Part shown: positions 1 through 64,000 of the stretch, one piece after another
Layout of the letters: each line of letters begins with the position of its first letter
How positions within the stretch are numbered: position 1 is the first letter of the stretch
Assembly: GCA_023920165.1 (NCBI GenBank)
Contig: CP089280.1
Coordinates: 2,294,001-2,358,000 of the forward strand
Reading direction: 5' to 3'
Length of the DNA stretch: 64,000 bases
Source: Curvularia clavata
Lineage: Eukaryota
Translations under genes and position numbers: made by a program
The notes under the pieces: model-generated
Databases searched by the model: none
The model's input: the letters and a program-made list of their open reading frames with translations, nothing else
Told to the model about the DNA's origin: nothing

Positions 1-799
1 GGAAGGCAACCAGGCAAATGTCTTACCTACACGTCACAAGGACAAGAAAATTCGTCAACCGTGCGTGCATCCAAGTACCATTGCATAGAGATCGCCAGGA
101 ACCAGGGTTGACCAGAAGCAGGGCAGGCAGAGTCCTAGTTTTCATTCCTTATCAACAGCGTAGCTGAAGAGCAAACGTACAGCTGACCGCATATGATTAC
201 CCAGGGGCGTGCATTTGTCGTCAGAGGTTTTGGTCAAGGCGTCCGCAATGGCTTCTAGCACCGGTCAGCGAAAGGCTTGGGAGGCTGTCTCATCACCAGG
301 AACGGGCGGCGCGGCGTGCACACGGATGACCTTGTGGCTAGGTTCGTCTCCTAAAGCCGTTGGTTTGCTTTGAGATTGTTGATATGGGTGGTGGTGCGGG
401 TACGCTGTGTTGTCGCGCGCTAGACAAAATTCGATCATCGTCCCCTTTATCATGCGTTGCGTAATTTGGCAGTGCTTGTGGTACGATCGGATATGATGGA
501 AGTGCGGTAGAGTCGTGAAGCCAGTTAGCAGCACAGAGACGACGTTCGCTCAAGAGTCATTTAAAGTGGTTTTTCTACCAGGAGCGTGCATGTGGGGAAA
601 ATACCCGATGTCATGTCGGATACTACCGGTTGGAGACTTCGGGGAAATGGTGGGGGAAAGCGCGGCCGAGGTGATCGCCAGGAACCCAAAAAAAAACACT
701 CCACCTTAAGATAGACACGAAACTCCCCGAGCCACTACTGCGATAAAAGAAGGCCATCTCCAGCGCAAAAATCGTCACGTATACCAACAATTCAGCGCA

Positions 800-2987
800 A
801 TGAACGGCACCAAAGTCACCAATGGCACATCGTCGGCGTCCAAGCTGCTATGGAGGCATCCCTCCCCACACTCCACACCCATGTACAAGTTCCTCGAGTC
901 AGTGAATAAAGCGCATCATCTTCAACTCTCCGACTATACACAACTACACAAATGGAGCATCGAGAACATCGATGCCTTCTGGAAAAGCACCTGGGATTGC
1001 GTCGGTGTCCGACACACTGGAACGCCATCATCAGTCAGTCGCTGCGGCCCTGTGTGTACACCGAACTTCTACTTACCAATGCCCAGGCGGTCGATTCAAA
1101 TGCTTCCATGTTTCCACGCCCAGCCTTCTTCGCGGGAGCAACCCTTAATTTCGCCGAGAACCTGCTCTTCCCTACCCAAGAAGTCGATCCTGAATCGCCC
1201 GCCGTCATCGCTGCGACTGAGACTACGCGGGAGATCGTGACATGGAAGGAACTGAGACACAGGGTGAAGCTATGCCAGGCAGGCATGTTATCCCTAGGCT
1301 TGAAAGCGGGCGACCGAGTTGCAGGTTACGTCGCGAACCACACCAATGCGCTGGTTGCCATGCTTGCAGCGACATCACTGGGGGCCGTCTGGACCGCTGT
1401 CAGTCCAGATACAGGTGTACACGCTGTGTTGGACAGACTGCGTCAGATAGAACCCGCTCTACTCTTCGTAGACAACGCTGCCTTCTATAATGGTCGAAGC
1501 CATCCAGTCCTGCCAAAGGTTGTGGAAATCACTCGGGAACTTACAACCCTCCAGGCTGTCGTTGTTTTCCCAACGGTTGCATCTGTTTCGTTCGATGTCA
1601 GCTCAATACCTGTTGCGTCTGGAAAGAAGTACGACTACGCCACTTTCACGTCGCTCAAGGCAACATCAGTACTTGAGTTCACCCAATTGCCGCCAGACCA
1701 CCCAGTCTACATACTCTACTCGAGTGGCACGACCGGCGCGCCCAAATGCATCGTGCATGGAGCCATTGGTACATTACTTCAGCATAAGAAGGAGCATATA
1801 CTCCATTGTTCCATTACACCCAAATCACGACTCTTTTACTTCACGACTTGCACCTGGATGATGTGGCATTGGCTCGTTAGCGGATTAGCATCTGGCGCCA
1901 CATTGGTTCTCTACGATGGGTCGCCATTCCGTTATGTGGACGAATCCGATCCATCAACGTCTGTTCCAGATGATCTCGCCATGCACCGACTCATAGACGA
2001 GTTCGGCATCACACACTTTGGCACCTCTGCCAAATATCTCTCCATCCTGGAGCAAAAGTCTGTCGATCCAGCCGCTGCTGGCCTTGCTCTCGAAAGGCTC
2101 GAAGCAGTTTACTCAACCGGCTCCCCACTTGCTCCGTCGACATTTTCCTACGTCTACTCAGCGTTTCCGTCATCCATCAACCTCGGAAGCATTACCGGAG
2201 GCACGGACATTATTTCGCTCTTCGGCGCGCCGAACCCGCTGCTACCCGTCTATCAGGGCGAAATTCAGGGTCCTGGTCTTGGCATGGCAATTGCCGCGTA
2301 CGACTTTACAGGTGCTGACATCTCGTCGTCAGGAGAGCCAGGTGACTTGGTCTGCACCAAGCCATTTATCTGCCAGCCAGTGGCTTTCTGGGGCCCTGAT
2401 GGCGAGTCCAAGTACCGAAAGTCGTACTTTGACAAGTTTACAAATGAGAAGAAGCAACCGATCTGGCACCATGGCGATTTTGTGCGCTTTAACCCAGAGA
2501 CAGGCGGACTGTGGATGCTGGGCCGTAGCGATGGTATCCTCAAGCCTGCGGGCGTGCGCTTTGGATCCGCAGAGATATATAACGTCGTGCTCCAGCATTT
2601 CCCAGAAGACGTGTCTGATGCATTGTGCATTGGTCGGCGAAGAGAAACCGATACCGATGAAACCGTAGTGCTGTTTCTCAAGATGGCAGAAGGCCGCCAA
2701 ATCTCACCTGATTTGGTGGGAAGGATAAAGTTGACGATTAAGAACTCGCTCAGCGCCCGCCATGTGCCTGCTATTGTGGAAGAGTGTCCGGAGATTCCTG
2801 TCACGACTAATGGCAAGAAGTAAGTCATCAGCTTTTCTTAAAGGTTGTATGTATCAGTTGCTAACGCAAGATTAGGGTCGAAGGAGCAGTCAAGCAGATC
2901 CTCTGCGGAATGAACGTCAAGACGAGTGCCAGCGTCGCTAATGCTGAATGCTTGGACTGGTACCGAGAATGGGCAAGTACGCATTGA
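800..2987 (+). CDS. Acetoacetyl-CoA synthetase (acetoacetate-CoA ligase, ANL adenylate-forming family)
   Basis: Exons 800-1033, 1087-2819, 2876-2987 (introns gtcagt..cccag, gtaagt..ctaac..attag). AMP-binding motif YILYSSGTTGAPKCIVH, FTTCTWMMWHW, SITGGTDI, GRSDGILKPAGVRFGSAEIY and terminal TTNGKKVE are typical of AACS. Confidence 0.92.
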
Positions 2988-3408
2988 GTTTCGTTTTACA
3001 TTTGTGCTATCAAACTAGCCTTTTTTCGGCGTTTTATTTTTTTTCTTCTTCTAGATCTTCGTAGAGCGAGGAGCACCAGGGTCGCTGGGCGCGTGTATGC
3101 GGCGTTTTCTCTCGAGGAGAAGGCGTTCCTCGAGCCTTCGCGTGGCTGAGACACGGTCAGGGGTCTACCCCCACGGCCAGTCATGTTTAGATTTATCGGT
3201 AGATGTGATAGGAGTCGCCTCGAAAGCTTAATTAGACGACGCAGCATGGAATGAGAAGGTGTTGTGCATTGGGCCAGCCAATGTGCCTCATGGGCTGTCA
3301 ACACGTGCTCTCGCTTTCTCGTCCTTCTCTTCATTCCTCCTCTTTCCTTTCCTTTCTTTTTTTCATAGTCACCCCTTGCACCATTCCATGCCAAACAATT
3401 CTCTCTCT

Positions 3409-3863
3409 TCACAAATCGCCATACCCCTCATTCCCCTCTCTAAACACGATTTCTCTCACCACCCGGTCCACCTTCTCACTCAGCCCAATAATGACATTCT
3501 GGCCCCACATAACTTCCTTCGCAACGACAACCTTGAACTTTCCAGGTGCACTGTGTATGCATACGATGGCTTTATGGCCAAGCTCACTGTTGTCCGGGCC
3601 CCGTCGGTCAATGATGCTGATGGAGACTTGTGACGGAAGTACTTTGTAGCCTGCTGTGTACTTGACGAGGAAAGCAATGTTGCCTGTGGGGTTGAAGTCA
3701 GATCTCCTCTTTTACTCTTGCTTTCCGCCTCTTTCTTGAAATCGCATCAGGGTAAAAGCGCACCAGCAATGGTCTCAATAACGTGGATGGGAAGTTCGCC
3801 GCGTCGGGGGTTGATGTGCGAGAAGATTTGTTGGTGGACGGGATCGGGAAAGACGTTTTCCAT
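3409..3863 (-). CDS. Small hypothetical protein, 124 aa (not in ORF track)
   Basis: ATG at 3863; intron 3684-3763 (GTGCGC..CTGAC..CACAG). The splice gives an open frame MENVFPDPVHQQIFSHINPRRGELPIHVIETIAGNIAFLVKYTAGYKVLPSQVSISIIDRRGPDNSELGHKAIVCIHSAPGKFKVVVAKEVMWGQNVIIGLSEKVDRVVREIVFREGNEGYGDL* (100+275 = 375 nt). Confidence 0.7.
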
Positions 3864-4408
3864 GTTGAGGCTAGGACAAAGACTGAGGCTGTTCATTTAC
3901 AAAATAAATGTATTGGATAAACAAGAAGAGAAAAAAGGGTTCCGGGAAACAGATGTATTTAGTTGTGGGTAATACGATAGGAGCATGTTCTTTGGGGTGA
4001 TTTATGCGGTCTGTGCTCGCCTCACACCAGTTAGACTTGACCACGTCTTCTGCTAATGGGCCGTCCACGACAACTTGTAGTCTCCACTTTTGGAAGCCTC
4101 GTTCTGAAACCCACCGACATTTGGTTGTGTTGTCGTGTGCTTATGGTGGCAGCGGTGGTCTAGATCCGTAACAGGCTGGACATTGGTAGCTTCATCGGAT
4201 AACCAGTGCAATGCGGTGTGCCCACTCAGGGACCATATCTATCGAAAAATAGATTTCCTAAAGTCGTGTTCATACAATGAAATGAAGCTTCCAGTCATCC
4301 GACAAATGACGTCCATGCAAAATATATATAGACAGTACCGAAAATATCGCATTCCTAGCTCACACACGGCGACCAGAAGGCAGCGTAATGGTGCATCTAC
4401 AACTCATG

Positions 4409-6255
4409 TCACCTCCCTTCTTTAATTTTAACAGCATCTGCAAACATGGGAAAAGTGCCTCTGAAACTAGGGCCCAGGGTCCAGTTGTTTAGGTCACGGA
4501 GATGGGTCTCAAAAGCCGGATTGATGAGCCATTGATCATCTTCCTTGGGCAACTGATCCATGGTTGGTATGCAAGCAGCTGCGTTCCCAGTAAGCGGCTG
4601 GGGTGTAGCGGGTCCCTGCGGTGAGCCAGCGTTCACATGTGTGGAGAAGGGCGAGGAAGCTGCAATGGACGAGGAAGTTGTGGACAAAGTCGAAGTCCGG
4701 ACTACTGAAGCCGGGAGGAGGCAATCGCGGTGTTCATAGGGCCAGTTGAGTGAGATGGTAGTGGTGAATGGGATGAAAAAGTTCTCAAACGACACTGGAG
4801 GGTTCGAGGCAATGAGCTTGTCACGGAGCCGGGGCCTGAGGCGCATTAGTCATGTGAGCGTGGGGGCAAATGTAAGAACATGGGGGGCGTAAAAGCAATT
4901 AGGGTAAGTGGAGAAGCAGACATACCATGGGAGATGATCGATCCACAGTGCATGAGCGGTAAACAGCTGGGATGGGCGCGGAGTAGCCCAATGGGGCAGG
5001 CGGTCATAGTTCTCTTGGGTGGGCTCAATCTGCCAACGCATGATCAGAAACATGATGAAGACAATGGCCACCTGCTCAGGGCGGCCACATATGTCGGGGA
5101 AGGTGCGCAGAATATCTGTAAAGAGCTTGGAGAGCGGGTGGGCCTCGACTTGACGATCAGGATAGGCGAGCGAGGTGAAATTGGGATAGTGAGGACCGAC
5201 AAGGGTCTTGATGGGCACGCCCTCAGCGGCGCGGTTCTGGCGATCCTGGAGGAAATCAAGCAGGATGACATCAAGCGGACAGGTAGCGGGCAGATTGCGA
5301 GGGAGCGTCAGGTGGGCAACCATGTTGGGAGCATACTGGGCGTGCTGGCTTGTGCTGACATTGCTGGGCCGCAGCTGGTGCGGAGGAGGCAGATTGGGGT
5401 CAACCGCCCTGCGCTGGCCGTTGTCGAGCAGGAAGTCGACGCCCAGACGCTCGTCAAAGGGCATGTCGGTATGGATATAGGGCGTGCGCGTCTGCTGAAA
5501 CTGAGGGCCAGGGCTGCCGCTTGAGTAGCGGCGCAGATGGCTGGTGGGCGCATCGTTGGGGTAGAGCCATGAGCCAGAAGAGGCTGCGCCGGAACCTGTA
5601 CCTACACCTCCATCATGAACACTGGGTGAATGTACGCCGTTCTGGGGCGAGACTGAAGCAGCGACAGCATGGAGTTGGCGCGGGTCGGCAGGTTGGGTAG
5701 GCGCGTCACGCTGTTGTGGATGTTGGTGGTGTTGGTGGTGGACAGGAGGAAGAGGCGAGCGTTCGGCAGCGGCTGCCAGTTCTGGGGTCGTCAGCGGTCG
5801 TTGCTTCCTTTTTTGCAAGTATATACACTTGGTGTACATGTACATGGATATGCGTGTATTTAGGTATACATACCGTTCAACCCCCCGGTCGCCCGCACAA
5901 TGGGCTGGATAATGCTCAGCACGCTCTCGAGGCGCTTCTTGATGTCGGCATTCTCGGCCTGGATGGCCTCCTTTTCGCGCAGGACGACCTGGAGGTCATT
6001 GTAGGGCTGCTGGCTCTCGAGGTCGCGGATCCGCTGGTTGAGGGCATCGATCTGATTCTTTGTGCGCTCGCGGATGGCGCGCTGGGCCTCGCGATCGTTT
6101 GCGCGCTTACGGGCGAGCTGTTCGGGGGTGAGGTTGGCGACGCCACGCGAGTTGGCCCCGGTTCTGCGCTTTTTGCTGGGCTGTCCGTCGCCCGCGCCCG
6201 CGCCCTCGTCCCTGGGCGTCGCTTCGGGAGTGTCTGCCTCGGCCGCAGACGCCAT
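4409..6255 (-). CDS. bZIP transcription factor with C-terminal DUF3425-type domain
   Basis: Basic region LARKRANDREAQRAIRERTK followed by a leucine zipper. Introns 5782-5873 and 4836-4925 join three ORF pieces. C-terminal HALWIDHLPWPRLRDKL..LNWPY..FETHLRDLNNWTLGPSF matches the DUF3425 pattern. An alternative in-frame ATG lies at 6264. Confidence 0.85.
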
Positions 6256-6566
6256 GCTGACCATAGATGCGTGCGTGTGGGATGCGATTCAGGAGTGATT
6301 TGGGCAATTCCTACTCCGAGTCATGAGCCTGCACAGCGGCGCTCGGGCCTGCAAAAGAGTGGGGCCCGCGAAATGCGGGGCCCGCCTCTCCATCCATGCA
6401 TTCATCATTCCATCCCATCACCCTTCAGCCTAGCATCTGCACCCACCTCCCACAGCCGAGGGACACGGCTGTCCCGGAAAATGCTCCCCGCTCCCTTTCC
6501 CCAGATATTCGTCATGCATCCGCCCGGGTGCTCGTCATTCCTACCGGTCAATACATTCTCAACACC

Positions 6567-7768
6567 ATGGCCGACCAGCACGTGAGTAGACTGCGGATCG
6601 CTTCGGCTGCCCTGAAAGCCAGTATGGATCCCCATGCTTTTCCCCACATTACTATCCACTCCAGTATCTAACATACGCATATAGTCGGTGCTGCTCTGCA
6701 ACGCTCCGTGACCTCTCCGTTCAAAGGCGAGAATGGCGCCAACACATACTACAAAGACATTGTCTTTGCTGCCATGCGCGCGAACCTTGGCAGCCTGGAT
6801 GTTGCCCATGACCGTTACCTGAACGGAGCGTCGACAACGGCTAATTACATTCAGTACGCCAAGGAACACAAGTTTGTGCCTAACAGTATCACTTTGCCCA
6901 ACGGGACACAGGCCCATTGGCTGGGTACTAGCGATGCGGCAAAGACATTGGTATACTTTCATGGTACGATAGAATCAGTGATTCACACACAACTAGGCTT
7001 TGATGACTGACCATTTCAGGTGGCGGTTATGTCTTGCCCTGTGGACCTCGCCACATACTATGGCTTGACGACATGCAAAAGTCGCTTGGTCCCGATGTGT
7101 CCATACTTTTTCTCGCATATGATGTTGCGCCAGAAGCAAAATACCCAACTCAGCTGAAACAAGCCGTCGAACTTCTCCATTACTTAGTACACACCCAAGC
7201 TCGCAGTCCCTCGGATCTCATTCTGGGCGGCGACTCCGCTGGTGGTAACCTTATTCTGGGCGTCCTTGCGCATCTCGCGCATCCCCATCCTGATATAACA
7301 CCACTCTCGCTTCCTGCCAAATTCCACGGCGCTTTGCTTATATCCCCATGGTGCTCCTTGACTCGAACAAATACGCCGACTTTCATCACAAACGCCCAAC
7401 GTGACATACTCAACGCTCAAGTCCTTTCCAGATGGGCCACCGCATTCCTTGGCTCCGACTCTCCCTTTGCTGGGGACTTTTACAGTGAACCTGTCTTAGC
7501 ATCCTCCGAGTGGTGGGAACCGATTGCCAATTTGGTTGAAGAGGTTTTGATCTGGATAGGTGACAATGAGGTCCTGAGAGATGGTATCGAGGCATGGGCA
7601 GCAAAGTTCTCAAAAGGATTCGGTAGCAAGGGAGGCCGTGTGAGTATCGTGAACACCCCCAAAGCGGCCCATGAGGAAATGATATTGGAAAGAGTGGTAG
7701 GGTATCACGGCGATTCAGGAACCGGTAGCCAGCAGGTTGTGGAACACTGGGTTAAAGCTAAGCTCTAA
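6567..7768 (+). CDS. Alpha/beta hydrolase, HSL family (abhydrolase_3) esterase; PTS1-like C-terminus AKL
   Basis: Introns 6622-6684 and 6964-7019. The second splice restores the YFHGGGY oxyanion motif. Nucleophile GDSAGG, late E-V-L-R-D and H-E-E motifs; ends VKAKL*. Confidence 0.88.
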
Positions 7769-9546
7769 TTCAGGTGTGAGTCTTTACAAAGACATTGAAT
7801 CTGATCCATCATCTCAGGCGCTCATCTTCCATTCCTTCATTTCCATTTGCTCTATCGGGTCACGTGATAGAGTACTTCACCGCGGGACGAATTGTCAAGA
7901 TATTTGGGTCCCAATGGAACTTTCGGCCTGCAATCGCTTTACACTATTGCTACTAAAATCAGGTTAAGAAAGTCATGGACCTCCCTGACGATTGCGGAGA
8001 GGATGGCTAGTTTCGACCAAGTGAGTTCGCATTCTGATACAAAGACGTTTCGTCGCTGATTTGAACGAAGGTCAAACCAGGCAGCAATTTCGTTACACAA
8101 TTTTGTGAATCTAGGCAAGCTAGAATTGGGTGGGAATCAAGCTGCTATCGAAGTATCGACTTAGTAGTGGACAGAAATTTGGATGACCGAATCTAGTGAC
8201 TATGTGTTTTGGTTTTTGTCAGTGTTATCATAGAAAGAGGCATCTCCAGTAAGTATCGTGCATTCGATCTCTGCAGATTATGGTCAGCAATTGAACACCC
8301 TGCGACGAATAGTCGGTTTAACCGTTTTGCAGAGCTACCACCGGCTGTTTTCAACTTTATTGCATCAGTAACTGAGTTAAAATCTTAGTTCTGGAAGCTT
8401 CATGCGGGATCCAGGCTAAACTTTCCACCCACCAGGACGGCACGATCCACCCGGATTCTGTGCTAAAATGGTTCCATCGACCCCCGCCTCGTTCTAGTTC
8501 ATGGCTGAGTTGCCTCTTTCAGCCCCTGCAGGAACGGTGCTTTCTAACTCGAACCAGCTAGGAAATGGTTTGCGCCATGAATCACACGTTTGCAGCTCTG
8601 TGAAGTTCTCTCCATAACGCTCCACTGTATGAGTGAAAACGGCACGCTCTGACTCTCTCTTCGAAGTCATTCAGATATCTTGGGTTGACGTCAAAGTGAA
8701 CTCCTCCTATACAGAGAATACCTACACTGGTCTCCGAGGATATCTCACGTTGAATCATTAATCAACATAAACAACGAGAGTAACTCTATTTGGAACCTCC
8801 CCTGCATCTGGAATTGAAGATCTGATTAAGATGTTCGACTTAGCTCTAGTCCTCAATCCTTGGTATCATTTGAACTTTTCCTTCGGTGCCACAAGTTTGT
8901 TTTATCTAAAGAGAACTACAGTACAAAATCCCTTATCGTCAGGCACAACACATTCTACACCCGCACAGTTGGTATCACCGGCCACTGTTGTAGTCGAGAA
9001 AAGTCTTTCGAGTGGCGAGAGGAAATCTGCTAAGCGGTCTGGTGGGCTGATCCGATAACAGCTTGATTCCTCATAATGCAAGGAAGGTTTCGGAACGTTT
9101 TGACAGGACATCCGCCGACCAATGGTCGCTCGGATAGCCGGGATCAGAGACGATCATCGTTTGTATCGCTCCGAAGAATCCTAGTAAATAAGCCTCATTG
9201 CTGCTACCTTGCACCAGTGTTCTAGGGGTAAGATGACAGTTGCGTTTGATGGATTTAGGAAACCCTGATGCCCAAAAGGCGATGCCGAGATTGCAAATAC
9301 AGAAAGGAGTAGAACAGAAAAGAAAAAGAAAAATCGAATGATCTTACATGCTTATGATAGGCCCTAGGGAACTTTGCGTCAAGCGTCCCTATGCCCTGCC
9401 ACGCGTTAGGTTTCCCCGCATTTCCCTCTTGGGATGCGGATCTTAGCCCGCGCGGGGTGTGCATATCAGCAACGCACTTGGCTCCTTGCATCAGTCAGAC
9501 CTCTCTTACTTTTCCCTCTTTCTGCCGGACAATCCGGGTTGTGACC

Positions 9547-12395
9547 ATGAACTTCGTTGACGTGCAGCCAAAGTCATTTCTCGACTATGCGTGGACATCA
9601 CCATCACCTACTGTGGCGACTGCGCCCAAACCTTCAAAAACGAGCCGAAAACAGAATAGATGCTGTGATCAATGTCGAAAGGGGAAAAGGGCGTGCGATG
9701 CCGCCATACTCGAGGACACTTTACTGGAAACAAGCAAGACTGGTTCTAGTCCTACAGTATTCCACTACAGTGGTAAGTCGCGTCTTTACACAAGCAATTT
9801 TATGGATCGACTGACTTTCTAGATGTCTATGGACCGCTAGCTTCATGTAGCAACTGTGAAAAGACGAAAAAGGCTTGCACATTTGAATGGCTTCGTTCTC
9901 AGCGTGTGCTACAAGCCTCACAACCGCAGATGACAAATGCGCCGTTACCCAAACGACGTCGAACCAGGAGCAGTTCTACTAGCAAAGCACAAAAGGCGGA
10001 CACGTCTTGTCCTTCTTCAGCCAAAACAATACGAACAGACCCAGCAATCAGCAACTGTGACGAGAACCATTTCAACACCACGCCACCCGAGCTGGGAGTC
10101 ACATTCGGCGACTTTGCTTGCGGAACATCTATGTTTGCTGTAGACCCTGCCGCAAATTTCTTCGGTGGAACAGTATCAAATGCGGAAAGCGAGGAAAATG
10201 AAATTCTTCTCGAACAACTAGCGGTGTTGTCTGAGGAGGATTCTAACCTTCTTGTTTGCGATTCAGGCAAAGGTTCGTCGCTAAGGACGTCGTCAGTCAT
10301 AAGCGATAAACCCGATGACAGTCCAAAAACAGAACATGAGGCCAACGAAGTGGCTGAGACCAACTCGATGAACAATATAGCACCAATTGTAGGCGGCAAT
10401 CGAAAAAGGCGGCGGCGCAGCTTCTCAGCAACGCCTCCATACGGTGCGCCTCCTTACCCAGCAATATTGAATGGGAGCAACATCTTCTCATCTAGTGGCA
10501 ATGCCTACTTGTCTGAAAACTTACTGAGAATCTACCATGATAGTTTCGAAAACGCACTCGCATGTTGGGTAACAGAAAGGACATGTCCGTACAGCGCAAG
10601 GTCCAACGATCTTCTTTCCACAAACGCTAGGCCTGATTGGAAAAGCATTTACCACCGCGTGATACGCCTTGACAGACTGGCAATGACGATCAGAGGGCGA
10701 AGACTTACACAAATAGAAGACCAAGCGGCATCAAAAGCTTTGGACCTTGCTGTACTCGCTTTCGCTTCACAATGGGCGCAATCTGGACAGAGAGGCCGGA
10801 CAAGATACCCGTTCCATAGCACTGCCACCAATGGCGACGGCGGTGTTTTTGAGGGCCAGGGAGAGGATCATAGGTCGACAGGCCTCGAATTCGACCGTAC
10901 TCTTCAGATCACAGCATGGCACAATGCTCGCAACGCATTGCAGAAAGCGAGTGAAATCGAGTCTTTCCGAGTGGTGCTTGCACAGATGATATTTGCGTTG
11001 ACACAAAAGCCTGCAGAAGCGATCATGACGCCCATGACAGCGCTCGATAATGTCAACACGCCAGAAGCGATGAGCTCGACAAACAGCACCGAATACATTC
11101 AAGCTTCCCCGACTATCTCGATCGACACAGACATGGATGAGTGCACAGATCTGATGTCGAGGTTAGATCTCGCAATCGAGGCTGACGGTCCTCCTTTGCA
11201 TCTCGAATCAGGCCTTCGACTTATACATTCATTGCGATCACGCATGACCGTGTGTAGACAGAAACGCCCAAGCAAACCTGAGCCTACGTACCACGGACAA
11301 CAACGGCATGTACCAAAGCTGCGTCTTGAGGAAGCAGATCGCGCAACAGTCGACTTGCTATTCTGGCTTGGTGTCACGTTTGACACATTATCGGCGGCAA
11401 TGCACAAGCGACCGTTGGTAGTATCTGATGAAGACAGCGATGTTGTCCTAAACGAGAGCATGCAAACGTACAGCACAGCAGACGCAAAGACACCATCGGC
11501 TTCGAAACCTGCGAACAGCGGCCTCTGGGATGGATACTTGTTTACTCGTCAACAAGATTCGAGACGAGAACCAACCAGATGGCCGTGCTCATTCGATCAA
11601 GCGGCGACTGCGCTCTGCGATGCTGCTCCAGTCAAGGTGTTGCTTTTCCGAAGAGTATGTCGCATCCAGACGCTTTTGACAAGAAACACACGAGGCGTGA
11701 GAGTCGAAGAGGCCGTGCATGCTGCGCTAGATGTGTGCAACCATTGGGATGCACTTTACGCACCCTTTGTCAGGGACTGCATCCAACATCATAAAAGTCT
11801 CCCTCCTCGTATCCAGTCATGGTATGTCTGCGTTACTGGCCACTGGCACCTAGCCACGCTTCTTCTAGCAGACCTTCTCGAAGTTGTGGATGAATCCGAA
11901 CTGGGTCTCAAGGACGCAACAGAGCATCGAAACTCAATCGGGTTCATCGCCAGATTCCGAGAGAATAACTGCAGGGTCTTATCAGACCTTGCAAACTGCG
12001 CGTGTCCACAGAATGACCCGTCGTTGCCGCAACCCCGCGAACTCAACTTCGCAACTATCGAGGGCGCATTGTTGACAGACCCATGGACTGCAGTCTTGAT
12101 TCGTGCGTTCGCCAAGGCAGGCGTACTGCTACTAGAATCCGAGACACTCTTGCCATCTGAAATGGATCAAGAAGATGCGTTCCGGCGGGCAGATGACTGC
12201 ATCAAGGCCCTATGGTTCTTGGGCAAGAAATCTGACATGGCTCTCTCGGCAGCAAGGATTCTGGGAGATGCATTGAAGCAACGGCGTAAGAGTGCGCAGG
12301 ATCGGATCAGTGACATGACCGCTTTCCTCGCGAGCCAGCCATGGCACGATCTTGATGGGCTTAACGGGGCGTTTGATGTAGACTGTGAACTATAG
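9547..12395 (+). CDS. alcR: Zn2Cys6 transcription factor, AlcR (ethanol regulon activator)-like
   Basis: Intron 9773-9822 splits the zinc cluster RKQNRCCDQCRKGKRAC-(33 aa)-CSNCEKTKKACTFEWL, recalled as closely resembling A. nidulans AlcR (RRQNHSCDPCRKGKRRC...CSNC...CTFNWL). Downstream IYHDSFENALACWVTERTCPY, DAAPVKVLLFR and LPPRIQSWY blocks also resemble AlcR. Confidence 0.75.
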
Positions 12396-12899
12396 CTTCT
12401 GTACATGTATTACGATTGTCTACGTATTTGATTGTTGCTTGTCGTAACATCAAGACAGAAAAGCGTGTGAAAAAAGAAATAATAGTCGTTGCTGGAGATG
12501 TACAATATTTAAGATGTCTGTTAGATAGCTGTTCGTAACACGAAGTAGCACTGAATCGACCATTAAAGCGAGTACATATCATTTACAACGTCAAATCTCA
12601 ATAAGATGGCTGTTGTTTCATACAGTTACACTTGATACTTGGAGTAGGTAACGCACGGATCTGTCACACGTGACTTCGCGTTGAGGAGCGCGACAGGTTT
12701 CAGGATCGCGGCACCACTTGGACCTCCACCTACCATGGTACCATACCCATCATAGTTGGCGCTAAACATCAATGACTTGTTGGATATCTTGATCAACCAT
12801 TTCAAGGACCCTCTGTGGAGCCTACACGAGTCTAAATTATCACGCGAAGACACATAAGGGTTGTCGAGTGGAACATCCGTGCCTTGCCGGCTGCACATC

Positions 12900-15341
12900 A
12901 TGGGTCTACCAGCGTACGTCATTGGGATTTAGATCAGTTTTCAGTGCACCCTACTGATAGACAGACGTAGCCTGTGGGATACTATCAGACGCCACGAGGA
13001 CGTCATCCCCATTGCCCAGCTTGCTGAAGATCACCACCGGCGTCATGGCAAGCCTCTCAGAATCGCCGTCGACGAGGCAGATTGGCGCTTCAACAACCTC
13101 ACAGCTCAGCAAGTCTACATGATTCGCGACAGTGAGTGATGAGCCGGCTAAGCCGTTGATGTACTGACAATAACAGTCAGCAATCAGCAAGCGTTTCAAG
13201 GCATCGAGAAAGCAATGTTCTACCGACTTTGCCGCCTCCTTACGCTGAACATTCAGCTCATATTTGTCTTCGATGGCCCTGGGCGCCCTTGGAAGCGAGG
13301 TAAGAGGGGCCAAGGGCGTATAAATTATGAAGAGAGGCGGTTACTACAAGACTTGCTCAAATATCTCGGAGTCCCATATCATGAGGCTCCTGGAGAGGCA
13401 GAGGCAGAATGCGCCCGTTTGCAGGTACTCGGTCTGGTTGATGCTGTTTGGTCACAAGATTCTGACAGCCTTATGTTTGGTTGTACTCTCTGGCTACATG
13501 ATCATCGTATTGCGAAAGATAAGGCCATAAAAGATCGTTCAAAAGATAACACAAAGAAGAATGGCAAGTATGCCTGTTTGGTACGGGCGGCCGACTTAAG
13601 AGAGAAGTATAAACTCGATCGAGAAGGATTTGTACTCTTCGCCATGCTCGTTGGCGGTGATTATGATACGACAGGTCTTCCGCGCTGTGGACCTGGTATA
13701 GCTTTACAAGCTATGAAGCAAGGCCTTGGAAAGAGTCTTTGCGAGTGTCGAAATCAACAAGAATGTTATCTTTGGAGTCGAGATCTAGCCCTGTTCCTGC
13801 AATCCAACCCTCAAGGACAGAGCATCAATGTACCTTCAGGCTTTCCGGACTATCAAACTCTGACAAAATACTACCGTCCAAAAGTCACTAGCGATAGAGA
13901 ACTGCTCACAAGCTCAACATTCAATTTGAATGACCAACGTCCCATACAGGAGCATGAACTCCTCAAACTTACAAGCGAGCGCTTTAACATTTGGGGCCGA
14001 CTGTATATGAACTGGATCGGACCAATCCTTCTTACGCGTGATCTTGTATCGAGGGAATCTAAGCCCAAGGAGCTGGTACATGATATCAGATTCCCTAAGC
14101 AGCGATCCAAGAAGACCGAGGAGCAGCCACCAGTGCAAAACCTTGAGCGTAAATTAACATTTTCGCCCTTTGGTGTTTCGTGTCTTCATAGGACTGATTT
14201 TGAAGGCGAGAAATTCGGTCACTGGAATGGAGACGACAAGGTACTCTTCGACCCTAACTATCGAGTAGAGTGCGAGATGCCAGAATACTGGCTTCGTAAA
14301 ACTTTACCAGATGATGCTTTCAACCCATCTGTTACAACACCCAAACCAGCTTCCAAACGCAAGCGAGCTGCAGACGATGCGGAGCAAGTTCAAAATACAT
14401 CCCATGATAAGACGAAGTACACACCTCACAAAGACAATGCTCGGGATACGGATGAGTCTCCTACGTCTGTCTTGAAAAGACCACGGCTATCTGCCCACAG
14501 GCTCACAACTCCGGCTAAATCAGGTCAATCCAATTCTCCAAATCTAGGAAAAGCACAACAGCTTCAAGATGTGATCGACCTTCTCGAATCAGATGACGAA
14601 GGAAACCAAGACTCCCTAGGCCTTCCTTCAAAGAAATCATCGTCTGTGGGAATGCCGGAGTCCTTCAACGGCTTTGGCGCATCTGCATCATCTAGTCGAG
14701 CCGTTTCCAGCATAACGAGACATCCATACGAAGATCCCACTGACTTCGATATATCAGATGAGGAAGACGCAGAACTACAGTATGCCTTGCAGCTTAGTTT
14801 GCAACAAAATCCTAACCACTCAATGCATCCTCCATCCAACAGGGGCAAATTCGAGGATATCTTTGCAATGAGAGAGGCGGGCCGGAACGTCCAGGGATCA
14901 TCAGTGCCTGCTTGGGAACTAGGTCAAAGGACTGACGACTTGTTCTCAACAAGCCCCTCATCCTCAAGTCGACGGTCAAGAGGCAACTTGTCTACTAGGG
15001 ACAGCCCTTCCATCAGAGGCACTCACGCAAATCTTGCAGTAGCTGGCGTAGTCGAGGCACTTAGTCGGTATTCTCAACAACCCAATTCAGCCCGAAGCCC
15101 GGTCTCCCGACCCACGGAGGAACAAAGCAGTCCCGCTGGTCAAAAGGCGAGCGCACCTGTCGGAGATTCTCTTGCTGATGTTCGAGCTGCCCGACTTCGG
15201 CATTTCGCTACGGCTCCTGTGTCTGCTGTGGGAAATGCAAGCAGTGAAGTTTCGTCAGCATCAGTGAGTAAATCGGCTGGTAAAAAAGCTTCACGAAAAG
15301 TTCCTGAAGGCATCGAGTGTATTGATCTGACTGACGATTGA
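12900..15341 (+). CDS. XPG/Rad2-family PIN-domain 5' nuclease, GEN1/Yen1-like
   Basis: Exons 12900-12913, 12971-13131, 13177-15341. MGLPALW..RIAVD (XPG-N), FVFDGP, APGEAEAECARLQ, WSQDSDSLMFG and GGDYDT.GL..CG (H3TH); long disordered C-terminus. Confidence 0.88.
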
Positions 15342-16407
15342 TTACGCTACGCGATTGATATTATGGCTCATTTATTTGCTGCCGGATAACATGAACTAGC
15401 TTTTGGTCCGCTGTTTCCATCGGTTCTCCGGCTAAACCGAGCTATCTCTCAAGTCTATCAGCGCGTAGAACTAATACATTCATGTGTGTTAGACACAAAA
15501 AGACGTGGCTCAAGAAGGAATGCAGGACAAGAATATCTTCAAAGCCTTGGGCCAATGATTCCGACAATTTTTCGTTGAAGAAAGTCGCCAGAGAATAATT
15601 CTTCGCATCTTGTGCGGCCGAAAGGGCAGGAGCATGGAACCAGAAGTCCACTGTCACCTTGATCGTTCCCTAGTCGATCACTTGGCATTTCTAGGGCACT
15701 GTGCTGAAGGAGAGATTTCAACCCTAACTGGAGGTTATGCAATGACGTTCGTGGCTTCAGGCCTGTGGCCGTTTGGCGTCACTGATCTTGGCGATTCGCT
15801 TGTTATCACAACAAGCAAGACGCGTCGCTGCCGTTACTAAGTCTAAAAGCTGGTTGACGAGTGGCCATCGACGGTTGGACAATGAGGAAGAAGGTAGAGC
15901 TATAGATGTCCTCTCATTCGGTATTTAGGGATTTGAGGTGTTGTATTTGGGCAGTACATTCTGGATACTACATCCATATTTTGTGCAAGCCTGAACCTGG
16001 CACTTGGGCAGATTCAGTAGAATGACTTTGACGACAAACAACGGGATGAGGATGGCTAAGCGTATGGCGTCAATTGTTGTTTTTTTTGACTTGATTTGTA
16101 GCTTGATTGTCATTTTTTCGTTGCTAGAAGCTCCACAATGTAGCGTGATTGTGAAGATGTGCAGCTACCTTTAAAGCAGGTTGTAAGGGTCCCTCCCGCA
16201 TTGTGAGTGCTGGAGACACACCATTAAATACTCTGCCAGGTTTGCATTCGATGACCTCTATGTGAGGCGGTTGGTAGGATTTCCACATCTGAGGAAAACC
16301 ATGAGTTTGGCTGGTGAGGCAAACGTGAACGTCACGTACTCCCTGTGTTTGTAGCATGGAGGGTCTTTCTTTGAGTAAAAAAAGACGCTCGTCAATGCAC
16401 ACTGGTC

Positions 16408-16915
16408 TCAACGCGGTAGACCGTTGCCAGCACCGCCACCCGAAGAGCTCATCTCTGTTCCACCATGACCCATCCTCACACCCGATCTAGGCCCAGGCTG
16501 CCTCGCCAGCGCAAGTCTCACAGGCTCTTCCAACGTATGCGCAGCCCCACTGCCACCAGATGCGACACCAGATGCACTGTTGCTTTGGGCTTCCGTCGCA
16601 GGTCCTCTTCTCAGCAACTCCTCCAGGCCTAGATCCCGCCATGTAGGCTCTTTCTTGGCTTGCGTGGCTCTCTGGATACCAAAAGCGGCATGTTGGTCTG
16701 GCACTACGTCATCCTCGTCTTCTGGATTTATGGGTTGAAGGTGTGGGGGTATGTAAATGTCTTCCGGCGACAGTTGAGACGATGTGAGGTTGGTGAATTG
16801 TTCTAAGAGATCGGCGTGATGCGACGCGTGCATGTGGAGGTATGTGGCTGTAGAGTCGCGCGTCTGCAGTGTGTTAATTTGGGTCATTGGGACAGAAGGG
16901 CAATGGGCATACCAT
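16408..16915 (-). CDS. Anaphase-promoting complex subunit Apc13-like
   Basis: ATG-only first exon 16913-16915, intron 16864-16912 (GTATGC..TTAAC..CTGCAG). Conserved IYIPPHLQPINPEDEDDVVPDQHAAFGI..WRDLGL. Confidence 0.8.
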
Positions 16916-17910
16916 TTTGTGTAGTGTTCTACTAAGAAGGCTTTCGGGTTACGGAAAAGATGTGGGTTGTTTACTTCTACTGTGTGTATGTCGCAAGTCC
17001 GGCGTTGCACGCTCGCTGGAGGACTGAATGGCCCCACTAACCAAATGCGGAACGCCTACCCGTGTGCTTCTTTTATATCAACCTCACTCCATTCCCTGGG
17101 TCTTTCTTTTGGCTTTCTCAGATGTTTTACCTGTACTTCTCCTTCTGAATGTTCTTTTTAGGAATAGATATATTGAGTACCTAATTCCACCTTTAATATG
17201 AATAAGAAAACGATATTCGTTACCCAAGTACGTCTGCAAACGACCGGTAGCATCATTTACAACACTTCAATGGCATTAAATCGACTTATCACACCCTCAA
17301 TGGTACAATCTGAACTAGATATATCTATGGAATATGTAAAAAGAGCACGAAATGGATGCTTGGTTCCTCTGTGTACGCGATATGACAAACCCACCACTGT
17401 ACGGCTGGCCAGGGTACATACTGACACCACATAACAGGTAAGAGAACGCATTTTGAATCCGACTCTTTCTATACATACAGGGCCGAATCCTCGTTCGCGG
17501 AAGTTAGTGACAAGAAACGCTAACAACCATATAGCCGATATGTTGCGTGAACGAGCATAGGAATGGGTTGGGAGATAGATCACTGAACTAATAACTACGA
17601 AAGATCGCTGCTCTGTTTATCCTGTGTCTCTACAGATAGCCTGGCTTAGATCATGTGATCAGAAGTCTGATATCAGGTAAACGATCAGGCGTCCCACCAA
17701 GATCGTTCAGTTTGTTCAGCCTCCGCCTTGATTGCCGAGGCTACGAATCCTACTGCCAGCTATTCCAGAACCTTCACACGTTTTATCGTAAGTCATCTGT
17801 ATTTCTGCCGTTCCAAGGAATTGCAAAGCCTAAACCTCCCTTCTTAAAGAATTCGCATTCTGCTTCAGTCTGAGTTCTCATCGCTCGCCGAACTTCACTA
17901 ACTCACAATC

Positions 17911-18397
17911 ATGGCTGAAGGACGCTGCAACTGTGGGCAGATCAAGGTCTCCATTCCCGCCTTGCCTGAGGAATCGCTGTTGTGTTGCTGGTATGTAACT
18001 TGCTCTGCATCCTTTATCATATTAACTCCGAAAGTTCAAATTGCCGCCGCTCAGGATCAAGCGTGGGCGCCATCATATACGCCTTTGATACATCTGAAGT
18101 CACGATCAACGACCCTAATAGCAATCTCAAGAAGTACCAAGATAACGATACCAAGAGCGGAAAATCCCTTATACGTCAATTCTGTGGCAACTGCGGATGG
18201 TATGTTTCATTAATCATTGCTCCTGAAACGTGGCTGATTGATACAGCCCAATTGCTTCCTTGAACTCGGGTGACCCCCCGAAGGTGTTTCTGTGCGGTGG
18301 CCTGTTCGAACAAATACCTGCACCGGGGCAAAAACTCTTTGAGGAACAAGAGCCTAGCTGGATGCGTGTTGTCAAGACTGGCGAGAAGAAATTGTAA
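17911..18397 (+). CDS. GFA/CENP-V (Mss4-like) zinc-binding protein
   Basis: Introns 17991-18034 and 18200-18246. CxC (GRCNCG), CxCxxC (CCCSNCRR) and RQFCGNCG pattern; ends EKKL*. Confidence 0.85.
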
Positions 18398-19530
18398 CGA
18401 GTACAGCGATTGATACATAATATCTCAAGATAGATCAACGTGGATGCAAAAGTACTTTGATACATCTATTTCCAAATCTGATCAGTACACTTGTACGCCT
18501 AGTCGATACGATTAACTTGTACCTTGACGCTACTCGATCAGCCCTGTATTTCGGTTGTGTAGACGACTTCTAGAATGCAGTTCTTTTAGACACAAGGACT
18601 GCTGTGACAGCCTACTTGTATGCAAATGGATGAGGCCCAGTCCAATAGCTCTTCTGGCCCTGGTCATCAATTATACTAGGCGCAGGCGGTGGTAATGTTG
18701 CTAGTACCGAAATTCAGGTCGCTTTTCTCTCCACAGACATCTGAAAGACCTACGTCTACTAAATCTATGTACTCTCGAGTTTCTGGATTCCTACTCCGCT
18801 TTCTAAATCCATGAGAAGACACTCTTCGCTCGTTGAAGCAAGCTTGTTATACCCCACCTCTTGAATTGCTCGTTTTCATTGAATGATTCTTCAACCGTCA
18901 ACAAAACTCTCCAACCCAGGTGCTTCCCAGTTGTCTTGAGGATAAGCCATCGTAGCGCTACGCAACATTATCGACTTCAGCATGACAAAAGATGAGAGGC
19001 CATCTTTCTCTAGTGACTTGATAAAACGACAGCCAAATCACGACTAACTCTTCTTTATGTCACACCACCAGTAGACGCCAAGCCATCACAGACACGCTCT
19101 CCACGTGCGCCATCGCGAAAGCAAGACACCGCTCGATCCCCGCGCGCCGCGCAACCGGAGCTTTCTTGGCTGCCCCCCACCACGCCCAACCTCACTGGAT
19201 AGAGCAGCCAAGCATCGTCAAACAGCGTAGATTGCGCTCAAACAGCGCACAGGACCTGCCAAGCGCGTCCAGCCATGTCGGATAAATTAGATGGGGAGGG
19301 GTGGAACAGGAAGATCATTAGCATCATGAAACGTGGCTTTCCACATAACTAGATAAACTCCTACCTAGTTGCAAAGTGCGGGTGTGGAAACATGTTGTAA
19401 TCTACTTACTATTTCATTCCTCTTCTTCTCCTTCGTTTCCGCTTTCCGACTAGTAAGCTGTTGATTGAACATATTGAATCGCGATCGCGACGAAAGAAAG
19501 AGCTGGGAAATGATGCATCGAAACGCGGCC

Positions 19531-20977
19531 ATGTCGTCGCACAAGAAGCGACCGTCTTCGCGTTTTCATCTCGCACTCTCCGCGTTGGTCTTGACGGCAG
19601 CTGCGCGCACGGCTAGGGCACAGGAAGAAATATACTACGAGCCGCGCAGCGCAGTAATCCATGATGGACTTATCAACAAGCCAACTAATGTGTGTCCGGT
19701 GTCATATGGGGGCATAGAAGCGTCGAAGACGTTTCCCTGGACGCACAACCCGACGTGCGTGGATGTGACAGCAGATGGGGCCAGCAAGACATTTTGCGCG
19801 TATACAAATGCCGGGTACAACAACGGTCGCGGCATCAGCTTTGTCGTAACCCCCGAAGTTGCGGCTAGTGTATCGATGGACACGTTTGGAATGGGGATTG
19901 GTGGCTTGGAAGGACAGGTTGGGGAAGAGACGGGCATGTGGGAGGTGCGAGATGCGGGAGTTAAGGGAAAAGGATTGTTTGCGAAAAAGGATATTGGAGC
20001 CATTTTTGCAGGCGAGAGTTTGATTGTGCAGACACCAGTCTTGTTTGTTGCGAAGGATGTACTGGATGATTCGAGTATCGCCAAGACACAGCGGGTATTG
20101 GAGAAAGCCATGGAGCAGTTACCGGAGAAATCAAGGATGCTAGTCAAAAAGCTGAGTGGGAATAAAGACGGCTCGGCAGAGGACATTGTTACGACGAACA
20201 GCATTGGTGTCAAGTGGCCATGGGTGGACGAGATACCTGAGTTGCTGAGTGTTACTCCCGAGATTGCTGTAAGTCTCTGTCGTGATATCTATGGTGTACG
20301 GAACTGACATGTCTGCAGCGAATCAACCATGCATGCCGTCCAAACACCCTTTGGCGCTTCAGCGACTATACTCTCACTTTCGATGTGTTTGCGCTTAGAG
20401 AAATCAAGCCAGGCGAGGAGATAACGCGGAGCTGTAAGTCTACCATCTCTGATTTGAGAGTTTGGAGACGGACGACTGACATCCCTTAGATGGCTATGAG
20501 AAGCGACCGCATAGGCGCCGTGTTATGTCCCTCGAAGCCAATTGCGGATTCACATGCGCATGTCCATTATGCACAGCCTCGGATGAAGAAATCATGGCCT
20601 CCAATGACCGTCTCAGTGAGATCAAAGCTTTGAAATCCGTTATGCCTACAGATGAAACAGATGCGCCAAGGTTTCTCGAGCTGTTGCCGAGCCTTATCAA
20701 GCACCTGGAAGAAGAAGGCTTGATAGCCGAGCTTCCTGGATACGAAGAGACCCTGGCATACACGTGGAGCATGTTTGGCAAGGAGGATGAGGCCAGGTAT
20801 TGGGCGGGAAGGGCGCAAAAGCACTGGGCGGTTATCGCGGGTAAGGAGAGTTGGGAGCAAAGAAGATGTGGAGACATGGAGAGAGACGTCAAGAGTCACA
20901 AGACGTGGAAGTCATGGAAGGGGGAGCCTTTGGATGGGAAGAAAGAAGATGAAGATGAGGATGAAGATGAAGACTGA
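19531..20977 (+). CDS. SET-domain protein with N-terminal signal-peptide-like segment
   Basis: Introns 20269-20318 and 20434-20489. GKGLFA, RINHACRPN, EEITRSY and post-SET FTCACPLC; acidic tail. Start could be 19510 or 19531. Confidence 0.82.
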
Positions 20978-21090
20978 GTGTTTTGGCACAGCCAAGAAAG
21001 AGAGACCCAAATGGATCCAGAAAATAAGAGGGAATTGTACAGGACCGCAAAGACTTCCTAAATGCACGATTCGTAAGATTGGAGAACGTT

Positions 21091-21988
21091 TCAATCGTCG
21101 AAAAACTTCCCGTTTCCATGTGTACGACACAGTCTCCAAGTATGCACTTCACTCTCTATCGGTCCCCAGCCTCCAATTTCTTCGGCCCGGCTCAATTCCT
21201 TGTTAGAAATGGAGATAAGGCTCTCCCGAACTCTACCTTCAGGCAGTTCGGAGAATTCATGGATAGTCACCCACTTGGGTGGGTCGGGATACGGCTCATC
21301 CGTGGTAGGCAAACCCTTCAGAGCGCGTGACTGAGCGTTTGTCCGTGCGTACAGCAGCTTAAAGTATAGAGTGCGGATGTAATGTGAGGTATTCGAAAGA
21401 TCTCTTGTTTGCTAGTGGCCCATATCAGTACGTAAGTCACTCTGAAAAAGAGAATAATTGTTACCTGGCTGTAGAATGTCATGACCTCGTCACGACCGGG
21501 GTCGTTTTCTGGTTTGATACCGAAGGTGATGATGTATTTGGCTGACCCTGTCATCATGAGTACATATTTAGGGTCAGTTCAGGTCCTAACGTACCGTCTC
21601 CAGTACTGTTCTTCCTCGGCGTAGCACCGAGAAAACCCAAGTAGCTAACATCCATATCGGCAAGATCGTAAATGATACCACTGCCAGGAAGAAACGGGCT
21701 CTTGATATTGATGGCCTTGAACTCATTGCTTTGGGTGAAGGCCAAGTCGTGCATCGGGTAACATACTAAGTATGGCTTGTGGTTTTGAGCGTCGCCCGTA
21801 GGAGATGTCTTGTCAATATCCTGGTAGCGAAAGCCACTCTTGATACTACCGGCAGACACGACTTCTGGAATATGTTCCTCATCGTACCACTTGACAAACA
21901 CACTCTCATTCAAAACATCTTTACTTGCTAGTGCGATACGAGAACGGACAAAGAGCATGCCCGGGCCGCAGATGGCTTCGTTAAACAT
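21091..21988 (-). CDS. Hypothetical protein, EthD/dimeric alpha-beta barrel-like
   Basis: Introns 21548-21594 and 21412-21464 join three ORFs in frame. WYDEEHIPEVV motif is typical of fungal EthD-like proteins. Confidence 0.65.
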
Positions 21989-22505
21989 TGTTGGATCGAA
22001 GTTGAAGAGGAAAATAGTTTAGATGTTTGATCTTTGGAAGTGCAGTCGCCTATGTACAAAATCTCAATACCGGTTTAGGCAAAAACGCTAGTAGTGTTAC
22101 ATATCGTTTCCCCCATTGAATATTGTAGGTGGCAAGGCCGGGTACTTGAGGTGATGTGATCCGGATATACATTACCGATTCACGGGTAGACGGTACCCCG
22201 CTTTGGGCGAAACAGCAATATCAAACGCGGAATCTATAACGTCCAGTACTAGGTGAGTGGGAGCCATCATCGGTAGCCTGATTTCCCTCAATCTCCTGCA
22301 CGTGATGAATAGAATGTTCCATGTCGGAATTTCCTAACGACAAGCCGATAGGCGTATGCGAAATGGCAGATGTCCGTCTAACACAAGCATGGGAGGGATG
22401 TGGTGGCACATCACGTGAACACGTGATAGAGTAGACTGCACAGTACAACCCTCCGCGAAGTCCCCGCCGCTTGGGCAGTCCGCTCTTATACGGCGTTGAA
22501 GTAGT

Positions 22506-23090
22506 TCAAAGCTTTGATTTCTCAACGACCAGCTTCTCGAGGCCTGTCTTCAAAGCCTCGGTCATACCACGTTCTCTTGGTCGTCGGCTTTCGCGATCGA
22601 CAAAGACATGGATGAACTCTCCTACCGCCTTGACCTCTTCCTGTCCCTGCTCAAAGACGCCAATCTCGTATGTGACGGAGCTCTTTCCTAGCTTATTCAC
22701 CCTCAGGGAAAGGTCAATGACGGCGGGAAATTCGACTGGGGCAAAATAGTTGCAATGTGAGTGTACGACAAGGCCGATATCGAGTGAGGTAGGTGGGTGC
22801 AGTGAGCAGTGCTGGATCAGGTATGTGTTGACTACAGAATCGAAGCTTGCGTCTTGTCAGCAAGCAAGGAAGGCATAGTTGAACTTGATAGAAGAGCAAG
22901 CATACAGGTAATAGTAGACACTGTTGTTCATGTGGTGATACATGTCATTGTCGCTCCTAGATGCTGTCAGCGTTGTACGCTAAGCACAGGATCATGATGA
23001 GAATGGTAGCATGACATACCATCGCGTCCTGTACTCGAGCGTGAATTTGTAGTCGCTGCGACGGCGCGACTTGAGCACCTCGAGAGCCAT
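22506..23090 (-). CDS. Hotdog-fold acyl-CoA thioesterase (4HBT family), PTS1 SKL
   Basis: Introns 22957-23019 and 22846-22905. RTRWSDNDMYHHMNNSVY, LGKSSVTYEIGVF and HVFVDR motifs; ends EKSKL*. Confidence 0.88.
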
Positions 23091-23347
23091 GGCTGGTATG
23101 GCTGGAATGGTGTTGAGTGGTGCAACGGGTGTCGTGCCGTCGACGATGAGATGAACGCGATTGAGCCTCGGCTCGCGCTTGGTAGTCCGGTTGCCCCCAC
23201 GTCACCCCCAACTTTTTTCCATGCACTCTTCCACCCCTCCAAGCCCCTCCAAGCCCCGCGATTCTGGCGCCGTCTCCGCGCATCCTCGCATTCCTCGCCT
23301 CCAAGGGCCGCCTGCCCGTCGCCCACACTCGTACAGGCTCTCCCTCA

Positions 23348-24748
23348 ATGGCCCTCGTTCCCTCTCCTCCGCGAGACAAATATCCGCCCTCGCCTGACGA
23401 CAAATTTCCTTGGAAGGACCCGCCGCCGGTAGCCATTACGCCCTGCGACCCTTGGCCGCCGCCATACTACCTCGAAGATGGCCTGCGCAAGGTGACGCCC
23501 TACCATTACACCTACAACACCTACTGCAAGCAGCGATGGCGTGGCCGTGAAATCCTCGACATTTTTGCTAGCGAGTTCCGCGACCGCCCCACCGAGTACT
23601 ACGAGCAAGCCATCCGCGACGGCCGTGTAGTTGTCAACGGCAAACCTGTTCCTAGCACAAAGACCATCATAAACAACGGCGACGTTATTTCTCACACGCT
23701 GCATCGCCATGAGCCTCCCTGCACCGCCCAGCCCATTGGCATCGTCCACGAGGACGATGACATGATTGTCATCAACAAGCCCGCAGGCATTCCCGTCCAC
23801 CCAGCCGGCCGCTACAACTTCAACTCCGTCATCGAGATTATGCGTGCCGACCGCGGCTACGGCTGGAATCCCCTGCCTTGCAACAGGCTTGATCGCCTGA
23901 CAAGTGGCATCATGTTCATTGGAAAACACAAGCAGGCTGCGGAGGACCTCAGTGCACAGATACGGGGAAGGACTGTCAAGAAAGAGTACATCACTCGAGT
24001 CGTGGGCGAGTTCCCAGAGGGCGAGATTCTCTGCGAAAAGCCCATTCTCCAGATCAGCCCTAAGCTCGGTCTCAACCGCGTGCGTGCCAACGGCAAGGAA
24101 GCCAAGACGGTCTTCAAGCGACTGGCATATTACCCGCCGAAGGACAATGGTAATGGCACCCAAGAGCAAGAAAGCGAGACAGGCCCCGACGGCCAACCAT
24201 GGAAGAAACTCCGTGGCTATTCCATTGTTCGCTGCTTCCCGGTCACAGGCCGGACTCACCAGCTGCGCGTCCACCTCCAGTTTCTCGGTCATCCCATCTC
24301 AAACGATCCCATCTACGCTAACCAGCGTGTCTTTGGGCCGTCCCTCGGCCGCGGACAATCGGAAGATGAAGATGACGAGGACATAATGTCACGCCTCTCT
24401 CGCATGGGCAAGGAAGAAGTCGCTGATGCAGTCGCTTACCATGATGAAATGGTCGATGCATACAATAAGCGCAAGGCCGAACGCATGACTGGTGAGAAGT
24501 GCAAAGTGTGCGACACAGATCTATACAGCGACCCTGGCGTGCATGAGTTAGGAATTTATCTCCATGCCAGGAGATATCGATGCGAGGAAGGAAAGTGGGA
24601 TTATCAGACCGGCCTGCCAGATTGGGCACTCCCGCCGCCAGGCTACGAGGGCCCAACTGAGAGCACAGAAGAGAGTGATCCCTTGGCTGTTGATTTGAAA
24701 AAGTTGGGTTTGGATGACGAAGACACTAAAGAAACGATTGACGCTTGA
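23348..24748 (+). CDS. RluA-family tRNA pseudouridine(32) synthase (Rib2/Pus9-like)
   Basis: Intronless 466 aa. INKPAG.PVHP, catalytic NRLDRLTSG, TGRTHQLRVHLQFLGHPISNDPIY and YLHA. Confidence 0.92.
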   Translation: MALVPSPPRDKYPPSPDDKFPWKDPPPVAITPCDPWPPPYYLEDGLRKVTPYHYTYNTYCKQRWRGREILDIFASEFRDRPTEYYEQAIRDGRVVVNGKPVPSTKTIINNGDVISHTLHRHEPPCTAQPIGIVHEDDDMIVINKPAGIPVHPAGRYNFNSVIEIMRADRGYGWNPLPCNRLDRLTSGIMFIGKHKQAAEDLSAQIRGRTVKKEYITRVVGEFPEGEILCEKPILQISPKLGLNRVRANGKEAKTVFKRLAYYPPKDNGNGTQEQESETGPDGQPWKKLRGYSIVRCFPVTGRTHQLRVHLQFLGHPISNDPIYANQRVFGPSLGRGQSEDEDDEDIMSRLSRMGKEEVADAVAYHDEMVDAYNKRKAERMTGEKCKVCDTDLYSDPGVHELGIYLHARRYRCEEGKWDYQTGLPDWALPPPGYEGPTESTEESDPLAVDLKKLGLDDEDTKETIDA

Positions 24749-24800
24749 TAGAAAAAAAAGTTAGTTTTAAGATACCCACCAATACATTCTTACTCGCTGC

Positions 24801-26252
24801 CTATTCGTCGTCACTGTCCTCTATTTCCTCTTCGCCTTGCTCTTCGTTACTCTCGTCTTCGTCAGCCATGCTTGTTTCGGGAGTGCCTTCTCTTGCACGC
24901 AGCTGCGCCTTAAGGCCGTCCAGAATAACAGCCATCCGCCCCTTCAGATCAGGATTCCATACTTGGCTTATCTGGCTCTCCATCTCTTGAATCTTTTTCC
25001 GCAGCTCCTCTGCCACAGTATCTTCTTCCTCCTCTTCCTCCTCTCCGTCCCCGGATCCAGGTCCATCTTCCACTTCAATCCCACCACCAAAAGCACTCGC
25101 AAAATCCGTAGCCATCTTCCGATTTGCAATTGCGAACACGACTTCCTCGATACATGGCCAAACTTCCACATTCGCAACTGATCCTTTACTCTTTCTCTTA
25201 TTCACAGCACTCGTCGACGCCTCGCCATTCAGCACCCTTCGAAACGCCTCTGCAACATCCCTGACCGGATTTCCATATGCGCCACAACCCCACGCACCCA
25301 AGACTAACTTCGCAACTCCCCTCTGCTCCGCCATTCTTAGCACAGCCCGAATCTTCTTCTCTACGATCTCGCGATCCTTTTTCCCCAACCTCTTCTCCTC
25401 GTCTTCCTCACCTTCAAGCTCAGGAAAACGCAGCATACCCGCCGTGATGGCATCGATATACCATCGCTCTGTGGGAACAAGCTCTCCCTGAGAATCTCCA
25501 AGCGGAAGCGCGTTCCGGAATACGAGCACGTCGTGTGTATAGATGCCGCCTTGTTCAGGGAGCCGGTAGTATTCTTCCTTGAGCGAGGGGAGTAGCGTGG
25601 TACGCGCACAGAGAAACTCTTCTTGGGACGTTGCGCCTGCGTAGACGCCGCCGCCGGGGCGGAGAGGAGACGCCATGTTGAGAATGCATACATTTGGAGC
25701 TTTTTTGTTTGAAGGTTTTGCTAAGGTCGCTAAGGGCTGGGAGAGTATATGTGCGGCGGTAAGAGTGTCCGTCGTGATAATGCGTATACTTCGTTCTTTC
25801 TTTGGTGAAGACGGGGCTCCAGGTTGCAACGTTAGGTTTGATAGTTCCTCGTCGAGAGAATCATTGCGCTTTCTTCCTTTGGCTTTAGTTTGCCCTTTGA
25901 CTCCATCTCTTTTTGTGTCACTAACGCCTACACCACCATCTTCGTCAAAAGTCTCATTGCCTTTAACTTTTCGTCTTCCTTGCCCCTTTCGCTTCACGTA
26001 TTCTGTGGTTTCGCCTTCACCACCATCACCATGCGCACGTGCCCCATCCTTGCTCTGGCCTTCTCTTCCTGCTGCTCCGACGGGGCCAGGGTTGGCGATA
26101 AGTTCGCTGCCATCTACACCTCGTCGAGCGCGCGCATTCGATGTCAGAATGGCAGGCACTACTTTATTGATAATGTGGCGTGCCTGTTTGGCTCGAATGT
26201 CTTTGCGAATGGCGGGTGGCGCTAAACCCTGCGATTTTTCTGTGCGACCCAT
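24801..26252 (-). CDS. Bacterial-type poly(ADP-ribose) glycohydrolase (DUF2263/TIGR02452 macrodomain)
   Basis: NMASPLRPGGGVYAGATSQEEFLCARTTL (GGG-X6-QEE PARG signature) and LVLGAWGCGAYGNP. First ATG at 26252. Confidence 0.82.
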   Translation of the reverse strand: MGRTEKSQGLAPPAIRKDIRAKQARHIINKVVPAILTSNARARRGVDGSELIANPGPVGAAGREGQSKDGARAHGDGGEGETTEYVKRKGQGRRKVKGNETFDEDGGVGVSDTKRDGVKGQTKAKGRKRNDSLDEELSNLTLQPGAPSSPKKERSIRIITTDTLTAAHILSQPLATLAKPSNKKAPNVCILNMASPLRPGGGVYAGATSQEEFLCARTTLLPSLKEEYYRLPEQGGIYTHDVLVFRNALPLGDSQGELVPTERWYIDAITAGMLRFPELEGEEDEEKRLGKKDREIVEKKIRAVLRMAEQRGVAKLVLGAWGCGAYGNPVRDVAEAFRRVLNGEASTSAVNKRKSKGSVANVEVWPCIEEVVFAIANRKMATDFASAFGGGIEVEDGPGSGDGEEEEEEEDTVAEELRKKIQEMESQISQVWNPDLKGRMAVILDGLKAQLRAREGTPETSMADEDESNEEQGEEEIEDSDDE

Positions 26253-26849
26253 ATCCACACAGAATCGCCTCTATTAGTTGGCAGGCAGACCCAGGAAAGA
26301 ATACTGATATTTATGACGTTCCAGAAGGAGAGATGTATCGAGAGCGATTGGGAATGCGCAAGATATGATTTGAGAGTACTATGTTGGTTGGTTGCGAGAA
26401 GGGGACTATGACGTTTTCGGTAGATAGTGTGGAGCTTTCCCGTCTAACGTCACAGCATGACTTCTATCCGCAGCTTGTCCCAACTACTAATTTGTCATGA
26501 GATGCAATACTTCATCCGTATTCGATGCCAAGTCGAGTCCGCCTGATACAGGAACAGTTCGGCGAATGGTAGGACGTCTCGACCAATACCCTCCTTTGCT
26601 TGTCCTCAACAACCACATTTATCTGAGAATTGCAAACACATCATGAGTGCATAACATTCTACCAAAAGCTATGGAAATTGTGGATGCTTTACCCCCATTC
26701 AAGTCATGGTTTTTTTCTCTTTACATTTCGGCTGCCGTATTATCGGCATACTAACCTCTTAAATATCCCCCCTTATTCCTCTTCCGCTGATCAAATCTGT
26801 TGCGAAACTCACTCCAGGCAATACAATATAGGCTTCGCATCAACCCAAT

Positions 26850-28771
26850 ATGATGTCTCCTATCCAGCACCTCCTTACTATTGGTGCCGTGGCCTCAGCC
26901 GTCTTCGCAGCTCCCACGCCTGCCGAAATTGATGGTCCAGCATGCGCGCCTCTTCCTCATGGTAGCGGTCTTATCCCCAAATCTGATACTGCCGAAGCTT
27001 TCCAGTCTTTTGCTCCCTTCGCTAGGGCTGCCACCTCTGCCGCTACCCCCATCGGATATGTTCAGGCGTATTCTAACCTGCTCACTACCTTCAATGAGCC
27101 CTCTCAGTTCGTCCGCTACATGAACTTGGATTCTTATGACGTTCAGAAATGTAAGCCAACAGATAAATTTCTTAAACGTGCAAATCTTCTATGAGCGTTT
27201 TTTTCAGAGCTAGTTGACTTCAGGTTTAACAACCTCTTTGCATATGCTTAATAGTCTCTACCATCGACTAACTGTCCCAGGCGCCACTGAATGTAACAGC
27301 GAGGCGAGATGCAACGCTTTCGCCATCTTCTTTGAACGCTCCCCCCTCCTCAAGCCTGGTAAGGGCTGTGAAAACCCCGGTTCAAGCACTTTGATCAAGT
27401 GCACCATGTGGTCTGGCACCATCTTGCCCAACGTCGCTGTCAACAAGGGACAGATGCGCACTAAATTCAGCGTTGTCATGGCTGGCTCCAACGCATACGT
27501 CAAGGATATAGCCTTTGATGGAGACAATAACATCACCCCAGTTGTCCCCAAGGGCTGGGCTACGCAAAAGTATAGCAATGGTGCCGCTATCTTAGCACCG
27601 CTCGACTGCCACGGCGTCGACACCTATATGGGGATGTCGTACTGGCGTGACGGTAAATTCGATGCTCAAAGATGCATCAACGCCTGCGAGGCGGCTGGCA
27701 AAACCGATCTCCAAAACCGCAAGTGCAACTTTGTCAACACGTACATGCTGCGCAAGAACGGCGTCCCAGTCTCGCAGCACTGCGCCATGTTCTCTCAATA
27801 CTGGCCGGCTCTGTAAGTATCCCGCAGATCTCTCATTCCTTCATCCTATATACAAAAAACAAAAGCTTACCAAGTGACAGCTTTGCCACCAACACAGGCC
27901 AACTCCGCGGTCCTGTCACGGTTGAGATTTCAACTGATTCTTACGGGTACGTCCAACCACCAATACACTTTTCGATCTTCATGTACCCAAACTCAAGCTA
28001 ATTCCTCAAATCAGCATTCGCCGCTCGGATGTCAAGTACACCGCCTGCTACAACCTACCAACCTCACAAACCCACGTCTCTCTCCCTTCCCCCATCATGC
28101 TCAAACCCCCCACCGTTCCACCATCCTCTCTTATCCCCTCACTTCCCACTATTCTGCCCCCATCCCTCATCCCATCTCTTCCCACTAACCTAGACCCCTC
28201 TCTTATTCCGTCACTTCCCACTACTGTACCATCCCCTCTAATCCCCTCTCTTCCCGCTATCGTACCGTCACTTCCCACCATTGTACCGTCACTTCCCACT
28301 ATTCTGCCCTCATACCTCCTTCCATCTCTTCCTAGGATTCTAAACTCCTCTCTTGTTCCGTCGCTTCCCACCACTCTCCTCTCCTCTCGTATCTCCTCAC
28401 TTCCTACACCAATCCCTTTTAAAATCCCAGCGCTACCTATAAATCTGAACCGCCCTCCCTTCATATTACCCCGCGCGACCTCGACTCCCGCCTCCACCAT
28501 CAAGACGCTATCCGTCCGCTCGGGTGTCCCCTCCCCCACCCCGGTCCCTATTGCTGCCACTGCGACTACCGCGCCTGCTCCAGCCGCCAACGACGTTGAA
28601 AACGGCGATATGATCTTGGTCTTCGAAACCGCTCCATCCGCCTACTCAACTACCACGATTGTTTCTGGAAGCAGTGAAAAGCCAGTTTCTAGAACGACAA
28701 TGACAGTTGACCCATATCTCACGCCAGGGGTGTATACGTTTCCGACGCCTACAACAGTCTACTTGGCATAA
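26850..28771 (+). CDS. Secreted Cys-containing protein (PAN/apple-like modules) with Pro/Ser/Thr-rich repeat tail
   Basis: Signal peptide MMSPIQHLLTIGAVASAVFA. Introns 27151-27280, 27813-27880 and 27947-28014 link four ORF pieces in frame. Two C-x3-C..C.(A/F)F modules; PSLPT repeats. Confidence 0.72.
28120..28410 (+). repeat. Coding tandem repeats encoding (L/I)(I/V)PSLPT units
   Basis: About 9 imperfect copies of cc(g/c)tc(a/t)cttcccac(t/c) with 21-36 nt spacing. Confidence 0.8.
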
Positions 28772-29234
28772 GTGGAGGAAGCGATGATTGGGGGTATGTT
28801 GTACCGCTGCGTATGTCAGGCAGTCTTTGGCGCAGAGCGAAAGGGGCTGAGACGAGGAAAGTAGTGAAGTGTGTTGTGCAGAGTGCGTGTATGGCGGTAC
28901 GATGTCTGCCATATCTAGTATACATCTTTGTCTTTATAATTCTTTTGCATGATTCAGGATATTAGCAGCATGCTTATTCTTTGGGTCGAATCTCCATGTC
29001 AAGGGCGGAGCGATGATAATAAGATTCCCTGGATGAGCCTGAAATGTCACTGTCTTCAAAAGATCAAGAAGTTGCTTTTTTTCACCAGAATTGCAACTGT
29101 TTGGAATGGCTACGACAAATTGCATTCAAAGTTTGCAACAGCGATAATACTGTGCTTTTATGATGCTCTCGTAATGCTATCGTTCTTGACTACTATTTCA
29201 ACCATACATTGGCATTGCACCGAAGGACAAGCGA

Positions 29235-32200
29235 TTAACGGTCGCGCTCCTTAAGCTCTTCCGCCACGGCCTTGAGTCCATTCTGATGTTCCTTTGAGAC
29301 GTGTTCCCAATATTGTGCCCACACACGTGAGTGTGGATCATCGTGTCCCGTACCAGCTTCGGTACCCATCTGCTTGTTGATCTGTAATGAAATCTTGAGT
29401 ACACCTTTTGCGCCTTCGTTGATCTTTTCAATCTCTTGCTTGACGGCATTCTCTTTTGGCTTGACAGAGAGCACGGTGCGGAAGTTTTCGGCAAGCTGCT
29501 CAAGGCGTGAATGCACTTGGTCAGGGGCAATGACCATAAGCTTTGTAAGCATGAGGTTGCAGAGGATGCGGATATCATGCTCATCGGTGACGCCAGCGAC
29601 TATACGATCGAAAAAGTCGGAAATCTCGAGAGGCGATAACCGAGCAAAAGCCTTCTCGAGAAGAGCATACAACGTCTCGTACGCGCTCTTGCGGATCTCC
29701 AGGCCGTCGTCAACCTTGTGTTTGAACGGACCCATTTGCACTTCGCGAATAAGCTCAGGTTTGACAACAGTCTCCTTCATTGCTAGAGGCAGTAGCTGGT
29801 CGAGCGCAGGCAAGATAATATCCGGTTTGTTGTGCATTGCAGAGTTGAAAGTCATGAGGGCCAAGCGACGATTTTCCAGGTCTGGTTCATTGAGCATTTG
29901 TACCAGCATAGGCACGACTATCGGCTTGAGGTACTCGTCATAGGCTTCATCAGTATCGGTGAAAGTGTAGCGAAGCGCAGAGATGACCATAGCGCGGACG
30001 CCTGCTTTGCGATCGTCCAAGAACGCCTAGGGAACTGGTTAGCTTTCGAGGTTGTGAAGGATAAAGATATTTACCTGAAGTTGTGGAAGATATGTCTTGG
30101 GGTCAATGATGGTCAGCCTGCCGATACACTCTGCGCCAATCGCCTTATTATCTTCAAGCTGAGATGCAACGACAAGGTTCTGCCAAAGTGTCGAGGCATA
30201 AGGAATAATCTCTGACTCTGTATCATCATGTTGAAGAATCTCCTTGATGGCGTGCAAGAACAAGTACTGTGGAGCTGAGGGTTGGCCCATGTTCGATAAA
30301 ATGACAGGTAGATATTTGCCAACGCTTCCAGCACCTGCTCTTCCAAGGGCAACTGCAGCTGCGAGTGGCACGTTTTCTGACTTGGCAGAAAAGTACTTGA
30401 TGAACAGCTTGGGATCAATGCTCGATTGAGACCCCAGCCGCAATGCAGACTCTCCGAGCACGACTAGGGCGAGACATCGGCGTTTATCATCAGGCGCAGT
30501 CTCAAGCTCAGTGACGAACTGTTCAAGTTTCACACCAACACTGTCTCCGCCATAAACGAGGAGATTTCCAATGGCCTTGCCAACAACCTCTGCATGTCCG
30601 GACACGCCAACTTGCTGCAGCAAAGCCTGCATCAACTCTTTTCCAACTCGCTGCTCACCGATGGTGCGGACAAGCTTGAGTAGTGCATCGAGAGGCATTC
30701 CGCTGATGGACCCCTGGGCAACTTGGCATAGCGCCGTGGTCAGACTGGGTGTCATAATAGCTTGTGCATCATCCTTGACGAATGCAGCAAGAATGACAAG
30801 GGCAGGACCCAAAAGGTGAAGGTCGTTGGCGTTGAGTAGTGGCAACAACACGTCAACCACTTGTACCCTCGTCTGATTGTCTAGTAGACTACGTGACTGT
30901 GGGTTCAGTGCAAGAGTACGAAGTGCACTCAGGCTGGCACCTCGAAGAGCGCGGCTCGCCTTTCGCAGCTGGGCACCCAGTTCCAAGGCGACGCTCTGTA
31001 CCCACTTGTCGGACAGTTCGTCTTGTGCTTTAGTATGGGCAGCGATCGAGTCGATCGCGCGAACCGAAGCAAGACGTGTAAGCTCGTTCTTGAGACGCTC
31101 GGCTAGAAGCTCGAGACCAGCTGTTCGCTTCTGTGAGCTGAGCAAGCCTTGGGCTCCTGAGCTCCGACCCAGTAGCAATCCAAGAACGTGGATGGCACTT
31201 CGACGTACTTCAACATCTGCGTCGTTTGCTGATATCCTGCTGACCAGCGAGTCATACAGCTGTTCCAGGTATTGCTGGTTTTCGGTACCTGACGCGGCCG
31301 ATCGGGGAGGTGTGAGGGCCTTGATGACCTGTTCAGTTGCTGCAAGAGCTTCAATAGAAAGCTTGCTGTACTTCTCCTTTACTCCGCGGAGAAGTGCATC
31401 GACAATCGGTGCCAGGTATGGCTGAATGGATTTGGATGGGTGAGTATCTGATATAGCTCCTATCAGCTGTAGGGCTTGAGTTCGCAAGCTGTTGGCTGTA
31501 GCTGAAGCACTACTTGTTGAACCTCCCGTAGTCTTTGCAGCTTCCACGACAGGATCGATGAGCTGACTGAGGAAGCCGTCAAGACCGCCACGCTGAGTAA
31601 TAACGATGTCTTTGATCAAAGAAATCGATGCCTGCTTGGTGGTTGGAGGACACGACGTCTGTTTAAGAAGTTGTGAAACGCCCTTGACAATTTCTGGGCT
31701 GAGCTTCGCTAAACTGGCCCGAGGGCCTACTGGAGGAGTACCAGCGGGTGCGGGTGAAGCATATCCCATGGACAATGAAGAACTTGCCTGAAGATCGAAC
31801 ATACTAGCGTCACTGCCACCACGACGACGCTTCTTGCTTGGTGGCGGCATCATGCCTCCGTGAGTTGTCTCATCTGCAAACTTGACGGGGGAGGGACCAT
31901 CGCCTGACTTCTTCACCAGGTTTGACAAGGTGGCAATAACCTCTAAGCGCACATTGTCTTCACGCTCCTTGAATCGTGAAATGAGTGCTGGTGCAACTCG
32001 GCTGTAAAGGGTTCCGTCTTCGAGAAGGTCCCCGTTACTCCGTGTTGAGATGAGTGTGTAAAGAACCTTGGCTGCACATCTACGAACCTTCCAGCTAGCG
32101 TCATCGTCATCGTCGTAACCTGTCTCTTCTTCGAAATCCTCGCCTTCTAGCGCATCTTCCTCGTCGCTCGGCATATCGTCATCATCTTCGTCGTCGTCTT

Positions 32201-33302
32201 GCGCAAGATTAGGGTCGTACTTCAAGTAACGCGTTGCGGCTTCAATGGTCTCGTCAGTGTATGGGCGCATGTCGTTTGAGCAGGAGGCAAGGAAGCCGTC
32301 GAGCGCAATGAGGGCAGCTTCCAGAACTTCGTCAATCTCAGGATCACGCTCTCCCTCGTCGTCTGAAACATCCATCTCCTCGGCCTGCTCTTCAGAGCTC
32401 AAAGCACTTAGGACGAATGGCGCGAGAGTCTTCAGGTAAGGTCCAAATTTACGAGGAATGGAACGAGCCATAGAGCCTAGGATAGTGATGTATAGCTTCC
32501 GTTTGCTGCGAGTGAGATGCGCGTCCCGTAAAAGCTCAATCATTTTAGAAAGAAACCCGCTTAGCAATGCATCAGAGAAGTATCCTGCCAGTGTTGAGAT
32601 GGCAGTGACAGACTTCTTCTTCATCATAGAACTCGCACGATCACTCTCGAGAACAAGAAACGTGATCTGCTGTAACGCCTGTATCTCAGCATCCTGGAGC
32701 ATCGAGCCAAAGCACCGAGCGACCTCTATGAGCACGTCGATAGCGTTGCTGTCTGTTCCCTTGTCCAGGTCTTCTTGCAGCATGCCCTTGGGTGGCTGTG
32801 TGAGACCCTGCTGCGCTGGGGGTATAACATTGTATCCGATCAAGCGGGGAATCAGCACCCTGCTGATGGCACTGTACGCGTTGACAACAGCCTTGCTGCG
32901 CGCCGCACCGTGAATGGGACGTGGGAGGGAAACGACGACTTCTCGGAGCGCAAGTGCTGGTATTGACTGGTCGACGGTATTGCCTGTAGGGAGTGTAGAG
33001 AGCTTGTCGATCATAACGGGCAGCGTCTTCTCGCTGATCTTGTTCACAAACGGCCCAAGGCACTTGACAGCCTGATTTTGGACTTCGCCATTGGTGTCTA
33101 CGAGTGTCGTAAGCAGGCCTTCGACCGTCTTTGCCGCGATAACGTCATCGTGAAGGAGGAGGCCAGGGTGAGCGACGACGAGAATGTCATGCAAGTCACT
33201 CAGGGCCATGAAGCGGAAGTCCGGGTCATCATCGCCGAAACGCGGCAGCAATTGGGCGACATTGTGTGCGGTAGGGTTGGGCGGAACCGACGAGGGCGCC
33301 AT
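29235..33302 (-). CDS. CAND1: Cullin-associated NEDD8-dissociated protein 1 (CAND1/TIP120)
   Basis: DPDFRFMALSDL, NGEVQNQAVKCLGP, acidic loop then DASWKVRRCAAK, and beta-hairpin LIREVQMGPFKHKVDDGLEIRKSAYE. One intron, 30027-30074. Confidence 0.95.
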
Positions 33303-33925
33303 GTTGGGTGGTGTTTGGAAGTATACAGCTCTCAAAGACAGGCGGGGCAGCTATGGTGGGGTTGGAGCTGTGGTCGCTGGAGCTGTTACGGATACACCGA
33401 AAGAGGAGAAGAAAGGAAATGAAAAGACGAATGCAAAAGCTAGCAATCGAGCTGAGAGATGGTTAGGTGTTGAAGGCACCACTGGCCTTTTTGGAGCAAA
33501 GGAAGCTTCTATCGAAGGAAATGGATTGTCGTTGCCTGCGCGTTACTCTGAAGAGCGCGAACCGTGCGCACGGTCGTTGTGCTGTATATGCATTGCACCG
33601 CGGAACGAGGAGACTCGCGCAATCTGGGCAGCTGGAAACCGAATGCTGTGCCAGAATGATCCAAACAAGCTGAACCGGCACAGGCCTCTCGTTCGTCACG
33701 AAAAGAAGCTATCCAGATACATGGAGCCGCAGACGGCCTGCTACTCCCAGCCGTGTTGCGATGCATGCACGTGACCTACTAGAGCTGGTAGGGTTAGTGC
33801 GCCCCAGTGACGTACCGATTATTCTCGCACTCCATGACCTGATCTCTACCTCACGCGCATCATAACAGTGATCCTCTCATCAATTGCCCGTCGCGAGCTT
33901 CAATTAGCCTCTCCATAGCTTCATC

Positions 33926-34915
33926 ATGTCTTTCATACGATCTTCCGCACTGCGCGCTTCCTCATTCGCACGAGCTGCTCGCCCGACCAGGTGTATCCGC
34001 GCTGCCGAGCTCCAGCCATGGCAACGGGCGGTTCAGCGCAGAACCTACGCCAGCGCCCACGGCGCCCACGGTGAGACCAAGAGCAGTGATGTTCCATGGT
34101 ATGTCGAAATATCGTATTTCTCGAGCTTGGACGAATGTCGACTAGCAGGAGACACCTTTTGAGTATGAGCAGTTGGGTTGTTTCCTTGGTGTCTTCTGGG
34201 ATTGTGGATCATCGACTTTTATGCTCTCTAGAGCAGGGACCTGAATTTAGCTTTTGAAATTTTCTGCCCTCGCCTAGCATGTGCTAACATGAACCCCTCA
34301 GGATGGCAGCAGCTGTAACTGGAACCGTTGTCGGTCTTTACGTTGTCGTAAACCAAAACACAAACCACGGCGATGAGCACCACCCCCTCGGTGACCCTCA
34401 CGGCGAAGGAGGTGCCAAGAAGACCGGTACGGATGCAACCGTACACAAGCAGGAGGAGCCCAAGGAAGAGCCCAAGGAAGAGCCCAAGGAGGAGTCCAAG
34501 GAGGAGCCTAAGGAGGAGCCTAAGGAGGAAGCCAAGGAGGCGCCAAAGAGTGACCAACAGGATCCTTCCAAGCCCACCAAAGAGAACAGCGAGGAAAAGG
34601 ACACGCAGTCTCCGGATGAGTCTGATAAGGTTGGTAGACTCTGGACTGAAAAAAAAAGACTGCCCATGCTAACTTTCGCAGCCTGATCCCCGCAAGGAGC
34701 AGACCAAGAGCACCAACGAGACGTCTGGCAAGCAGAGAGGCCTGTCCAACGACAACACGGAGCACACTTCGCAAATCTCCAAGCAACCCGAAAAGAGCAA
34801 GAAGGGTGAAGGTGTTGCGGAAACCGCTAAGCTGCAAGGAACCGTCTCGACTGACCGCCCAGGCGCGGAGAACAAGGAGCAACGCGGCAACACCAAAATG
34901 GACAAGGACGAGTGA
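33926..34915 (+). CDS. Hypothetical mitochondrial single-pass protein
   Basis: R/S/A-rich presequence ending RRTYAS, then KSSDVPW + hydrophobic TM and an acidic hydrophilic tail. Introns 34099-34301 and 34630-34681. Confidence 0.7.
34453..34536 (+). repeat. 12-nt coding tandem repeat (EEPK)x7
   Basis: ga(g/a)gagcc(c/t)aag units encoding EEPKEEPKEEPKEESKEEPKEEPKEEAK. Confidence 0.85.
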
Positions 34916-35867
34916 AGCTGAAGCGGACTCCGACTTCTCCTTCATGGACTACCAAAAAGCTTGCGGCGATGATGCCTAGTCGCCTGCCCTGTATAATGTG
35001 TGATATTAAAACAACTAATGACATCACTACCTACTTCTATCTGTTCAACTTTTGGACCCATCTGAGACTCATATGGAGCATGCATTCTCAGTATCTTGTC
35101 GAAGCATGACTCATGTCAAGTCCACGATGCTATGATAATGTATATGCTGCGAGTCATTATGGGCTGTTGTTCTAAGCCTCAGGTCACCATCGTGAGACGT
35201 ACAAGACTGACTCGACGCAAATTGTCGCCGCCACTGAGGCTGTGCGTATTTGTGATTTGTCTGGGATGATGCCAGCAATGCTGGCCAGCTGTGATAAAAG
35301 CGCCTCAGCCATGCTTCCCCACAGCGGTCCGGAAAGGCGCAAGGTGGACGAGACGGGCTGCTGATTGGCTGGAGGTCCTCGAGCCGAGACGCCCGCAAGC
35401 GCCGACCATCTCGCTCCGCGTCCCTGTCACACCTCAACTCCATCGACAATTGGCCACGCCTGCGCCTCAACTGCACGTCTAAAAAGAGGACCGACTTACG
35501 GCGGGAGCTCTGCGAATCTGCTTGCACAATGTCGCTCGCCTACGACATGAGGCACAGCCAAGAGCCAACCAGAGCGCGAAGCGTCTCTAATGCAGAGCCG
35601 ACTTTCTGTCGGACTTGTACTTGTGCAGGTATAGACTCGCCGTTCAGACCTCTGGCCCCAATATGAGGCCTCCTGGCCCCCGGGCTTGATCTTCTTCCGT
35701 ATCTCAGTCCACCTTTCAAAAGTTTATAGCTGGTTGTGCCTCGAAAACGTCCCGCTCACACTACTCGAAATCAATGGCACTTTGAGATACAACAACGCTA
35801 TACCTTGCTACTCGTTTGCCCACGGTACCAGATTTAGAACAGGTCCATTCGAAACATACTCCACATC

Positions 35868-37295
35868 ATGGAATACAAGCAGTATGGACAGAGCCAGCAG
35901 GCTCAGCCTCAGATGACCTCACGACAGCACAACCGCTTCTCATGGCAACAGCCCTTGGAAGATGAGGCGCCACCCTATCAAGAGACACAACAGCAGGCGC
36001 CACAACATCAGCCCCAGCAAAACGCGACACAGCAGTACCCTGCTCAGCAGCACTATCAGCAAAACCCACAATATCAACAACAACAACAACAACAACAACA
36101 ACATCAGCAGCAGCAGCCTCAGCAACATGCCAACACAGATGCCTCACGACATTTCTCCTACGCACAGACACCAGCAGAGATGCGTGCGTTTGTATACACA
36201 TCATCTGCGGATGATCCTCCAATGCCACTCTCTATGCCCATATCCCTTCCGACCTCCCCAGTGGGATACACGCCAATCGATCCCCGACCGCAGTCCATGC
36301 TCGATTCCCAACTTCCGGTCATTCCACGGCAGTCACATGCAGCTGACGTAACGCCGTCTCACCCGCAGGAAGTCCAATCACCCGTCTCGCCCGTCTCGCC
36401 TCAGCATTCTTCATATACACAGACTCAGCAGTTCTCTCCTGTTTCCCCAATACCATATCCACAGCCTGTCCAGCATGGACCTCAGGTGAATACACAACAA
36501 AGCAGGCATGCGCGACAAATGAGCAACCTATCGCCCATCAACACCAACGTACGGATACACACCATGCCAACGATTCCTCCTACCCCTCCATCAGGGACTC
36601 ATCAGACGTCACCGCTACCCCAAAAAGCACCCATAACACCCATTTCAGCCAACTCCATGCACAAAGAGCAACCGCGAAACATTTCTACTTCTCCTACCAA
36701 TCAGACATCGTTCGCACATGAGCCATATTCTCCCCATGGCTTCGCAAGCCAAACCAACAACTTCCACGCCGTCTTCTCTCCAGACGCTGCCCACGGTCCC
36801 AACGGGCTGGATTTCGCTGCGCATCAGCCGGGACAGATTGCGCACCCCAACATGGAGTCTGAGAGCTCCCACCAATGGCAAAACAGTCTTTGCGCATGCA
36901 GTCCCGAGCCTTCGACATGCTTCACTGGCCTGTTTTGCCCTTGCATCTTATATGGTCGCACTTCATATCGCCTCTCTCAGAAATCGGCAAAGAACGATCC
37001 AACGGACATGCTAGGTCACAGCTCCACTAATGGACATTGCATGGTCATGGGTTTATCATGTGGATTATGGTGGCTTTTTCCCATGCTGCAACGGACTCGC
37101 ATCCGACGAGCGTACAAGATCAAAGGCAGCTTCGGTAGTGATTTGCTCAGGGGATGTTGCTGCTGTTGCTGTGTTGCTGTACAAAACGAGAGGGAAGTAA
37201 AAGGAAGAGAAGAAGCCAGCAGGCGTTGGGCGGGGCCGGCAAGCACAGATGTTTATACAAGGAGTGATGGCATGGTGTACAAACCACAGCAATGA
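35868..37295 (+). CDS. PLAC8-family Cys-rich protein with long Q/P-rich N-terminus
   Basis: WQNSLCAC..CFTGLFCPCILYG, RTRIRRAYKIKGS..D, CCCCCCVAVQNERE (PLAC8 QxxRE signature); intronless. Confidence 0.88.
   Translation: MEYKQYGQSQQAQPQMTSRQHNRFSWQQPLEDEAPPYQETQQQAPQHQPQQNATQQYPAQQHYQQNPQYQQQQQQQQQHQQQQPQQHANTDASRHFSYAQTPAEMRAFVYTSSADDPPMPLSMPISLPTSPVGYTPIDPRPQSMLDSQLPVIPRQSHAADVTPSHPQEVQSPVSPVSPQHSSYTQTQQFSPVSPIPYPQPVQHGPQVNTQQSRHARQMSNLSPINTNVRIHTMPTIPPTPPSGTHQTSPLPQKAPITPISANSMHKEQPRNISTSPTNQTSFAHEPYSPHGFASQTNNFHAVFSPDAAHGPNGLDFAAHQPGQIAHPNMESESSHQWQNSLCACSPEPSTCFTGLFCPCILYGRTSYRLSQKSAKNDPTDMLGHSSTNGHCMVMGLSCGLWWLFPMLQRTRIRRAYKIKGSFGSDLLRGCCCCCCVAVQNEREVKGREEASRRWAGPASTDVYTRSDGMVYKPQQ
36075..36101 (+). 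repeat. (CAA)9 microsatellite encoding polyglutamine
   Basis: Direct reading of the sequence. Confidence 0.9.
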
Positions 37296-38004
37296 GTTTC
37301 CTTTGTTCCAAGATATAGATTGCAGATCGTTTTGAAGGTTAGGTGGAAACAACATTCGCTTACTTCATGATACCCACGGTCTTTTATTATTTGTAACATA
37401 GTTAGTCGTACATTCGGCTTGTTTTTTAAAACGAATGCTTTGGTGGATATCGCCCGTAAAAACAAGCGCACTTTCTACCAATTGATGCTCTCATTGAAAG
37501 GGTTTCATTCTTTTTTTTGTTGTTTCACGTTTCAGCATCCCAATACATATCACGCCAACGACGAGAATTACACATACTTAGCTTCCACCCATTGCCTATT
37601 TAAGCCAACGAATCAAATGCCTTCTACGGCAGCGAAAAAATATAATGAAGCTAGCACTTACATCTTAAGTGAGCACGCAGGCGTTCAGAAAGCCTTTGAC
37701 AATTTCAGAGTCGCTGACTCGACTTTGGACCTCCTGCAAAAGACTTCTTGAAAGCTCTCTGCAGAACAAAACATTTATGTTTAAAGTTGGTGAGGGCCTT
37801 ATCTGAGTAACCAATACTGCATCTTGCTAAGGGAATATGGATCTTCTGGATAATCGTGGATTGTTTGTATGACAGAGCCAGAACAGCTTGCCGTGTGACC
37901 AGATTACACACTATTGCATTGCAAACAACAAAGCAGTGTACATCGAAACTTGCTCTCAAAACACACTCGATTAGCGGCATAAGGAGCTAACATTACCCAT
38001 GTAC

Positions 38005-39626
38005 TTAGCTGACATAGCGCCAAGTATTCACCACACCAGTTCTCTCCTCCTCCCTTTCAATCGCCTTGTTCTTCCTTGCCGCCCACCACTTGGCCGCCAA
38101 ACAAAACACCACTGTCAACCCGGCTCCTACAATAATACAACCCCCACCAACCTGGTACCTAGGCGCCTGGTTCTGCAGAAAAAAGTACGGTGTGAACCAA
38201 TGACTCACACTGCTCACGCAGTTAGCAATAGCGATCAAGGCCGCCCTCTTCGTTCGCGGTCGAGGCACAACTGTTGTTTCCCATGAAAGCTGCAGATTGA
38301 GCCCGAGGAATGGACCCGATACCAGAAGGAACATTGAGAAATACCGCACGCCGACGTTGAGTGTCGATATCATGATGACTGCACCAATCAGTGTGAGAAG
38401 AATGCTGAACACAATGTGGTAGCAGTGTTCCAGCCTTCGACCGGACGACCAGGAGACCAGGAGTGTGAAAATGTACGCGAAGACGTACGGCGGTGCTTGA
38501 ATAAGGTATGTTTCAACTTTTCCGAAGCCGAGGGTGTTGACGATGGAGGGGAAAAAGTCCTTGAAGGACTGGGAGACAATGATGGCGAAGTGCATGCCGG
38601 CGAATAACCAGGTAAAGGGGTCTTTTAACGCCAGGACCACACCCGTCCACATTTCGCCTTCGTCGTCTTCGGACTGCCCGCCTGCAGATACAATGGCACG
38701 GTACTCGGCCATTTGGCGTTCAGCCTCAGACATGAAGTACGTTCCGGTATTGTTCGGCCAGTTGGGGAGGAGCCAGAAGCCGAGCATAGCAACTAGAATA
38801 CTGACGATGCCTTCGAGTAAAAGAAACCATTGCCAGGCGTGTAAACTAGCAACATCGTCCATGTTGGTAAGAATGCCGGCAGCCAGGAGTCCAGAGAACA
38901 CATTTGAGATGATATTTCCGGCATGCCAGATACCCATGCGCAAGGGGGATTCTTCCTTGGTGTACCATGAGCTTGTCATCAGAGTGACAACAGGTAGAAC
39001 TAAAAAAGAAATTAGCATTATTCTCACGTACAGCAAGCACGTATAGAACTTACAAGGGCCTTCAGTTATACCGACGAGGAACCGGCATAACATAAACCCC
39101 CACGGCGCAGTAACGGCAGGCATGGCGATGGTAACGGCCGACCAGGCAAGCATGATGCAAGGGAGGATAACGCGAGGAGATGATTTAGCAACCCAGACAT
39201 TGCCTGGAACTTGACTGATGATATATCCGACGTAGAAGAGGGATATTCCAGCCGACCATTCAACATCAGACATGTGCAGATCTTCTTGCATTCCTGCGAG
39301 TCGTGCATTGGAGACGTTGATGCGGTCGAGGTAGCTAATTTTCCCAGGGTCAGCCTACTCGATATCTATATCACTGTTGCTGGTAGGCCCTACTTCATCA
39401 ACAGCATCATCGTGATGCATGGAAGAAATTTCCAGTCCAATTTCTTAAGAACGGACTTGTTAAGCTTGTCCAGCTCTTTGTCCGATTTTTCCACTAGCAG
39501 AGGATACTTGGCAAGATATTCTCGGTTAGGCGTTTCTTCAACATTGTCGATGTGAGTCGTGTCTCCTTTCTTGTCGGTGCTGGAACGCACGGAGAGCGTC
39601 TCCCCTGCTTCCGTGGTATATGCCAT
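38005..39626 (-). CDS. MFS transporter, anion:cation symporter (allantoate/nicotinate/tartrate permease family)
   Basis: Introns 39335-39393 and 39000-39053. KKLDWKFLP, NYLDRINVSNARLAG, SSWYTKEE..R, WQWFLLLEG and PPY motifs. Confidence 0.9.
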
Positions 39627-39893
39627 TGAATAAGTACGGAAGATGTTTTTCGCAGAGATGAACTCTGAGCTGGAATGCCCATTTCTGCATGTAGAAACGT
39701 CAAGTTATATACATTACCTGCCAAGGCAGTTGCACTCTCAACATGACTTCCCCGCGATCAAGTCGTGGCATACTTTGCGGGGAAGGTTGTCTTGGTGTTT
39801 TCTTGGTGATTTCTTGGTATTCTCTCAGCTCGCACGGATGGGGATTCATAGCAGTGTGTCCAGTACCAGTGTGCATCTGCAGTGAGTAAACTG

Positions 39894-39972
39894 TCGGGGT
39901 CTTCGGTCATGTAGTGGCGAACTAGGCTCGGGGCCCTCGGTGACAGGGGTCTGTTCTTCGGTGGGTGTCCGA
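39894..39972. promoter_or_regulatory. Clustered CGG elements in divergent MFS/aldolase promoter (2x TCGG-N6-CGGT, 1x TTCGG-N7-CCGA)
   Basis: TCGGGGTCTTCGGT (39894-39907), TCGGGGCCCTCGGT (39928-39941) and TTCGGTGGGTGTCCGA (39957-39972). CGG triplet pairs are the established Zn2Cys6 site architecture. Confidence 0.55.
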
Positions 39973-40151
39973 GCCACTGGCACGCCTTACAAAACGCTCG
40001 GAACGGGGACGTGGGGCTGGATTACCCCAGAGATAATTGATACCAGATCGTATAAAGTTGTGTACCTCGTCCTTGGCTTGATCTTGTACGAACATCGCAC
40101 CGCTTTTGTTTTCTATTATCGAATTTACATTTGCTGCTCAATCAATTCAAA

Positions 40152-41143
40152 ATGGCAGAACTGACATTACGCAACTCGATCCGGGAGAAGATGCTCAAAG
40201 ATGAGGTCGCATACACACTCTCCGTTAAGCTCGTTCGAAGCGTTGAGCTTCCCATGATGGCTAAGACGGCTGGCTTCGACGGCATACTCATCGACATGGA
40301 ACATTCGTCTTTCGATTTAGATACAACAGGTAGGGGTTCGCGCGACAACTCAAAAGTTACCTTTTCTAACTAGTTTCCATAGGACAACTTTGCATGGCAG
40401 CGCTATATGCTGGTATTGCGCCCATTGTACGCGTACCCTCCAAGGATCAATTCTTCATCTCCCGGGTCCTGGACGGCGGCGCACTAGGAGTCATTGTTCC
40501 TCATATTAGATCTGTACAAGACGCCAAAGATGTTGTTGCCGCAGCCAAATTCCAACCGCAAGGCCACCGGTCATCCACAAATGGACTTCCTCATTTCCAG
40601 TTTCGCTCATTCCCTGCCAAGAAGGCAAATCCAGTCGTCAATGCGAACACACTTGTGATCCCCATGGTGGAGACCGTAGAGGCAGTAGAATGTGTTGAAG
40701 AATTGGCTGCTGTTGATGGTGTTGATTCACTACTGATCGGTACCAACGACATGACTGCCGAGATGGGTATTCCTGGTGATTATGAGAATCCCCGGTTGAC
40801 GGAAGTGTATCAAAAGACGATTGATGCTTGCAATAAGCATGGAAAGTGGGTTGGTGTCGGTGGCTTGCACTCGCGGATGGACTTGGTCGAGAAATTCTGT
40901 GCGATGGGTGCAAGGTGGGTCATGGCTGCCACAGATGGGCCACTGCTGCTGGCCGGAGCGACCAAAAGGGCGTCGGAAATGCAAGCCCTTTCCCAGAGAG
41001 TAACAAACTCGACTACATCGAAGCCAACAAACGGGGTGAACGGAGTGAATGGGCACAATGGAGCTGCTACTAATGGATTGAAACAAGCACCAAATGCCAC
41101 AGTGCAGGAAATTCCCGCATCGGGGAACGGAATAACCTCATAG
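40152..41143 (+). CDS. HpcH/HpaI class II (metal-dependent) pyruvate aldolase
   Basis: Intron 40330-40382. AGFDGILIDMEHS, VRVP, LDGGALGVIVPHI, PMVET and LLIGTNDM motifs. Confidence 0.9.
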
Positions 41144-41186
41144 ATTATCGTTGTAATGATTAGAAAATTTCCATAGAAATTCATGC

Positions 41187-43050
41187 TCATCGCCAAACTG
41201 GTTGACCCAACGTAGCCTGATTTGAGCTGTGGTCGAACATCAGCAGTTGAAGCTGTTCAGAAATTACAATATCCGAGGTTGCGACCAGCATCCGTAATCG
41301 ATCGCGTGAGTGGGCGGGGAGAACACATTGCTGGAGTTCCAAAATAATGTCGCGAAGACTGATCATGGCCGAATAGCGTAGGGATAACAGGGTTAAGGCG
41401 TTCGATACCTTGGCAAGCTTTGGGACGTTATCTGGACGTCCTTGCGTAGTTCCAGCGATAATGACACCGATGCTGAAGAGAAGGAGCGCATCTATAGAGG
41501 CTACTGACCCATCACTGGATACTAACTTCTCTTCCACAGCATTAAGGTAGTTGGAAAAGTCCTCGAAAGCTTCGTCGACTATGCTTGTACGATCCGGATC
41601 ACCAAGCCATGAAGGTTGTTTGAGCAACTCCACATATGCGCGCGCACTCAGCGCGATATGATACAAGTTCGTTGGGGAGTCGCTTCGGGGGATGCTCTCC
41701 TTCCAGTGTCGAATATTGATGAAATGACACAGAATACCTGCTTCCCTATCTTCATCGCTACGAATTGAGCGGAGCATTTGTGCATATTGTACCATGTATC
41801 GAAGGTTGATATCCTCGTTATCACCTCCAGCATTTCGTGATGATGGAGAAGATGGTACCTGCCAGAGTCTCAGCAAAGCAGTTTTGGAAAATGAAGGTGC
41901 TTAGTACTGAAACCAGAATGTCTTTGCGGTCCAACCCAAACGGCCTGTCTAGAGTTGCGCTCACGATTCTGCACAGAGTCAATGGTAGCCATTCTCCCAG
42001 TGCTTGGATTACGCACGTATCTAAGACATAAAGCGTCCATAGCGTTTGGTTGCCCTGGCATTGTTCCTCGCTCTCAGAGTGAGGGTCAGAGAGACGTGAT
42101 GTGTGCATACCAGCTGAGACGCACCGTGTCAGAGCCAAGCCCAACAAATGCCATGTCGACCCTCCGAGAGACGTGTACAGCGAATATATAGTCAGTGCTG
42201 CTAGACAATGAACTACTGATAGTGGCCGGGAACGATCGAGGACTTGGGGCATCAAGCCGATTGCATTAACTGCAAGTTCTGTCGAATACATTTCTTTGTA
42301 AGTGTAATGCGCGCCTAGTAGTATACCTGTTGCCGTTCCGATGTATACCAAAACATGTTTTTCTGGACAGTTGGAAACCTCAGAGGCATGCACTACAGTG
42401 TCGTACTGTTCGAAGAGCTCATTTCTGGCTATGAACGGAAACATGGTCTGCAGCATGTTGACATAAAGTTCGAAAGCAGCGCGCATATCGGTACCGCCTA
42501 GATCAACGCTAAGTGAATGGTTTTGGCGAAGTTCTGCGAGAGGACCAGATATTGCCATGTTTCTACCCAAAGGGAGCGTTGGATTGGCACCGCTGACTCC
42601 GGTCGCCGCGAACAAAAAGGTCAGAAAAGAAAGGCCTCCGATGGGAGATGGCAAACGGTCCGTACGCTCCGCCATAGCAGATAATGACAGGTATGCCATA
42701 TCATCCTGTGCAACACGATCGGCTGATGCGACACTACTGAGAGGCGTCGTTTCGACAGCTGGGGAATCCTCGCAACCTCCGTTCTGGAGGCGTGATCGCA
42801 TGTTCTGAACCCTCCTTCGTAGTGCCTCGATTCCGACCTCATTTACGATTTCAGAAGGACTGGTCGCGGAACCAAAGCCTCTCTTGACACATCTAACAGC
42901 TGCAGTGCGACATTGATGGCATGTCGGTACTTCTCGAGAGCACTGGAAAGAGGTTAGAATTTGCCTTCAAGAGCAACAAGGTATGGACATGAAAACCTTC
43001 TGCTTCCGACGCCAGCATCGCTCACATGCTTGCGACATAGATTCGGCCAT
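41187..43050 (-). CDS. Zn2Cys6 transcription factor with fungal-specific TF domain (cluster regulator 1)
   Basis: Intron 42943-42996 splits ACERCWRRKQK|CSREVPTCHQCRTAAVRC. WTLYVLD..SATLDRPFG middle homology region; two further introns around 41860-42016. An alternative in-frame ATG lies at 43086. Confidence 0.82.
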
Positions 43051-43335
43051 TGGGATATGTTTTCCGATGGTTGGAGCATTGCGCATGCTTTGGGTTCGGG
43101 GATGGTCCGATTACATATGTGGGGTGCCATTCAGCAAACCGGGAAGGGCCTCGGTCCGATTCCGAGCGCAGTTAGGTCACTTGGACAAGGGCAAAGAATA
43201 GATTATACGCTAAAACTTGGTACATGAATCTAGCAATCCTGGTGAAGAAAAGCGTATGATTATAATCAGGCTATAGATTGATGAGTAAATGATCCATTAT
43301 CATCCAACAGCCCAATCAACTTCGTGTTTTCAAAG

Positions 43336-45157
43336 CTATCTACCTGCATGGTGTTCGATACGCACTTCACCATGTTTCTCTTCATCAACCATATCTCCCA
43401 ATTTACCATCTGTACTAGGAGCTCCTCCATCTGCCAAGTCATCCGCGGTTGGATAGGCCACCCTCCTGACAGTATACCATGGGCGCTGGAACAGCTTATC
43501 CAGGCTCTCAAGTGAGCGTCCAGCGGTCTCTGGCAGCGCGAAGAAAACGTACACTAGAGACGCACAGCATATGCTGGCAAAGAATGCAAATGCGCCAAAT
43601 CGATCTGTGGCAGCCAGTAGACTGGGCATGGCACGCGAGCAGCCAAAGTAGAATGCCCAGTGAAATGCCATGAGAATAGAGACGTTGAGCGAGCGAATCC
43701 GGACGGGAAAGACTTCGGCGGAAACAAGGTATGGGATAGAAAACCAGCCGATTGACCAGGCAACAGCGTGTATGAATATTGCGACAATGCTTGCCTTACT
43801 GGCAGCCGTCGCGCTTGCACTTGCCTCGATTTGTGCAGCTGACATACCGTTGGTGACACCCAGGTATGCGCCAACGAATGTGAGGGTCAGGATCTGAAGG
43901 GTAATCCCGAGCATGAGGGAGCGTCGGCGGCCAATGAAGTCAATGACAAAGATGGAGAAGATAAGCACGGAGACGAATTTGACAATGCCGTAGAGACCGG
44001 TCGCGAGGAAGCGTGATTCTTCGCCCTGAATGCCCAGGTAGCCGAAGATGGAGGGCGAGTACTGCGTGATGGCATTTGCCCCAGACCACTGTCCAAACAT
44101 ATGGCAAAGGAACATGAGAACGAACCTCCGGCGGTACTCAGTCACTGTAAAGGTCTCCTTGAAGAGGTCCCATACAGTAGCACCACTAACAGCCTCAATC
44201 TCGATGTTCAGTTGTCGTTCAATGCCGTTGAACTCTTCCAAGATGTAAGGATGGTCTTCAGGTAGGTTTCTGAATCTGCATAGGACTTGCAAGGCTTCGG
44301 TGGGCTTGTTCTTGGAGAGCAAGAAGCGAGGTGACTCTGGCGTGAATGCAATACCAATTCCCCAGATCACAGCCGGAATGAGCTGCAAGGCAGTAGGAAG
44401 TTGCCATTGCAATCGTGTACCCGCATGGTACTTTGTAATGCCGTAGTTGAAGAAGAATCCGAATACGACGCCCAGCTGTTGGCAACACGCGTATTGGAGC
44501 GTGATTAACCCTCTGATACTGCGAGGAGCAATCTAGACTTGGTAATCAGTATCGTCCAACGTTGGGCTATGCCTCCTAGTATTATTTACTCACCTCGGTA
44601 AGGTAGATTGAAGGCAAAACTGTCGTTGTACCAATCCCAATACCGGAAATAAAGCGCGTGGCGTACAAGGCTGACAAGTTTCCGTTGGAGAAGGTCTGGC
44701 CAAGGATTCCGGCGATATAAATGACGGTGAAGACCAACATGGTATACTTCCTTCCCCACAGCTGAACGAGATTGATGCAAGCCAGACAGCCAAAGACGGC
44801 ACCCGCAGTCGCGATTGAAACGATCCATCCTTTAGTGTCTAGTAGCGCAAGGGTCAGTCTGGATATCAAGGTAACCTGTTCGGTGCTTCCTACTGGCATA
44901 ATGAGCGTCACTCTCGTGAGCAACATTGAAGTCAGTCTTGAAAACCTTTTGTACAACAATCGATGCGATATTGCCTGGTTTGAAGTTTAGTATTTTATTC
45001 CCAGACGTACGAATCCAAACATACCCTCATCGAATCCTTTCGCCACACCCGAAAAACTCCACACCGCAGTGCAGAAAAACAGCCAGAAATTGAATATCTC
45101 AGGCGGACATGCCTTGATGGCCTTCACAGTATCTTTGAGAAGGCTAGACTTCGCCAT
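43336..45157 (-). CDS. MFS sugar porter, quinate-permease-like
   Basis: GFDEG, WGRK, EIAPRSIRG (across an intron), PESPRFL, QWSGANAITQYSP, IDFIGRRR, SAEVFPVRIRS and LPETAGRSLE. Three introns between about 44535 and 45024. Confidence 0.9.
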
Positions 45158-45614
45158 ATTGATGAGAGGTCGGTCAATACTCGTAGATGCAAGAGGCGTA
45201 CAAAAAAGACAGCGCCGCAGACTTTTCTAACGGGTACAACTACATTTTCTATACAGTATCCATCACTAGTTTGGGGCTAGATGCGAAGACCGTGCAAGCT
45301 AGTCGTGTGGGGACCCCGCGTTCGGGCTCACTTCCGAGATCGCATGTTCACCACCGAAGCGCCCGAAGCAAGTCGGATAGCGCCTTCAACCTCATCGGAC
45401 ACGGACCTGACTGACTCGCTTCATGGTTCCGATGCCCGCGCGAGTTATGTCTATCTCATGCGAAGGCAACGGGAAACCTTCCGATAATCGATAAGACGCT
45501 GCAAGACTGAAACCCTTGGTAGCCGAGGCACATATCTTATTAGGTCGTCGAGCCAGGCGCGTTTTGTGACTTTACCATTGTTCTGATCTTTCATTGCAGC
45601 AGTGATTTCTCATT

Positions 45615-46656
45615 ATGGCTCCAGGAATACTTTCGTCCACCCCCGATTCGGCTGATATCGCGGGCCCAAAGAAGGCAACTGTCTACCTTCTGGACTCGTT
45701 TCACCCAACTGCCACAAAACACGCACAAACCCTTTTTGACGCTGTATTGCCAAATGATCCTCGACACAAAAACTGGCGCGAGAAGGCCGAGTACCTTCTC
45801 GTTAAAGGGTCCTACTTGACTGCAGAAGATGTCGCTTCATGTCCGAACCTCAAGGCTTTAGGAAAGCAGGGTGTTGGTAATTAATCCCAAGCCGTGTGTT
45901 TCTCACTCTCATAATCGTACTAACTGTCCATGAGGCATTGATAAAATCGACGCCGAGGCCTGCAAAGCCCGTGGCATAAAAATCTTCAACACTCCCGGCG
46001 TCAACGCCCAAGCTGTTGCCGAAACAGTCCTTATGCTTGCCATGTCCGTTGCACGAGAAGTGGGCAAGATCACAGCATTTCAGACTGAAGGCAAAGTCGT
46101 TCCAAAAGAGCAATGTTCGGGCCTGATCATAAGCCAAAAAACAATAGGAATAGTGGGCATGGGCAATATTGGACAACGGGTAGCCAATATCTTCCAGCGC
46201 GGTCTCAACTGCAATGTTGTGGCGTACGATCCGTTGTTGCCACAAGACGCATGGGCGGATATCCCGCATAAGCGCGTACAAACACTCGAAGAAGTGTTAC
46301 AAGAGTCGGACATCCTTACGCTGCATATCCCGCTTCTGCCGCAGACTAGGAACCTGATCGCATATCCCCAACTATCAATGATGAAGCGCAACGTTATCCT
46401 CATTAATACCGCGCGTGGTGGAATCGTGAACGAGTCTGACTTGGAAAAGGCACTAAAAGAGGGGCTGATATGGGGTGCGGGCCTAGACTGCCACGAACAA
46501 GAGCCGCCTACGAAAGAGAAGTATGGAGGTCTGTGGGCGACTGGCCGGGTGGTAAGCACGCCACATGTTGGTGCAGCGACAGCTCAGACACAAATGGAGA
46601 CAGCCATGGCTGCAGTAGACAGGCTGCACCAGTATGTACAAGCAACAAATCCGTAG
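45615..46656 (+). CDS. D-isomer-specific 2-hydroxyacid dehydrogenase (SerA-like catalytic core, no ACT domain)
   Basis: Intron 45877-45934. KQGVGIDKID, NTPGVNAQAVAE, GIVGMGNIG, YDP, INTARGGIVNE, GAGLDC.EQEP and TPHVGAAT. Confidence 0.92.
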
Positions 46657-46659
46657 ATA

Positions 46660-48591
46660 TTAATACAGTTCTGGAGTAAAATCGGTGTCTTCCATTGGTA
46701 TCCAGCCCCAGGCATACTCTCCTAGTCCAGCCTCAAGCTGTGTCATTAAATCCAGATTGTCTGTCAGACCCAGGCCCAAGTCAATGGAATCGGCGTTGAC
46801 GGTATTGACTTCATTGTTTGTGCTTTCAAATGCTGGATTGGAGAAACTCGCTGGTAATTCAGGGTCGTCAGGAGCAGTGCTGGTTGGATTATAAATCGCA
46901 TTGGCATTATGGGTCGAGCCAGTGTTGACACGATGACGAATGCACTCATCTTTGAGTACGCCAAAAACAATAGCAAAAGACCCAGCATCTGGCATCTTTT
47001 CCTTGAAGAAATTCAGAATGCCGTGACACATTGTGAGGATGCGAACAGCATCGCGATTCTCTAAAATGCTTGTCTCAACTTCCAGGCTAAGGCAGAAGAT
47101 GATGGTCAATCCAGCGGTAAAGATCATCTGAAAATAGCTTCGCGTCCAGGTGATAGCTTGCTTATCCATCAGGTCTGCATAGAGCTCGATGACTCGACTC
47201 GCGGATTCATAGCATGGTATGACAATCATCTTCGTTATAGCGCCCGTTGTTGAGTGGAGCGTTAGATTATGCATAGCACCTCGCGCCAGGAGCATGAGGT
47301 CTTTTTCGTAGAGAAAGTCATGCCATTCTGGTCGTTCATAGAGTGACCGAGGGCTCGCGAAACATGGCATTGTTGAACGCCAAAGATTCAAATCCGTACG
47401 GAATCGAGAGAAGCAGGTATACACATGGCCCACCGATTTAAATCTAGGCTCTGAGCTTCTGCCAGTGTAGAAGCGGGTGTGAATCTGGGAGCTTATCTGT
47501 CGCAGCTTTATGCAATGTATAAACACTGAGAGTTCAGTGGGTGTTGAGCTAGTCTTGGGTGGTACGAGGTCAAGAGACGAGGCGGAAGACTCAGCCAGCG
47601 CTTCGTCATCAATGTCTACCGGGAGGGGAACACTGATGTTTGATTCTGAAATAGCAAAAGGGCGACCCAGAATGCCTGAGCTATACCGGTCAAGGATGTA
47701 GCATTCCCAGAATATCCGTCGGCGATGCTGCTCAGTCACAAGACTGAGCGACTCGGAGTTTCGAAGATGAAGACGCCATTCGATGCATTGCCGCATGCAC
47801 AATTGAGAGATATCCCACATCGAGGTTCCAATATAATGGTACATCCCAAACCGATGAATCAGGAGAAGATTCTCAATAGCGTTGACACTTCCGATCAAAG
47901 GGATCTGTCTGAGATAAGATCCAGCAGCTATGAAATATCCAAGTGGATTTTCGGAGCTGAGACCCGCACGATGTCTTGTGGTACAACTAATTGCGAACAC
48001 CATGAGCAAGCGATAGAGGTCTTGGGCTGAGGGCGCATCATCAGGCCTCGAAGTAGTGTAAATGCGATTGTAGATGGCTAGGACTTCTTCGCGAAGGAGA
48101 AACGTATGATGGATATGAAATCGTCTGAAGTAGTTGTCTAAGAGTTGTTGGGCTTCATGCGGTGGTGGTAGTGAGTTTGGTGTCAGGTTTTGCCTATGCA
48201 CTCTGGGTCGAGCAGCCAGTTGAGTCAAGATGTGAGTACGGTGCTGCTGCCATCTTGCATCAGACAGGATACTATTGAGGAATCCCAGGCCACTGCCATC
48301 CCCGACATAGTAGCTTCTCCTTCCAGCATCATCAGATGTCGGAGTCGGCACTGAATGGGCCTCAGTAGCAGTTGCAGTCAGCTGGGTCCCATTCAGTCTC
48401 TCGTTCAAACTCTTCTCCTCTTCCTCTAGCTGCGCGATGAAGCCTCGGGAATACTGCTCTCCACTTTCGGGATCGACGATGATGCAAGCGACTCCTCCCT
48501 TGGTGCAGTTGGTACATTTCGGCGCTTGTCGGTCGCATCGGACCTTGCGCAGCTTGCATTTCTGACATGCCGGCAGCTGCAGTTGGGTCAT
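46660..48591 (-). CDS. Zn2Cys6 transcription factor with fungal-specific TF domain (cluster regulator 2)
   Basis: ACQKCKLRKVRCDRQAPKCTNCTKGGVAC and RRRIFWECYILDRYSSGILGRPFAI; intronless, ATG at 48591. Confidence 0.9.
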   Translation of the reverse strand: MTQLQLPACQKCKLRKVRCDRQAPKCTNCTKGGVACIIVDPESGEQYSRGFIAQLEEEEKSLNERLNGTQLTATATEAHSVPTPTSDDAGRRSYYVGDGSGLGFLNSILSDARWQQHRTHILTQLAARPRVHRQNLTPNSLPPPHEAQQLLDNYFRRFHIHHTFLLREEVLAIYNRIYTTSRPDDAPSAQDLYRLLMVFAISCTTRHRAGLSSENPLGYFIAAGSYLRQIPLIGSVNAIENLLLIHRFGMYHYIGTSMWDISQLCMRQCIEWRLHLRNSESLSLVTEQHRRRIFWECYILDRYSSGILGRPFAISESNISVPLPVDIDDEALAESSASSLDLVPPKTSSTPTELSVFIHCIKLRQISSQIHTRFYTGRSSEPRFKSVGHVYTCFSRFRTDLNLWRSTMPCFASPRSLYERPEWHDFLYEKDLMLLARGAMHNLTLHSTTGAITKMIVIPCYESASRVIELYADLMDKQAITWTRSYFQMIFTAGLTIIFCLSLEVETSILENRDAVRILTMCHGILNFFKEKMPDAGSFAIVFGVLKDECIRHRVNTGSTHNANAIYNPTSTAPDDPELPASFSNPAFESTNNEVNTVNADSIDLGLGLTDNLDLMTQLEAGLGEYAWGWIPMEDTDFTPELY

Positions 48592-48883
48592 CCTAAATCC
48601 AGGGGGTGGGTGGGAGTGATGCGGAGAAAAGTATGGGGATGCTGGAAGGTAGCCGATGAGTAGTAGGCGCATTCGGCCCCACACCGATGCCTTTGTTTCG
48701 CGGGATTGGTTTACATTACCTAGACCTCCGCAGTTGAGCCGTTGCAGCGTGGGTCGAATCACGGTAGGGCGCCTGACTCGCTTGACCCATCTTTGATGAA
48801 CTTTGCGACGGATGCTATGTATGTCCAAGAGAGTAGATAGATGATCTGGAATCCCTCAGAAGGTGCGTAGTTGACCGTAAAAC

Positions 48884-49872
48884 ATGAACTTCTATCCGCC
48901 CCCTCCCACAATAACCGCATCCCTATACTATCGTGTTCCCGACGAGGTCAGATGCAAAGACCGCGATTCGGAATGGCGAGGAGGTTTCAGCCGGACCTTT
49001 CAGAATATTTTTCTCGAAGGTCCAGTTTACACCTCGTCAGGTGATCTCTATGTAGTGGATATCCCCTACGGCCGAATACTCAGCATCTCGCCCTCAAAAG
49101 ACGTCAAGGTTGAGGCTGAATGGGACGGTGAACCAAATGGTCTGGCCGTAGACCCTGAGGGCAAGATTGCGATTGCAGACTATAAGCAGGTATGGTACCA
49201 AAGTATTAGCAGGGCTGGATATCGGCTGAGCCTAGCTAGGGTATTCTAACATTCGATCCATCGACGGGCAAGATAACGCCACGGCTCTCGCGTCGAAACC
49301 TAGAGCGCTTTAAAGGTCCTAACGATCTAATTTTCAGCTCGAGAGGTGACCTATACTTCACGGACCAGGGACAAACCGGACTAACAGACCCCACTGGGAG
49401 AGTGTATCGCCTTTCGCCTGATGGCAAACTCGACACACTCGTAGAAAATGGCGTCAGCCCCAACGGACTGGTGCTCTCCCCGGACGAGAAGTTCCTCTTC
49501 GTTGCTATGACTCGTTCGAACGCGGTCTGGCGGCTCCCACTTCATGCAGACGGGACTACGAGCAAAGCAGGCCTTTTCTTCCAGAGTTTCGGAACCGCTG
49601 GACCAGATGGTCTCGCAATGGATGAGGAAGGGAGCCTGTTTGTATGTCATCCAAGTTTGGGATCTGTTTTTGTACTTAATGCGGACGGAACTCCAAAAGC
49701 AAGGATCGTGTCTGGTACGGCGGGTGTGAATCTGACGAACTGCTGTTTCGGTGGCCGAGAAGGCAAGACTTTATTCATCACTGACAGCTTAGAAGGCAAC
49801 GTGCAATACGTGGAGTGGCATTGCAAAGGCGCGACTGCAGTTCCCACGATAGTAGGGAAAAAGAGCTCATAG
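48884..49872 (+). CDS. SMP-30/gluconolactonase/LRE-family lactonase (six-bladed propeller)
   Basis: Intron 49190-49239. Metal-ligand motifs FLEGP, PNGL, FKGPNDL, YFTD, SPNGL and GPDGLAMD. Confidence 0.9.
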
Positions 49873-50591
49873 TCGTATACAAAAGGCCATAATTTAACAC
49901 TGTCGATACAACAAGACTGTCCAGTTCTCCCCAGATTCAAGTGCAACTACCTCTGCGTCAAACCTGTTGCAATACCCTGAACCACACTCAAATTGTAAGT
50001 AGCGTTAGAGTTCAGCATTTCATTCGATGAATTCAGCAACGAAAAGAAGTATCAGGTTACTGGCAATTATCGTAGCAACAAAGGTTTCAAAACAACTACT
50101 GTATTGCACTTCACTATTCTATGAACACCGATTGTTTTACTTGTGTTGGAGATTGTATTTTCATTTCGCTCATCTTACAAACGTGCCGACATGAGATTCA
50201 TTCCGAAAATACGAACATACAATAAGCTCCCGTGTTCAGAATATACTGCAATATCGACACTCGACCACCAATTGAGTCCAAGACATTGTTCATTCCACCA
50301 AACCCTTTAACAAAGAATACATACCAGCATAGAATAGTACATCAAGAGCATAAAAAAACTGTCAAAAATCCATCTCCTTAGTGCAGGGATTCATAGGTAC
50401 CCAATCAAAAGTCATCATGACGTCAACTGCTGTTCATGGAGTAGTTTCGCCATTGGACACTGTCCAACGAACCGAGTGTGATTACTCTTGAGTTGAGAAG
50501 ACTACGACTATTCAATTGACACAAAAAAATACCCTATTGTTTTCATTCTTGCCGAATCAATCTTTAAGCATATCCACGTGTAAACCACATC

Positions 50592-51398
50592 ATGGATGCA
50601 GTCCCAGTCAGCAACAAGACAGCGGGAGAGCCCGAAAGCACATACAATCGCGCACTAGAAACGGGCGCCGGGGCAACTCAGGTGGGTGAATCAAACATGA
50701 ATTCAGTTTGTTGGCTACGAAAACTAATACAAGTTTCCAGAACTTTGCTCCCGTAAAGAGAGTCTGCGCGCACCTGAATGCCTTTCACGCATACGCGCAC
50801 GATCCCAAGCGCCCCGCAGTAGAAGCGAATCACTATTGTGCTCATCTCAATGATGAGGTGCGGCAATGTATTCTCTACGACTCGCCCGAGCCCGGCGCAC
50901 GTATTATCGGTATTGGTATGCACTACCTTATCCCCGATCTTTTCTGCTCAGGCGCAAAGTTGATTTCAAAAATCAGAATACATGATTTCCCCCAAGCTCT
51001 ACGAGACACTGGATGCTGAAGAGCAAAAGCTATGGCACTCGCACGTCTTCGAAGTCAAGTCCGGAATGCTCATCATGCCGCGTCCGACAGGTGTCCCGGA
51101 GACAGCGTGGGAAGTAGCCGAGAACCGGGAGATGGAGGAGGTGGTCGAGTTGTACGGCAAGATTTACCATTTGTGGCAGACGGATCGTGGAGATAAGTTG
51201 CCGCTTGGGCCGCCGCAGCTGATGACTAGTTATACAGCGGCAGACCAGATGCCGGATTTTGAGAAGAGACTGGCGGATAGGGATCAGAGGTTTTCCAGTA
51301 ACTACAAGAGGAAGAAGGAGGTCAGGGAGTATATTGAGGTGCCGAAGATTCATGAGAATGCCGACGCGACGTGGGCGAAGGAGGGTATGGGACACTGA
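50592..51398 (+). CDS. DUF1264 / oil-body-associated protein (OBAP)-like
   Basis: Introns 50682-50740 and 50916-50976. [59 protein letters not shown]. Confidence 0.88.
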
Positions 51399-51568
51399 GT
51401 GGTTCTTGGAAGGTGAGGATTAGCGGCGTCGGTCGGGTGTAGGTGTTGCTGCGCGAAAGCAGGCCGCTTGCATGATTGTAAAAAAGCATTGTGGGTATCA
51501 AATCCTCTACAAAAATCTCCACGTCCGTTCCTGAATCTAAGCTCACATGGTCAACGCGACTGGCGGTA

Positions 51569-52290
51569 TCATGAGCTCGTAGTGTTGGGAAGGACCTCGA
51601 TGCCGGCTGGGTCGTGCTTCTTTTCGCGCCCCATGAGCTTGCCTAAAACATCCTTTTCAGTGCCGTCGTCTTCCGCATCGCTCGCGTCTTCTGCGTCGCT
51701 GTCCGCGTTGGGGTTTTTCTCTTCGAGCACGCCGAGTCCGAGATTCTGGCCACGGTTAGCAGCTAGTCTGTTTTCTGTTCACAAGCACTCACCATTTCGA
51801 TATACGGCTCTCCCTCTTCCTGGTCCTCAGCATCCATGCGCTTCAGCGTCCCCGCTCTTTTGTGTGCCTCCAACTCCTCGTTGGCGGCCTTTAAGCGCGG
51901 CAGAAAATCCTTGAGGAAATCTCTGATATCAGGCCCCATTTCTTCTTTGCTCAATTTCATGATGGGCTTCTTGCCTCTGTTTGCCCGCAAGTTTACCACG
52001 CCGTCTGTGCCCTTTGCCTCGTCCAACTGCATCTCCGTATCTTTGCCCTCGTCGTCTTCATCTTCTTCCTCGCTCGAACTCTCATCGCTGCTGGGCTCTT
52101 CGCTTGATTCAGACAAAATGCTGTCGGTGTCCGAAGTACCGTAGTCGCTCGGTTTCATCGAAGCGTCGTCTGCAGTGTTTTTACATGCGAGGGCGGACTG
52201 CGACGACGTCGAGGGCGGCGAGCTGGGCTCGTTGGAGAAGCGTGGGCGTTTGCTGCGATGGGGAACTGAGTCGTGCGTGTATGGCGACAT
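51569..52290 (-). CDS. DUF4598 / NOPCHAP1-like protein
   Basis: FLPRLKAANEELE..PYIEM|NLGLGVLEEK across intron 51746-51792; acidic tracts. Confidence 0.75.
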
Positions 52291-53675
52291 GGCTATGCGG
52301 CGGTAATGGAATCAGCCGTGACTTGGCGAGAGAAATTGTGCTGTTCGAGCGGTCCAGGTCGGGTTACAGAGTGGCCGAGAGTCGATCAGAAAAAAGTTGT
52401 GCAAACGTTGGGACGGCCTCGAGCCATGTTGCGGAACGGTCCCGAGGTACGTCACCGCCGCTGGCCCATCACATCGCCCCAGCATGCTTACTCCACAGGA
52501 TCAGCGTATTACGCGGGGCAGCATTCCGATGGCTGCAGCTACGGGCATGTCGCTGTACGAATTGCACCGGGTGGGCTGTAGACCGGAGACGAGCATGTGG
52601 CTGTACTGTAGGCTGGCCTGAGGCTCAAGCCAGCTCATTGGTGTCAGCAGGGGTCTCTGAAACCACGTCTTGAAACCTAGTAGTTAGAGCGGGCGCCTGC
52701 ATAGCTGACCTGGCTACTCTCTCTCCACTGAGCCTCTTAAAGGGTCCATCTGGCCTTGCACATATCTCTCTCCACCCCTTCTTGTCAATCTTTTGTTGCC
52801 TTGTTGTTGCGCTGTTGACCTGTTTACGTGGCAGTAAACTGTCGGTGTGTAGAACTACCCCTCTTCAACCCCTGGACACAGACACATCGCCAGGCGGCTG
52901 TTGTTGTCCATACCAAAGAGCTGTGACAACTAGTATTGGGTAAGTCCAAGTTCTTCCATCATTCCATTCAATTTCTCAATATGCGTCCAATGTTGGGTTA
53001 CTTGGTTCCCTCTACAGCAGTTTTTTGCGCAGAGTTCATCCATCTCTACCCTGTTGAGACGCCCCTGGAACTGGCTTGTACGCTGTCTCCAAGACTGTCC
53101 CTGTCACAAGATTTCCTGCATCCGCAAAGATGCCCTGTTCCCTCCTTTTTGTTATCCTTGTTTTGCCATACTCCCGGGTTTTCAATACTGCTATGTCAAC
53201 GCTGTCATCTCAAGCCGTGATTCTTTCAACCCAAGAAAGCAACGGCTATCTCTGCTATTCATCCTCTTCACAAAAGGATTGAGATGAAATTTCGGGGATG
53301 CGGTTGATTTGCAATTGCTTATGCAATTCAATCTAAGCATGCCTACCAACCTGCATAGCCTTCACAAACCTCAAGACATGTCTCACTTACTGTCCACTAT
53401 GTTTCACAGCTCTTTTCATACTACTCCATTTCTTCAAATTAACTATCAACTCCACTGATTACCATGCTGACCTGCACAGATTAGGTTGTTGCTGCCCAGA
53501 ACATCTTGATCCCATTTCTCAAGACCTCCACGTCACCAAACTCCTTGTTCGAGTTTGAATCGGATTGGTCAAGTTTCAAGAATTTGAATAAGATTTAATT
53601 AGCCAACACATTTGGGGACATCATTCGAGTCTTTTTTCCATCACCAATAGTCCTACCTTCGACACCACATCCATC

Positions 53676-54437
53676 ATGGCTGGCCGCTTCCCGGTGCTAA
53701 GCACCTCCAACCTTCCCAGTGCCTCGTCCGAGGAGCAAGCCGCAACTGCGTCGCCTGCACGCGGTACTGCAATGCTCAATAACATCTTCAAGTCGGTGCG
53801 CGTTCCCGAGTTCCGATTCAAGTGGATGTTCTGGGCCGAAAAGGGACAACAGGCACCGCCCAAGGACAAGGCAGTGGCATCAGAAGAATACCTGACTCGC
53901 CCCAAGCCGTTGGGTGACCAGATTGTCTCCGTCAAAGAGTTCTACCAGCATTTCAACAACATCCCTGTTGAGAACCTAAAGCTGCGTGACTCGATACATC
54001 TCTTCCACTTGGGTGTAAAGCCAGTTTGGGAGGACCCCCGCAACACTCGCGGAGGAGCCTGGTACTTCAAGGTCAGCAAGGACCTGGCAGCGCAGTTCTG
54101 GCATGAAATGTGCCTGCTCGCTGTGGGTGACGTCCTGCAAGGGGCCGTCGAAACGAAACGTGCTTGTAAGTTGCTTCCTCTTTACTATTGTTGCCGATAG
54201 AAATACAATACTGACCACATAACAGCTTTCAACGACGACATCTGTGGCATCTCGTACAGCGTTCGCTGGAACGCGGTACAGATTGCGGTGTGGAACCGGG
54301 ACGCTGAGAACGAGGAAGGGCGTCAAAAGCTTCTGGCAGTCATCCTCGAGAAGCTGTCTGAGGAACTGCGGCCCAAGAAGGAGGATAGCTATTGGTACAA
54401 GGCGCACAAGGAGCACAAGGGCTTCATTGAGCAGTAG
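53676..54437 (+). CDS. eIF4E-family cap-binding protein, divergent (4EHP/class II-like)
   Basis: Intron 54166-54225. KWMFW, HLFHLGVKPVWEDPRNTRGGAW, DDICGISYSVR, IAVWNR and YKAH. Confidence 0.85.
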
Positions 54438-54766
54438 TGAGCCGACTATTGCGCCAGTAGCTTCGGCTGTGAGGGGTTGGCGGGGGATGGAGAAATACTG
54501 GTTCAGTATGGCACCTGTACACGAGACATTGGAGTCTCTACATAGCATACATCATATCTGCGGAGTCTTTGAATACATTCTTTTGGCTTCACTTTTCATT
54601 TCTCTGTGCATCCAAGATATGCGACAGTCGTCATGGTGCGCCAATCACGGCCATGGTTCGCCGCAGAAGCACGGGCCATATGTAGAAGCATCATCCACTT
54701 CTCACAAACCTCCGCACTCGAGCCACTGCCGCCTCCCCAACATCAAGTCGTCCCAACCCGCCCAAC

Positions 54767-55673
54767 ATGGCCGCGATACCAACATCCCTTTTCCGCTGGG
54801 TCGTTCCCGCCGCCATCGGTGCCAGTGTGGTGCAGTCGTCCATGTACGACGTCAAGGGCGGCACTCGCGCCATCATCTTCGACCGTCTGTCGGGAGTCAA
54901 GGAAACCGTCGTAAACGAGGGCACACATTTTCTGATTCCATGGCTGCAGCGAGCCGTCGTCTTCGATGTCCGAACCAAGCCCAGGAACATTAGCACGACA
55001 ACAGGAAGCAAGGACTTGCAAATGGTCACGCTGACGTTGAGGGTGTTGCACCGACCGGAAGTCAAGGCACTACCCAAGATTTACCAGGTACGGCGGATTT
55101 CAAGGACAGAGTTTGGGAAATGGTGCAAGTTTGCTAACCAACAGGCAGAATCTTGGTCTTGACTACGACGAAAGGGTTCTTCCCTCAATTGGAAACGAAG
55201 TTCTCAAAGCCATTGTCGCTCAGTTTGATGCTGCAGAGCTTATTACTCAGCGAGAAGCTGTCTCAAACCGTATCCGCACCGATCTTCTCAAGCGCGCCAA
55301 CGAGTTCAACATCGCGCTCGAGGATGTCTCCATCACACACATGACATTTGGCAAGGAATTCACCAAGGCAGTCGAGGAGAAGCAAATCGCACAGCAGGAA
55401 GCCGAGCGTGCGCGATTCATTGTCGAAAAGGCAGAGCAGGAAAGGCAGGCCAATGTCATTCGCGCCGAGGGTGAAGCCGAGGCGGCGGATACCATTAGCA
55501 AAGCTGTGGCGAAGAGTGGTGACGGACTGGTTCTCATCAGGCGGCTGGAGTCTCAAAAGGACATTGCACAGATTTTGGCGCGCAACCCCAACATCAGCTA
55601 CCTGCCTAGCGGAGCCTCTAGCAACGGAAGCGGCTCGGGTGGCGGCAGCTTCCTGTTGGGCCTCAGGTCGTAG
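54767..55673 (+). CDS. PHB1: Prohibitin 1 (SPFH)
   Basis: [57 protein letters not shown] and [15 protein letters not shown]; intron 55088-55148. Confidence 0.95.
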
Positions 55674-56970
55674 AAGGATGAATACGAGTGAGCGATGAGG
55701 AGTGAATGTGGGACGGGTTGAAAACGCATAGCCGACATATTACCGGCATGTGGCTGCTGTACAATATACTAACAACGGGCATGATAACGCTTCTCTACCA
55801 ACACGGGAGCATGATCTCTCTATTTTTCCCCTCTCTTTCCTGTCTCCTGCAAGCTTACCAATCGGCAAAGGCACGTGATGACCCTTTTGTAAGGATTACA
55901 AAACTGCATCATATACGCGACACACGGGGTCGAATCTCACGATAGTGGATGAGTCGAGGCAAGTGCCGGATTACAAAGCCTTGCGCCCTTTGAATCCTCC
56001 TTATCGCCGTATAGACAAGTAGAAAAAAGGGCCTCGCCAAAAACGACAAATGCAGAAATCCGAGCGAACAGAATGAAGAAATCCGAGCGAAGGCCGTGTG
56101 ACAAGAATTGTCATTGCAACCTCAGATGATGTTTTGACACATTGTCCGCCTCAGGCCGCTCTAGGGTTTCGGTGGCACAGTGTTCCGCTCTAAAAACAGA
56201 TCACAGCTTGTTTATGCGATTGCTTGCAGGAAACAAGCTATTAGATGGTGACTGGCGGTGTTGTACTGTTTCGGGGTATAGTGTGATGTAGGTGTTTTGT
56301 GTGATGCCGGGTACACTACATGGAGATACACATGTCCAATGATGCGACGACGTCGGTGTTGCAGCCTGTTTCGGGCGAGCACAGGCTCCGGGTTAGGGAA
56401 ACCCCTCCTCGTTAGATACTACGATCCCAGTAGCACATCGCCCGAGGAACGACAGGCGCATCGGCGCATCGGCGCGTTTGTTGCATTAAACATGACGCTG
56501 AATCTGGAGGAGGTACAGGCTTCAACCCGCAAGGCAGCTGCATAACACTGCAAAACAATGGTGGTCGGGAGGACGTATTCAACACGGCTAGTAAACGTTG
56601 AGGGGAAAAAACTTTAGCAAACAAGCTGCGCCACTGGGCGAGAGAGAGTGCGTGACTGCATCCAGTGCCGGGGTACAAGCATCGATAGGACGAGAGGTGG
56701 TGGTTTGGGTAGCGTGGATGCCCAAGGCTAGTGCATCGTGGCTATGCACTGAGGCTAGCCAGTTTTCCAGCCAATCAGAGCAGCTGTGGCCATGCAGCGT
56801 GGCTTGACGCCTTCAACTCCATCCTAGCAGGGCTCACCGACAGGCTGTCCTCGTAATGCTCAGCTCGCAATGTCGGCCGCGTATATACACTCTGGCAATC
56901 GTCGCGAGGGGGGAGGAGAAGCATTCAGCAGCATACGCTTCTTTGCCCCCACCAGCCTCGCTTAGCCACC

Positions 56971-59686
56971 ATGGCCGTCATCCAGCAGCGCAATGCTGCC
57001 CAGCGAACGAGCATTGCCCTCACCTTTCGTATCCTGCTATTTGTCAAGCAGCTTCGTCGGCGTGTCGAGCCGCGTATGCAACATGGGAATCTGCTTGGCA
57101 GCAGCATCTGCCCCAGCGTGCGATCGCCGTCGTCGCGCCACTTGGACACGCCGGCGTCGGCTGCTCCCGCGAGTCGAAACCTGGCTCGAGACAAGGTGCA
57201 ACAGTACGTTTTTGGAAGCTTTTGTTTGGTTTCATCTGCTCATGTGCCGGCCCTAATTAGGATGCTCTGCACACTCGATAGTAAACTTAATTGCAAGGCG
57301 GGAAACGCTTTTTCGTCCATCGCGAGTAGCAGCGTGCTCTTCCTCAAACATGACAATGCGCCGATCCTCGAGGCGTGTTCCATGAACGAAACCATCCAGC
57401 TCCTGGCCCACGTTCACGACGCCATCAACGTACTGTCCGACTGCCGGGCGCAGTATGGCGATGACTGGCTTCTGGGCCAAGGACTTGCGATAGGCCTGAT
57501 CCTGGACCAGAACTTTATCGCAAACTATGAGCATCTGTTGCTGTGTCTGCAGGCGCAGCTCGTCGACGTTTTGGCGCGCAAGGCGCTCGAGGAGCTGCTG
57601 CAGGGCAATCACGACAAAAAGCAACGCAAGCTGCTGGGCTGGTTTGCTGAATTCGCCGACAAGCCCCAGGCCCTTAGCACATCGTTTCCATGGACGATCA
57701 AGCCCTCGCTAGCCGTACTGTGGGGTGTTTGCTGGATGTACTATTACGGCCGAACAGCGGGCATAGATGACGAACAGCAGCAGCCGCAGCAATCACAGCC
57801 GCAGCCGCCGCAGCAGTCCAGAGCCGGCAGAGACCGCGTGCGTCTAGATGCAGTGCTGAACAACATTCACCTCGAGTGGGATACGGACGTATCGTCCGAC
57901 TGTATGTGTTGCATCTCATTTTCTCGTCGCCCATAACCGCTAGTGTGTCGCTACACAGTCGGACGACTAGACGCCCAGGTTGCCGGGACTAACGCATTGC
58001 AGACGTCAGCCTTGGCCGTCAGCTGATTGGTGAGGCGCCGCAGCGTATGCCGCATGCGGCAAACGTGAGTGTGGGTCTTGGGCACAACGTGTTCCAGGCA
58101 CGAAACACGGCATCCTGGCAGTCCGATTTGACTCTGGACGAATGCGAGCGAACGAGCGGTGCAAGCAGGCTGCCAGCCTTGGTGGATAGTCAGGCAGGGT
58201 CAAGGGCGGAACCCTCGCCGCTTCCAAGTAAGTGCCTAGTCGCTTTGTCCCGTCTGTGTTTGACTCACGCTGTCGACTCGACACCCGGTTTCAGCCTGGA
58301 AAGTATCGTACCGCGTATAATTCTCCCAAGCTAACCCTTGAGCCCAAGATACTTATTACGCCGATGCCGCCTCATACCTCGAGGTAGTTCCGCCCGTTAA
58401 TTTGTATTCGCCCCATAGTCCAGGCCCTGCTGCGCCACTGACAACTTTTGCTCATCTTGGCTCCGACCATCCAACTCACACTTGGCATTCATTGCCACCT
58501 CAGGACCCTCCGCGTCATCTGATCCAATCGCCCAATCCGACGATTCGAGTCATCCAAGCGACAGACAACGACTTCTTTACTCAGCCACAAACTGGCTTCG
58601 CGTCGTCTGCTGCTTCATCTGATATATATCCACGTCCGCCTTGCCAACCTCAGGCCCAGTCACTAAACTTGAATTCTCCCTACTACAATTATCCAGATCC
58701 ATCCTTCAATATGACAGATCTCTCTCCCACAACTGTAGTTCTGCCAGCTCCGCACCAACACAAGCGGGACGCTTCGGTCAACTCAATAAACGGCGACATG
58801 CCCACTCCAGTCAGTCTGGCCTGTTCACGATCCCCTATGACTTCCCCAACAGTGGGCGAGCGACCATCCACGGCTACCAGCCCTCCGAGATCCCACAGTA
58901 GAGGCCTTTCTGTAGACTCCTCTCAAGATGGTGACGACGACGGATCCCTGCGGAAGAATCACAGCTACAAACGCGCCGAAGAGCCGCCGCGCAATGAGGA
59001 CGGCAAGATGGTTTGCAAATACCAAGAATGCCACGGCACATCGTTTGATCGCAAATGCGAATGGAGGTAAGCATTTCCCGTCTGCCCCGCAAACCCACTA
59101 TTTTTCAAGCAATCATAAACTGACTTTTGTTTATAGTAAACATATGGACAAGCATGATCGTCCCTACAAGTGCAACGCCAAGGGTTGCGAGAAACTCCAA
59201 GGTTTTACCTACAGTGGCGGTCTTCTTCGCCATGAGCGCGAGGTCCACAAGATGCACGGCGGCACCAAGAAGTCCCTCTTCTGCCCGTTCCCTGACTGCA
59301 AGCGCAGTTCAGGCGCCGGATTCACGCGGAAAGAGAACTTGGCGGAGCACATCCGCCGTGTCCATAGGAGAACTTCCATGTCAGCAGACCTGCATGGCCT
59401 CGTCATTCGCCGTGATATGGTTCGGCGCGAGATGGAAGGATCTCCTATCCGTGAGTCACGCGCCTCAGAGTCACCCTATAGCCGACCTTTGGAATATCGC
59501 GACGACGAGGATATCAGCCTGAAGCGCAAGCGTGATGTCTCAGAGTCTGAGATGCCTGGCCACCGCGACAACGACGAGATGCGCTCTGAGATTAAGCGAC
59601 TGCGACAAGAGAACGAGGAAAAGGACTCGCGGCTGAAGCAGCTGGAGCAGGCTGTCATGGCCCTGCAGCAGCAGACCCGTAGGTGA
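56971..59686 (+). CDS. C2H2 zinc-finger transcription factor (3 fingers plus C-terminal coiled coil), with long N-terminal region
   Basis: Fingers CKYQEC..FDRKCEWSKHMDKH, CNAKGC..GLLRHEREVH and CPFPDC..NLAEHIRRVH (intron 59067-59136). Upstream exons join in frame via putative introns 57902-58002, 58228-58348 and 58384-58503. True start uncertain (56971, 57261 or later). Confidence 0.7.
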
Positions 59687-61746
59687 ATCGCTTGAGATGT
59701 TTTGTTTGACACTGTTATTTCTGTATTGTTTCTTTTTTTATATCCGACGACCACGATCTATCACTGCATTTGGGAGGAGTTTGGGTAATGGGTGTCTCTC
59801 TTTTTTCTGTCTATAACATTCTCCACACCCACTCATACACATTTGCACACACGCTCATTGTACATATCTACTCGAGCGAGATTTTACCCCATTCTACAAC
59901 TTAACCCGTAATTTTTTGTCATTTTATCACTAGCAAATCTTGTTGGGAGAGCATGGCTGGTACCATGTCCAAGTTATGAATTGAACGGCTATATCAAGAC
60001 TGCAAATGGGAAAGGAAGGGAAACGGATATTATACCACTCATTACTAGTTTGTTTACTGTTATTCATAAATGTTTTAGTAGTTAATTCTTTTTGTCCAAG
60101 AGAAACCAGAATGATTGTAAGAGATATAAATAGCAAAAAAAGACAGACAGACATGTGCATTATTCTACTACTCTACTCAATACAAATCTTGCACTCTATT
60201 CATCACACGCCAAGTTTGAAGTTGACGTTGACTTTGGCCCCCAAAAAAATCGCAGGTACGGGACTAAGCCTTTAACCCCGGCCCCCCCTCTCTCTGCCTT
60301 TGATGCCTAGCAGGATTCCTGGCCTGACCCGCATATGTGGGATCGTGCTGACTAGCAACGTCAGTTAAACGAACGGAGGGCCAGGCCCTAAAGTAAGCTT
60401 TTTGCACTTGTTGGGCACGGAGCCATCATGTGCATATGTCGTGCAGGTGTTCACGCAGTACAAGCCTGACTAGGTGTGTGCATAGGGACGTTTTCGTAGG
60501 CGCTGGGATTAGTGTCTCAGTTGCACCAACCAACCAACCAATACATGCTTATGTTTCTTGACGATTGCGAAAGGGCAATGGTCTGGTCTTTGATGTGAGA
60601 AAGTTGTTTGCGTCATAGCTGTAAGCCGCCCTTTCGTTGTTTTTTTCTTGTTTTTGATTCTACCAGCCCTTTCGGAGGGTTGTGCGAGGGCGAGATCCGA
60701 TGAGATGATTCATAGCTGTACGGAGTACCATGGGATTGGCGCCTGAGACCAGGCCAGGCAAATGAAGTGGCTAGGCTAGTGGCGGGGCTGAAAGGGGGCG
60801 CTGAACATGTGACGACGTGTTAGCGTGTTAGCATGTGACGCGTTTTCCTTGTTTTTTGTTTTATTGTCTTGTGTTCTTCACGTGTCGCGGATTGCTGCCT
60901 GGTATTCCGTCGCGGAAGTCATTGCGGTAAGGTGTGGCGCAAAAGAAAATCCACTTTATTAGGCAGACAGCGGACGAGTTGAGGGAGAAAATACCGCGGG
61001 ACCGTATACAGTATCTACGGCGAGGAAGGGCGATGTGCATGTGGGGGCTGTGTAAATGGAATGTTCTAAGGCGCGTACGGAGTATGTACAGATTAGTGTC
61101 TTGTTCTGGAATGTTGGGCGTATCGGGCGTATTGGCGTATGTGGTGTACTCCGTAGTGGTGGTGTGGCGTTGGTGTGGCGGGACATTTAGGCATCAGTCA
61201 TACATGGTATTGGAAATCATACAATGACGCTAAATTAGCCTACCCGACTCTATCCACGGCTGAAGTTGCCAAAACCTGCGTCTCTGTAGGAGCACGTGAT
61301 CGGACTGCTAGGCACCTTCTTCACTCAATTTACTACTAGCAATTGCTATTCGACTATCTGATTGCGAGTCGCCTCTTGATTTGTTGAGCTCGACCCCTAT
61401 CGTGCCACACCACATGATTCCTCAAACTCTTCGTGTGTTACCTTCAGTCCCGCGCATTCGCTTTTCCTCCTTTGGTCGTATCTTGTTTCTCCTGTCTTCT
61501 CTACAAAATTGTGTAGTTTGACATTATCGTGAACAGCCAAAGTTTCCGCCACCCGTTCGGTTTATAAAGTAAGTATGCACCAAACGCTGGAGGGTCACTG
61601 TCGTTAGGGGGCCGTATAGTAAGCAGCGCTTCTTGTTACTCTCTATATATCTTTGAGAGAGCATTGTTGCTGTAATGAAGCGAGTGTGTCGTAATAGGCT
61701 GCTTCACTCGCGGCCAGTCGCACGTCGAAGGGCCTCAAGATGAACC

Positions 61747-62504
61747 CTATCTTTCTTTTACTTCTTCCGCCTCTCCTTTGAGGTACCAACTGACATGTTG
61801 CCTGACATGCTGCCCAACGTTCCGAGAATGCGGAAGACGCGTCCTCACCGTGGCCTTGATTGCATCTACCAATGCTTCTCTTGGATATCCATCGAAAAAT
61901 CGCATCCAACCGGCTCCTTTCTCCGAGTCGTCATGCGCGAAATAAGCGACCTGATCAGCAACTAAGCACCTGAGAGGCGATCCGGGGGGAGTGCCCTTAT
62001 AAATGATGTTAACGCTGTCAGGTCCTAGATTCCACTCGGACTTCTTCACTGCTGCTATCACGCCCTTCATCACCTCATTTTTGTACTTGGTGTCGAGTAT
62101 CTTCTCTCCAAAATATATGCTTCTGCAAGCAGAACGGAGACTTTCTCTGCTTCTTCAGCTGTTCTTTCCCGTGTGTCATGGCCCTTGTTGTATTGCTTGA
62201 CTGACAGGCTACCAGAGTAAAGCCATCTAATGTAGTCGACCACCACTTGCGCAGAATCATCTGGAAGATCCATGACGTCTGGTTGTTCTCTCGAAATAGT
62301 CCACTCTGGCTTGATAGCGTTTTGGAAAAAGCTCGAACTCTTACCAAGGACACCTCGATGGACGTTGAGGATTTCCTCTTGAGCGCCTGGTTTTGTAACC
62401 CTTAACTTGATAATCACATCGCTCGGCCTAGTCTTGTTAGTCATGCAGGACATAAATTCTAGTCGTCTGGTGTCTTACTCCATATCGCTTCCGTTGTGCA
62501 TCAT
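61747..62504 (-). pseudogene. BTB/POZ-domain gene interrupted by a -1 frameshift
   Basis: VHRGVLGKSSSFFQNA..W..DLPDD..YIRWLYSG continues as FGEKILDTKYKNEVM..IIYKGTPPGSPLR only if one T is added in the T4 run (+ strand aaaa, about 62110-62113). Putative first intron 62428-62478; start uncertain. Confidence 0.65.
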
Positions 62505-63459
62505 AAATTTTGACTTTCGGATGTTGGGAATATGCCCAATAGATTGATTGGCTGGGTAACTGGAGTATAAGAAGTGAGCAATGACGGACAAAGATTTCCG
62601 TTCAAATAGTCAAATGTAAAGAGACCAATATTTCTTTCTAGCATATGCTAAGTACTATCAAAATCATGCGCAAGGTTCTGAACCAGGGGATTACCAGCAG
62701 GGTAGCGAACCACTGGCGAATCTCTGTCATGGTAAGTTTTCTCCCCCATGGTTCTTTTTTCGCTACCAAATCACCAACTAGGCACCCAGATATTCGTTTG
62801 GCAGGGAACTACGAAGGTTGATGACATTATATGGGATATGGTCATTATCCTATTCTTTATCTTAGCCATGACTAGACACTCTGCTGACCGAAGATTTCCC
62901 AGAACAAGCCGCCCTTCAATCATTTACATTCAATATACAACTGAAACACGGCTCATACCATTTTACTCACAGGCTTCAAGATTGACGTAGGTGCTATCAA
63001 AATCTTTGTCACCTATAAGATCGCAATCGTGATACGCAATTATGTTTGAAGGATAAGTGCCAGGACCATGAATCCATGCCACTTCCTAAATGCTGCAGGA
63101 TTATACACGCTTTTGCCTCAGTAAGCATTTGAGGAAGCTGTGAGATCTTGAACAAATAAGATTGTATTGAGGAACTGATCCAAAGTTCGCTTAGGCTTCA
63201 GATGGGTCATGTGGTGAGAATATATACACATGCACTATCAGACTAGTCCTAATCAAGACTACTTCTCGAGTCCGATTATGTGATCTTAGCCTTGATCAGA
63301 TCAAACCTTATCAGATGAGATCAAGTCAGTCTCCATCAGATGAGATTAGTCTCCACTAGTGGATTCCATCAGTGATCAAAACTCATACGTTGCGACAGCA
63401 TTACATTATTAGTGATGGGTATCTCAGACAAATACATAACACTATCCTAAAAACGATTC

Positions 63460-64000
63460 TCACTTAGCCGCCTCCGCAGCCGCCTTTTCGGCAGCCTCTT
63501 CGGCAGCCTCTTGCTGGCGAATTTCTTCCTCCAGCCTCTTCCTTTGACTTTCTCTTGACTCTTTCTTACTTGCTTTTGGACTGAATGAAGAGAACTTTGG
63601 GGTGACAAGCGGTGTGCCATCTACGCTCCTGAATGGTCTGAGCGGTGTTTGGACTGACGCTTCAGGAGGTTTCGCTGCCTCAGCCTCCTGCTTGCGAAGC
63701 TGTTCTTCCAACTTCTTCTTTTCCGCTTGCATTCTCGCCGCCTCTTTCAGCTTCATCATAGCTTCTTCTTCCAAGCTAAACCAAGGCTTTTGACTAGATT
63801 TGTCTTCAGAAGTCGATGTAGATTTTGAAGGTCCAGTTGGGGTGTCCGAAGGCTTGAGGTTGGGTTCGCGACCGGCCCACCGTACAGACTCGAGGGCAGG
63901 AAAGTCCGACTTGGCGTCCATGACAGCGGCGTGCGCATGGTCAATACGGGTGTAGACGATCGAGGCGACAGCCAAAACCTTGCGATGCTTTTCTCCAGAA
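63460..64000 (-). CDS. 3' part of a gene running off the window; resembles C-terminus of Cwc23/DNAJC17 (J-domain + RRM-like) splicing co-chaperone
   Basis: Open frame from the window edge. VASIVYTRIDHAHAAV (RRM-like), ESVRWAG.EP and SLEEEAMMKLK..EKKKLEEQLR recalled from fungal cwf23-like proteins. Confidence 0.5.
   Translation of the reverse strand, partial: SGEKHRKVLAVASIVYTRIDHAHAAVMDAKSDFPALESVRWAGREPNLKPSDTPTGPSKSTSTSEDKSSQKPWFSLEEEAMMKLKEAARMQAEKKKLEEQLRKQEAEAAKPPEASVQTPLRPFRSVDGTPLVTPKFSSFSPKASKKESRESQRKRLEEEIRQQEAAEEAAEKAAAEAAK

Follow-up and report, generated by a model that had tools for sequence, protein, structure and literature searches.

We have identified in the genome of Curvularia clavata a group of seven adjacent genes that, judged from its sequence, is probably a fungal catabolic gene cluster with its own regulators. 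Linkage of the genes is conserved in other fungi and their promoters share a cis-element, and for these two reasons we regard the seven genes as more than a chance association. In our preferred reading, to which we give about an even chance, the cluster would be an inducible module in which ring opening of an α-hydroxy-γ-lactone gives a 2,4-dihydroxy acid, which is oxidized to a 4-hydroxy-2-oxo acid and then cleaved to pyruvate and a carbonyl compound.

The window analyzed is a stretch of 64,000 nucleotides, within which seven intact, stop-free open reading frames were modeled at 38005-49872. Both outer limits are stop codons, those of the first (MFS) and last (lactonase) genes. An ACS/Dal5-type MFS anion importer of 502 aa (39626..38005, minus strand; exons 39626-39394, 39334-39054 and 38999-38005, both introns spliced; PF07690) is followed by an HpcH/HpaI class II pyruvate aldolase of 312 aa (40152..41143, plus strand; intron 40330-40382), the Zn2Cys6 regulator TF1 of 570 aa (43050..41187, minus strand; exons 43050-42997, 42942-42017, 41968-41908 and 41858-41187, three joints spliced; PF04082) and a sugar-porter MFS importer of 551 aa (45157..43336, minus strand; three introns; PF00083, TIGR00879). 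Then come a D-2-hydroxyacid dehydrogenase of 327 aa (45615..46656, plus strand; intron 45877-45934), a second, intronless Zn2Cys6 regulator, TF2, of 643 aa (48591..46660, minus strand; PF00172, PF04082) and an SMP-30/gluconolactonase-family β-propeller lactonase of 312 aa (48884..49872, plus strand; intron 49190-49239). Pfam profiles agree with the named family for each gene. All 11 introns predicted in the six intron-bearing genes are present as spliced joints in public transcript contigs (runs X1, X5 or X9), which prove splicing and carry no expression ranking. The aldolase (P0121) and dehydrogenase (P0241) match Curvularia clavata records at 100%.

The gene models bear out the layout given in an earlier note on this DNA, i.e., three divergent pairs plus TF1. 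Pfam also confirms the PLAC8 and DUF1264 neighbors that it named, and the spacers on the two sides are indeed AT-richer, with GC contents of 40.5% and 38.9% compared with 50.0% in the interior. Its statement that the cluster contains no dehydratase was upheld by family profiles, which detected none among the cluster and flanking ORFs or in 56 further ORFs of the window; MR/MLE and UxaA queries had no match anywhere in the window.

Each of the three enzymes retains its catalytic residues, in support of the preferred reading. The aldolase has the barrel fold of HpcH/HpaI class II (PF03328) and keeps D48, E50, H51, R76, D90, E156 and D182, of which we take the Arg, His and Asp to be catalytic and the Glu and Asp to be metal residues. 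M154 and a G-T-N-D loop appear to mark it as a member of an uncharacterized subfamily. Identity as a GarL, HpaI or RhmA equivalog was rejected, exon 2 scoring 64-93 bits against cut-offs of 369-441. A fold search gave family-level matches only, among them a hydroxypyruvate-containing structure of the HpcH family (6R62); in the protein atlas only unnamed HpcH clusters were matched. The dehydrogenase contains both Pfam domains, with the R248, E277, H298 triad, the GxGxxG motif and the NAD-type acidic D186 all retained. It was rejected as the phosphoglycerate dehydrogenase SerA (211.5 against 454 bits for exon 2), whose model has 525 positions, and at 327 aa it has no room for the SerA regulatory domains. 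The lactonase matches PF08450 and keeps E45, N130, N177 and D225, presumably the four metal-site residues; lactone hydrolysis is its predicted activity.

Of the importers, the ACS-type MFS has TIGR00893 as its top profile, with a score of 81 bits, which is below the cut-off of 395. The six-cysteine cluster of TF1 is interrupted by its first intron, and TF2 is 20.5% identical to TF1. The sequence CGG-N7-CCG is found in the MFS/aldolase divergent promoter (39959..39971), twice upstream of TF1 (43097..43109 and 43152..43164) and in the TF2/lactonase divergent promoter (48674..48686). Over 28 promoter regions there are 41 such sites, 37 of them from outside the window; the mean for shuffled sequences is 3.9, and none of 300 shuffles reached 41. 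Other CGG/CCG spacings (N6, N8-N11) were not enriched in the promoter set. We regard CGG-N7-CCG as a candidate regulator motif, through which TF1, TF2 or both would turn the genes on. The porter/dehydrogenase divergent promoter of the window (45158..45614) has no N7 site and contains two CGG-N8-CCG sequences (45323 and 45470). Its lack of an N7 site counts against the preferred reading, as does the unlinked lactonase of some fungi described below.

Is the cluster maintained elsewhere? It recurs in Dothideomycetes and Sordariomycetes with rearranged gene order, so that the synteny check suggested in the earlier note found orthologs clustered in other fungi, and the trio of enzymes mirrored in bacteria. 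The three enzymes lie within seven accession numbers of each other in Periconia, two Colletotrichum species and Gaeumannomyces, and one metagenome locus has six of the seven genes in reshuffled order. Two further loci (L004 and L007) have the lactonase without orthologous partners, and in five fungi the best lactonase match is unlinked to the aldolase or dehydrogenase match. No dehydratase lies beside any of 10 fungal loci. Our literature search, with supplementary tables outside its scope, found no paper describing the cluster or naming the orthologs FGSG_08016-08021, FOXG_02696/97/98/02700, An12g01570 and SNOG_02192, and no characterized match, in keeping with the earlier note's failure to recognize a characterized fungal pathway.

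The bacterial counterparts are informative about chemistry. An alphaproteobacterial operon (L240) has the order amidohydrolase-dehydrogenase-HpcH-lactonase, i.e., it contains the fungal trio. An RraA-fold pyruvate aldolase and a 2-hydroxyacid dehydrogenase are located near lactonase relatives in 26 of 37 and 26 of 40 loci; 13 of 40 Burkholderiaceae loci have none of the queried lyases, which counts against the preferred reading. The best solved relative of the RraA partner is the HMG/CHA pyruvate aldolase (3NOJ), an enzyme that splits 4-hydroxy-2-oxo acids via pyruvate enolate (PMC5065237). The importers beside these modules are TctC, TRAP or ACS carboxylate carriers, with TctC, TRAP and ABC proteins as uptake receptors; TctC itself is present in 21 of 37 and 33 of 40 loci. 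Close relatives of the fungal lactonase (45-67%) are uncharacterized proteobacterial proteins, the nearest of which are partnered by a CoA-transferase and a citryl-CoA lyase, not by dehydrogenase and aldolase, so that the context of the lactonase family need not fix the substrate.

Trees were calculated with FastTree from the fetched sequences only and midpoint-rooted, and we draw from them no direction of gene transfer. The fungal dehydrogenases form a clade sister to HpcH-linked Pseudolabrys enzymes, and these together group next with the MFS-dehydrogenase-RraA modules of Leclercia and Pantoea. In the family to which the Pseudolabrys genome belongs, the trio occurs in only one of 20 lactonase loci and RraA with dehydrogenase in none, a weak association that likewise counts against the preferred reading. 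A search at E ≤ 1e-55, run with no positive control, found no close aldolase or dehydrogenase relatives in 401 and 400 sampled Pigmentiphaga-class genomes.

The preferred reading would operate as follows. A small hydroxy acid, as the free acid, its lactone or both, would enter through the two importers. The SMP-30 enzyme would open the α-hydroxy-γ-lactone, releasing the C4 hydroxyl, the NAD-linked D-2-hydroxyacid dehydrogenase would oxidize C2 to give the 4-hydroxy-2-oxo acid, and the HpcH aldolase would convert this into pyruvate and an aldehyde, ketone or oxo acid. A dehydratase would be superfluous, since C3 of the substrate would already be deoxy (CH2). We infer both this reaction order and the class of substrate, which probably carries extra carboxyls, as in a reduced HMG- or CHA-like compound or a 3-deoxy sugar diacid. 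A polycarboxylic acid is favored above a simple aldonate by the carboxylate transporters and by the citryl-CoA-lyase partners. The sugar-porter importer is equally compatible with a sugar-like acid, and to that extent counts against the preferred reading. Hamamelose and hydroxycitrate were rejected as substrates, as no supporting paper was found and their chemistry fits only some of the contexts.

D-2-hydroxyacid dehydrogenases usually favor reduction on thermodynamic grounds, which suggests a different order of events, in which, as in the second option of the earlier note, the dehydrogenase follows the aldolase. The lactone of a 4-hydroxy-2-oxo acid (zymonate/parapyruvate, CHA lactone or a 2-keto-3-deoxy sugar acid lactone, for example) would be opened and cleaved by the aldolase, and the dehydrogenase would reduce one of the products (glyoxylate, hydroxypyruvate or pyruvate). 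As this order predicts no other gene set, the bacterial loci, L240 included, fit it equally. Pyruvate chemically yields parapyruvate, which lactonizes to zymonic acid (PMC11951559). We nevertheless consider this order rather unlikely. The lactonase-free MFS-dehydrogenase-RraA modules are more simply explained by oxidation followed by cleavage; in the single case of Leclercia adhE comes next, and could take the aldehyde, whereby the dehydrogenase would act before the aldolase. Two importers and two regulators would probably also be a less economical provision for a damage metabolite.

The earlier note had proposed a dehydratase-free route from a lactone, with C2 oxidation of the aldonate or aldarate and retro-aldol cleavage; the C3 hydroxyl would here be retained and hydroxypyruvate and an aldehyde released. 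Its self-contained unit of lactonase, dehydrogenase and aldolase is supported, as fungal and bacterial loci repeat the trio, in most cases with no dehydratase. As substrate, a 2,4-dihydroxy acid that is 3-deoxy and probably polycarboxylic is more likely than an aldonate or aldarate, given the HMG/CHA-type bacterial partner, the carboxylate carriers and the CoA-transferase and citryl-CoA lyase beside the nearest lactonases. The citryl-CoA and HMG-CoA lyases that partner the lactonase family require a CH2-COOH arm, which aldonates do not have, and the fungal loci have no recurrent aldose dehydrogenase, a single SDR being present, in L002. Thus even with the sugar porter and the hydroxypyruvate of 6R62 in its favor, we judge this route improbable.

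A little less credible to us is a classical non-phosphorylative sugar-acid route finished by an unlinked dehydratase, with the dehydrogenase serving a side product. In the fungal rhamnose pathway the HpcH aldolase, AN9425, has a gene number remote from those of its partner genes (PMC9699597), and an MR/MLE gene adjoins the module in L037 and the lactonase in L201. Yet the dehydratase missing from the window and the 10 fungal loci is also rare in bacteria, where operons are normally complete, an MR/MLE-family gene being present in three of 37 and one of 40 lactonase loci. The classical pathway as a linked unit was rejected, as neither aldonate dehydratase nor aldose dehydrogenase lies within it.

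Could the cluster run in the biosynthetic direction? The HpcH enzyme would then condense, as do the citrate synthase SbnG and macrophomate synthase, the dehydrogenase would reduce, the SMP-30 enzyme would interconvert acid and lactone, and a transporter would export. SbnG is the best sequence match among solved structures and shares Met at position 154, but its identity is only 26%; moreover the bacterial versions come with uptake receptors and exchange HpcH for catabolic RraA or CoA-lyase enzymes. We find this direction very hard to credit.

Returning to the preferred catabolic scheme, we tentatively extend it to a proposal that is itself rather doubtful: a branched hydroxy-polycarboxylic acid, for example 4-carboxy-2,4-dihydroxyadipate (reduced CHA), would in its lactone form feed a widespread but unrecognized pathway of the carbon cycle. 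Plant-associated ascomycetes would have built this pathway out of parts of bacterial type and placed it under a switch of two factors that reads CGG-N7-CCG. The compound is suggested because this single structure accommodates every downstream solution found beside the lactonase family. Oxidation and HpcH or RraA cleavage would yield pyruvate and oxaloacetate; alternatively CoA transfer would be followed by citryl-CoA-lyase cleavage.

Fungi commonly carry orphan catabolic clusters. The present one appears to encode an orphan pathway common to many plant-associated fungi and soil and water proteobacteria, with reaction class and regulator motif predicted, and offers three small enzymes from uncharacterized subfamilies. 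Its solution would identify a common carbon source in nature, so far connected by no one with the cluster genes, and correct the widespread labels RhmA, phosphoglycerate dehydrogenase and gluconolactonase. Biocatalysis would gain a cascade from lactone to pyruvate that dispenses with a dehydratase, together with a new pyruvate aldolase.

Among known systems, the fungal L-rhamnose pathway (lraA-D; AN9425) proceeds (PMC9699597, PMC13158570) through a lactonase and a 2-keto-3-deoxy acid to HpcH cleavage into pyruvate and an aldehyde, under its own activator. Lactonase action, HpcH cleavage and a dedicated activator would be common ground, whereas our cluster has a 2-hydroxyacid dehydrogenase in place of aldose dehydrogenase and dehydratase, and its lactonase is of the SMP-30 family. 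The three genes required for A. niger galactarate catabolism (PMC5153877) belong to families other than those of the cluster, although the genes induced on galactarate may yet include the ortholog An12g01570. The lower protocatechuate 4,5-cleavage/gallate pathway likewise ends in retro-aldol cleavage to pyruvate, but the fungal aldolase has the HpcH and not the RraA fold, the lactonase is SMP-30 and there are no ring-cleaving genes; that pathway was rejected, as neither an RraA-fold LigK nor an amidohydrolase-fold lactonase/hydratase had a match in the window or fungal loci. The RraA proteins of the bacterial twin operons also fall below the LigK cut-offs (146 against 304.5 and 167 against 179 bits). 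E. coli GarL, HpaI and RhmA and S. aureus SbnG share fold and metal/catalytic residues with the fungal aldolase, which is 22-28% identical to them over the whole model and shows differences near the active site, where Met takes the place of Gln and T-N that of P-x. The best solved relatives of the lactonase are the R. palustris β-propeller lactonase (7RIS) and S. aureus Drp35, distant from it (E about 1e-23) with metal-site positions that align. The uncharacterized Burkholderiales operon RraA-hydroxyacid dehydrogenase-SMP-30-MFS/TctC (e.g., BYI23_D003030-3060) has the same three catalytic roles and anion uptake, usually with no dehydratase; its aldolase is of another fold, and its dehydrogenase and lactonase fall in clades apart from the fungal ones.

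The seven genes described in the earlier note are all intact at 38005-49872 by gene models and Pfam, and their arrangement is borne out: three divergent pairs (an ACS/Dal5-type MFS transporter with the HpcH aldolase, the sugar porter with the D-2-hydroxyacid dehydrogenase, and the Zn2Cys6 regulator TF2 with the SMP-30 lactonase), with a further regulator, TF1, between them. The AT-richer spacers are likewise seen, the flanks having ~40% GC compared with 50% within the cluster. Named Curvularia clavata records match the exons of the aldolase and dehydrogenase at 100% identity. All 11 of the 11 predicted introns are present as joints in contigs from three public runs of three studies, which shows that the six genes with introns are transcribed, with splicing as modelled; the contigs speak to splicing, expression ranking lying beyond them. 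Removal of the first intron completes the six-cysteine cluster of TF1. Elsewhere in the window are a PLAC8 gene with a long N-terminus rich in Gln and Pro (35838-37295, forward strand), an ORF encoding a PARG catalytic domain of the microbial type (PF10021; 24804-26270, reverse strand) and an open frame of 872 codons that matches nothing in Pfam at 1e-5 (9777-12392, forward strand).

The catalytic sets are kept in the lactonase (E45, N130, N177, D225), aldolase (D48, E50, H51, R76, D90, E156, D182) and dehydrogenase (R248, E277, H298, D186), taking the residue roles to be those of their families. The aldolase is predicted as a confident barrel (pLDDT 88) that matches HpcH structures at 22-28% identity. 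None of the three enzymes, scanned as single exons, reached a characterised-equivalog cut-off. The reported lack of a dehydratase holds, with no family match in the cluster or the 56 other ORFs of the window, and MR/MLE and UxaA queries found none in the 64 kb. Supply of this activity by an unlinked gene is improbable in our estimate. The three enzymes would suffice, and a dehydratase would be unneeded, if the substrate were an alpha-hydroxy-gamma-lactone with CH2 at C3. The gamma-lactone would tie up the C4 hydroxyl required for retro-aldol cleavage until freed by the lactonase, and the 2-hydroxy group would be one oxidation short of the 2-oxo group bound by a pyruvate aldolase. From established chemistry, we give this reading an even chance. 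The second proposal of the earlier note, that the dehydrogenase works after the aldolase, reducing its product, is unlikely.

Clustering of the orthologs in other genomes was found in several ascomycetes. Periconia macrospinosa (PVI00953/56/59), Colletotrichum plurivorum (KAF6813661/62/65), C. musicola (KAF6843365/66/69) and Gaeumannomyces hyphopodioides (RB595_010384/86/88) have the whole trio of enzymes within a span of seven accession or locus numbers. Neighbouring pairs from the trio occur in Verticillium albo-atrum, Hypoxylon trugodes, Ilyonectria robusta, four Fusarium species (e.g., FGSG_08017/08020, FOXG_02696/02700), Didymosphaeria, Coniosporium, Aaosphaeria, Boeremia and three Bipolaris species, this being drawn from 30 looked-up matches of the 360 listed, and not a census. 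Against linkage, the top lactonase match is distant or on another contig in Bipolaris oryzae, Zasmidium, Trichothecium, Thozetella and Stachybotrys. Among the best 120 matches listed there was no aldolase or dehydrogenase from a named Aspergillus or Penicillium, although lactonases of both genera do appear among the matches listed. Of 10 fungal-looking metagenome loci, 7 hold additional orthologs of cluster genes, their order varying; L001 has six of the seven genes, the aldolase of L008 is paralogous, and L004 and L007 have no further orthologs. Two protein records that cluster with the aldolase and lactonase, of 922 aa from Fusarium graminearum (P0465) and 934 aa from Gaeumannomyces tritici (P0494), are probably merged models of adjoining genes; one is named Zn2Cys6.

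Zn2Cys6 proteins usually bind inverted CGG triplets. The motif CGG-N7-CCG was first spotted in the window promoters, and then tested on other loci. The count was 41 sites in 28 upstream regions (17,438 bases; several loci come from the same two metagenomes), 23 of which have at least one, compared with a shuffle mean of 3.9 and maximum of 11; none of 300 shuffles had as many. Spacings of 6 and 8-11 in these regions were at chance level. Thirty-seven of the sites fall outside the window, and with a matrix made from these alone, four of the six top window matches lie inside the cluster's promoters, which total 1,559 bases. The porter/dehydrogenase promoter of the window has N8 variants only. The motif is also upstream of the paralogous aldolase (41-42% identity, sister clade) in L002 and L008. 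The cluster is probably co-regulated. High-scoring sites beyond it, at 21617, 52432 and 59343, may be chance or extra regulon members. The paralogous aldolase, which represents a second fungal HpcH subfamily, lies near the lactonase at L002:16105-16911 and L008:15556-16365.

Proteobacterial relatives of the lactonase have about 45-67% identity. Of 70 bacterial metagenome loci, 37 extend at least 3 kb upstream; 26 of these 37 have an RraA-family aldolase and 2-hydroxyacid dehydrogenase, 21 TctC receptors, four a citryl-CoA lyase and three an MR/MLE gene. The lactonase is present in 123 of 301 genomes of the Pigmentiphaga family (which we take to be Burkholderiaceae); 40 loci were retrieved for the best 44 matches, and among these RraA with dehydrogenase was found in 26, TctC in 33 and MR/MLE in one. 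Thirteen of the 40 have no queried lyase, and carry TRAP carriers, FMN hydroxyacid dehydrogenases or an isocitrate-lyase-family gene. The nearest solved relative of the bacterial RraA protein is the P. putida HMG/CHA aldolase, a pyruvate aldolase of class II that the available text of PMC5065237 describes as structurally distinct from HpaI; the score of the RraA protein falls under the LigK cut-offs. A Leclercia plasmid module (L084:6592-12486) has the order MFS-hydroxyacid dehydrogenase-RraA-adhE, its RraA gene being annotated 'diguanylate cyclase' yet matching PF03737.

Pseudolabrys enzymes encoded beside an HpcH gene form the sister group (0.93) of the fungal dehydrogenase clade; the next clade to join them (0.91) includes the Leclercia and Pantoea MFS-dehydrogenase-RraA modules. 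In the alphaproteobacterial locus L240, an amidohydrolase is followed by dehydrogenase (46%), HpcH (38%) and lactonase (49%). The trio occurs in only one of 20 lactonase loci of the Pseudolabrys family, and any such dehydrogenase in six, which speaks against the generality of this arrangement. The L240 operon (6945-15520) has an AtuA-like gene after the lactonase, and ~8 kb upstream lies another HpcH gene (54% to the fungal aldolase); in L091 both of these HpcH genes and AtuA are present, but no lactonase. The operon L094:4678-11046 (phosphotriesterase-family protein, related dehydrogenase, FGGY kinase, KDPG aldolase, another SMP-30 gene) is a phosphorylative look-alike.

The sister clade of the fungal lactonase (0.89) adjoins CoA-transferase III and citryl-CoA lyase, these operons holding its nearest bacterial relatives; a Roseomonas relative has an HMG-CoA lyase beside it. 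Such operons, often with an IclR regulator (L011-L014, L017, L027, L228, L250; lyase PRK06224), suggest catabolism of a citrate-like lactone. For the fungal cluster, a biosynthetic direction is very improbable. The common logic would be opening of a lactone followed by C-C cleavage at a carbinol by HpcH, RraA or a CoA-lyase. A polycarboxylic substrate is suggested by the carboxylate transporters and citrate-type lyases, but 50-65% identity between lactonases need not mean a common substrate. An aldonate releasing hydroxypyruvate is improbable.

The earlier note did not recognise a characterised fungal pathway here, and we found no published description in the literature covered, subscription journals and supplements being outside it. 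The accessible parts of PMC12994016, PMC9007349, PMC11951559, PMC8147782 and bioRxiv 2020.10.29.360412 hold no account of the cluster, and in those of the A. niger galactarate study (PMC5153877) the genes required belong to other families. The cluster is a real, conserved orphan pathway whose parts come from known families. Its working would resemble that of the fungal L-rhamnose route, as far as the available text of PMC9699597 and PMC13158570 describes this, and that of the final steps of protocatechuate 4,5-cleavage, yet it belongs to neither route.
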